Part shown: positions 1 through 33,612 of the stretch, one piece after another | How the letters are laid out: the number at the start of each line of letters is the position of its first letter | How positions within the stretch are numbered: position 1 is the first letter of the stretch | Origin: an uncultured bacterium | Lineage (GTDB): Bacteria > Chlamydiota > Chlamydiia > Chlamydiales > SM23-39 | NCBI GenBank assembly: GCA_964441355.1 | Contig: CAYTXY010000002.1 | Location: 1 to 33,612, forward strand | Direction of reading: 5' to 3' | DNA length: 33,612 nt | Position numbers and translations under genes: made by a program | The notes under the pieces: model-generated | What the model was told of the DNA's origin: nothing | The model's input: the letters and a program-made list of their open reading frames with translations, nothing else | Databases searched by the model: none

Positions 1-1
1 C

Positions 2-526
2 GCTATTGGAATTGTCTTGAGCCATCTCTCAGTGCTCCAGGATGCTTACGATTCGGGATATCGGACGATTTGGGTCATGGAAGATGATGTGGAAGCGGTA
101 ACCGACCCGCGTCAAATCCCCGAGCTGATCCGCAATCTTGACGCTCTCGATCCCGATTGGGATATCCTTTTCACCGATCTCGATACGAAAGATGCGAACG
201 GCAAACGGGTACCCTGCCGCGCTTTGGCCGCGAGACCCAATTTTTGCAAGGAAACAATTGATGATTTTCTCCAACGATTCTATCCTGTCAATGCAGATTT
301 TTCTAGAATCGGCATGCGTTACGGAGCTTACTCCATGATCCTTCGTCGCTCAGCGATGGAAAAAATTTTGAATTACTTCAAATCATACGGAATTTTTCTC
401 CCCTATGATATGGATTTTTGGCTAGTGCCCGGAATCAAAATGTACACCGTGAATAGGGACATCGTATCGCATGCTGCTGGGTCTCTGTCTGACAATAGTC
501 TTCCACGTTATAAGAACAAAAATTGA
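2..526 (+). CDS. Glycosyltransferase family 25 (LPS/LOS-type beta-glycosyltransferase), C-terminal part; 5' end lies outside the window
   Basis: The frame is open to the window edge (AIGIVLSHLSVLQDAYDSGYRTIWVMEDD...). It is collinear with the C-terminal two thirds of the full-length paralogs at 11612-12532 and 14715-15641. Stop TGA at 524-526. Confidence 0.85.
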   Translation, partial: AIGIVLSHLSVLQDAYDSGYRTIWVMEDDVEAVTDPRQIPELIRNLDALDPDWDILFTDLDTKDANGKRVPCRALAARPNFCKETIDDFLQRFYPVNADFSRIGMRYGAYSMILRRSAMEKILNYFKSYGIFLPYDMDFWLVPGIKMYTVNRDIVSHAAGSLSDNSLPRYKNKN

Positions 527-1488
527 TGATCAAAAAGTTTCTTTTTTTCTGTTTAATATTCAAACTCTCTGCCTCTTTCCAGGATGCCGAGTTCGATCTG
601 GTTTGCTCATTGATTGGCAACATTAACTGCCCGTGTTTTGAAGAGTATCGGCTGATAGAAAATTACTTAAATAATGGCGATAGATCCTACTTGGATGTAT
701 TGCGAAGGTCCGATCAAGTCGAAACCTACCAAGGCAGACTGAAATGCATCTCAAATTTCAGGCTTGTGAGTCCAGGCGATCAGCCTCCCCTATTCGAACA
801 TCGCATTGTCAACGAGGGCAGAACGAACCGCTGCATTCTTTTATACGCCTCGTCGAACGGCATCTATCCTGATAAAGCGAGAAAACTGCTGCGCGAAATT
901 GAAAATTCTGGTTATAGCGGCCATCTGCTTCTTCGAATTGGAGGATTTCCGAATGTTGCGAACGGAGGGCTGAAAATTTGCGATGTGCCCTATGCGTTCA
1001 AGGTCGCATTTCTTCAGGAGGCGAAACTCCTTGGTTTCAAGAAAATTCTCTGGATAGATTTGGCGATCCATCCTCTGGACGGCTTTGAAGCTCTTTTTTA
1101 GGAAATCGATAAAAAAGGTACCTTTTTTACCACGGTCGGAATGCTTGCGGATAACGGCGCCTCCCATCTTCCGCAAGCTGCGACAGCGCTCGGTATCTCT
1201 CCCGATCTCTACGATCGAATCCCTCATATTTCTTCTTCGATGATCGGGCTGAATATGGAAAACGAGAAGGCCTCTTTGCTTTTGGAGAGTTGGTATCGGG
1301 AGACGGGAAAAGGGTACCCCTGTCTGACTTGGTGGCCTGAGGAGCTCAGTCTTTCCGCCATCGCTTGGCAATTGGGATGCCCTCCCACTCTGCCTTTCGG
1401 GGATTTTGTTTGCATGGAAAGCGAGCAATTTCAATTGGAAACCCGGCCTAAAGTTGCATTTTATTTAGATGCCCAAAGGGGAGAGTGA
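526..1488 (+). pseudogene. GT-A-like nucleotide-sugar transferase-like gene interrupted by one in-frame TAG (1099-1101)
   Basis: ORFs 523-1101 and 1141-1488 are in the same frame and separated only by TAG 1099-1101. Read-through gives a continuous ...GFEALF*EIDKKGTFFTTVGMLADNG.... ATG 526 overlaps the upstream TGA (TGATG). The N-terminus MIKKFLFFCLIFKLSASF is hydrophobic. The YAFKVAFLQEAKLLGFKKILWIDLA motif is GT-A-like, which is a weak family call. Confidence 0.5.
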
Positions 1489-1490
1489 GT

Positions 1491-2405
1491 ATGGCATGGA
1501 TCGTTGCGGCAATTGTACGCCTTTGCGCGGCCTTCACGGCTGATGCAAATCACCCGTGCTATCAATTGGCAATCGGGGCGATTTTTCAAAATGAAGAACC
1601 CTATTTGAAAGAGTGGATCGAATTCCATAAGCTAGTCGGCGTCCAGCACTTCTACCTTTATAACAACTGCAGCACGGATGGTTACCAATCCGTCTTGCAG
1701 CCGTATATCGAAGCGGGAGAGGTTGAGCTTTTCAATTGGCCGATTCAGGCGATGTCTTGGAACGAGTGGATTCACGAAGTTCAACCCGCGGCCTATACGA
1801 ATTGCATCAAACGCGCAAACGGAAAAGTGAAATGGCTCGCGCTGATCGATATCGACGAGTTCTTGACCCCAATCAGCGCCGCTTCGATCCCCGAGATTTT
1901 GGGGGATTATGAAGACTGCGCGGGCGTATGCTTCAATTGGAAGACATTCGGGCATTCCGGGCTTTTTGATCCCCCTGAAGACAAGCTTATGATCGAAACT
2001 CTTACCAATGCGGCCCCGGAGACCCGACCGACTAATTTGGGAGTTAAATCAATCATACGACCCGAACTTGTAGAAGCTTGCAAACATCCTCATTATGTCA
2101 CTTATAAAGAGGGATATTACCACGTAAATTCGGATAAGGAGCGGGATATCGATGCCAATGGTGCGACTGCTCGGGTCCATTACGACCGGCTCATCGTGAA
2201 CCATTATTGGAGCAGGACGGGAAGCTATCTTTACAAAAAACTCCAGCGGTATCGCGCCTGGTTTCCTGAAATTGTGCCTGAGAAATGGATCGAATACGTT
2301 CAGGGGATGAACGAAGTCGCCGACAGGAGCATGGAGCCCTTCATCGATCCGCTTCGAGAAAAAATGGGGCTAGCTCCTCGCAGCAAAGAAGTGTCCGAAT
2401 GGTGA
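1491..2405 (+). CDS. Glycosyltransferase family 92 (DUF23-type)
   Basis: FQNEEPYLKEWIEFHKLVGVQHFYLYNNCSTDG and WLALIDIDEFL motifs. ATG 1491 is preceded by GGGGAGAG (1477-1484). Hydrophobic N-terminus MAWIVAAIVRLCAAFTADA. Confidence 0.85.
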   Translation: MAWIVAAIVRLCAAFTADANHPCYQLAIGAIFQNEEPYLKEWIEFHKLVGVQHFYLYNNCSTDGYQSVLQPYIEAGEVELFNWPIQAMSWNEWIHEVQPAAYTNCIKRANGKVKWLALIDIDEFLTPISAASIPEILGDYEDCAGVCFNWKTFGHSGLFDPPEDKLMIETLTNAAPETRPTNLGVKSIIRPELVEACKHPHYVTYKEGYYHVNSDKERDIDANGATARVHYDRLIVNHYWSRTGSYLYKKLQRYRAWFPEIVPEKWIEYVQGMNEVADRSMEPFIDPLREKMGLAPRSKEVSEW

Positions 2406-3046
2406 TGGGGACTCTTCTTTTTTTATCCATTTGTTTGGGTGTACAGCAACGATCCAATTTAGACGATTTCTTGAAGCAGCGTGGCTACCATTTAACTCCG
2501 GCGGGAACCGCTGTTTACGAAGGATATGTTACGCCAGAACAGAGGGACGCCTTTATCGCGGAGCTGAGACGGCATCCAGAGATTCGGAAAATCGCCGAAG
2601 TGGGATTCAACGCCGGGCATACTTCTGAGATGTTTTTGGAATATGCAAAAGAAAGCAAGGTCGTCTCTTTCGATATCAACGCGCATCAATATACGAATGC
2701 GGGAGTGGAATATATAAGCGCTCAATACAAGGATCGTTTCTCCTTCGTCGAAGGAGATTCCCGGATTGCTGTCGTAGACTATTTTAAGGCTCATCCCGAG
2801 GAAAAATTCGATCTGATTTATATCGATGGCTGCCATCTATTTGGGGCTTGCCTTGACGACATTTTCAATTTCAAGCGGCTTGCCCATAAAAATTCCATTT
2901 TATGGGTGGACGATGTCAACTGTCTCGATGTGAAAAGAGCCGTTGAGTTCGCGAGAAAGCTCCGCATCATTACGGTCGTCAAGTCAGCAAGGTCGCAAGA
3001 TGATATCGGAATCAGGGAATGGGTCGAAGCGCGCTATATTTTTTAA
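2399..3046 (+). CDS. Class I SAM-dependent methyltransferase (Methyltransf_24-like)
   Basis: EVGFNAGHTSEMFL (motif I-like) and LIYIDGCH followed by ILWVDD. The chosen ATG (2399, MVMGTLLFLSICLGV) overlaps the upstream stop by 7 nt. The longer ORF from 2285 would overlap the upstream gene by 120 nt. Confidence 0.75.
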   Translation: MVMGTLLFLSICLGVQQRSNLDDFLKQRGYHLTPAGTAVYEGYVTPEQRDAFIAELRRHPEIRKIAEVGFNAGHTSEMFLEYAKESKVVSFDINAHQYTNAGVEYISAQYKDRFSFVEGDSRIAVVDYFKAHPEEKFDLIYIDGCHLFGACLDDIFNFKRLAHKNSILWVDDVNCLDVKRAVEFARKLRIITVVKSARSQDDIGIREWVEARYIF

Positions 3047-3954
3047 TGTACTTGAGCCCATTCGCTTTAGGGGCCATTTTCCCGATCCAATTCTCTATCC
3101 CAGAGAGTAAAATCGTGCCGAAAATACTTGCAAAAACATCCGATTTCGCCTTCGTCATCCCTGGACGTCCCGAGACGTATATCTACGATGTAGAGGAAGA
3201 ATATTACAAAGGATACCAGCGGTCTTATTTCGCTATCACCACAAAAAGAGGTGGATGGGATTGCTTGCGGCACTATGAGATATTAGCGAACGGATGCATC
3301 CCTTATTTTGTGGATATAGATCAATGTGATGAAATGACGATCCCTTTTCTTCCAAAAAAGCTGATTTGGGAGGCGATGCATTTGGAAGGAGTTTTCTACA
3401 ACCACATCGACCATGAGAAATTCGATGAGAAGAGATATTATGAAATCTTAGAGCGCTTGCTTAATCATACTCGGAAATATTTAACAACGCGAAACATGGG
3501 GGCATACATTCTGAAAACAGCAAACTATTCGGGTGTTGGCCAAATCCTCTACTTGAGTAACGATCCTTCTCCCGACTATCTTAGGTGCTTGAGCTTAATT
3601 GGATTGAAAGAGGCGCTTGGAGAGAGAGTCATCGATATTCCTAAAATCAGCCATATCTATCAGACATTCCGTAGCGATAAGCCTCTATATGGCAAAGGTT
3701 TTACTTTTACCAAGATTATAGACGACCCCGTAATCGACAGAGACAATATTGAAGAAAGAATTCGAAAAAAAGAATTCGAACTCGTTATTTACGGCTCAGT
3801 TCATAGAGGGCTTCTCTTCCACGATCTGATTTGCCAAACCTATCCGCCGGAAAAGATCGTATATCTATGCGGAGAGGATCTTCATACATGCGAATACTCG
3901 GCGCTTATCCACTCATCTCCCTTTTTCTTAAGGGAATGCACAGGGAATTATTGA
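3019..3954 (+). CDS. Exostosin (GT47)-like glycosyltransferase-like protein
   Basis: YQRSYFAITTKRGGWDCLRHYEILANGCIPYF...IPFLP resembles the exostosin C-terminal S.F.L.P.G...R..EAL..GCIP motif. The start is ATG 3019 (MGRSALYFLMYLSPFALGAIFP) or ATG 3046 (TAATG overlap). Confidence 0.5.
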   Translation: MGRSALYFLMYLSPFALGAIFPIQFSIPESKIVPKILAKTSDFAFVIPGRPETYIYDVEEEYYKGYQRSYFAITTKRGGWDCLRHYEILANGCIPYFVDIDQCDEMTIPFLPKKLIWEAMHLEGVFYNHIDHEKFDEKRYYEILERLLNHTRKYLTTRNMGAYILKTANYSGVGQILYLSNDPSPDYLRCLSLIGLKEALGERVIDIPKISHIYQTFRSDKPLYGKGFTFTKIIDDPVIDRDNIEERIRKKEFELVIYGSVHRGLLFHDLICQTYPPEKIVYLCGEDLHTCEYSALIHSSPFFLRECTGNY

Positions 3955-5240
3955 TGCTAATGGGTTACATTATCCTCTTAGTCTGCATTGTAGCAACTGC
4001 GGACGAAATTCCTTTGAAAGAGACATTGGCTCAAATAAAAGAAATGATTTCGAATGAGAAAAAAGGAGCCTATCTTTCTTTTTCGGAAACTGCTGTTCGG
4101 ATAGCTTGCGGCCATAGAGACTGTATTTGGGATCAACTTGAAATGAAGCAGATGCTTTCTCTGAAAGGAGACAACATTCTCAAAAGCCGAACGCTTCCCT
4201 ATACGGCATTGAATGGACAACGGCCGGAAGAGAGATGGGCAAGAGCCCTATTTGATCAAATTGAAGATTCTTGGGATTCTTCCTATGCCGACATTCCTGC
4301 CGCTTTCCTTAGCACCGCCCATCGCAAGGAGCTAGTCCGCTTTTTGCAATACCTTCAGGCTAAAAATCTTCTAATTGTTGGAGATCTAAAGATCCCACAA
4401 CAAACGTTAGATCTTATTTTTGGCTCTGATTCCCGCTACATGATGACCGAAAAAGCCGATGACTTAAAACTAGCAAAGTATACGGTGATCATCTTGGCTG
4501 CGGCCCCCGACGAAAAGGCGCTTGTCATGAAGTGGCTTGAGGATAATGCGGTTTTCATCCTAGATTTTAGCGGCTTGAGAGACGCTTTGGTAGAGTGGAG
4601 CGCGGAAACCTGGGAAAAATGGATCCAAAAGAGCGATCCAATTAAGATTTTGTATACCTCCGCTCTGATTCCCAATAAATTCGAAGAACGGAAAGGAGAA
4701 TATATCAAGTGTCTTGAAATTCTTAAAAATTATGGATATCTAGACAAAACTTACATCGTCGAATCTGGCCCTTATACTCCGCTTTCTTTTTTCGATGAAT
4801 ATTCTGATCATGTTTTCTACGCCAATACGAATGACACGACATTCGTCAATAAAGGAGTCAACGAGGCCAAGGCTTCTTTGGCAGCCTTTGATTATTTCCA
4901 GTTCAATGAGGAAGATATGATCGTCAAGCTCACCGGCCGTTATTTCTTCAACAACGATCGATTCCTTCGCTTCGTCGCCTCTCACCCAGAAGTAGATGGG
5001 TTTGCCAGTCCACACGTATCCTTCGGAATAACGACAGGCTGCTTTGCCATGCGCGCAAAATATTACAAGCAGATGCTTCAAGAAATGGATTGGGTGGAAA
5101 TGGAAAAGAACGCGAAAGATATTGAAAGAATAACGTCGAAGTTTCTCCAGAAAATTGCCTCCCTTGGGGCAAAAGTGATCTATTTGAACAAGGTTGACAT
5201 CACTGCAAACGTAGCAAACGCGGTCGTAGAACAATGGTAA
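3954..5240 (+). CDS. Hypothetical exported or membrane-anchored protein (428 aa), island member
   Basis: Long ORF. ATG 3954 overlaps the upstream TGA (TGATG); alternative ATG at 3936. Hydrophobic N-terminus MLMGYIILLVCIVATADE. No family recognised by eye. Confidence 0.6.
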   Translation: MLMGYIILLVCIVATADEIPLKETLAQIKEMISNEKKGAYLSFSETAVRIACGHRDCIWDQLEMKQMLSLKGDNILKSRTLPYTALNGQRPEERWARALFDQIEDSWDSSYADIPAAFLSTAHRKELVRFLQYLQAKNLLIVGDLKIPQQTLDLIFGSDSRYMMTEKADDLKLAKYTVIILAAAPDEKALVMKWLEDNAVFILDFSGLRDALVEWSAETWEKWIQKSDPIKILYTSALIPNKFEERKGEYIKCLEILKNYGYLDKTYIVESGPYTPLSFFDEYSDHVFYANTNDTTFVNKGVNEAKASLAAFDYFQFNEEDMIVKLTGRYFFNNDRFLRFVASHPEVDGFASPHVSFGITTGCFAMRAKYYKQMLQEMDWVEMEKNAKDIERITSKFLQKIASLGAKVIYLNKVDITANVANAVVEQW

Positions 5241-5905
5241 GAAGCTATCGATGCTTTATTCTTTTCATCACGATTGCAAATATTTGGGCGGCTCCCACAC
5301 CAGAGCTTTTTCGAGAATACGAGATGCATTGCATGACGCCTTCCGATATCAACGAGCATGTTCCACTTTTAAGGCTGCTCGCTAAGGAGTGTGCATCGGT
5401 TGTTGAGATCGGAGTGAATGAGATTGTCTCGACATGGGGCCTTCTCCAAGGCCTGTCTGAGAGCAAGAGCGATCATCTCATTTATACTGGAATCGATTTG
5501 AAATATCCACATTTCCATAAGTTGTTTTTGGCTGCGGAGATTGCTGAATCGGCAGGAGTTTTTTTTCAATTTATTCAAGGGAATGAATTCGATCTCGATA
5601 TCGAATCGACCGATCTTCTCTTCATTGATTCCTGGCACACCTATTGCCATTTGACTTATGAACTGGAAAAATTCGCTCCAAAAGTGGAAAGGTATATCGC
5701 CTTGCATGACACGAGCGAACCATGGGGAGATCAAGATGAGCCGTGCTATCAGCCGACAGTGCCCGGTTACCCCTCCCATATTGATCGATTCAAACGGGGG
5801 CTGTGGCCCGCAGTGACAGACTTTTTGAAAACACATCCTGAGTGGCGCTTAAAAGAGCGTCGGCTGAACAATCACGGGTTCACTGTGCTCGAGAGAATCC
5901 GTTAA
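5234..5905 (+). CDS. Class I SAM-dependent methyltransferase-like protein
   Basis: VVEIGVNEIVSTWG, LLFIDSWHTY and ALHD motifs. The ATG overlaps the upstream stop (ATGGTAA). N-terminus MVRSYRCFILFITIANIWAAP. Confidence 0.65.
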   Translation: MVRSYRCFILFITIANIWAAPTPELFREYEMHCMTPSDINEHVPLLRLLAKECASVVEIGVNEIVSTWGLLQGLSESKSDHLIYTGIDLKYPHFHKLFLAAEIAESAGVFFQFIQGNEFDLDIESTDLLFIDSWHTYCHLTYELEKFAPKVERYIALHDTSEPWGDQDEPCYQPTVPGYPSHIDRFKRGLWPAVTDFLKTHPEWRLKERRLNNHGFTVLERIR

Positions 5906-5944
5906 CAGTTTCAAGCCGTGTGCAGTATAGACCTATTATTCAGG

Positions 5945-6637
5945 TTAATATGGCTGTAAGACCCAAAAACCATGCACATCTCCAGCCCCGCCTTCGACTC
6001 GAACTCTTAATCCTGATTTTCTAATGGCCAGGGAGACCCCTTCTCTAACCGAAGGAGCATGCCAATCATCTCCGCACAAAATACCATCAGAATTAAGATG
6101 CGGCAGCCAAGCAAGGACATCCGCGCAAACGCTGTCTGCATCGTGAGCAGCATCTATATAAATAAGATCAGCTAAAACATTCAATGCTTTTGAAGCTTCT
6201 GTTGAATTCATTCTAATGGGGATGATTTTATTTGTTAAACCAGCGTGAATAGTATTAGACAAAAATTGCTGGAATAAATATGGCAGAAAAGGAAAATCGA
6301 CTTGGCTGTGTTCAATTGAACCGTTCCAGGTATCGACAGCATAGAGTTTTCCATCATCTGGTTGCAGTTGAGCCATAAAACGAGCAGAACTTCCTATCCA
6401 AGTCCCCACTTCAATGATGACATTACATTTTTTTTTGCTTAGAATTTGAAGTAAAGGATCTTGATTTGCAAAAAAACCCTGGTCATTAAATGGTAAAATA
6501 CTTGTCGAAGCATATGGTTCAGGCATAGGACTTCCTAATGATATAGAAGAAATAAATATGAACAATAAATTCACATATTTTGTTTGAAAAATATTCACAA
6601 AAAGACTCCCTATGGTTGGTGAGAGCGTGTTGCACAA
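5945..6637 (-). CDS. Class I SAM-dependent methyltransferase (Methyltransf_24-like)
   Basis: IIEVGTWIGSSARFMA, LIYIDAAHD and GILCGDDW motifs. The start of the tracked ORF (6637) is TTG. An in-frame GTG at 6574 would give (M)NLLFIFISSISLGSP, so the start is uncertain. Confidence 0.75.
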   Translation of the reverse strand: MCNTLSPTIGSLFVNIFQTKYVNLLFIFISSISLGSPMPEPYASTSILPFNDQGFFANQDPLLQILSKKKCNVIIEVGTWIGSSARFMAQLQPDDGKLYAVDTWNGSIEHSQVDFPFLPYLFQQFLSNTIHAGLTNKIIPIRMNSTEASKALNVLADLIYIDAAHDADSVCADVLAWLPHLNSDGILCGDDWHAPSVREGVSLAIRKSGLRVRVEGGAGDVHGFWVLQPY

Positions 6638-6682
6638 GGTGAGGCATATCCACAGACTCTTCTAATGGCGAAAAGCAACCAT

Positions 6683-6757
6683 TTAACGATACAACGACTT
6701 GAACGATAGTATCTTCTATGTTGTTTTTTTCTATTGTTATATCGTTCTTGTCGTTGA
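6683..6757. promoter_or_regulatory. Inverted array of AACGAY boxes (3 + 3), candidate operator
   Basis: AACGAT 6685-6690, AACGAC 6693-6698 and AACGAT 6702-6707 face ATTGTT 6733-6738, ATCGTT 6741-6746 and GTCGTT 6750-6755, with the dyad centre near 6720. It shares the 18-mer ATTTAACGATAYAACGAY with the 17077 site. It lies in the only sizeable gap inside the minus-strand block. Confidence 0.45.
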
Positions 6758-6823
6758 TTTTGATTTGCAAGCGATGACGTCTGGGAAGGTAGGGGTTATG
6801 CAATACACTCGGTTGGTGACAAT

Positions 6824-8353
6824 CTACTGCGCTGTAACGGACCAAAAATTTCCTTTCGTTTGTATTGACCAACCTTTTTCTTTGGTTAAGCGTTCAAGCA
6901 CCTCTTTCACGTAAGTATTCTTAACCATATTGCCGCATATGACGGTCCCATAAGAGCACATTTCGTATAGATCCACCAGATCCTTTTGTAAAGAATGCCT
7001 TAAGTTATTAAAATCGCGTAACAAAGAACTTCTGTGGTATGTGAGATCAAGAAAAATCGGACAGTCAATGGAAATGCACGCCGTTTCAAACTTTATGTGC
7101 TGAGAGATGGAGCCATTCTCACCGTGTTCTTGTTGCTCGAGCAGATTCACCCTAGAGGAGTGCTTGATAAAGTACAAAAAGTCATCTGTGTAATCACCTA
7201 ACGAACTTAAGGAATTGTAGTTTAGCCACGGATCATAAAGAAAGACTTGAGAAAAACACTCTTCGGTCAGCTGCAAAGATCTTAAGGATGTGAGAAATCC
7301 TTTACAGATAAGAGGTCCCCCTAAAAAGGGTTGAAGGAGAATCCGAAGATCCTCCAAATCCTTTGAGTCAAAGAGGGTCGCTTCTAATTTTGTAAAAGTT
7401 AAATCATTGCTTTTGATTTTTTTTTGCACATCTTTGATCAGTTGATGCCAATAAGAAAACAAGGCCTTTTCGCACCTAAGGCCCTTTAACTCTCTGCTCT
7501 TTCTTTCTAAAAATTCTTCATCGATCTCTTCCCACTGATGGACAAAAATCACTGGCAAATCATCGAAAAGGGCATCGACGAAAGTATGTTCGACGATGGG
7601 AGTGCAGTTCAAAACGAGCGCTTCCCATGTCCTCACACAGTCCGTTTCCAATCCAAAGGGGGATAAAGTAAAGCGGGACGCCGCTAAGTCTTTGTAATAT
7701 TCTTTTTGGCTGAGGGAGACATAGGCCCGGTCGGAATAGTTTCTGGTAAAGCAATAGGGAGCATGCTCAAATAATCGAACGATCTGATCCCTACTCCCAT
7801 GCTTTCTGGGGGTGTGGTTCATGTACAAGAAATGTTGCTTTTCTGGGCTTTGCAAGGACATTTCAAAGAGAGTTCGCATCAAGGCTGGGGTCTCAGAGTT
7901 TTCAAAATAATAGATGGTTTGACCCATGGGAATTTGAAAAATCTTTGGGTGGTAGCTAAAAAGGATATTCTTGCAAAACCAAGCAGCGCATTTAGGATCA
8001 TAGAGCAGCTTGGAAATCTGCGCGGGATCCGGAAACCAACTGCCTACATCGCAAGTGATCAAAATATAAGGGTATTTGATCTGGTCGTGGACATATTTTT
8101 CAAACCAAGGTAAAAACCAAGCATTCAGATAAATGATATCTCCTTGCCTGACATTTTCTGGTTCAAACCACTCGGTGCTCTGATCGATCACGAAGTCGCT
8201 AATGGCACGGAAAGTAAGGTCGCTGATGAAAGGGAAATGTCCAGGGTGTCCATCAAATTTTTGACTTTTAAAATAGAAGTGTTGAGGCGGCTGTAAAGGA
8301 AGTGCGCTTAGGTAGGAAACTGAGAACAATAGAAGTATATATTTCAGCAGCAT
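6824..8353 (-). CDS. Exostosin (GT47)-like glycosyltransferase with an extra C-terminal domain (509 aa)
   Basis: LAASRFTLSPFGLETDCVRTWEALVLNCTPIVEH...LPVIFV matches the exostosin signature. The C-terminal part (CPIFLDLTYH...GTVICGNM) faintly resembles the D.IxxDxxH / G.IxxDD motifs of the neighbouring methyltransferases. ATG 8353; N-terminus MLLKYILLLFSVSYLSALP. Confidence 0.65.
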   Translation of the reverse strand: MLLKYILLLFSVSYLSALPLQPPQHFYFKSQKFDGHPGHFPFISDLTFRAISDFVIDQSTEWFEPENVRQGDIIYLNAWFLPWFEKYVHDQIKYPYILITCDVGSWFPDPAQISKLLYDPKCAAWFCKNILFSYHPKIFQIPMGQTIYYFENSETPALMRTLFEMSLQSPEKQHFLYMNHTPRKHGSRDQIVRLFEHAPYCFTRNYSDRAYVSLSQKEYYKDLAASRFTLSPFGLETDCVRTWEALVLNCTPIVEHTFVDALFDDLPVIFVHQWEEIDEEFLERKSRELKGLRCEKALFSYWHQLIKDVQKKIKSNDLTFTKLEATLFDSKDLEDLRILLQPFLGGPLICKGFLTSLRSLQLTEECFSQVFLYDPWLNYNSLSSLGDYTDDFLYFIKHSSRVNLLEQQEHGENGSISQHIKFETACISIDCPIFLDLTYHRSSLLRDFNNLRHSLQKDLVDLYEMCSYGTVICGNMVKNTYVKEVLERLTKEKGWSIQTKGNFWSVTAQ

Positions 8354-8360
8354 GGCAGGG

Positions 8361-9410
8361 TCATTTGGAAACAGGTTTTAAAGCCTTATTCAGTTCCTCT
8401 TTGTCAATCGTTGCGATCCAAATTTCACAATCGTCTTTGCCATAGGCGACATAGATGTAAGGATCGCTGACTACAAACCCACCAGGAAAAATCACTCTTT
8501 TGTCACAGGAGGATTGAGTATAAAACCCGTCAGCTACGATCGGAATCGGAGTGTACCGAGTGATGGCAAAAGGGGGATTTGGGGAGAAAGTAAAGGCCCC
8601 CATAAAGTAGTGCCAGAGGTCCCACCCATAGGAAGCAAAGGAAGAGAGAATTGTCCCTGAATGGAAAAAGGAGAGGAATTCTCCGTCGACGAGCTGGGGC
8701 GGCGAGCTCTCTCTTAAAGGGCCGAGCTCCCACTCAATGGAAGCCAAGGTCTCATAGCAACGGTAGCAAGCTCCGTCGCTGAGGTTGGTATAGAGGATTT
8801 CGTGAGGATTGACCGTATAGCTGATGAGGAGTTTTTTGTCCCATTCGAAAGGGGCCCAGTTTTTAGTCCAAAGATAATGGAATTTTTCTTGGTGAAGAAG
8901 TCTTAGGGGAGCCGATGTCGAGTATCGATTTTGATTTGCGAAGAGCTCCACGATATGCATATCTCTTCGATCCAAGTAGGTCGTATTGTTTACTTCCATA
9001 TTGTCATTGTAGATCAGGAAGGTTCTGCCTCGATAAGAAAAAAGCCTTGCGTCTTCGGACTGGGATTGAGTTTTACTGTTTTTGGCCCGAGTGCTGATGA
9101 GCTGCGGCTTTGAGATGGGCTCGAAGGATTCATCTAGAAGGACAATCCCGATGTAGCTTAGCCCGGGAATCGAATATCGGTCGGGGCAGTAACGGAAGCA
9201 CATCAAAATCCCACCGTCGACTTTCAAAATCGAAGGGTTGAACGAGTCGGGATAATCTTTGAAATCGATCCTCTTCGTCCTTACGACGATTTTTTGGCGG
9301 AAAGCTATCTCTTCGAAGTCCTCTCTGATAGAGGCAAAACACCCTAGAGAAAGGATCAATGAGATAAAGAATAAAGATAGGAGTGGATCGTGTTTAAATC
9401 GACGGTGCAT
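8361..9410 (-). CDS. Exported glycan-processing-like protein, beta-propeller-type glycosidase/phosphorylase-like (349 aa)
   Basis: Shares the NPSI.., EDARLF (EDPRIF) and KNWAPF (KNWLPF) motifs and their order with the C-terminal 330 aa of the upstream gene. ATG 9410 gives MHRRFKHDPLLSLFFISLILSLGCFAS. It overlaps the upstream gene by 55 nt. The biochemical family is not certain. Confidence 0.6.
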   Translation of the reverse strand: MHRRFKHDPLLSLFFISLILSLGCFASIREDFEEIAFRQKIVVRTKRIDFKDYPDSFNPSILKVDGGILMCFRYCPDRYSIPGLSYIGIVLLDESFEPISKPQLISTRAKNSKTQSQSEDARLFSYRGRTFLIYNDNMEVNNTTYLDRRDMHIVELFANQNRYSTSAPLRLLHQEKFHYLWTKNWAPFEWDKKLLISYTVNPHEILYTNLSDGACYRCYETLASIEWELGPLRESSPPQLVDGEFLSFFHSGTILSSFASYGWDLWHYFMGAFTFSPNPPFAITRYTPIPIVADGFYTQSSCDKRVIFPGGFVVSDPYIYVAYGKDDCEIWIATIDKEELNKALKPVSK

Positions 9411-10855
9411 AGATAGGCTTTGTTGTCCTCAATTCCAATGGCGAGAATCAATTGGTTCTCTTCATGATTCAAAGTCATACTCCCGCAAAACTCAACTCCT
9501 TGATGGAGAAATGTAAAGGGTTTTGAGATCTTTTTTACGAAAAAGCGATGGTCGAGATAGACGAACCGATGAAGATAGCAGCGGGATTGGTCGGAGGTGT
9601 AGGTCACTTCATGGATGAGGACCAAATAGCCATCATCAAATGGAATCGGTCCCGCAGACCCCCTGAACTGGGTAAAATCGTAGGTTGGCTCATAACTTAA
9701 ATCTAGGATGCAGTCGCCCGTTTCGATGTCGAGTTGGTAGATGACGAAGGGAGAATAGGAATAGATGACATAGAGGGTCTCGTCTTTGATGAAGGGAAGC
9801 CAATTCTTCTCGCAGCGAGAAGGGTCGGGTCCATTCAGAAGGAGCAATTTCTCGACGTTTCCATTGCTGCCCATTTTACAGAGAGAGATTTGAGGAATGC
9901 CATCGAGCGTATTGTCGCGCGTTGTGCAAGTAAACCAAGAAGATCCTTGAAACTTAAAAATCCGGGGATCTTCAAGTCCCTGCACGAAGCAAGAGGGGCG
10001 CCGTTCCCGCACTAGGTTTTCGATGATCTCCTGTTGGGAAAGGATCTGGAATTCTTTCGAATATTGAACGAGAAAATTCCTTGTATTGAAATATCCCGTA
10101 GAATCGATCGTTTCAAACTCTTTTGCCCCCTTTTGGGTGTAATTGACCGATCTACAAATGACCTCGTACCCATTTTCCGTCTTCACGATCGAAGGATTCA
10201 TTGGATGGTACCGCTCGCTACTCTCTTCTGTAATCAGGGGAAGATCGATTTCAATGGGTCGAAAGTGGGCGTTTTTGAGATTTTGCGTGTAATAAAGGAT
10301 GTTGCTGTACGCCTGGTTTTTTACATACCAAGGGACCTCTTTTCTGAGGAGAAGGTCGCTTGCTGCCTTGTATCCATCCTCTTTGAAACGGGTATAAAAC
10401 GATACGATCGAAAGCTCCTCGTCAAAGTGGTAGTCGGAAGATGGGAAAAGGCGAGAGCCGTGTTTTGCAAATATGTAAGCGAGATCGGGTTCCCCATGGA
10501 GCCTGTAATGAGCGGCAATATTGAGAAGAGGGTTGGGATGGCTGGGATCGGTCTGATGGGCCTCAAGATACCAGTAGAGGGCGTTTTGCCATTCGTTGGT
10601 CCGTTCATAACACTCCCCTAGATGAAATTTAGCGGCCCAAGTCTGAGCTTTATCACCCTCTTTTTTTTCGAGTCGAATTTTATACCATGGGATGGCATCT
10701 GCATATCGATGTGTCGAAAGATAGGATTCGGCAAGGTGAAAAATATGGTCGGTATTCTCGGGATTGCGCTTCAGCGACTCCAAGTAAAACTCAATCTCAT
10801 TTGTCCATAAAGAAAATGAACTTAACAAAAGAAGAGACTTAGAGAGACTCTGCAT
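9356..10855 (-). CDS. TPR-repeat protein fused to the same glycan-processing-like domain (499 aa)
   Basis: N-terminal TPR-like helices (FHLAESYLSTHRYADAIPWYKIRLE...ALYWYLEAHQTDP). The C-terminal domain is paralogous to 8361-9410. ATG 10855; N-terminus MQSLSKSLLLLSSFSLW. Confidence 0.75.
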   Translation of the reverse strand: MQSLSKSLLLLSSFSLWTNEIEFYLESLKRNPENTDHIFHLAESYLSTHRYADAIPWYKIRLEKKEGDKAQTWAAKFHLGECYERTNEWQNALYWYLEAHQTDPSHPNPLLNIAAHYRLHGEPDLAYIFAKHGSRLFPSSDYHFDEELSIVSFYTRFKEDGYKAASDLLLRKEVPWYVKNQAYSNILYYTQNLKNAHFRPIEIDLPLITEESSERYHPMNPSIVKTENGYEVICRSVNYTQKGAKEFETIDSTGYFNTRNFLVQYSKEFQILSQQEIIENLVRERRPSCFVQGLEDPRIFKFQGSSWFTCTTRDNTLDGIPQISLCKMGSNGNVEKLLLLNGPDPSRCEKNWLPFIKDETLYVIYSYSPFVIYQLDIETGDCILDLSYEPTYDFTQFRGSAGPIPFDDGYLVLIHEVTYTSDQSRCYLHRFVYLDHRFFVKKISKPFTFLHQGVEFCGSMTLNHEENQLILAIGIEDNKAYLCTVDLNTIHSYLYSLSH

Positions 10856-11615
10856 AATTTCTCATCGTCTCTATGAGCGCCGCGGTTTGATCCGTTTTCT
10901 TGATCCAAAGCAGCGTCCCTTTTCCTTGAGGGATGAAAATCCTTTCATAGTCTTCCGGTGTTGCCACTTTTCTGTAACCGTAAATGTCACCCTCCTGAGG
11001 GGAGATGGAAGAGGCGCAATCATGAGCCAATATAATCGGTGCCTTGTCAAAAAGTAGCTGTACAAGAGCTCCCCGGAGAAGCGTGGAGGGGTCCACCAAA
11101 GCCAAGTCCACTTTATTGAACTTCATGAGATTGCCGAGGAAGGTCTTAAGCTCCGTCTGATAGGCGCCATCAGAGGGAACTTGACCTGTCGACGCATAAC
11201 TCATTTCCGCTTCACTGAGTTTTACGCTCGCAAAGTACTTATAGGGCGCCCAGGCAAAATCGCCGGAATAATTGCTAAAATAGGCAATGGGAATCCAATT
11301 CGAATAACCTTTGTAAAGATCCAGACAGTACTTGATCCAATCGGGCTTCAATTGGCCGATAATGAATTCTACAGAGAGTACTTTCGTGCACTTGTCCAAG
11401 AAGTATTTCGTCGAAAACCCAAGGCCGAATTCTAAAAGGGTCTTCACTTTATAGTTTTCGAAGATCTTTTGAATGTGTTCAATATGGTCGCATTGACCCG
11501 TTTCCCTTCCTGTTTGGACCAAAAACTCGTAGGTGATGTCGTCTGCCTTGGTTGGTAGGGGAAGGGTCGCATGGGCAAAATTAATTGCGGAAATGAATAA
11601 TAATAAAAACTTCAT
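10839..11615 (-). CDS. Hypothetical exported protein, possible methyltransferase-like fold
   Basis: TLLEFGLGFSTKYFL resembles SAM motif I, which is weak evidence. The ATG overlaps the upstream stop (ATGA) and the 3' end overlaps the next gene by 17 nt. N-terminus MKFLLLFISAINFAHA. Confidence 0.55.
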   Translation of the reverse strand: MKFLLLFISAINFAHATLPLPTKADDITYEFLVQTGRETGQCDHIEHIQKIFENYKVKTLLEFGLGFSTKYFLDKCTKVLSVEFIIGQLKPDWIKYCLDLYKGYSNWIPIAYFSNYSGDFAWAPYKYFASVKLSEAEMSYASTGQVPSDGAYQTELKTFLGNLMKFNKVDLALVDPSTLLRGALVQLLFDKAPIILAHDCASSISPQEGDIYGYRKVATPEDYERIFIPQGKGTLLWIKKTDQTAALIETMRNYAESL

Positions 11616-12532
11616 AATTTCTCTTTGTTCAAATAGTTTGGGCCGCCGTTGTCAGACGGGGCTTTGGGCAAGTTGGAAACGATATCTTCCGCGACGGTGT
11701 AGAGTTTGATTCCTCGGGGGAAAATATATTCCATGTCGTAGGGAAAAAAAATCTGATGTGCTTTAAAATATTGAAGCAGTTTTTGGATGCCGGACCTGCG
11801 GATGATCATTGAAGTAGCTCCGCTTCTTGCCCCCACTTCGTAAAAATCTGGGCTCACCATTGTTTTTTTTGTGAAATCGTTCGTTGAAAAGCCGAGAAAA
11901 TCGGGCCTCTTGCCCGCCCAATAGGTGGTTGTATAGTTCCCACTCGAATCGCGCATGTCCCGGTCCGTGAAAAGCATATCCCAATTTTCCCGTCCTACCA
12001 GGTGATCCAGCTTTTCGATCACGTTCGGGATCGTTCTGGGATCAAGAAGCACTTCGATATCGTCTTCCATGACCCAAATTGTCTCATAACCAGAATCAAA
12101 AGCATCCTGGAGGACCGAAATATGGCTCAGACAGATCCCCACTGCGCCTCGGGACATACAGTGGCAAAAATAACTCTGCCCATAATTTTGGATGATTTCA
12201 TGGCTAGGCTCGAAACGGCTGTCCAGCGGATAGCAGGTTCCTAAGATGCCCCCTTCCATTTCGATCGAATACACTAGACCCACATCATTCAGAGTTTCTA
12301 GACTCAGCTCCCAGCCGTTGACCGCTGAAAATCGGTGCGGATAGATCTGGAAAGGAGCGAGTTGATCGAGAGAATTTCTAAATTTTTCAGGCCTTTGATC
12401 GAGGTTAATCATGTAAATATAATCGATCCCGCTCATAGAATGAACCGGCGATTTGTTCAACGCCTTTTTCAGATGATCTTCGATATCAGAAAATAGAGAT
12501 GCCGAGAGCGTAAGAATGATCAAGAACCACAT
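11612..12532 (-). CDS. Glycosyltransferase family 25
   Basis: IDYIYMINLDQRPEKF...FSAVNGW...CMSRGAVGICLSHISVLQDAFDSGYETIWVMEDD. The first ATG is at 12532 (MWFLIILTLSASLFSD). The tracked ORF extends to a GTG at 12574. Confidence 0.9.
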   Translation of the reverse strand: MWFLIILTLSASLFSDIEDHLKKALNKSPVHSMSGIDYIYMINLDQRPEKFRNSLDQLAPFQIYPHRFSAVNGWELSLETLNDVGLVYSIEMEGGILGTCYPLDSRFEPSHEIIQNYGQSYFCHCMSRGAVGICLSHISVLQDAFDSGYETIWVMEDDIEVLLDPRTIPNVIEKLDHLVGRENWDMLFTDRDMRDSSGNYTTTYWAGKRPDFLGFSTNDFTKKTMVSPDFYEVGARSGATSMIIRRSGIQKLLQYFKAHQIFFPYDMEYIFPRGIKLYTVAEDIVSNLPKAPSDNGGPNYLNKEKL

Positions 12533-12599
12533 ATACCGCTCGTGATTAAAAAATCGGTTCTGGCGGCTCCCCACCCCAAAAACGATGCGTTTTTAACGA

Positions 12600-13364
12600 T
12601 CAAGAACCACATAGGATCTCAGCAGAAGTTGTATAAGGGCGATGTTTAGGATCTTCACGATGGCCGCCGTTCGGCCCCTTTCCATAGGCTGGGTATCGAT
12701 AGATCTGGTTCACATCGTTCACATTTTTGAATAGCCATGGGGATTTTTGTAGCAAATCGTCGCGGATGAAGAATAAATTCATTCCGACATTTTCTGCGTA
12801 GACCAAGGAATACCCTTTTGCCCTCCCTAAATTGTACATAGCTAGGAGGCTGGCGCCAAAATAGTTGGTGTCATCTCCACAGTAATAAGCCCTGTATTTA
12901 GCGACCTTATCAACATCTGGCAAATGAGTCGCATTATATTTGATGAGAACAACTTGAGGTTTATATTTGGGATCTAGATTCTTCCAAATGTAAAATTCGT
13001 TATAGTTGTCTATGCAAAGCAGATCGAACTCCTCTGGAACTCTATATTTTATAAGGAGTTGATTGATGTTGTCCGCTGTAACGAACTCCTTGTAATGCTT
13101 GTACTCCAACTTTTCGTGCGCCCGATCCATCAACAAACAGTTCCACCCCTGAAGACGAAGCAGATAGGAGTTGCTGCCGGTAATTCCGTCGCCGGCGCTA
13201 AACTCTACAACAAATCGAGAGGAGGGGGGGATTAGTTGAAAAATTTGCGCGATGATCCCATCTTCCCCATGCAAACTGTAGAGCCTCTTTTCATAGTTTG
13301 AAAGATCGATCTCTGAGCCAAAGAGGCTGGAGAAAATACAAAATGCAGCCATCAATTTATTCAT
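12600..13364 (-). CDS. Hypothetical exported protein (254 aa), possible methyltransferase-like
   Basis: LHGEDGIIAQIF...FVVEFSAGDGITGSNSY motif. N-terminus MNKLMAAFCIFSSLFGSE. ATGA overlap with the upstream gene. Confidence 0.55.
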   Translation of the reverse strand: MNKLMAAFCIFSSLFGSEIDLSNYEKRLYSLHGEDGIIAQIFQLIPPSSRFVVEFSAGDGITGSNSYLLRLQGWNCLLMDRAHEKLEYKHYKEFVTADNINQLLIKYRVPEEFDLLCIDNYNEFYIWKNLDPKYKPQVVLIKYNATHLPDVDKVAKYRAYYCGDDTNYFGASLLAMYNLGRAKGYSLVYAENVGMNLFFIRDDLLQKSPWLFKNVNDVNQIYRYPAYGKGPNGGHREDPKHRPYTTSAEILCGS

Positions 13365-14032
13365 AACGACTTCTTTTTAAATAATATGCAGTTTCCGTTA
13401 TCGATCAGGCGAACCACATCGCACTCTGCGGTCAAAAGATCTACGGCATCCTGCCTTTCCCTCCAAAGGGTGTCGTTCATCCAGATATATCCGCCGGGCC
13501 GTACTTTGGGTAAGTAGAGCTCCACATCCTGGATTGAACAGAATTCACTGTGATTTCCATCGAGGTATAGGATATCGATTGAGTCGATTGAAGAGGCAGC
13601 TTGTTCGGAAGTGGCTCTGATCGTTTCCACATAATCTTCGAGATGTTGTTTTCTCAGCATATTGTTATATGATTGATAGATGTAATGTATATTCAATGAC
13701 CCCCACCATTTTAAATTCATCGCATCTTCGATTGGATCGAAATATTTAATGCATTCGATTTTATCCCAAGGATCGATTCCTATAATGACTCCAGATTTAA
13801 GATATTTCAGAGCTGAGGCGACAGGGAAAAGCGAGGATCCTCCAAACACTCCGATCTCGACGCATATATCGGGCTTTGTTTCCAATACCAAGTCGATGAA
13901 TGCCAACGCTTTGTCTTTTGAGCACCACCCCTCAAGAGTGGGTAAGACGTTGCAGACGTTTTGTTTCAGAGCATCGATTGTTTCACCTTTAAGAGAAAAA
14001 ATGCAGCAAAATAAAAATACTAACTGTTTCAT
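13361..14032 (-). CDS. Class I SAM-dependent methyltransferase (Methyltransf_24-like)
   Basis: CVEIGVFGGSSLFPVA, GIDPWD, LYLDGNHSE and GGYIWMND motifs. Paralog of 14029-14715. N-terminus MKQLVFLFCCIFSLKGE. Confidence 0.8.
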   Translation of the reverse strand: MKQLVFLFCCIFSLKGETIDALKQNVCNVLPTLEGWCSKDKALAFIDLVLETKPDICVEIGVFGGSSLFPVASALKYLKSGVIIGIDPWDKIECIKYFDPIEDAMNLKWWGSLNIHYIYQSYNNMLRKQHLEDYVETIRATSEQAASSIDSIDILYLDGNHSEFCSIQDVELYLPKVRPGGYIWMNDTLWRERQDAVDLLTAECDVVRLIDNGNCILFKKKSL

Positions 14033-14715
14033 TTTTTATACCAAATTCCCCATTGGCATGCTTCATTGATTTCGGCAATTTTGTGGCAGTGAGTGTTTAA
14101 ATAATCTATGGCACGCTGAGTTGTGGCAACCCCATTTTCGAACCAGTTCATATCGTCGAAAACGATCCAGCCCCCCTTTTTGACCAAGGGAACCCATTTC
14201 GTGACATCGATGTAAGAGGTCGCGTCAGAATGATTTCCATCGATGTGCAATAGGTCAATGTTGTAGATGGGGGCGGCGTCTGCGGAAGTAGCGCGAATCA
14301 GTTCGACGTGATCTTGAAGCCCTCGCTTCTGAATTACATATGTCAAGTGCCTTAGAACCTCTTCGTGATCCACATGGCTCCAAAAAGCGATATTGCTCTC
14401 ATGAGAAGCGCCTTCGATGGAAGCCTGATTGTCCCAGGGATCGATGCCGTAAATTTTTCCCTTTTCTCGCCTTGCGAATAGGGTATAGGCCATGGGGAGA
14501 AGCGATTTTCCTCCCCATACGCCGATTTCAACAATGGTCTTGGCTTCCGAGGCCATGATAAGATCGATCAAAATCGAGGCTTTTTGGCGCGAGCACCAGC
14601 CGTGAACTTCGTCCATGCAAGCGTAAGCCTCGGTTTTATTTCCGATGGTTGCAGGGCGCATGTCTACAACATATTCATAATGAGACTCGGGCTGTGCATA
14701 AAGCATTTCTTGCAT
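14029..14715 (-). CDS. Class I SAM-dependent methyltransferase (Methyltransf_24-like), no signal-like N-terminus
   Basis: IVEIGVWGGKSLLPMA, GIDPWD, LHIDGNHSD and GGWIVFDD motifs. It is the only full-length island product with a hydrophilic N-terminus (MQEMLYAQPESHYEY). Confidence 0.8.
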   Translation of the reverse strand: MQEMLYAQPESHYEYVVDMRPATIGNKTEAYACMDEVHGWCSRQKASILIDLIMASEAKTIVEIGVWGGKSLLPMAYTLFARREKGKIYGIDPWDNQASIEGASHESNIAFWSHVDHEEVLRHLTYVIQKRGLQDHVELIRATSADAAPIYNIDLLHIDGNHSDATSYIDVTKWVPLVKKGGWIVFDDMNWFENGVATTQRAIDYLNTHCHKIAEINEACQWGIWYKK

Positions 14716-15641
14716 TATTTCTTCTCGTAATTAGGAGCGCCGTTATCGGAGGGTGCGCCGGGCTGCGTTGACACGATATCGAATCTAGCCGAATAGAGCT
14801 GTATTCCGTTCGGAAAGACAAAGTCGATGTCGTAGGGGAGAAAAATGTGATACTGCTTCAGAAAATCGAGAATCTTTTTCATTCCGGACCTGCGGACAAT
14901 CATCGAATAGGCGCCGAAACGAGAGCCGATTTTTTTTATGTTGGGGCTAACATCAACTCTTTGAGAATATTGATTGGGATTCTCAGGATAAAAATTGGGC
15001 CTCCAAGCAAATCCGTAGCTGGGAACATATTCTCCTCGTGTGTTTTTTGTATCAGGATCGGTGAAAAAAACATCCCAGCCGTTTTTCCCTTGAAGGCGGT
15101 CCAATTCGTCGATAATGTCGGAGAGGATATGAGGATTTTGAATCACGTCCACATCGTCTTCCATAACCCATATCGTCTCATAGCCTGAATCATATGCGTC
15201 TTGCAGGATGGAAAGATGACTGAGAGAGATGCCGATCGCGCCTCTAGACATGCAGTGGCAAAAGTAATTTCTACCGAGGACGCTGACTGGCTCGTGTTTT
15301 GGCACAAGGTCCTCCTCATAGTAGGTTCCCCATTTTTCCGTGGTCATCCATGGCTGGAGACAGACTCCCACGTCATTGATAGTCTCTAAAGAAAGTTTCC
15401 ACCCATTGACTGCTGAAAAGCGGTAGGGTGTGATCCCATAAAAGCTTAACTGCTCTTTACATTTTTCGAACTTTTCAGGCCGCTGGTCCAGGTTAAGCAC
15501 ATAAATGAAATCGATGTTTCGCATGGAATAGGTGCCAGACTTTTCAAGCGCGGGTTTAAAATGATCTGGAATCCGCGCTTGCAGTTCTGCGAGGGACAAG
15601 ACAGAAATCAAAAATAGAATTCTTAGAAGTGCGGCTTTCAT
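14715..15641 (-). CDS. Glycosyltransferase family 25
   Basis: IDFIYVLNLDQRPEKF...FSAVNGW...CMSRGAIGISLSHLSILQDAYDSGYETIWVMEDD. The first ATG is at 15641 (MKAALLRILFLISVLSLAELQA). The tracked ORF extends to a TTG at 15683. Confidence 0.9.
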   Translation of the reverse strand: MKAALLRILFLISVLSLAELQARIPDHFKPALEKSGTYSMRNIDFIYVLNLDQRPEKFEKCKEQLSFYGITPYRFSAVNGWKLSLETINDVGVCLQPWMTTEKWGTYYEEDLVPKHEPVSVLGRNYFCHCMSRGAIGISLSHLSILQDAYDSGYETIWVMEDDVDVIQNPHILSDIIDELDRLQGKNGWDVFFTDPDTKNTRGEYVPSYGFAWRPNFYPENPNQYSQRVDVSPNIKKIGSRFGAYSMIVRRSGMKKILDFLKQYHIFLPYDIDFVFPNGIQLYSARFDIVSTQPGAPSDNGAPNYEKK

Positions 15642-15715
15642 AAGAGGCAAGATCTTATGAAAATCGTGAAAAAACAGGAACAAAAATTTTTTAGGCGGTT
15701 GGGCCTCTCAGCAAA

Positions 15716-16966
15716 CTACTTTAGTATAGGCTCTTCACAAAAGCCTCGCCTCGCAGCTATTTTTTCTCTCAGCTTTTCAATGGGGAACGTCCTGTTGGTT
15801 TCAGTTAGAAGACGCCATGAATCTGGGAGATCTGCATTTGTCAGCAGTTTATTGCAAGCATCTAGCGATTCTTCGTAGTGGTTTGCATAATAGGAACAAA
15901 TCGAAAATTGGAAGAGAAGTCCATAATCTTCGATCCAGTCTACATTGAAGAGGGCGTCTTTCGCTGAGGGTTTTGGATTCAGTTCGTGCGTTTTCAAGAT
16001 TCGATAGGCTTCTTCGTATCGGCCGAGGTGGTTCAAAATTTCGGCAATGAAATAGACCGGTTCAGCGCGATGCGGACGATAGGCGTGGGCGTCCTTGTAA
16101 GATTCCAGGACGACATTTGAAGGAAATTTGAGGTCCCGCAGGATGTGGGATATCTGTATTTTCGACCAGAACACTTCCTGGTCCCAGCCGTTCATGGCAA
16201 TCCTTTTCTGGTACATTTCGAGGGCTTTTCCTTTCTCCCCTGCATCGCGGTAGCTCTCGGCCAAATAAAATGCGTAGCGTGCATTGTCCGGCTCTGAGTT
16301 GAGCCCTTTTTCTAATAGCTGCACATTCTTCATGAATTTTTGCTTCAAATCACGAGAGGCGGCGCCATCATCGAGCGTGATGTATCTAACCGTTTCGAGC
16401 AGTTCGGAAGTGTAGGGATGAGGACAATCCAAGTACTCATGGGTTACGCCGATATACCTCCAGGGGAGGTCCCCTTTGATGATCTGAGGCCTTTGGTAAG
16501 TAAAGCCTTTGCTGCCGCGCCACATGCAATATTGATCTTGAGTCAAGTGGGGAAGTTGTGTCTGACCGGAGAACTCCAGCACATCGTCGGCATCCATAAG
16601 AAGGATATATTCGGCTTTATCTTTTGAGAAAGCGATAGCTTCAGAGCGAGTCTCTCCCCAATTTTTCCACGGAATTTCATGCAGCTCTCCCGGAATCTCC
16701 GATAGATATTCCTGAATGATTTTCTGAGTGCCGTCAGTCGATCCAGTATCTACGATGACCCAGTAGTCGATGATTGGCATCACCGAATCTAAACAACGGG
16801 TGATTACATGAGCTTCATCCTTGACAATCATGTGTAGACAAAGTTTTGGAAGCTGTAGGGGTTGGATTTCAGTATCGGGAGCCGCTTCTCCGGTCGTCTC
16901 GTGATAGAGTTCTTGGGAAACAAGCGGAACGATAAAGGCGAAAAGGCAAAAAAGCAATCTGTGCAT
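15716..16966 (-). CDS. Family 2 glycosyltransferase fused to a C-terminal TPR module
   Basis: CLHMIVKDEAHVITRCLDSVMPIIDYWVIVDTGSTDGT and LLMDADD are GT2 motifs. The C-terminal TPR (FYLAESYRDAGEKGKALEMYQKRI...) is homologous to the N-terminal TPR of 9356-10855. ATG 16966 is preceded by AGGAG at a 5-nt spacing. The ORF extension to 17140 has no support. Confidence 0.85.
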   Translation of the reverse strand: MHRLLFCLFAFIVPLVSQELYHETTGEAAPDTEIQPLQLPKLCLHMIVKDEAHVITRCLDSVMPIIDYWVIVDTGSTDGTQKIIQEYLSEIPGELHEIPWKNWGETRSEAIAFSKDKAEYILLMDADDVLEFSGQTQLPHLTQDQYCMWRGSKGFTYQRPQIIKGDLPWRYIGVTHEYLDCPHPYTSELLETVRYITLDDGAASRDLKQKFMKNVQLLEKGLNSEPDNARYAFYLAESYRDAGEKGKALEMYQKRIAMNGWDQEVFWSKIQISHILRDLKFPSNVVLESYKDAHAYRPHRAEPVYFIAEILNHLGRYEEAYRILKTHELNPKPSAKDALFNVDWIEDYGLLFQFSICSYYANHYEESLDACNKLLTNADLPDSWRLLTETNRTFPIEKLREKIAARRGFCEEPILK

Positions 16967-17076
16967 ACGTGCTCCTAAAAAAAAGCAAGAAATGATTTTA
17001 AGCGAGCTGGGATTTTTTAGGTTCTTTTTTGTGTTTTTTTTATATGTAATGGACAATTCGTGTGGCTGGAGAGGAA

Positions 17077-17182
17077 AACGATTTAACGATATAACGATGA
17101 GAAAATCGGACGATTTTGTCCTTCCGTTGCTTTGCGACAATCTTCTTTTTTATCGTTATATCGTTAAATCATTGTTATCGTT
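17077..17182. promoter_or_regulatory. 22-nt inverted repeat built from AACGAT boxes, candidate operator in a divergent promoter region
   Basis: AACGATTTAACGATATAACGAT (17077-17098) faces ATCGTTATATCGTTAAATCATT (17152-17173), matching at 21 of 22 positions when reverse-complemented. Boxes have an 8-nt period, with an extra ATCGTT at 17177-17182. The site lies between the divergent genes starting at 16966 (-) and 17380 (+). Confidence 0.5.
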
Positions 17183-17379
17183 GCCCTTGCTCCTCAACGC
17201 GAAATTTTTTGTCTAGTACACGGGTTTTTTCTAGGTGCTCTCTGTTCGGCTAAAATAAAAACTTGACTGTTTTTTTTCTTAATGCGATCCTAACCGTTTC
17301 TTTTTTTAGAGTTAACTCATCAGCTACCTGGGTTTGAGTTTAACTCTTGGAAACAAACCCGGGTTAAAGTGATGTGAGA

Positions 17380-18966
17380 ATGAAAAAAAAATGGATCCTT
17401 CTTTTTTTGATGATCAGTGCCTTTATCCAAGTAAAGGCTCAATTGAACTGGTCGGCCCCTGTTACCATTTCGGCGTCGACCATGGATAATTCCTCAGACC
17501 CTCATGTGGTCGTGGATACGAGTGGGAACGCGACGGCGGCGTGGGTGGAAAATGGTTTTGTGTTTGCGAGCTCTCAGCCTGTCAATGGTACGTGGGGAAC
17601 TCCAGTCGCTCTATCGGGTTCTGGAGCCTCTGCCCCTAGGATTGGATGTGATTCGAGCGGAAATGTGTCGGCGATCTGGCTTGCCTCTGATGGGAAGGTC
17701 ACATTATCCACTTTGCCTTTTGGTGGAAGTTGGAGCTCCGCTACTGCTGTCTCTTCATCGGGAGCCGCCACTCCTGTGATGGCGGTCAATGCATCGGGAG
17801 CCATGGTTGCCGTCTGGCAAAGGAGCGGGTTTATCGAATCTTCGGGGATGCAATGGGGTGGTTCATTGAGCCTGGTCAGCACGCTCTCCCCTGCTAATTC
17901 GAGCAACCCCGATGTCGCAATCGGCGCTAATGGGACAGTGGTGGCAGTTTGGCAAACGATTTTGGGTACAGGGGCGGCAACTGTCGAGTCAGCGACCCAA
18001 AAAGGGGGTGTCTGGGGCTCGGCCGTCAGAATTATTCCTGTTTCATCGGCATTTAGTCATAATTTCCCGGTTGTCTCCGTAGATGCGATGGGGAATGCCG
18101 ATGTCATTTGGTTCCGATATTTTGTAGACGCGAATGGAAACTATTCCAACGTATTCGTTTTTTCGGCAATTTTGCCTGCATCGAGCACCAGCTGGAGCCT
18201 CCCGATTCAGATTTCAGATACAGGCATTGGAAACCCAGGTGCCCTATTCATCGACATTGCAACCGATAGCTCTGGGAACAAGGTGGCTCTTTGGTCGATT
18301 TCTTACGATGGCGAGTCCTACGTCGTGGAATCGGCTTTAAAAACTCCTGCAGGAATGTGGACCCCGGTAAGCTTCTTGAACAGCATCCCGAATATCTACA
18401 CTTTTAAAGGGAGTCTAAGTAGCGACTCGATAGGAAATTCTACAGCAATTACCATGCTCTTTGACGGCTCCTCTGTAAACATCCAATCCGCAGAAACAAG
18501 CACTACGAACATTACTGGTGAACCCGTTTGGTCATCGGAGACCACGATCTCTAGTGGATCCGATAATGGGTTTCCAGTGGTGGGCTCAAATTTCAATGCA
18601 GGGGGACAAGTTTCCTATGCGACAGCCGTGTGGCTTTCTTCGGACGGGACGAACACAACCGTTCAAGCTGCTTCAGCATCGCAGACGCCGGTGGCGCCTC
18701 CATCCAACCTTGCGGTCGTGCAAAGCGTCGATGATTTTGGCGTCTTTAAAGATTATTTCAACACGATCACCTGGACTGCTAGTCCAAGTGGAGACGTTCA
18801 GTTATACTTGATTTACCGTAACGGCCTCTTGATCAATGAAGTAGCTCCCAATGCGACCCAATTTATCGACCATAATACAGTGCAAAATGGATCTGTCACT
18901 TATGGTGTAGCAGCGCTTGATGTCAACTTTTTCTTAAGTCAAATTATAAATGTAAGCTTTCCTTAA
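17380..18966 (+). CDS. Secreted repeat protein (beta-propeller-like, about 45-50 aa repeats) with a C-terminal FN3-like domain
   Basis: Signal peptide MKKKWILLFLMISAFIQVKAQ. Recurrent units of the form W..P..[IL]S...(8-10)..P.V..D..GNA.A.W. The C-terminus PPSNLAVVQS...ITWTASP...YLIYRNG...TYGVAALD is FN3-like. ATG at 17380; the tracked ORF begins at GTG 17374. Confidence 0.8.
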   Translation: MKKKWILLFLMISAFIQVKAQLNWSAPVTISASTMDNSSDPHVVVDTSGNATAAWVENGFVFASSQPVNGTWGTPVALSGSGASAPRIGCDSSGNVSAIWLASDGKVTLSTLPFGGSWSSATAVSSSGAATPVMAVNASGAMVAVWQRSGFIESSGMQWGGSLSLVSTLSPANSSNPDVAIGANGTVVAVWQTILGTGAATVESATQKGGVWGSAVRIIPVSSAFSHNFPVVSVDAMGNADVIWFRYFVDANGNYSNVFVFSAILPASSTSWSLPIQISDTGIGNPGALFIDIATDSSGNKVALWSISYDGESYVVESALKTPAGMWTPVSFLNSIPNIYTFKGSLSSDSIGNSTAITMLFDGSSVNIQSAETSTTNITGEPVWSSETTISSGSDNGFPVVGSNFNAGGQVSYATAVWLSSDGTNTTVQAASASQTPVAPPSNLAVVQSVDDFGVFKDYFNTITWTASPSGDVQLYLIYRNGLLINEVAPNATQFIDHNTVQNGSVTYGVAALDVNFFLSQIINVSFP

Positions 18967-18975
18967 CAATATTAA

Positions 18976-20565
18976 ATGGGTAATTTTATGAAAAATTTAT
19001 TAATTTTTTTTATTTCGATGATGAGTCTTTCTCAGTTGACCTGTGGCAATCTCCATTGGACATTTCCCCCTCAGGCTCTTTCCACTCCAGGAATCAATGC
19101 AAGCGATCCTAAAGTTGCAATGGATCCGAATGGGAATGCCGTTGCAGTTTGGATTGAAAGCGGGGTTCTGAAATCCAAATTCAAATTAGCTGGTTTTGAT
19201 TGGGGCGCTGTTGCGACCCTTTCAGCAGCGGGTGCTTCATCTCCTGTGGTGGCTTTAGATTCTCAGGGGAAAGCGACTGCTGTGTGGATACAGGGCTCTT
19301 TAATCCAAGCGGCAACAAAAAATTACTTCGCAGCTTGGAGCGCTCCTGTCTCCTTATCCAATACGAATGCAACCAACCCCAGTTTGGCGGTAAATGGAGC
19401 AGGCTATGCGGTCGCCGCATGGGCAAGAAATGGAAACATTGAAGTTTCCGTCAAGCCGATTGGGGGCAACTGGCAAGCCCACAGTCTGATTATGAATCCC
19501 GGGGGCAATGCAGTATATCCTAAAGTGGCAATCGGAGGCGCCGGTTCCAACGCCATCGCATATCTCGCCTGGCATAGTACTGCAAATCCAGTCGATATAG
19601 TATACACTTCTTCAAAACTTCTATCTTCTGGATCCTGGAGTAATGCCACAGCAATTTCGGCCAATTCAAGCCAAGCAGGCTATGCCCATATTGCAGTCGA
19701 TGGAAATGGCAATGCAACAGCCGTTTGGTTTAGTTTCAATCAGACGGGCTCGGTCTATTCTTCCGTAATCGTGCAGGCGGCTACCAAGCCTGTGGGCGGC
19801 CAATGGAGCGCTCCCGTTTCTCTTTCAGATCCAGGGATGCGCGACCCGAGCACACTCTTGGCTCGAGTGGCTTACGATGCCACAGGGAATGCCATTGCCC
19901 TCTGGAGCAATTCATTCGATAATATGACTTTCAACATTCAATCTTCCATACACCCTGTTTATGGAAATTGGATGGAGCCTACAGATCTCATCGCTGATAA
20001 TTTGTACTCTTTTCAAGCAGGCCGCTCGGTCTGTTCGTTCGGAGATGCGTTGGCTCTCTATCTATTTTACAACGGAGTTGCTTTGCAGATCCAATCATCG
20101 GAGTTGGATATCACAGGCTTTATGAATAGCGTTTGGTCGGTTCCACTGACTATTTCCACAGGATTGCAAAATGGTTCCCCATCCGTAGCGGCAACCCTGA
20201 TGGGAAATGCCGTCAATTCAACTGCTGCTTGGGTCAACTCTAATGGAGGGACGAATTCCGTTGTAGCTTCTACCGGAACCAAGGCTCTTGTCTTGCCCCC
20301 TTCCAATCTTGCAGTGACGCAATCTTCAAACAACTTTGGCGTGTTTACTGAATATTTTAACACCCTAAATTGGCAGGCGAGCACCGATCCGAATGCTGTA
20401 GGATATCTCGTGTATCGCAATGGGGTATTCCTCGCTCAAGTCCCTGCGAATGTTTTGCAATTCATAGATAACAATCAGGTGCAAAATGGAAGTGTCACCT
20501 ATGGAGTGGCATCTCTGGACAGCCTGCAGTCGCATAGCCCCATTATCACCATTAGCTTCCCTTGA
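18976..20565 (+). CDS. Secreted repeat protein with C-terminal FN3-like domain, tandem paralog of 17380-18966
   Basis: Same architecture and length (529 vs 528 aa) and the same C-terminal PPSNLAVTQS...YLVYRNG...TYGVASLD. The alternative ATG at 18988 gives MKNLLIFFISMMSLSQLTCG. Confidence 0.8.
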   Translation: MGNFMKNLLIFFISMMSLSQLTCGNLHWTFPPQALSTPGINASDPKVAMDPNGNAVAVWIESGVLKSKFKLAGFDWGAVATLSAAGASSPVVALDSQGKATAVWIQGSLIQAATKNYFAAWSAPVSLSNTNATNPSLAVNGAGYAVAAWARNGNIEVSVKPIGGNWQAHSLIMNPGGNAVYPKVAIGGAGSNAIAYLAWHSTANPVDIVYTSSKLLSSGSWSNATAISANSSQAGYAHIAVDGNGNATAVWFSFNQTGSVYSSVIVQAATKPVGGQWSAPVSLSDPGMRDPSTLLARVAYDATGNAIALWSNSFDNMTFNIQSSIHPVYGNWMEPTDLIADNLYSFQAGRSVCSFGDALALYLFYNGVALQIQSSELDITGFMNSVWSVPLTISTGLQNGSPSVAATLMGNAVNSTAAWVNSNGGTNSVVASTGTKALVLPPSNLAVTQSSNNFGVFTEYFNTLNWQASTDPNAVGYLVYRNGVFLAQVPANVLQFIDNNQVQNGSVTYGVASLDSLQSHSPIITISFP

Positions 20566-20578
20566 ATTTTCTCTAGCG

Positions 20579-20601
20579 CCCCGGTCGAAAGACCGGGGTT
20601 T
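20579..20601. terminator. Bidirectional intrinsic terminator hairpin between convergent genes
   Basis: CCCCGGTC GAAA GACCGGGG is an 8-bp GC-rich stem (20579-20586 / 20591-20598) with a GAAA loop, followed by TTT. It lies 13 nt after the plus-strand stop and abuts the hemH stop. Confidence 0.6.
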
Positions 20602-21575
20602 CATCCCTTCCTGATCAGCGTTTGATTTGAAAAGAGAACCGATTGTTTGGCAATTGTTTGTAGACCCGAGATCCATTCAGGATCGAGGTTGAGGGCTGGA
20701 CAGCGATGGGCATTGAGTCCGCTCGCGCGGATCAAGGGCAAATAGAGCTCTTCGATCTCGAAAAGGGTTTCGATGTGGTCGGAGGTAAAACTAATGGGGA
20801 CAAAAACGATTTGTTTCCTCTCCTTAGCCCATGATAAAGCGATTTTGCATTCTTCTTCTGTGTAGGGGCGGAGCCATTCCCCCCGTCCGAATTTCGATTG
20901 ATAGGCAAGACGACCCGGGATATTCGGGAAACCTTCCATCACTCCCCTGAACGAACGCGCGCACTCCTCTTGGTAAGGATCCCCTTCGTCGATAAACGCT
21001 CGAGGCACTCCGTGCGCAGAAAAAAAGAGGAAGGTGTCTTTGTCATCCAACTTCCGATCCGCCAGGAACCCGGAGATCCGTTTTTGCCACGCCTGGATGA
21101 AAGAAGGATGTTCCGCATAAGATTTGACCCAACGGAGTTTTTGGACAACCTCTCTAGGTAGATTCTCAGAGAAAAACCTTGCGACGCTTCCTGTGGTCCC
21201 ATAGCAAAATTGGGGAAATAGCGGCAGAGCGCGGATTTCGCTAAGCTCGCATTTTTCGATTTGGGAGAGCGATCTCCTATGCGTTGCGGGCAGGTAGCGG
21301 TGGAAAGTGAAAACAGGGACTCCGCATCTTTCTTGTAGGGCGGCTCTCAGGGCTTCCGTATCCTCATAGATCGGCGAAAATCCGATCCGTTCATAGTCAA
21401 CGCGTATTTTGAGGGCGCGCTTTTTCGCGATCCGCCTGAACATCCATTTGTGCAGCCAGTCTGGGAATTTGGTGCGGATCACGTCGCGGTCGCAAAGGAG
21501 TTCTTTGAGAAACGGCTCGAGTTCCAAAGCTTCGCGAGGGCCGCCGAAATTGACGAGAAGATAGGCCAGTGGCAT
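20601..21575 (-). CDS. hemH: Ferrochelatase
   Basis: N-terminus MPLAYLLVNFGGPR, plus the FFSAHGVP motif and ISFTSDHIETLFE, which are typical of HemH. 324 aa. Confidence 0.9.
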   Translation of the reverse strand: MPLAYLLVNFGGPREALELEPFLKELLCDRDVIRTKFPDWLHKWMFRRIAKKRALKIRVDYERIGFSPIYEDTEALRAALQERCGVPVFTFHRYLPATHRRSLSQIEKCELSEIRALPLFPQFCYGTTGSVARFFSENLPREVVQKLRWVKSYAEHPSFIQAWQKRISGFLADRKLDDKDTFLFFSAHGVPRAFIDEGDPYQEECARSFRGVMEGFPNIPGRLAYQSKFGRGEWLRPYTEEECKIALSWAKERKQIVFVPISFTSDHIETLFEIEELYLPLIRASGLNAHRCPALNLDPEWISGLQTIAKQSVLFSNQTLIRKG

Positions 21576-21662
21576 GGAAAAATTCTATACTACTCCCGCT
21601 CAAAAAGTGTGAATCTGCCTGCGTCGGACAGCCACTGAATTTGTGTCCCGTCTACTTTCCTA

Positions 21663-21703
21663 GCAAACGAGCGAACCCCCGCTCTTTTGCAAGTGTCCGC
21701 AGC
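21663..21703. repeat. Hairpin repeat copy 1 (11-bp stem, AACCCC loop, conserved tail AAGTGTCCGCAGC)
   Basis: GCAAACGAGCG (21663-21673), AACCCC, CGCTCTTTTGC (21680-21690), then AAGTGTCCGCAGC (21691-21703). One C/T mismatch in the stem. Confidence 0.6.
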
Positions 21704-21772
21704 ACTAAACTTTTCAAGTTTAGCTGCTTCGACGCCGGATTTGCCTGGCTCAAATTTAGGTCTGCTTCCCTT

Positions 21773-21813
21773 GAAAAAGCTCGAACCCCCGAGCTTTTTC
21801 AAGTGTCCGCAGC
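21773..21813. repeat. Hairpin repeat copy 2 (11-bp stem, AACCCC loop, conserved tail AAGTGTCCGCAGC)
   Basis: GAAAAAGCTCG (21773-21783), AACCCC, CGAGCTTTTTC (21790-21800), then an identical 13-nt tail (21801-21813). The inner stem differs from copy 1 by paired compensatory changes. Confidence 0.6.
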
Positions 21814-21823
21814 CTTGGCATTT

Positions 21824-21853
21824 TTCACTCTTTTTGAACGGTCGTAGTATAAT
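21824..21853 (+). promoter_or_regulatory. Possible sigma-70/66-type promoter for the downstream binding-protein gene
   Basis: TTCACT (21824-21829), an 18-nt spacer, then a perfect TATAAT (21848-21853), 39 nt upstream of ATG 21892. Pattern match only. Confidence 0.3.
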
Positions 21854-21891
21854 CTTTGCAAACTAAAAAACAATCTTTTAGAATCCTCCCA

Positions 21892-22647
21892 ATGTCACGT
21901 TCCTTTTTTTTTATCGCGATCTGCATCTCAGCAATGTTCTTGCATAGCTGCGGCTGCGATCGGGGAGGGCGCGGACCCATAAAAATCGGGGTCGATCCCA
22001 ATTGGTATCCTCTAGTTTTCGGCGCGCAAAACTCTTACGTCAACGGGTTTACCGAAGAGATCCTCCTTGACATCGCAAAGCAGAGCGGACTGGAGTTCGA
22101 GCGCATTGCAGCGAATTGGGACGCTCTTTTCGAGGGGATGAAACAGGGCCGCTATCAAGCCGTCCTTTCATCGCTTCCTCCTTATGAATTCAATTTGGCC
22201 CTCTACGATTTTTCCCAAAACTTTTTAGATATCGGTCCCGTGCTTATCGTGCCGGAGGGAGGGCATAAGAGCGATTTGAGTAAAATGAGCGGGGAACACA
22301 TCGGGGTCATCGCAGGGGATCCTGCGGTCCTTATCTTGCAGAAATATGAAGGGCTGATCGTCCGCAATTACCCATCGGTTGCCAATTTGCTCGACGCGGT
22401 GGCTAATGGGGAAATCGAAGGAGCTCTCCTCAACCGCGTTCTTGCGGGCAGTTATGTCAGCGATCTTTACTCAGGGAGATTGAAGATCGCCGGCCTCCCC
22501 TTGAGCGATGCGGGACTTCATCTCATCGTTCTGAAGGGCAAGCAGCCCTACCTCGTTGCCCAATTCAATAAAAGCCAAGCGCTTCTCAAGAAAAAGAAGA
22601 GGCTACAAGCCCTCCTTCGGAAATGGCAGCTCGGCGAAACGTCCTAG
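21892..22647 (+). CDS. Amino-acid ABC transporter substrate-binding lipoprotein (SBP family 3-like)
   Basis: MSRSFFFIAICISAMFLHSCG ends in a lipobox-like LHSC. IKIGVDPNWYPLVF...GFTEEILLDIAKQSGLEFE...NWDALFEGMKQGRYQAVLSS is typical of polar amino-acid binding proteins. The tracked ORF starts at TTG 21856. Confidence 0.8.
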   Translation: MSRSFFFIAICISAMFLHSCGCDRGGRGPIKIGVDPNWYPLVFGAQNSYVNGFTEEILLDIAKQSGLEFERIAANWDALFEGMKQGRYQAVLSSLPPYEFNLALYDFSQNFLDIGPVLIVPEGGHKSDLSKMSGEHIGVIAGDPAVLILQKYEGLIVRNYPSVANLLDAVANGEIEGALLNRVLAGSYVSDLYSGRLKIAGLPLSDAGLHLIVLKGKQPYLVAQFNKSQALLKKKKRLQALLRKWQLGETS

Positions 22648-22714
22648 AAGGCAGCCAAGCTCCCAACTGGTCGCAAAGTCTCGTCAATGAGGCTCGCGCA
22701 GACAATCATGTCGA

Positions 22715-25174
22715 CTAAATAGTCACTAGTCTTTTGATTCTCGAAAGAGATTTGGGGTCAAAAGTGCCTAGCACTCCCATTCCTGGATTGTTCATTAATT
22801 GATTCAGTTCTGATTGAAATGTTTTGGGGCTTTCTGTTTTGAAAATTAACTGTTTATTTTTGCTTTCCATGAGTTCAAGAAAGAGCGGCAATTCTTGATT
22901 TTCAAAACTAAAACCAGGTTTGTCATCCCATTTAAGGATAATGCAGTCTGCTTCCGTTGCTTGTTTTTTGACATTCTTTCGATATTGCCACTGTTCTGAA
23001 AACTGGTTTTGCTGTGCAAACATGTCCAGTGAGGAATTGAACTCTTCTAGAGAAAATTCATATATTTTCATACCGGGTCGCACCAGAGTATCGTGATTGT
23101 CATTCAAGCCCATGATGATGCCCATTGAAGCATTCGGAGTTCTGAAATCGATCGTAGATTGTAGGTTAAGTTCCTTATATTTCTTGAGAAAGCGGCTCCC
23201 CATTCGATCGCTCAACTTATCAAAAGCAATAGCATCTTTTAATCGCTCTGCAAAATGAGGTGCGTTAGATGTAAGGATTGTTTTTATGTGTCTTCCCTTT
23301 GCGTTTTTAATATTTTCTTTGTTGAGGAGTTCTGAGATGATATTTTCAATTGGTGAGTTATAGATTCCAAAATCATTCAAATCTTCGATGACAAGAAATT
23401 CGTAGTCTGAGAGAGGAAGGGTCTGCAACGCATTCCTTTCTATCGTATCGCTCGATAACCATAAGGTGTTTTCGTTTTTTAATGCTTTCCGAATCGCTGT
23501 CGTTTTTCCAGTTCCAGGCGATCCTGCAATGAAAAGCCCGCATTCATCTTGCTCTGCTTTCAGCGCTTGAATCCAGCCAATAATTTCTTTTTGTTCAGGG
23601 GTCCAGGCCCAGGAGGCATCCGTTGACAAGTCGATGGGTAGAGGTTGAATAATTTTGTGCCAAGCGTGCTCTTTTCGGTAATCTTTTCCCCGCACCTCTA
23701 GTATGCGAAGGCGTCCGCTACAGTCCCAAGAATCTCTTTCTGTTTTTACTGTCTCAAAGGGAGGTGTATTTGCATTGACTAAGATTTTCTTTTTGGTTCT
23801 TTCAGCATAAGTAAACATTGCCCTGGTTACATCAGTCAGCGCGGAGAGATGCTCATTCGTATCATCCACAAAAAAGAGGTCGGCATTTTTCCATTGGTTT
23901 TCGAAAATCGAGATGATGTCGTCAATCATCATCTCTTTCTTATCTGAATTCAAATACTTCTTTAAGATCTCGATGTAGCGAGCCTCTGAGAGAAGTTGAT
24001 TATGGAAATCAGCTGTAACAATTCGTTTCCCTTGATTTTTAAGTTTGGCGACTATGTCATATGAACAATGTGTTTTGCCAGTGCCGGGATCTCCATATAC
24101 GATTAATCCTTGATATTCATCTTTTGAACAATCTGTATAGAATTGATGCATGACATTAACAAGTTGTATCTGAAATGGATTTTTTTGTTCAAAATTTTTG
24201 ATAAAATCAGGATGTTGAATTTCGATTGAATTCGATGGTGGATCGATCAGATCAACATGAGGATGAATGATCATCACACTGCTCGATCCGAACTTCTGGA
24301 ATGCAGAGGTAAGCTCGTTGTTTTGTTGGATAGCGGGCAATTGACTCATCGCTTGAAATGTTTGGGATAAATCTCTCGATCTAGAAGCATATAAAAAGTG
24401 AGCGCAATTATCCTCAATCCAGCGACGCATCTTGTCAGGCATCAATCCCATTAAACCGGTCACGGGGACAGTATTAATAGGCAAAAGCCTATATTTGGCT
24501 TGAAGAACCTTGTCATTGGCTAGGTGCATCAGATGTCCAGCTCCACCAAAGAAAATAGAATGAGAATTAGAATTCAGACTGGCTATTTCGTTGTTGATGG
24601 CGGAGTTCCGAATTTCGCTTGCCACTTGAATTCTCGTCTCTTTACTACCAAACGGATCTACGCAATAAATATTGACGCCCATTTTTAAGAGAATCGGCAA
24701 TAAAATCTGGTAATTTAAAAATTTTTCTTTCAAATTGAATGGTTTAGTTATTATTTTATCAAGATGAGATCGGTCGACTGTTTCTGTCAGAATATCGTGA
24801 ATCCCTAAACTATGTGATGCAAGGCCTACCATAAGTTCACTAATTAAACTGTCATGCTCCTCATGATTTTCTCCAACCCCGATCAGGAGCTTTTTTCCTT
24901 CCGCTTCGGCAAGTTTCAATTCCTTTTGGATTAATGAATGGGCTCTATCGTAGAGTGAAGTAAGTTCAGAGAGTAGAGGATTGCTTTTCCCACTTAAAGA
25001 GTCAGAGTCTATTTGAATATTTTTTACGCGTTCGGGAGAGCAGAGTGAAGGCGCGTCGAAAATTCGAGACACAGCTTCTTGTATTTGCTTTAGGTTGGGA
25101 ACGACCAAAGCTGTGATTGCTGCAGCTACTGCGATCCCAGTGCGCACTGGGAGGGGACAAATGGGATATCTCAA
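22715..25174 (-). CDS. Large multidomain protein: N-terminal hydrophobic segment, ChaN/Tiki/EreA-like domain and two P-loop NTPase modules
   Basis: GENHEEHDS and FFGGAGHLMH match the paired GxxH motifs of the ChaN/Tiki superfamily. Walker A GDPGTGKTH pairs with Walker B LFFVDD. A second Walker A GSPGTGKTT pairs with FLVIEDLND. TTG start at 25172-25174. The gene is visibly more AT-rich than its neighbours. Confidence 0.7.
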   Translation of the reverse strand: MRYPICPLPVRTGIAVAAAITALVVPNLKQIQEAVSRIFDAPSLCSPERVKNIQIDSDSLSGKSNPLLSELTSLYDRAHSLIQKELKLAEAEGKKLLIGVGENHEEHDSLISELMVGLASHSLGIHDILTETVDRSHLDKIITKPFNLKEKFLNYQILLPILLKMGVNIYCVDPFGSKETRIQVASEIRNSAINNEIASLNSNSHSIFFGGAGHLMHLANDKVLQAKYRLLPINTVPVTGLMGLMPDKMRRWIEDNCAHFLYASRSRDLSQTFQAMSQLPAIQQNNELTSAFQKFGSSSVMIIHPHVDLIDPPSNSIEIQHPDFIKNFEQKNPFQIQLVNVMHQFYTDCSKDEYQGLIVYGDPGTGKTHCSYDIVAKLKNQGKRIVTADFHNQLLSEARYIEILKKYLNSDKKEMMIDDIISIFENQWKNADLFFVDDTNEHLSALTDVTRAMFTYAERTKKKILVNANTPPFETVKTERDSWDCSGRLRILEVRGKDYRKEHAWHKIIQPLPIDLSTDASWAWTPEQKEIIGWIQALKAEQDECGLFIAGSPGTGKTTAIRKALKNENTLWLSSDTIERNALQTLPLSDYEFLVIEDLNDFGIYNSPIENIISELLNKENIKNAKGRHIKTILTSNAPHFAERLKDAIAFDKLSDRMGSRFLKKYKELNLQSTIDFRTPNASMGIIMGLNDNHDTLVRPGMKIYEFSLEEFNSSLDMFAQQNQFSEQWQYRKNVKKQATEADCIILKWDDKPGFSFENQELPLFLELMESKNKQLIFKTESPKTFQSELNQLMNNPGMGVLGTFDPKSLSRIKRLVTI

Positions 25175-25324
25175 TTGGTTTATTGCTAGCAGGGTAATTC
25201 TCCGGTAAAAAATCTGTCTAATTTTACTTTATTTATTAAATAATTTCAAGTTTTATACTTATTTAGATATCGTCAGTGTGTTAGTGAATTATTTATTTTT
25301 TTGGGATACGTTCATCGTGAACCT

Positions 25325-25640
25325 ACAGGTACGGTACGGCCGCCGCGGAGCAGGCGGCTTATCTGCGCACGGTAGGGACCCGCGAAGCGGGAGCGCGAGT
25401 GCAGCCGATGGCGGGTTCGGGCAAAGAGCAATCGTGCTGCAAAAGCGAGGAGGCGCACTCTGTGCGACGCACGAGCAAGGCACGATAGAGAGCGCTTCTG
25501 ACGCCACGCAGTAGGCGGCCTTAAGAAATCGCGCGACTGGTGCTCGCAGCCCCAATCCCGCCGCCTGGGCGTGCGGGGGCGGCGCGGAAAGGGGGCCCAA
25601 AAATGTTTCATTTTGGGGAAAGTCCGCAGAGCAGCCCGAC
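25325..25640 (+). ncRNA. GC-rich structured-RNA candidate with RNase P RNA-like motifs in non-canonical order
   Basis: About 68% G+C (41 of 60 in each of two lines counted), against AT-rich flanks. It contains only short arginine-rich ORFs on both strands. GGAAAGTCCG (25617-25626) is CR-I-like and is preceded by a hairpin at 25595-25616. GCGGCTTATC (25354-25363) is CR-V-like. The two can pair as AAG-U-CCGC / GCGG-CUU with a bulged U. GAGCAAGGC (25473-25481) and GTAGGCGGCCTTAAG (25511-25525) also recall M1 RNA. The order is CR-V-like before CR-I-like, so this is not a canonical rnpB. Confidence 0.4.
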
Positions 25641-25732
25641 CGTCTTTGGTCTTTACTATTTTAATACGTTAGCCCTGATTTGCCTTGAATTTTGGGCCTT
25701 AGTGTGATAAAACTTGGGCTAGGAGGCCTCCC

Positions 25733-26825
25733 ATGCAGTTTGAAACTCAGGAAAAACTGAAATCGATCGATGAGCGCTTGAGCGCGATGTGGAGGTATCT
25801 TTGACCTGGCGGTCAAAGAAGAAGAAGTCCGCAGGTTAGACGAGAAAATGGCGTCTCCCGACTTTTGGGACGATGGCGACGCCGCAAAAAAAATCATTGA
25901 AGACAGCAATCGCTTAAAGCTCTGGACCGTTCCTTATAACGAGTTGAAGAGCCGGTTTCAAGATGTCAAGGATCTCTTGCCGGAAGCGGAATCGCTCGGA
26001 GATTCCGACCTTGTCAAAGAGCTCTTGGAGAATTTGCTTGACATAGAGAAGAGGCTCGGCGATCTGGAGATTCGAAAAATGCTCTCCGGAGAACTGGACA
26101 ACAGGGACTGTTACCTTGAGGTCAACGCAGGCGCCGGCGGGACTGAGTCTTGCGATTGGGCCGCGATGCTTTCCCGGATGTATCAGAGGTACGCTTCCCG
26201 AAAAGGGTGGAAGGTCGATGTGGTCGACCGCCTTGAGGGGGAGGTGGCTGGGATCAAGAGCATGACTTTTCGGTTCACAGGCCCTTTTGCCTACGGCTAT
26301 TGCAAATCGGAGAAGGGGGTCCACCGGCTTGTCCGGATTTCTCCTTTCGATGCCAACGCGAAGCGCCATACCAGTTTCGCCTCCGTCGACGTGACCCCGA
26401 TCATCGAGGACATCCAGATCGAGGTTCGCCCCGAAGAGATCAAGGTAGACACTTTCCGCGCCTCTGGAGCAGGGGGCCAGCACGTCAATAAGACCGATTC
26501 CGCGGTCCGGATGACCCATATCCCGACAGGGCTTGTCGTCTCCTGCCAGAGCGAAAGGAGCCAGGTGCAAAACCGAGAGACTTGCTTAAAAATGCTCAAG
26601 TCCAAACTCTACGAAAAAGAGGTGCTGGAAAGGCAGGAGAAAATGTCCAGCCTCGGCGGGGAGAAAAAAGAGATCGCCTGGGGAAGCCAGATTCGCAATT
26701 ATGTGTTTCAGCCCTACACTCTCGTCAAAGATACCCGGACAAAAGTGGAGATCGGAAATGTCCAATCGGTTATGGATGGAGAAATCGACGAATTCGTCAA
26801 CGCTTATCTCAAGGAATTTGGATGA
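25733..26825 (+). CDS. prfB: Peptide chain release factor 2, translated via a programmed +1 frameshift (25733-25801 joined to 25803-26825)
   Basis: AGGAGG RBS at 25721-25726 and ATG at 25733. Frame 0 ends at ...TGG AGG TAT CTT TGA C. The +1 frame continues DLAVKEEEVRRLDEKMASPDFW.... The RF2-specific SPF motif (RISPFD) and the GGQ motif (SGAGGQHVNK) are present. Confidence 0.95.
25790..25805 (+). promoter_or_regulatory. prfB: prfB +1 frameshift site (internal SD-like GGAGG, slippery CTT, in-frame TGA followed by C)
   Basis: The sequence is tGGAGGtatCTTTGAc, with CTT at 25799-25801 and TGA at 25802-25804. It matches the classical autoregulatory RF2 recoding signal. Confidence 0.9.
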
Positions 26826-27319
26826 CCCTGCTTGCAGATTTCGATATCCGGTTCTCTGAACCGGGCGACCTTGCTTTTCTGGAGAAGTGCTTTTCGGCAG
26901 GCGGCGCCTCTGACGATTTTCCTTTTGGGCCCGCTGAAATGGAAGAGGCCCTAAAAAATTGGATCGGTTTTTCGAAGTACAATGCAAGCTTGACGGGAAC
27001 TTTGCAAAATATCCCTTGCGCCCTCGGCACCCTCTTCCTCATGCCTTATAAAAAAGTGGCGCACCACTGTTCCTTCTATATCATCGTCGATCCTGAGCAT
27101 AGGCGCAAAGGGATTGGCACCGACCTGATCCGCAACCTCCTCCATCTCGCAAAGACCCGTTTCCGATTAGAGAGCGTCCATGCGGAGCTCTTTGAGCCAA
27201 GTCTGCTCACCCCCCTTTTGCAGAAACTCAACTTTATCGAATTTGCGCGGCAAGAGAATTACGTCCACATTGACGGGTGCAAAAGGCCCCGCGTATTGAT
27301 GGAGCATTTTTTTTCATGA
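26822..27319 (+). CDS. GNAT family N-acetyltransferase
   Basis: IIVDPEHRRKGIGTDLIRNLLHLAK is the acetyl-CoA-binding R/Q-x-x-G-x-G/A motif. The ATG overlaps the prfB TGA (ATGA). The tracked ORF from 26582 is an out-of-context 5' extension. Confidence 0.85.
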   Translation: MTLLADFDIRFSEPGDLAFLEKCFSAGGASDDFPFGPAEMEEALKNWIGFSKYNASLTGTLQNIPCALGTLFLMPYKKVAHHCSFYIIVDPEHRRKGIGTDLIRNLLHLAKTRFRLESVHAELFEPSLLTPLLQKLNFIEFARQENYVHIDGCKRPRVLMEHFFS

Positions 27320-27810
27320 GCGAAGGTTCTTTGACGATTCGTTTAGCTGTTGACTCCGACCAAAAATACCTCGTTGATTGGCTATTGCAGCCAGGGGTGC
27401 TCGAATGGTTTCCTCTCGCCGATTTACGAGAGGTCGAAGACGCCGCCCGCATCTGGGTCGGCTACAACAAATACGGCGCCGTCCTCACGGCCCTATGGGA
27501 CTCGGTGCCGTGCGGGATCGCAAACCTCTATTTGCAGCCTTACAAAAAACTGGCCCACCAGTGTCTCTTCGCGGTCATCGTCGATGAAAAATTCCGAGGG
27601 AAAGGAATCGGGACAAAACTTCTCAGAGAACTCATGACATTGGCTAAAGAACGTTTTCATATCGAGCTCCTCCATCTGGAGGTCTACGCGGGCAATCCGG
27701 CAATCCGCCTTTATGAGAGGTTTGGGTTCGAGGTGTATGGAAAGCAGCGCCATTTCGTGAAAGAGAACGGCAAATACCTAGACAAAATCCTAATGCAGAA
27801 AAATTTATGA
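27316..27810 (+). CDS. GNAT family N-acetyltransferase (tandem paralog)
   Basis: VIVDEKFRGKGIGTKLLRELMTLAK...YERFGFEV. Collinear with the upstream GNAT (LQPYKKLAHQC vs LMPYKKVAHHC). ATGA overlap at 27316-27319. Confidence 0.85.
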   Translation: MSEGSLTIRLAVDSDQKYLVDWLLQPGVLEWFPLADLREVEDAARIWVGYNKYGAVLTALWDSVPCGIANLYLQPYKKLAHQCLFAVIVDEKFRGKGIGTKLLRELMTLAKERFHIELLHLEVYAGNPAIRLYERFGFEVYGKQRHFVKENGKYLDKILMQKNL

Positions 27811-28490
27811 TCTTATCTTTCGAAGAGATCGCATCGATCAAATTAGCTGCGCTCTGTCCAGTGCCCCTCAATCTGGCCTGGCATGAGAACCGGACCTCCT
27901 TTTTTTCTTGCCGCAAAGAGCGTCAAAGCGTCCATCTCCGCCTTCACCGCCTCTTTGCCAAAGCCCCTAGCCCCGTTCTCGAAGCGGTCATCGGTTATGC
28001 CGTGAAGGGAGACCGGCAAGCGGGAAAGATCGTGCGGCAAATGGCGCATCTCTATTTTTCCAAGGTGCGGACAGAGCCCGACGCCCTCATAGCAAAGGGG
28101 CGGGTCTACGATCTCCATGAAATCCAGAGGTCGGTCGGCAAGCGCTATTTTCCGAACCTTGACGTCGCGATCGGTTGGTCGACGCATCGTCGTGTCGGGG
28201 CATTCAAGTGCATGACATTCGGCAGCTACGATCGCCACCGCAATCAGATCCGGATCAATCCGCTCCTCGACGATGCAGCTGTCCCGCGTTACTTCGTCGA
28301 GTTCATCGTCTACCATGAGATGCTCCACGCCGCAGTTCCGGCCCGCATCGACGCGAAAGGGGCGGTCCATAGCCATACGCCTGAATTCCGGAAAAGGGAG
28401 AAGGAGTTCGCCGAGTTCGGCCTTGCAAAAGAATGGGAAAAGAAGAGTCTCGAATTTTTTAAGAGGAAAAAACACCATGGCAGGTCATAG
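27807..28490 (+). CDS. SprT-like / DUF45-like zinc metallopeptidase-domain protein (HExxH)
   Basis: FIVYHEMLHAAVP...HSHTPEFRKREKEF, i.e. HExxH followed by an H.H..F segment. ATGA overlap with the upstream GNAT. Confidence 0.65.
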   Translation: MILSFEEIASIKLAALCPVPLNLAWHENRTSFFSCRKERQSVHLRLHRLFAKAPSPVLEAVIGYAVKGDRQAGKIVRQMAHLYFSKVRTEPDALIAKGRVYDLHEIQRSVGKRYFPNLDVAIGWSTHRRVGAFKCMTFGSYDRHRNQIRINPLLDDAAVPRYFVEFIVYHEMLHAAVPARIDAKGAVHSHTPEFRKREKEFAEFGLAKEWEKKSLEFFKRKKHHGRS

Positions 28491-29193
28491 CAAATGGGCC
28501 AATATCAAACACAGAAAGGAGCGATCCGATAAGAAGAAGGGGAAGATTTTCAGCCGGATTATGAAAGAGATCATCTCCGCTGTGAAGCAAGGAGGGCCCG
28601 ACCCGAAGTCCAACAGCAAGCTGCGCACCGCGATCCAAAAAGCCAAGGACGCCAATCTTCCCAATGACAATGTGGAAAGGAACATCAAGAAAGCCGCCTC
28701 TTCCGACACCCAAGACTATACCGAGATGACCTATGAGCTCTACGGATATGGGGGCGTTGGGCTTATCGTCGATATCATGACGGATAATAAAAACCGGATC
28801 TCTTCCGATATCCGGATCGCGACCAATAAATGCGGCGGGACGGTGGCGACGCCGGGCGCCGTTTCGTACAATTTCGAAAGGAAAGGAGTGCTCCGGGTCT
28901 CGAAATCATCCATCGAGGAGGATCCCCTTTTTCTTCTGGCCAGCGAAAGCGGGGCGGAAGATATGGCCGCCGAAGACGATGCTTATGTCGTGACCACCCC
29001 GGTCGCAAGTCTTGCCCCAGTCAAAGAGGCAATCGAGAAGGCAGGCGGCAAGTGCGAGGAAGCGGAGCTTGCGATGATCCCCAAATCTTGGGTCGAGGTG
29101 TCCGACACGGACGCCGATTCGAACATCGCCCTCATCGAATGGCTCGAGAACCTCGACGATGTCGACGCAGTCTACCATAATATGAAAGTATAG
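28477..29193 (+). CDS. yebC: YebC/PmpR family DNA-binding transcriptional regulator
   Basis: Canonical N-terminus MAGHSKWANIKHRK. AAGAGGA RBS 10 nt upstream. 238 aa. It overlaps the upstream gene by 14 nt. Confidence 0.92.
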   Translation: MAGHSKWANIKHRKERSDKKKGKIFSRIMKEIISAVKQGGPDPKSNSKLRTAIQKAKDANLPNDNVERNIKKAASSDTQDYTEMTYELYGYGGVGLIVDIMTDNKNRISSDIRIATNKCGGTVATPGAVSYNFERKGVLRVSKSSIEEDPLFLLASESGAEDMAAEDDAYVVTTPVASLAPVKEAIEKAGGKCEEAELAMIPKSWVEVSDTDADSNIALIEWLENLDDVDAVYHNMKV

Positions 29194-29257
29194 CGGTATA
29201 ATTTAAATATTTTTTATTTTCTTTATTATTCAGTTTGTGTTATACTTATTCGTAATT

Positions 29258-30757
29258 ATGGTTACGAAAATCACTGCGACATATTCAACGCCTATTTGGG
29301 ATAAGAAGGCTAAACCCCTCTCGCTCTACGAGAAGGTCTCTGCTGCTTTCACGGCCCCGTTCCGCAGCGCAGCCGGAGCGCTGAGCGCTTACCTCTGGAC
29401 CCCGCAGACGAAATCGCCCTTCGATTCGATTTTGCAGCAGGCCCCTCCTTTTAAGGGCTACAAAATCGGTGAAGGAACCCCTTATCCCGATACTTCGCTG
29501 TTGTCTCTCTCGATCCGCCCCGCCAACCTATTCTATCAGGCGCTTCTCGGACCGGGCGCAGTCACCAAACCCGGGAGCGGCAAGTTGTTCGCCTTCCGAC
29601 GGCCCTTTCGCGAGATTCGAAGGCAAATCAATGAGGCAGACCCCAATTCGGTGGTCTCATTTACCGCAAAAGGCATCCCGGCAAAGATCCACTCGCATGC
29701 TCGGGCTGTGACTGACGTTCCCGACTTAGCGACCCTTCATGGCGATGCGGTGTATCGCATCTCTTACGGAGAGCTAGCATCAACCCTGGCCAGCCAAAAA
29801 ATCTTCGTCGCTCCCACCCTGCCCCTTCCCTTTTACCAAGCTCTCAAGGAGGCCCTTTTGCAAGACGGCATCGTCACTCTTCCGGTAGACAGGGGACACC
29901 CGGTCAAGCTCTCGGCCGTCAAATCGCGATTCGCCAGAGTGCTCGTCAAAGATGCGGCGAAAAACTTCCAAAAATACGGATTTCAAACAAAACAGGATTG
30001 TTTAGATCTCCTCGACCTGACCTTCTATCAATTAGGGGCTCTTGTCGTCAAAAGGGAGGATTTTCGGATTTTTATCGACGGCAACGGAAAGATTTTAGAA
30101 AGAAATCCTGGAGACCCCGACGCGATCCGGCTCATCAACGCGTGCGGAATCCGGGGGATCCAATCCACTCCTCAGACAAAGATCTCGAACCGGACGATCA
30201 TGAAAGAGACGTTTCAAACGGCCTTGACCGCGGCTGAAAGCGGCCTTGCTATTTTCCCCGCTGTCGGAATGGGAGTTTGGCAGGGGGATCCAGATTTATA
30301 TTGGAGGGCTTTTTTAGACGCCGTCAGCGGGATGCCGCCTGAACTCGAGCAGATTTTCGTCAATCCGGGCCACCAGCCGACCCCTTACTGGCGTTATCAG
30401 GGCTGCAAGGGAGAAGAATTCCAGTCGATTTTGGCTGAATACCGAAAGCGCTATGCCAAAGATCCAAAGGCGCTTGCCAACTTAAACAAAATCATCAATC
30501 TGTTTGAAAAGAAAACGGATGTCGTCCAATTTGCAAGGCTTTTGAAAAAGGCCTATCCGGATAAAATCGTCTCTCTTTTCAACGCATCGGATCCCGACGT
30601 GACCCTTGGCAACCACGTAGGGGAGTATGTCAATCATCTAGGCGACTGTACTACCACAGAAGAAAATGACACGGCTCTAGGGACAAACGGCCTTTGCTTC
30701 GAAGGCATCACAGGCGTCCACAATGATCCAACGCGTGTAGTTCGGGCTAGAATCTGA
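29258..30757 (+). CDS. Hypothetical protein (499 aa)
   Basis: Long ORF with the first ATG at 29258 (MVTKITATYS); the tracked ORF begins at GTG 29237. Weak macro/PARG-like strings: AVGMGVWQGDP and LFNASDPD...TTEEN. Confidence 0.65.
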   Translation: MVTKITATYSTPIWDKKAKPLSLYEKVSAAFTAPFRSAAGALSAYLWTPQTKSPFDSILQQAPPFKGYKIGEGTPYPDTSLLSLSIRPANLFYQALLGPGAVTKPGSGKLFAFRRPFREIRRQINEADPNSVVSFTAKGIPAKIHSHARAVTDVPDLATLHGDAVYRISYGELASTLASQKIFVAPTLPLPFYQALKEALLQDGIVTLPVDRGHPVKLSAVKSRFARVLVKDAAKNFQKYGFQTKQDCLDLLDLTFYQLGALVVKREDFRIFIDGNGKILERNPGDPDAIRLINACGIRGIQSTPQTKISNRTIMKETFQTALTAAESGLAIFPAVGMGVWQGDPDLYWRAFLDAVSGMPPELEQIFVNPGHQPTPYWRYQGCKGEEFQSILAEYRKRYAKDPKALANLNKIINLFEKKTDVVQFARLLKKAYPDKIVSLFNASDPDVTLGNHVGEYVNHLGDCTTTEENDTALGTNGLCFEGITGVHNDPTRVVRARI

Positions 30758-31544
30758 CGTCGAGATTTACGTCGATGGCGTTTTGATTGAACATCCGCGA
30801 TTCGACCGATAGGGTCGCTTTGGAGCCACTGAGAAGCGTGGCGCCGAGCGCCATGCCCCACCTGCGATTCGCAACGAAGGACTTACATTCCGCATCCACT
30901 AAGATACTCGTATCTAAAGGCCACCGGACAAGAGCAATCATCGGATCGGGATCGATTTTTGTGATCAGATAGGTCGCGTAAAGGTAAGGGGCGATCAGTG
31001 TATAGCGATAACACATCCCGAGCGAGAATTGCGTTTCGTTATATTTGAATTTAAAATCGTCCACTACATTGAAAGGGAGCCCGTCGGCCAGAAAATAGCG
31101 CGGCCTTTGGTTGGCCACAAAGTATTTGATATCGAGTCCGAAGTAAAGGTTTCTTGCCTCGAAGAGGACGAGTTTGCCGCCGAAACCCCATGAGAATTGC
31201 ATGGTGGAAAAAATTTCATGGTTGAGCTGTAGGCTGGACGCTCCGAAAATGCCATAGAGATCGATCCGGTCCTCGAAATTGAGCGTGGCCATCCCTGCTT
31301 TGGTGGAAAGCGTCGCATAGTTCTTCGAGCTTTGAATTCCATCTATTTTGAATTCGTCTCGGAATCTCTGATGGTACACAAAGTCCTCCAAGAATGCGAC
31401 TCGGAGAGAGGCCCAAGAGTCTGGGGAAGTGAAGAGGCCCGCTTTATCTAAAGCTGGCTCTGCTGGATTTCCTATGAGCATCGCCCCAAGCAGACTTGGA
31501 AAAAAGAGAGCCATATACGCAATGAAGCGCTGCGCCGGAGCCAT
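30747..31544 (-). CDS. MOMP-like chlamydial outer-membrane beta-barrel porin family protein (265 aa)
   Basis: The signal peptide is followed by LIGNPAEPAL (compare LPVGNPAEPSL of mature chlamydial MOMP). Alternating beta-strand pattern and C-terminal ...VNLDVRF. AAGGAGG lies just upstream of the ATG. Confidence 0.7.
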   Translation of the reverse strand: MAPAQRFIAYMALFFPSLLGAMLIGNPAEPALDKAGLFTSPDSWASLRVAFLEDFVYHQRFRDEFKIDGIQSSKNYATLSTKAGMATLNFEDRIDLYGIFGASSLQLNHEIFSTMQFSWGFGGKLVLFEARNLYFGLDIKYFVANQRPRYFLADGLPFNVVDDFKFKYNETQFSLGMCYRYTLIAPYLYATYLITKIDPDPMIALVRWPLDTSILVDAECKSFVANRRWGMALGATLLSGSKATLSVESRMFNQNAIDVNLDVRF

Positions 31545-31637
31545 TTCCTCCTTATAGCAATGTTCTCAAATGGCCGACAACACGAAAAAAAAATATTGCG
31601 AAAAAATTTTCCCGACACCTATGGATCAAAATAGATT

Positions 31638-31862
31638 ATGAGTCTGAAAGAGTCGGTGCAGCAGCTTGATCATCTCCTCGCCAACGTGGCCAAAGATTTG
31701 ATCAAGGTCACCCGCGGCAATAAGGCTGCGGCCCAGCGCGTTCGCGTCTGCACGATCAAATTGGAAAGGGTCGCAAAAGTGTTTCGAAGAGAATCGGTCG
31801 CGGCCGAAAAAAGCGGAAAGCTCAAGAAACCCAAACCGAAACTCAAGAAAAAGCAGCGTTAA
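31638..31862 (+). CDS. hctA: Histone H1-like nucleoid protein Hc1
   Basis: The core RGNKAAAQRVRVCTIKLERVAKVFRRES is followed by the lysine-rich tail KSGKLKKPKPKLKKKQR. It closely resembles chlamydial Hc1. Confidence 0.9.
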   Translation: MSLKESVQQLDHLLANVAKDLIKVTRGNKAAAQRVRVCTIKLERVAKVFRRESVAAEKSGKLKKPKPKLKKKQR

Positions 31863-31877
31863 TGTATTCTCTTTGGC

Positions 31878-33245
31878 ATGCAAAAGCCAAAAGAGACTTT
31901 AGAGATCTCCATTCAAAAATTTTCGAAAAAAGGCTACGGCGTCGCCCTCCTTGGGGCTAAGGAAATCGAGGTCGCCCACTCTGTTCCGGGCGATACCATT
32001 CGGGTCGAGTGGAGGAAAAAAAGGTATAGGATACAGAAGGGGCGCCTCTTGGAAGTCGTGGCCCCTTCCCCGGATCGGGAGCCCGCCCGCTGCGTCCATG
32101 CAACGGTTTGCGGAGGCTGCACTTGGCAGCAGCTCAACTATAGCGCTCAGCTCAAAGAGAAGATGCGCCGCGTCGGGCTGGCGTTCGACGGAAAGTATCC
32201 TGTCGATCCGATCCTTCCCTGCGAGAGTCCATTCGGCTACAGGAACAAAATGGAGTTCACCTTCTCCCAAAATGGGGCGGGCGATCGCTTCCTGGGTTTG
32301 GGGATAGCCCAAGCCTCGCCCTACGTATTCAATGTGACCGAATGCCATCTTTGCCCACCCTGGTTTGCCGCCGCGGCCTCCTCAATCCGCAAGTGGTGGG
32401 AAGAGAGCTCTCTTTCGGCCTATTATCCTCCCAAAGACACAGGAACCCTCCGTTATTTAACGCTTCGTCAAGCAGTGCGCACAGGCCAAAAAATGGCAAT
32501 CCTCAACGTCTCTGGACATCCCGACTTCGCCCCGTCTCGAGACGATCTCGAAGGGTTTGCCGAGTCGATTCTGGCGCTTGCGCCCGAAGCTGCGATTTTC
32601 TTGCGCATCCACCAGGCAAGGCTTGGACATAAAACACGGTTTTTTGAAATGCACCTCGGCGGGCCTGACCATATCGTCGAAGAGCTTCATCTAAATCTTG
32701 GCGTCCTCCGTTTCAAAATCAGTCCGAGTTCCTTCTTTCAGCCCAATACGTTCCAGGCGGAAAAGTTGTACGATGCGGCGCTCTCGCTCCTCGGCAGCCC
32801 ATCGGTTGTCTACGACCTTTATTGCGGAGGAGGAGCCTTGGGGATGGCCGCAGCCAAGAGCGCAAAGCAAGTGGTCGGAATCGAGCTGAGCCCGGAAGCT
32901 GTCCTCGACGCTAATGAAAATCTTAAGGTCAATGGGATCGGGAATATGGTCGTCCATCAGGGGGATGTTGGCCAAACGATCGCGCACTTGAGGGAGGCTC
33001 CGGGCTCGCTAAGCCCTGATGCGGTCCTGGTCGATCCGCCGCGCGCCGGACTCGACGCTCAGGCGATTCATCATCTAAAAAATTTACTGCCCAAAACGAT
33101 CGTCTATATCTCTTGCAACCCGGCGACCCAAGCCGCCAACATCGAAGAACTCGTCCAGGCGGGATATCGGGTCCAAAGACTACAGCCCGTCGATCAATTC
33201 CCTCATACTCCCCATATAGAAAATATTGCATTGCTTGAAAAATAA
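31878..33245 (+). CDS. rlmD: 23S rRNA (uracil-C5)-methyltransferase, RlmD/RumA family
   Basis: TRAM-like N-terminus, Fe-S cysteines CVHATVCGGCTWQQL...C, the SAM motif DLYCGGGALG and the catalytic YISCNPAT. Confidence 0.85.
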   Translation: MQKPKETLEISIQKFSKKGYGVALLGAKEIEVAHSVPGDTIRVEWRKKRYRIQKGRLLEVVAPSPDREPARCVHATVCGGCTWQQLNYSAQLKEKMRRVGLAFDGKYPVDPILPCESPFGYRNKMEFTFSQNGAGDRFLGLGIAQASPYVFNVTECHLCPPWFAAAASSIRKWWEESSLSAYYPPKDTGTLRYLTLRQAVRTGQKMAILNVSGHPDFAPSRDDLEGFAESILALAPEAAIFLRIHQARLGHKTRFFEMHLGGPDHIVEELHLNLGVLRFKISPSSFFQPNTFQAEKLYDAALSLLGSPSVVYDLYCGGGALGMAAAKSAKQVVGIELSPEAVLDANENLKVNGIGNMVVHQGDVGQTIAHLREAPGSLSPDAVLVDPPRAGLDAQAIHHLKNLLPKTIVYISCNPATQAANIEELVQAGYRVQRLQPVDQFPHTPHIENIALLEK

Positions 33246-33291
33246 GCGGTTTTTCGCCATATTCGTGCAGAAGTAAAAAAGAAGGATTTCT

Positions 33292-33612
33292 ATGAAAACA
33301 TCTATGCTTTTTCTTTTACCTTTCGCTGGGCTATTTGCCCAAGATGCTGCGCCGAGCCCTCAAAGCGGGATTACCTCTACGCTGATCATGATCGGAATCG
33401 CGCTCGTGTTTTTCTATTTCATCCTCTGGCGCCCAGAACAAAAACGGCGCAAGGCGGCTGAACAAATGCGCTCTTCCCTGAAGAAAGGCGATAAAGTCAC
33501 TGCCATGGGAATCGTCGGGAAAGTGGACCGGATTCTGGACCAGACAGTCGTTCTGAAGATGGTCGATGGCGCCAAGATCGAAGTGCTGAAAGCAGCGATC
33601 ACCGATGTGCAG
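33292..33612 (+). CDS. yajC: Preprotein translocase subunit YajC (3' end runs to the window edge)
   Basis: ATG at 33292. ...LIMIGIALVFFYFILWRPEQKRRK...GDKVTAMGIVGKV is the YajC signature. The frame is open to 33612. Confidence 0.85.
   Translation, partial: MKTSMLFLLPFAGLFAQDAAPSPQSGITSTLIMIGIALVFFYFILWRPEQKRRKAAEQMRSSLKKGDKVTAMGIVGKVDRILDQTVVLKMVDGAKIEVLKAAITDVQ

Follow-up and report, generated by a model that had tools for sequence, protein, structure and literature searches.

Exported eight-bladed propeller-FN3 paralogues encoded beside a chlamydial glycosylation island are candidate acceptors or binders of its sugars

Two adjacent genes, A and B, in the 33.6-kb stretch of soil-chlamydial DNA that we analysed (the window) encode exported, anciently diverged paralogues. 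Both have signal-like N-termini and combine a β-propeller with an FN3 domain. They lie beside a glycosylation island whose homologues also neighbour propeller genes elsewhere in the Chlamydiota, and the island gene closest to them, GT2-TPR, has affinities to protein glycosyltransferases. A and B probably carry or bind the sugars of the island. The best reading, to which we give a probability of roughly 0.4, is that they would serve as acceptors for extracytoplasmic O-type glycosylation; in it we infer the acceptor role, the O-linkage, the compartment in which it would take place and the source of the donors. The features are listed in Table 1.

Table 1. Features of the propeller gene pair and its surroundings in the window
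Feature	Nucleotides	Residues	Strand	Basis or remark
Rest of island	523..15683		both	Pfam
GT92	1485..2405		+	Pfam
Methyltransf_24 genes	2285..3046, 5234..5905		+	Pfam
Methyltransf_24 genes	5945..6637, 13361..14032, 14029..14715		-	Pfam
RXYLT1/GT47-like	6824..8353		-	Pfam
GH130-like	8361..9410		-	Pfam
TPR protein	9356..10855		-	Pfam
Island genes, function unknown	10839..11615, 12600..13364		-	
GT25 genes	11612..12574, 14715..15683		-	Pfam
GT2-TPR glycosyltransferase	15716..16966		-	Divergent neighbour of A; Pfam Glycos_transf_2 1.2e-10 and TPR; signal-like N-terminus
Divergent intergenic region, GT2-TPR/A	16967..17379		.	413 bp
Gene A (A-type paralogue)	17380..18966	528 aa from ATG	+	ORF call
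Gene A signal peptide	17380-17439	~1-20	+	n/h/c-type N-terminus
Gene A eight-bladed β-propeller	17440-18687	~21-436	+	AF2 model
Gene A blades 1-4		22-69, 70-115, 116-157, 158-209		AF2 model and repeat register
Gene A blades 5-8		210-269, 270-324, 325-381, 382-436		AF2 model and repeat register
Gene A FN3 domain	18688-18963	437-528	+	AF2; FN3 matches
Gene B (B-type paralogue)	18976..20565	529 aa	+	Architecture as in A
Gene B propeller		~25-437	+	
Gene B FN3 domain	20287-20562	~438-529	+	
Hairpin CCCGGTC-GAAA-GACCGGG	20579..20596		.	Between convergent B and ferrochelatase; read from sequence
Ferrochelatase	20601..21575		-	Convergent with gene B

The initial annotation described a paralogous pair of almost equal length with signal peptides, and our analysis agrees. 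Both ORFs were confirmed (528 and 529 aa), and the proteins align end to end with 36% identity (E 1e-93). Gene A also has a GTG start two codons 5' of its ATG, which would give 530 aa, and gene B has an alternative ATG at 18988 (MKNLL...) that is closer to the family consensus. Gene B is in frame with gene A and begins 9 nt past its TAA; therefore, the two probably form one operon. The hairpin downstream of B is a possible bidirectional terminator closing this unit, and it was not scored in the terminator scan. The n/h/c-type signal segments of A and B are preserved in 48 homologues; these signals, like those of the island proteins, were assigned by eye and hydropathy. No lipobox Cys was found in the signal peptides of A, B or the 48 homologues, and the window contains no TpsB-type gene for two-partner secretion, the signals of A and B being ordinary Sec signals. 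Searches of A and B against Pfam and NCBIfam gave nothing above threshold, and nothing in Pfam at E ≤ 1. We rejected the PDIAV-motif lipoprotein family NF053835 of NCBIfam, for which B (37.3 bits) and A (14.4 bits) score far under the curated cut-off of 90 and lack the lipobox.

The AlphaFold2 (AF2) model of protein A (pLDDT 93.4, pTM 0.89) contains eight four-stranded blades across approximately residues 22-436. The eight or nine propeller-like repeats with a D..GNA.A.W core reported earlier thus resolve into eight blades, each starting with W-[STG]-x-P and containing a strand resembling D-x-x-G-N-A-x-A-x-W. A stringent form of the motif, [DN]-x(1-3)-G-[NKA]-x(2-4)-[AVI]-x-W, occurs in five of eight blades in A and four of eight in B. 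The C-terminus, already described as FN3-like, is modelled as a seven-strand sandwich with FN3 topology (residues 442-527 of A; pLDDT 96 when modelled separately). Foldseek matched it to FN3 modules of chitinase A1 (27% identity, TM 0.69-0.71), GH84C (TM 0.81), fibronectin and tenascin. Single A and B sequences had no match to Pfam fn3 at E ≤ 1, and a profile of the domain searched against PDB chains recovered a DUF3472 protein (E 1.1e-5), YesW (0.002) and the chitinase A1 FN3 (0.054). The closest resemblance of the domain is to FN3 modules from carbohydrate-active enzymes.

The propeller-FN3 family, which we found mainly in Chlamydiota MAGs, is covered by no Pfam or NCBIfam model; its blade repeat reaches approximately 30,000 representative proteins. 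Orthologues of the B type are single-copy at each locus and diverge more slowly than those of the A type (mean identity 51.6% versus 43.3%, B higher in 231/231 locus pairs); the A type shows lineage-specific duplications. Ser and Thr make up 22% ± 2.6% of the chlamydial proteins and charged residues only 10%, compared with 12-22% (most 12-18%) and 10-23% (most 13-23%) in distant relatives. The combination of high S+T with few charges is specific to the chlamydial family.

The island includes at least five Methyltransf_24/sugar O-methyltransferase-like genes, and its plus-strand part also holds genes of unknown function. Nearly all of its proteins have Sec-type signal-like N-termini that are retained in orthologues, and none is multi-pass. 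We found no lipid-carrier pathway genes (initiating transferase, flippase, polymerase, GT-C) in the window. The solved sequences nearest to GT2-TPR are the flagellin GlcNAc-transferase GmaR (1.7e-9) and the peptide glycosyltransferases SunS and ThuS (2e-6 and 1e-4), in weak matches that cover mainly the GT2 core; in NCBIfam it scores best, under threshold, against the SunS family. GT2-TPR is the candidate protein glycosyltransferase.

Of 33 related loci that are non-redundant, 26 have one or more homologues of island genes in the flanks of the propeller genes, mostly at under 400 bp; in the other seven, none lies within 10 kb. Across these loci, we counted homologues of GT92 (23), Methyltransf_24 (11), GT2-TPR, GH130-like and TPR protein (10 each) and GT25 (9), and the GT2-TPR orthologue, where present, is often directly beside the propeller array. 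Independent gene calls and Pfam agree with this conserved neighbourhood. The linkage holds at 35-45% protein identity in Parachlamydiales, Rhabdochlamydiaceae and other Chlamydiota MAGs, although gene order and strand vary by locus, as between the window and L009, which carries the closest genome orthologue of A. Chance inheritance of gene order does not readily account for a linkage that survives rearrangement and such divergence.

GT2-TPR and gene A are transcribed divergently across a spacer bearing AACGAT arrays, as the initial annotation described. Three AACGAT units lie on each strand, with units at 8-nt spacing in a 28-nt imperfect inverted repeat (17077-17104 / 17146-17173) and an additional unit at 17177-17182. 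A similar inverted array (6685-6760) and a half array (12581-12600) are intergenic within the island. The functional tie to the island that had been proposed is strengthened by the conserved neighbourhood and by this second inverted array. The array was not conserved in 40 related loci, and no sigma-70-like promoter was scored in the spacer.

The initial annotation took N-x-S/T sequons as evidence of possible glycosylation. Its counts by eye were accurate, with exactly 15 sequons in A and 10 in B, and the raw densities (2.84 and 1.89 per 100 aa) are indeed high, at 4-7 times those of neighbouring proteins (0-0.9 in 22 other window proteins). However, amino-acid composition (S+T 18-23%, N 7-9%) accounts for this density. 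In composition-preserving shuffles, A exceeded expectation (15 versus 7.7 ± 2.4, P 0.005), and B did not (10 versus 8.4, P 0.32). The observed/expected ratio was 1.10 over 48 homologues, 0.98 in 22 A-type orthologues and 1.09 in 22 B-type orthologues, leaving the A of the window as the single outlier in the family; its L009 orthologue has 9 sequons. Four to five of the 15 sequons in A copy the blade-turn motif G-N-x-S/T, in which the Asn is invariant and S/T is present only in approximately 60-70% of homologues, and in the N37 column N alternates with D. The preserved sequon columns are structural blade-turn Asn. The excess vanishes family-wide, which is essentially the outcome that the initial annotation itself had named as refuting its reading.

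It is therefore very improbable that A and B are N-glycoproteins whose sequons the island modifies, even with the raw density, the excess of A over its shuffles and the linkage to glycosyltransferase genes in favour. Like the substrates of Campylobacter PglB-type and Haemophilus HMW1C-type systems, A and B are exported, have many N-x-S/T sites and adjoin glycosyltransferase genes, but their sequons are neither conserved nor enriched across the family. Neither protein contains a PglB-type extended sequon (D/E-x-N-x-S/T). Among the scanned ORFs of the window, we found no STT3/PglB oligosaccharyltransferase, multi-pass GT-C or GT41/HMW1C-like enzyme, and no Pfam domain or multi-pass protein of a lipid-linked glycan pathway for PglB-type N-glycosylation. 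Sequon counts can thus mislead in S/T/N-rich repeat proteins unless composition and repeat structure are controlled for.

That A and B may be substrates of the island is a reasonable hypothesis, with O-linkage the more likely route. In the favoured acceptor reading, the Ser/Thr-rich, charge-poor propellers would be exported and then act as the protein acceptors of the island. The TPR-bearing, GmaR/SunS-like GT2 enzyme would recognise them and attach the first sugar by an O-type linkage. Transferases of the GT92, GT25 and RXYLT1-like kinds would lengthen the glycan, and the O-methyltransferase-like enzymes would methylate it, so that the pair would end up as glycoproteins of the envelope or surface; the sequons would have no role. 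Since all have Sec-type N-termini, the island enzymes and A and B would share a compartment. The lack of lipid-carrier genes in the window speaks against a classical polysaccharide pathway and in favour of sugars being added directly, step by step, to an acceptor that has been exported. The matching inverted arrays 5' of A and inside the island also support this reading.

GmaR has its GT domain first and its TPR after (PMC9638930), and the TPR module of FlmG binds several paralogous protein substrates (PMC7591256). The Listeria GmaR/flagellin and Caulobacter FlmG/flagellin systems resemble this locus in that a GT+TPR gene adjoins tandem paralogous Ser/Thr-rich candidates, and GT2-TPR has the domain order of GmaR, its closest solved sequence. 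As an adjacent TPR-fused GT related to protein glycosyltransferases, GT2-TPR can be placed with these systems, through weak matches and with NCBIfam below threshold. In the GmaR and FlmG systems, flagellins are exported after cytoplasmic modification, whereas here both the enzyme and the propeller candidates have Sec signals. TfsA and TfsB of Tannerella forsythia are adjacent paralogous S-layer glycoproteins that are co-transcribed and linked to a glycosylation locus including methyltransferases. They match A and B as neighbouring exported paralogues tied to a multi-gene locus of this kind, but differ in fold and phylum. In the Bacteroidota system, the glycan is built on a lipid carrier and transferred in the periplasm at D-S/T-[AILVMT], whereas no carrier-pathway genes were seen in the window.

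Several points count against the acceptor reading. GmaR, SunS and FlmG are cytoplasmic, unlike the exported enzyme here, and neither the nucleotide sugars that GT-A enzymes need nor the SAM that methyltransferases need is known to be available in a bacterial periplasm. The GmaR and SunS matches are weak, and seven of 33 loci have no nearby island homologue. In addition, the best fold matches of the propeller are lectins, favouring a binder.

In the main rival reading, A and B could instead be multivalent lectin-like propellers that bind island glycans, possibly O-methylated, or host glycans, as matrix, anchor or adhesin; we regard this as possible but somewhat unlikely. In the Foldseek search of propeller A against PDB, ranks 1-22 were all Photorhabdus PLL/PHL lectins (E 7e-13 to 3.5e-11, probability 1.0), similar in blades and torus fold. 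The shared features (PDB 5C9L, 5MXE, 6RG2, 8Q83) are Trp-rich four-stranded 'W-motif' blades of approximately 45-50 aa and tandem paralogues, the latter also forming arrays among PLL lectins (PMC12203525). PLL/PHL proteins bind fucose and O-methylated sugars, the latter a fit to the methyltransferase-like genes of the island, and do so by Trp CH-π stacking between blades (PMC6943638). Each blade of the present family has two invariant Trp. The FN3 affinities described above point the same way, as do distant relatives in which the blades are joined with CBM_25 and Ig-like domains. On the other hand, PLL/PHL propellers have seven blades (PMC6943638) and no FN3, whereas A has eight blades. The structural agreement is moderate (target-normalised TM 0.66-0.70, rmsd ~6.5 Å, ~15% identity in the structural alignment), and propellers readily cross-match. 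Neither phmmer nor a 48-sequence profile run against all PDB sequences retrieved a PLL/PHL chain at E ≤ 10, and no sequence similarity of A or B to any solved chain was detected. The Trp may be purely structural, and the island would be left without an identified acceptor. A precedent for binding comes from Vibrio cholerae, in which RbmA (FN3) and Bap1/RbmC (eight-bladed propeller) are secreted, encoded in the vps region with glycan-synthesis genes, and bind that polysaccharide. However, Bap1/RbmC have FG-GAP/VCBS-type calcium-binding blades and β-prism lectin inserts, and none of these proteins is related in sequence to A and B or was among the top 50 fold matches of propeller A.

Sialidases, the GH145-type hydrolase BT3686, ulvan lyase LOR107 and CylK formed the second tier in the same fold comparison, and distant multi-domain relatives have BNR_4/SBBP signatures. 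These matches would fit a reading in which A and B are enzymes of glycoside hydrolase, lyase or transglycosylase-like type whose propellers trim the glycan or remodel it; we consider this reading quite unlikely. A and B lack the Asp-box S-x-D-x-G-x-T-W, from which their blade motif differs in spacing, and had no Pfam BNR match at E ≤ 1. Nearly every invariant family position is a W, G, P or S or a D/N in a turn. E57 is the only acidic residue that comes close to invariance, and there is no conserved Arg/His/Tyr cluster and no catalytic-looking constellation; a sialidase Arg triad with Tyr/Glu is missing, no Arg or Tyr in the propeller being invariant. The retention of two diverged paralogues and the duplications of A also look structural rather than catalytic. 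Equally improbable is that the linkage is historical only, with A and B being generic chlamydial surface or periplasmic proteins, such as adhesins, of unrelated function. The seven loci without a nearby island homologue would fit this, as would the array not being kept outside this lineage and the presence, in some related neighbourhoods, of further genes for envelope proteins (autotransporter, intimin-type barrels, Legionella_OMP). Against it, the linkage outlasts rearrangement, strand changes and divergence to 35-45% identity across the Chlamydiota.

A wider and doubtful extension of the acceptor reading is that environmental Chlamydiota might perform Golgi-like glycosylation outside the cytoplasm. 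A dozen Sec-exported enzymes, comprising GT-A glycosyltransferases (GT2-TPR, GT92, GT25 and RXYLT1/GT47-like), sugar O-methyltransferase-like enzymes and the GH130-like protein, would work stepwise on A and B in the periplasm or the host-vacuole lumen, with nucleotide sugars and SAM supplied by the host. A precedent is Chlamydia trachomatis, which secretes enzymes of glycogen metabolism into the lumen of the inclusion and co-opts a UDP-glucose transporter of its host (PMC4829429). Nearly all glycosyltransferases and methyltransferases of the island bear export signals, which is hard to square with textbook bacterial glycan synthesis and would make extracytoplasmic, host-donor-dependent glycosylation directly testable. 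If the pair is an acceptor or a binder of the island glycan, it would represent a conserved module of the envelope or surface, not annotated until now, in chlamydiae that live in soil or in association with protists.

Genes A and B encode tandem paralogs that share a reading frame (the gap is TAA plus 9 nt) and whose products are 36% identical across their full length (E 1e-93). A classical n/h/c-type signal segment was found at the start of A, B, and 48 of 48 aligned homologs. Lipoprotein status was ruled out, as none of the 48 has a lipobox. The repeat register consists of eight units of 42-60 aa, each with W-[STG]-x-P at its start and a D-x-x-G-N-A-x-A-x-W-like strand. A confident AlphaFold2 model built with 48 homologs as input (pLDDT 93.4, pTM 0.89) contains eight blades of four strands each and, after them, a sandwich of seven strands. 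When modeled separately (pLDDT 96), the C-terminal 92 residues resembled FN3 modules, including those of chitinase A1 (27% identity), GH84C (TM 0.81), fibronectin, and tenascin, and a profile of this domain retrieved FN3-bearing PDB chains (E 1e-5 to 0.05). The initial annotation therefore described the open reading frames, signal peptides, repeat propeller, and FN3-like C-terminus correctly; of its "eight or nine" repeats, the register and the model support eight and not nine. The C-terminus is [VI]-[ST]-F-P in almost every family member, and such a conserved terminal dipeptide might act as a signal for sorting or assembly. A G+C-rich hairpin lies 3' of B, ahead of a convergent ferrochelatase gene, and received no score in the promoter/terminator scan.

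Coordinates of the genes and elements discussed (window positions unless a related locus, L, is named)
Feature	Position	Strand	Remark
Gene A	17380..18966	+	528 aa from ATG
Gene B	18976..20565	+	529 aa
C-terminal motif of A	18952-18963
C-terminal motif of B	20551-20562
Glycosylation island	523..16966
GT2-TPR gene	15716..16966	-	divergent from A
Spacer GT2-TPR/A	16967..17379		413 bp
AACGAT array in spacer	17077-17182		28-nt inverted repeat, 8-nt spacing
Second inverted AACGAT array	6685-6760		intergenic, within island
Half AACGAT array	12581-12600		intergenic, within island
Methyltransferase gene	14029..14715
TPR protein gene	9356..10855	-	499 aa
TPR orthologs	L001 43..2178; L003 3221..5362		711-713 aa
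Distant GT92 gene	1485..2405
Array-adjoining GT92-like gene	L009 8722-9642
Window ORFs 1 and 2	17..1101		169 and 192 aa
ORFs matching ORFs 1 and 2	L033 4906-7478		far longer
rpoN (sigma-54), Gly_transf_sug glycosyltransferase, and topoisomerase I-SWIB fusion near propeller array	L003 15981-17354, 18114-19196; L003/L004 20435 onward
AAA/STAND-type NTPase gene	22715..25174	-	819 aa
G+C dip	23000-25000		0.38-0.41 in NTPase region vs 0.45-0.56 around
Fragmented cluster	L034 6631-20930

Pfam yielded no match to A or B at E ≤ 1, no NCBIfam model scored above threshold, and PDB sequence searches, both single-sequence and profile, returned only propeller noise (E ≥ 0.02). All homologs are "hypothetical proteins" of about 510-560 aa from metagenomes and MAGs. 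We scanned one genome per GTDB species with a query drawn from a 12-sequence alignment and comprising only two peptide patterns; the 48-sequence alignment held no conserved stretch usable as a query, and a single-protein scan of the genome collection gave zero matches. The family was found mainly in Chlamydiota MAGs (including Parachlamydiales, Rhabdochlamydiaceae, and Candidatus Sacchlamyda), several of them labeled "Verrucomicrobia"; a few matches beyond the phylum (L037-L040) are distant or partial. The two patterns matched no cultured species, and DNA nearly identical to the window came only from soil, rhizosphere, and root metagenomes. Scanned in full with HMMER, 1.8 billion representatives gave 30,816 matches to the family profile at E ≤ 1e-3 and 3,713 at 1e-30. 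The distant matches are large extracellular multi-domain proteins in which the same blades are joined to BNR_4/SBBP signatures and CBM_25, Big, TIG, and PKD domains; a profile search of a 5.8-billion set added no named distant relatives. Foldseek matches to viral structures (phage G tail-like, giant-virus collagen-repeat/propeller, and sialidase-like proteins) are generic and give no functional lead. We found no earlier description of this family in the literature.

In a neighbor-joining tree of 72 family ORFs, the A-clade separates cleanly from the B-clade. B is present in one copy per locus; duplications of A inside individual lineages are common and produce arrays of two to four genes. Mean identity is 51.6% among B-type and 43.3% among A-type proteins, with B-type higher in 231 of 231 locus pairs. 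Recent tandem duplication of A and B is ruled out by the ancient clades and by an A-B identity of 35-48% inside one locus. The pair represents a long-standing, maintained division of labor.

The 16 kb upstream of the pair encodes a GT2+TPR enzyme, two GT25 enzymes, one GT92, an RXYLT1/GT47-like protein, a GH130-like protein, a TPR protein, at least five Methyltransf_24/sugar O-methyltransferase-like proteins, and several proteins of unknown function. We compared all window proteins by phmmer with the ORFs of 40 related loci, 33 of them non-redundant. At least one island homolog flanked the propeller array in 26 of the 33, in most cases at a distance below 400 bp. GT92-like homologs were the most frequent (23 loci), followed by Methyltransf_24 (11), the GT2-TPR, GH130-like, and TPR proteins (10 each), and GT25 (9). 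Independent gene calls with precomputed Pfam annotation gave the same association. Order and orientation vary among loci; even so, the association persists where protein identity has fallen to about 35-45%. This conserved neighborhood is the strongest evidence we obtained for the functional tie of the pair to the island that had been proposed initially, and it supports that tie better than the sequons do. That A and B are surface proteins unrelated to the island is improbable.

The related loci also differ from the window in content. The TPR orthologs in L001 and L003 have an additional N-terminal GT2-like domain, which the window and L009 versions lack; these relatives therefore have two GT2+TPR enzymes. 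A GT92-like gene directly adjoins the propeller array in most related loci (L009, L017, L021, L022, L028, and others) and matches the window GT92 at E of about 1e-35 to 1e-41. In the window, the sole GT92 is the more distant one, and no GT92 gene adjoins A and B; both types occur in L033. The window edge probably truncates the first window ORF, and the island probably extends past the window start. Three further genes near the propeller array of L003 (L003/L004 from 20435 onward) are rpoN, a gene for a TcdA/TcdB-like Gly_transf_sug glycosyltransferase whose N-terminus has a hydrophobic segment, and a topoisomerase I-SWIB fusion of a kind typical of Chlamydiota. In L034, family and island ORFs are all fragmented within a long MAG contig, through either frameshift errors in long reads or the decay of an entire copy of the cluster. 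The NTPase gene of the window lies inside a G+C dip and may have been horizontally acquired.

The AACGAT array noted earlier in the spacer between the GT2-TPR gene and A is real. Together with the two arrays within the island, it accounts for 11 of the 33 AACGAT copies in the window. The arrays resemble an operator at which one common regulator would act and, judged from sequence, are consistent with common regulation of A, B, and the island. The array as AACGATNNAACGAT is absent from related loci, and no comparable clusters occur upstream of family genes; it is therefore lineage-specific and unusable as comparative evidence. The promoter scan scored no sigma-70-like site in the divergent spacer, and none of the RNA runs searched holds gene A.

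The sequon (N-x-S/T) counts are exactly 15 in A and 10 in B. The initial impression of richness was right in raw terms, with 2.84 and 1.89 sequons per 100 residues compared with 0-0.9 in 22 other window proteins. Composition accounts for this richness: S+T reaches 23% in A and 18% in B versus roughly 7-14% (mostly about 10%) in neighbor proteins, and N reaches 6.6% and 9.1% versus roughly 2-7% (mostly about 4%). Composition-preserving shuffles gave an expectation of 7.7 ± 2.4 for A (P = 0.005) and 8.4 for B (P = 0.32). Across 48 family members, the observed/expected ratio was 1.10 (mean z 0.35), with A as the extreme; among orthologs from genome loci, it was 0.98 for 22 A-type and 1.09 for 22 B-type proteins. 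Beyond composition, then, sequon density is essentially at background, and the proposed enrichment does not hold. The closest genome ortholog of A, in L009, has 9 sequons. Sequons recur at the blade-turn Asn of G-N-x-[ST] (N50, N95, and N239 in A) and at position N37. Asn is invariant in the N50 column, with S/T at +2 in 30 of 48 sequences, and Asn and Asp alternate in the N37 column (VNASDP versus VDASDP). Four or five of the 15 sequons in A copy one structural motif and are thus not independent events. Neither protein contains a D/E-x-N-x-S/T motif, and the window ORFs scanned include no STT3/PglB, other multi-pass GT-C enzyme, or GT41 N-glycosyltransferase. It is very unlikely that A and B are N-glycoproteins.

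Nearly all island glycosyltransferases and methyltransferases, the GH130-like protein, and the TPR protein have Sec-signal-like N-termini, as do independently called orthologs in L001, L003, and L007. Only the methyltransferase listed in the table lacks such a start, and so does its L001 ortholog. No multi-pass protein is present among the island enzymes, and the window contains no lipid-carrier pathway genes (flippase, polymerase, initiating transferase, or GT-C enzyme). The whole enzyme set thus appears, from its N-termini, to be exported, an unusual twist. Exported GT-A enzymes are unusual for bacteria, and we found no earlier description of exported glycosyltransferases in environmental chlamydiae.

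We tentatively favor a model, with a probability of about 0.4, in which A and B are exported acceptors that co-exported island enzymes would glycosylate stepwise, in O-type fashion. The model is shaped by two observations, the Sec-type enzymes without lipid-carrier genes and the affinities of the GT2-TPR enzyme. The closest solved proteins to the GT2-TPR enzyme are protein or peptide glycosyltransferases: GmaR, the peptide S-glycosyltransferase SunS, and the peptide glycosyltransferase ThuS. GmaR, the Listeria flagellin GlcNAc transferase, has a GT-then-TPR order (PMC9638930), which the enzyme encoded beside A shares, and the TPR modules of FlmG bind several paralogous substrates (PMC7591256). 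Specific Ser/Thr richness and low charge also set the chlamydial family apart from most of its distant relatives, and the family has no conserved catalytic-looking residues. Donor supply outside the cytoplasm is the serious objection to the model; as a precedent we can cite only that chlamydiae draw on UDP-glucose from the host inside the inclusion lumen (PMC4829429).

The main rival is that A and B bind glycan instead of carrying it, which is possible but rather unlikely. The best 22 fold matches are Photorhabdus PLL/PHL lectins, which recognize fucose and O-methylated sugars at Trp-lined sites between blades (PMC6943638); methyltransferases are plentiful in the island, and each blade of A and B has two invariant Trp residues. 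Membership in the PLL/PHL family itself fails on both blade number and sequence, and a lectin-like mode of action may still apply. An enzymatic role is doubtful, and membership among the Asp-box sialidases was rejected on wrong motif spacing and a lack of catalytic residues. Of the original proposal that the pair are glycoprotein substrates of the island, the tie to the island is retained and the sequon argument is not. The function we tentatively infer for A and B is as O-type acceptors; the proteins themselves are a new, unannotated family with a known fold and a known kind of genomic setting.

Follow-up and report, generated by a model that had tools for sequence, protein, structure and literature searches.

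Several earlier orphan structured RNAs have proved to be ribozymes, scaffolds of protein complexes or guides of mobile elements. RNA genes can also be permuted, as in the two-piece tmRNA of alpha-proteobacteria and cyanobacteria and the permuted SRP RNA of Thermoproteus. At the DNA level, the single-strand origins and primosome sites of rolling-circle plasmids and phages fold into imperfect, strand-specific rods of 150-300 nt. Permuted tRNA genes exist as well (PMC3978253). The island upstream of prfB described here resembles the ROOL, GOLLD, OLE and raiA motif RNAs in being non-coding and rich in G+C within a genome of lower G+C content, in having a multi-helix fold backed by covariation, and in that its function is not deducible from context. 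Some of these orphan RNAs lie on prophages or mobile DNA, and the element likewise lies on variable, phage-like DNA (with a Bro-N neighbour in locus L086). It differs from ROOL, GOLLD, OLE and raiA in that the Rfam 15 models of these families do not match it, in being far smaller than GOLLD, ROOL or OLE, and in that all four copies known so far come from a single, narrow group of uncultured chlamydiae. In our view, the island is probably a member of a small family of structured RNA elements that has not been described before and that resides on strain-variable DNA of environmental Chlamydiota.

The window, that is, the whole 33.6-kb stretch of DNA that was analysed, has a G+C content of 47%. 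The content was 63-67% at positions 25300-25599 and 35-45% in the flanks, and nine of the ten most G+C-rich 200-nt segments of the entire 33.6 kb start at 25301-25461. These values bear out an earlier interpretation made from the letters alone (hereafter the sequence-only reading), which had described a GC-rich island between AT-rich flanks that contains only pseudo-ORFs. By codon phase, the G+C content of the island was 0.64/0.67/0.67, and the island is therefore without codon periodicity. A Pfam search matched none of the long antisense ORFs over the island. One antisense frame had no relatives among 5.8 billion proteins, and P0125, the sole relative of the other, is a spurious ORF too, lying across a homologous element. 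The tests of periodicity, Pfam domains and protein relatives agree that the island is non-coding, and foreign high-G+C coding DNA, an alternative named in the sequence-only reading, was rejected for want of both codon periodicity and protein relatives. It is extremely improbable that the arginine-rich 99-aa antisense ORF (25611-25312) is a genuine small protein gene, although its frame is open with an ATG start and has one database relative (P0125, 48% identity, E = 9.5e-5). Besides the missing codon periodicity, the frame shows five non-synonymous and two synonymous changes against the related locus L090, with two Trp lost (W to R, W to G); no gene is called over this region in the annotation of the L090 contig; the frame is closed in L086, where no gene is called at 1-396; and conservation of the element tracks base pairing rather than codons. 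Neither a tRNA nor a tmRNA was found at the island. A leader of prfB was also rejected: the conserved promoter-like site of prfB is downstream of the island, and relatives that share this promoter lack the island.

Copies at the prfB site were found in the window and in L090. A third genome carries a 63% identical copy (L086) at another variable spot 3.7 kb away, beside a Bro-N gene, and the P0125 copy lies on a separate contig, its DNA being known by back-translation only. The evidence for the family thus comprises three full sequences, two of which are 98% alike, and one back-translated sequence. One copy occurs in the 33.6-kb window and one each in L086 and L090, with none in the other loci compared (~0.7 Mb in total); likewise, the pattern AGCCRRTGGC-N5-9-GGCAAAG was present once in the window and, across 106 loci, was seen elsewhere in L086 and L090 only. 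With just the window and L090 as input, a covariance model (R1) found L086 at 103-227 (29.8 bits, E = 1.7e-4 in 0.5 Mb). The orthologous regions upstream of prfB in 80 GTDB genomes held no island homologue, and L105 had no element within 10 kb of prfB. Extra repeat units were sought downstream of the L086 element, with no significant result. In metagenome scans, the antisense ORF as protein query returned 600 chance stretches and no relatives, and a three-motif DNA pattern returned 12 chance matches in a collection that contains neither the window nor L090; viral contigs (three patterns), phage records and plasmid records gave no match. Searches of the window and of 10 related loci with the 4227 models of Rfam 15 returned nothing at gathering score. 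At E<=10, only chance-level matches to SNORD50, ST7-AS2_2, Pseudomon-Rho and DnaX appeared (E = 4-10, 10-14 bits); no described RNA family was matched.

Comparison with L090 revealed that the island evolves slowly. It differs at 7 of 316 bases (2.2%), against 29 of 276 four-fold sites in the adjacent NTPase gene (Fisher p = 2e-5), 16 of 207 positions of the flanking spacers (p = 0.004) and 38 of 142 four-fold sites of prfB (27%, p = 6e-15). Neutral-type sites within the same insertion differ at 8-10%, and the island changes ~4 times more slowly. The eight substitutions against L090 leave every predicted pair intact: three switch between G-U and A-U or between U-A and U-G, two turn a mismatch into a pair and the remaining three fall in loops. 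In the long helix of L086, five pairs are altered on both sides and still paired. Here 96% of cells were paired, as against 35-53% when the partners were slid by 1-3 columns, and such values were reached in 2 of 500 shuffles; these covariation counts rest on a model-fitted alignment and on a structure chosen partly with the third sequence. The back-translated P0125 copy adds four further two-sided changes and keeps 14 of its 17 fully determined pairs (32-60% when slid); on the minimum-energy fold of the window alone, only 7 of 11 determined pairs hold. The supported helices contain 4-5 G-U pairs and no A-C mismatches. The reverse complement would therefore carry A-C mismatches; only the plus strand accommodates the G-U pairs. 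The element is under sequence constraint, and its pairing is conserved. The folding energy of the window copy was not unusual (z = -1.3 on the plus and -1.5 on the minus strand), and that of L086 gave z = -2.5 on both strands. Folded single-stranded DNA would give the same covariation and strand polarity.

The family unit would span ~220-260 nt and would consist of a 5′ stem-loop domain (domain A), the single-stranded AGCCGAUGGC and an interrupted 23-bp helix. This predicted helix, broken by the conserved loops AAA/RCA and A/CYGG, would close a multiloop that bears one or two hairpins and the conserved CGAUAGRGAGC. To this plan the window copy appears to add one extra hairpin near its 5′ end, and a second domain A with 13 nt of core at its 3′ end (Table 1).

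Table 1. Coordinates of the predicted parts of the element and of its carrier DNA in the window.
Feature	Position	Strand	Remarks
Strain-specific insertion, 3.0 kb	22649-25677		carries the NTPase gene and the island; lies between the SBP_bac_3 stop codon and the prfB promoter
P-loop NTPase gene, 819 aa	22715-25174	-	divergent from the island; fast-evolving
AT-rich leader	25300-25330	+	aligns to L086 9-39, ~61% identity, within an alignment of E = 6e-5
Extra hairpin GCCGCC-GCGGAGCA-GGCGGC (25339-58) and UUAU	25331-25362	+	holds the 'CR-V' string; without clear L086 counterpart
Domain A, first copy	25363-25404	+	closing helix 25363-71 / 25396-404 around hairpin CCCGC-GAA-GCGGG (25379-91)
Conserved motif AGCCGAUGGC, then 5′ strand of long helix (GGCGGGUU C GGGC AAA GAGCA A UCGUGC)	25403-25437	+	
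Internal hairpin	25449-25499	+	3′ side bears the family-conserved CGAUAGAGAGC
Hairpin GACGCC-ACGCAGUA-GGCGGC	25500-25519	+	contains part of the string 'GUAGGCGGCC' of the sequence-only reading
3′ strand of long helix (GCGCGA CUGG UGCUC GCA GCCC C AAUCCCGCC)	25531-25562	+	23 pairs with 25410-37
Domain A, second copy	25579-25627	+	stem GCGGA (25584-88) / UCCGC (25623-27) around AU-rich hairpin 25596-25605 / 25609-25618
Core-start remnant GAGCAGCCCGACC	25629-25641	+	13 nt; compare GAGUGCAGCCGAU at 25397-409
Weak terminator-like hairpin GACC-GUCUUU-GGUC, then UUUACUAUUUU	25638-25662	+	4-bp stem; ends 18 nt before the prfB promoter-like site

In the leader, the only difference from L090 is a one-base change in the length of a T-run. 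The extra hairpin is one of two similar units that form the direct repeat D1 (25332-58 / 25493-519). The closing helix of the first domain A is kept in L086 as CUGCAACG / CGUUGCAG (read by eye), with one pair changed two-sidedly (C-G to A-U), one changed one-sidedly (G-U to A-U) and an A-A mismatch deleted on both strands; within its hairpin, G25382-C25388 corresponds to C-G in back-translated P0125. Three-sequence RNAalifold had proposed a long-range helix, 25363-71 / 25570-78, which was dropped for the local closing helix, the latter being supported by L086. Both L086 and P0125 (there as the peptide QKRSLS) retain the motif CGAUAG(A/G)GAGC, and L090 has a G at 25482, where U-A becomes U-G. 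In the hairpin 25500-25519, A25501 is C in L090, which repairs an A-G mismatch, and two pairs are altered in P0125 (25502-17, C-G to U-A; 25505-14, C-G to G-U). In the second domain A, A25599 is C in L090, so that the AU-rich hairpin becomes a perfect 10-bp stem. At the weak terminator-like hairpin, G25642 is A in L090, which is either a loop position or a change from G-U to A-U.

The second domain A, which contains the 'P3 hairpin' and 'CR-I' of the sequence-only reading, is 78% identical to L086 47-95, where it stands 5′ of the core; the alignment score was 37, compared with 11.3 +/- 4.5 for shuffles. A match to the core-start remnant, GUUGCAGCCGAUGG, directly follows domain A in L086. These alignments show the last ~60 nt of the window copy to be a second copy of the 5′ domain of the family, followed by 13 nt from the start of the core, which a partial tandem duplication has left behind. 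The sequence-only reading had suspected a duplication from a repeated 11-mer. The duplication itself stands, as a ~60-nt repeat of the 5′ domain, but the 11-mer at 25343-53 is not the duplicate; the true duplicate of 25624-41 is 25393-25409. The arrangement recalls permuted RNA genes in two respects: domain A lies 5′ of the core in L086 while its best-preserved copy lies 3′ of the core in the window, and the window copy has a short duplicated junction, as expected from tandem duplication followed by loss. It differs from them in that the window copy retains, 5′ of the core, a diverged domain A (25363-25404), and for this reason we regard it as carrying a partial extra copy and not as a clean permutation.

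The sequence-only reading had further suggested a rearranged or permuted RNase P RNA or a decayed copy of rnpB. The strings on which it relied are all present where it placed them: the CR-I-like GGAAAGTCCG at 25617-26, the CR-V-like GCGGCTTATC at 25354-63, GCCGATGGC at 25404-12, GAGCAAGGC at 25473-81, the 11-mers at 25343-53 and 25624-34, and the P3-like hairpin at 25596-25605 / 25609-25618. The P4-fashion pairing that it had proposed was also verified, GCGGCUU (25354-60) being complementary to AAGUCCGC (25620-27) with one bulged U. The island and authentic E. coli M1 RNA have 15 exact 8-mers in common on the plus strand, against two on the minus strand. The count was 3.4 +/- 2.4 in 1000 dinucleotide shuffles and 2.8 +/- 2.2 in 889 real GC-matched windows, none of either set reaching 15, and it was <=8 against rRNA windows; the strings therefore exceed chance, for the window copy only. 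We counted this excess of M1-like 8-mers against the reading of a structured-RNA family. In addition, the island resembles type A RNase P RNA (RF00010, E. coli M1) in its size (~330 nt), its high G+C content and its purine-rich sense strand, and, for the window copy, in ten exact strings of 8-12 nt, including GGAAAGUCCG, CGGCUUAUC and GAGCAAGGC.

Nevertheless, the likeness goes no further. In island order, the exact matches fall at M1 positions 269, 270, 355, 225, 159, 144, 244, 202, 100 and 63; they are non-collinear and do not follow the order I-II-III-IV-V of CR-I to CR-V, in line with the remark in the sequence-only reading that the motif order is not that of a canonical rnpB. The best single local alignment of the island with M1 or the RF00010 consensus was not significant. 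The Rfam RNase P models (RF00010, RF00011, archaeal and nuclear) gave nothing at gathering score over the whole window and were unmatched at E<=10 on 25150-25800 (651 nt), 25325-25545 (221 nt) and 25585-25660 (76 nt), whereas E. coli rnpB, the positive control, scored 318.6 bits in the same search. The copy in L086 has four 8-mers in common with M1, as do 132 of 500 shuffles, and the back-translated P0125 copy is unlike both M1 and the RF00010 consensus but strongly similar to the island. Neither of the P4-like strands falls in a part that the family conserves: GGAAAGUCCG of the window is GGAGGGAGCG in L086, and the CR-V-like string (GCGGCUUAUC) sits in a hairpin without a clear L086 counterpart. 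They are also joined to the remainder in the polarity opposite to real P4, and RNAalifold pairs 25623-27 locally with 25584-88 and not with the P4-like partner. Several M1 matches hit parts that vary among bacteria (P12 tip, P14), and the P12-tip-like hairpin covaries in P0125. Conversely, the RF00010 consensus has no counterpart of AGCCGAUGGC, the interrupted 23-bp helix or CGAUAGRGAGC. The island is, moreover, absent at the prfB locus of close relatives whose RF2 is 97-98.5% identical, L105 being empty and L086 holding other cargo there; an essential gene would not be missing at these sites, and a decaying copy would not be under constraint. Two attempts to rescue the idea were dropped. A circular permutation joined at the 11-mer was abandoned since hand-threading found no CR-V in 25526-25593, and the P0125 peptide PRTFL, although compatible with the canonical GAGGAAAGUCCGG, fits homology to window 25567-78 equally well. 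RNase P in any form was rejected, on Rfam, k-mer and local-alignment tests for the island and on k-mer and alignment tests for the homologues. The island is not RNase P RNA and bears no relation to RNase P. Descent from an RNase P RNA gene, whether as a rearranged working ribozyme with a P4-like core or as a scrambled, decaying rnpB, is very improbable and is already refuted as far as the available tools reach. The case calls for caution, since strings that resembled RNase P and were statistically real, a bulged-U complement of the P4 type among them, were not common to the element's own relatives. The third option of the sequence-only reading, an unrelated structured RNA, is the one that the evidence supports.

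The genomic setting of the island was then compared among relatives. In L105, whose RF2 is 98.5% identical (5 differences in 325 aa), the site is empty: homology with the window ends at 22648 and restarts at 25678, and the junction reads SBP stop TAG + ACAGTTA + TTTGCCTTG. At the same insertion point, L086 holds a different cargo of 430 nt. The presence of the island thus varies among strains. The prfB promoter-like sequence TTGCCT-N17-TGTGAT at 25680-25708, read by eye, is kept in L086, L090 and L105. In L087-L089, the small ORFs that precede prfB are genuine genes for membrane proteins. The NTPase encoded in the insertion gave only weak DnaC/IstB/Cdc6/STAND-like matches, Pfam, PADLOC, NCBIfam and PHROGs remaining at the P-loop level, and no PDB relative was found by sequence. 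Compared with L081, it differs at 90 aa, yet at only 10.5% of four-fold sites.

This neighbourhood bears on a role at the DNA level, in which the island would be a strand-specific folded site (single-strand origin, primosome/helicase-loading or recombination site) of the 3-kb module, served by the adjoining DnaC/IstB-like NTPase. The island lies at the very edge of the 3.0-kb insertion, next to an AT-rich spacer with inverted repeats; the weak best matches of the NTPase are helicase loaders (phrog_50, E = 4.5e-10; NCBIfam PRK08116, Hda, DnaI and IstB); no good promoter was found; and the covariation and polarity would be alike in folded single-stranded DNA. Like single-strand origins and primosome sites, the element has a strand-specific fold in the form of an imperfect rod, in the size range of 150-300 nt, and stands near an AT-rich stretch and a helicase-loader-like gene. 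In contrast to them, it also occurs without such a gene, contains many G-U pairs, whose G-T equivalents in DNA are weaker, and has a terminator-like 3′ end. An obligatory link between NTPase and element was rejected, since L083 encodes a 59% NTPase homologue with no island adjoining and L086 has the element with no such NTPase within 9 kb downstream. Weighing these points, we hold a DNA-level role to be unlikely.

Mobility was considered in two further forms. A selfish palindromic repeat (MITE/REP/RPE type), whose hairpins reflect movement and which has no function for the cell or as RNA, is in our view a quite unlikely identity for the island. Such a repeat would account for the different sites in close strains, the hairpin-rich and partly repeated internal modules, the partial tandem copy and the 7-bp direct repeat ATACGTT (25306-12 and 25664-70) that brackets the island (25313-25663). 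No site that lacks just the element was found. However, there is a single copy per locus, with none elsewhere in the window or at other loci, assemblers read through the element, and terminal inverted repeats were not found. The copies are 37% diverged and keep their pairing by two-sided changes, whereas movement-related repeats keep their sequence instead, and the slow change of the element relative to the adjoining neutral-type sites also speaks against this view. The second form is a joint alternative, namely a self-propagating structured RNA/DNA module (with a circular or tandem intermediate, viroid-/retrozyme-like or rolling-circle), or a guide/scaffold RNA or ribozyme of an undescribed mobile system, which we judge improbable. 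If the module were self-propagating, the differing domain order and the more-than-unit-length copy would result from spread via a circular or tandem intermediate. Under either version of this alternative, the invariant loops (AGCCGAUGGC, CGAUAGRGAGC) would be active or recognition sites.

For the structured RNA family that we favour, the most likely product is a free-standing, plus-strand non-coding RNA of ~330-360 nt, predicted to be transcribed from left to right and to end at the weak terminator just before the prfB promoter. The search for a promoter of the island returned only 8-of-12 matches to the sigma-70 consensus, none of them convincing. Its most likely role would be to serve its variable carrier DNA, either as a folded scaffold that binds a protein or by pairing via its invariant loops. 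To our knowledge, structured RNAs of such size without a known role are few. If our reading is true, environmental chlamydiae would bear a folded RNA of ~250-350 nt on variable DNA, outside the 4227 described families. The analysis yields a defined family, whose motifs, tested helix and covariance model (R1) can serve to search complete genomes and transcriptomes.

The island upstream of prfB is the richest G+C part of the 33.6-kb window, with 63-67% G+C over 25300-25599 against 35-45% in the flanks and 47% in the window as a whole. These values bear out the composition described in the sequence-only reading, and every motif string quoted there is present in place. Its view that the island holds only pseudo-ORFs also held: codon-phase G+C is 0.64/0.67/0.67, neither of the two long antisense ORFs matched Pfam, and a search of 5.8 billion proteins with one antisense frame returned no relative. 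The 99-aa antisense ORF is not a gene, since comparison with the sister-strain locus L090 revealed five non-synonymous and two synonymous changes, including the loss of two Trp. Between the same two loci, 7 of 316 island positions differ (2.2%), compared with 16 of 207 in the flanking spacers (7.7%; Fisher p against the island 0.004) and, at four-fold sites, 29 of 276 in the NTPase gene (10.5%; p = 2e-5) and 38 of 142 in prfB (26.8%; p = 6e-15). The eight substitutions in and beside the island all leave the predicted pairs intact: three switch between G-U and A-U or between U-A and U-G, two (25501, 25599) replace an A-G mismatch by a pair, and three fall in loops. A 7-bp direct repeat, ATACGTT, stands on either side of the island (25306-25312 and 25664-25670); it may be a target-site duplication or have arisen by chance, and no site lacking just the island turned up.

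Searched in full with HMMER using the 99-aa antisense translation, 1.84 billion representative proteins yielded a single match, P0125 (116 aa; E = 9.5e-5; 48% identical over 73 residues), which is encoded on a 1175-bp contig of JGI 3300050821. Compared as an IUPAC back-translation, P0125 scored 49 against island 25360-25578 (shuffles 11.5 ± 1.4), and 9.5 and 10.0, both at shuffle level, against E. coli RNase P RNA (M1) and the RF00010 consensus; it is therefore an ORF predicted antisense to a diverged island copy, and would give about two thirds of that copy's bases. A three-sequence profile located another copy at 47-255 of the related locus L086, 3.7 kb upstream of prfB, where its neighbours are a Bro-N gene and an unassigned 216-aa ORF. 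L086 87-255 is 63% identical to window 25389-25554, and L086 47-95 is 78% identical to 25579-25628. Genome and metagenome DNA scans returned no further copies of the element, and the family is represented by three complete sequences, of which two are 98% alike, plus the back-translated one.

Trained on just the window and L090, a covariance model (R1; 161 positions, 43 pairs) matched L086 103-227 (29.8 bits, E = 1.7e-4) and nothing else in 0.5 Mb of chlamydial loci. In the R1 alignment, five pairs of the long helix 25410-37/25531-62 are changed on both sides in L086 with pairing kept, GAGCA/UGCUC becoming GGAGA/UCUCC, one G-C becoming U-A and another C-G. Paired cells make up 96% of this helix, versus 35-53% when partners are slid by one to three columns, and the observed values were reached in 2 of 500 shuffles; the AAA/RCA and A/CYGG internal loops are conserved. 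As read by eye, the closing stem of domain A, the family's 5′ stem-loop domain (25363-71/25396-404), is likewise conserved in L086, where one pair has a two-sided change, another a one-sided change, and an A-A mismatch is deleted from both strands. P0125 shows two-sided changes in hairpins 25379-91 and 25500-19 and at 25395/25400, and of its 17 fully determined pairs 14 are kept, compared with 32-60% after sliding. When the minimum-energy fold of the window alone served as a stricter test, 7 of 11 pairs held, so support is stronger for the hairpins than for the global fold. Four to five G-U pairs and no A-C mismatch occur in the supported helices, which fits the plus strand only. Unpaired strings conserved in the family are AGCCGAUGGC, GGCAAAG, AAUCG, CGAUAGRGAGC and GCGACYGGU; folding energies do not stand out (window copy, z = -1.3 and -1.5; L086, -2.5). 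That the element is a selfish palindromic repeat is quite improbable, given its low copy number in the loci searched, its covariation and its slow change.

The question of REARRANGEMENT concerns how domain A and the core, the part after it, are arranged in the window against L086. In L086, GUUGCAGCCGAUGG, with which the core begins, comes straight after the AU-rich hairpin domain (A). The window's core has a diverged domain A on its 5′ side (25363-25404), tipped by the G+C-rich hairpin CCCGC-GAA-GCGGG, and a second, well-preserved domain A on its 3′ side (25579-25627; score 37 versus 11.3 ± 4.5 for shuffles), whose hairpin stem is identical in L090 and L086, the loop alone differing. Beyond it stand GAGCAGCCCGACC (25629-41), a remnant of the core start, and a weak terminator-like hairpin with a U-run (25638-62). 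The second domain A and the core remnant are what a partial tandem duplication left behind. The duplication proposed earlier is thus right in kind, and the RNase P identity is not: the supposed P3 hairpin and CR-I are the second domain A of the island family, not RNase P parts. The extra domain A is an odd feature of the window copy.

The motifs pointed out in the sequence-only reading, which had suggested a rearranged or permuted RNase P RNA or a decayed rnpB, were tested with authentic E. coli rnpB (L091). The results showed that island and M1 share 15 exact 8-mers, a number never reached in 1000 dinucleotide shuffles (3.4 ± 2.4) or 889 real G+C-matched windows (2.8 ± 2.2); against rRNA windows the count is at most 8, and for the island's minus strand it is 2. 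By these controls, the M1 likeness is real for the window sequence. The order is scrambled, the ten matching segments taken along the island falling at M1 positions 269, 270, 355, 225, 159, 144, 244, 202, 100 and 63, and no local alignment to M1 or the RF00010 consensus scores beyond what shuffles reach. Rfam 15 gave no match on the window at gathering score, and its RNase P models none at E ≤ 10 on 25150-25800, 25325-25545 and 25585-25660, the same tool scoring E. coli rnpB at 318.6 bits; ARAGORN found no tRNA or tmRNA. The L086 copy has no Rfam match and shares four 8-mers with M1, equalled by 132 of 500 shuffles; GGAAAGUCCG of the window is replaced there by GGAGGGAGCG, and the hairpin holding GCGGCUUAUC lacks a clear counterpart. 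The RNase P likeness thus belongs to one copy, not to the family. As far as Rfam, motif order, local alignment, L086 and P0125 reach, an RNase P derivative is refuted, and we regard it as extremely improbable; the 8-mer excess, its size still odd, is taken as a coincidence sharpened by how the window was chosen.

Judged by its RF2 relatives, the contig belongs to the environmental Chlamydiota, in the Parachlamydiales neighbourhood (best GTDB species representative 82% identical), and the island is absent from 80 of 80 GTDB loci around prfB. It lies upstream of a conserved prfB promoter-like site, a position that rules it out as a prfB leader. The programmed +1 frameshift of prfB (25733-25805) is the usual one: a 23-codon first frame stops at its shift site (25799-25805), with GGAGG at 25791-95, and the 325-aa second frame opens at 25848. 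In L090 (7 of 325 RF2 residues different), the island is present at 96% identity over window 25281-25760, and an ISAzo13-type insertion sequence, which has terminal inverted repeats of ~39 nt (GGAAGAACCAAATTTTAAGTCGTACAACCCATTGATTTA) and is flanked at each end by TTAG, lies 15 nt upstream of the element's leader, separating the NTPase gene from the island in this strain. Its far side is on L081/L082, with the NTPase gene (89% amino acid identity), contigs that end there because of the insertion sequence. In L105 (5 RF2 residues different; 738-kb contig), ACAGTTA separates the SBP stop codon from the prfB promoter region, and homology to the window ends at 22648 and restarts at 25678. Since this site is empty and other cargo occupies it in L086 (11 RF2 residues different; an unrelated 430 nt) and in the related loci L087-L089 (a small membrane-protein gene), the NTPase gene and island together make up a strain-specific insertion of 3.0 kb at a variable spot. 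The junction of SBP_bac_3 and the prfB promoter (22648/22649, 25677/25678) is a hotspot with different cargo in each close strain, and a second variable spot lies beside the ferrochelatase gene. Separately, L021, a chlamydial contig of 48% G+C, opens with a 68% G+C ArsA-like coding fragment (1-360; GKGGVGKT), probably an assembly chimera.

Positions and contents of the prfB locus and of the variable spots in related strains
Feature	Locus	Position	Strand	Content or remark
SBP_bac_3 gene	window		+	first in order, before NTPase gene
P-loop NTPase gene, 819 aa	window	22715-25174	-	between SBP_bac_3 gene and island
prfB	window		+	after island; frameshift site CUU UGA C
ISAzo13-family insertion sequence	L090	334-1727		inserted at window 25284/25285; 408-aa DDE transposase
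Hotspot	L105	9822-9840		empty
Hotspot	window	22649-25677		3.0-kb module of NTPase and putative RNA
Hotspot	L086	3400-3830		85-aa Cys/His-rich ORF
Hotspot	L087-L089	L087 1447-1725		~93-aa membrane-protein gene
Ferrochelatase spot	L086	397-1530		putative RNA element, 216-aa ORF, Bro-N gene
Ferrochelatase spot	L105	7350-7870		PhdYeFM/ParE pair
Ferrochelatase spot	window	17374-18966, 18976-20565		two adjacent ~530-aa ORFs without Pfam matches

The NTPase contains P-loops in two regions (about 350-450 and 540-570), its N- and C-terminal thirds being without assignment. It changes fast, differing from its L081 orthologue at 90 of 819 residues (codon-position differences 44/42/77) and at only 10.5% of four-fold sites, which means relaxed or diversifying selection, as in conflict genes. 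The island could work as DNA, as a strand-specific site that belongs to the inserted module and is served by this helicase-loader-like NTPase; we consider this unlikely, as the element occurs in L086 without the NTPase gene, and the gene in the related locus L083 without the element. Downstream of the L083 homologue (59%) lies a ~180-nt nest of perfect hairpins (9140-9320; AGTCCGAAGGACT, CCCTGGGAAACGCCCAGGG, GCAGCCTGTAAGGCTGC and mirror copies, closed by AAAAGTGCAACAGCCC/GGGCTGTTGCACTTTT), with no sequence relation to the island and no Rfam match.

The element is non-coding and constrained, keeps its pairing by covariation, has G-U polarity, varies in presence and position, and bears no relation to RNase P. 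Constraint, covariation and G-U polarity favour the third option of the earlier reading, an unrelated structured RNA. No good promoter for the element was found, and that no clear transcription start is seen is odd. Most likely, the element is a free-standing structured RNA of the plus strand and belongs to a new family that these chlamydiae carry on variable DNA; it would be transcribed, with presumed ends, and might serve as a scaffold by virtue of its fold or work by way of its invariant loops.
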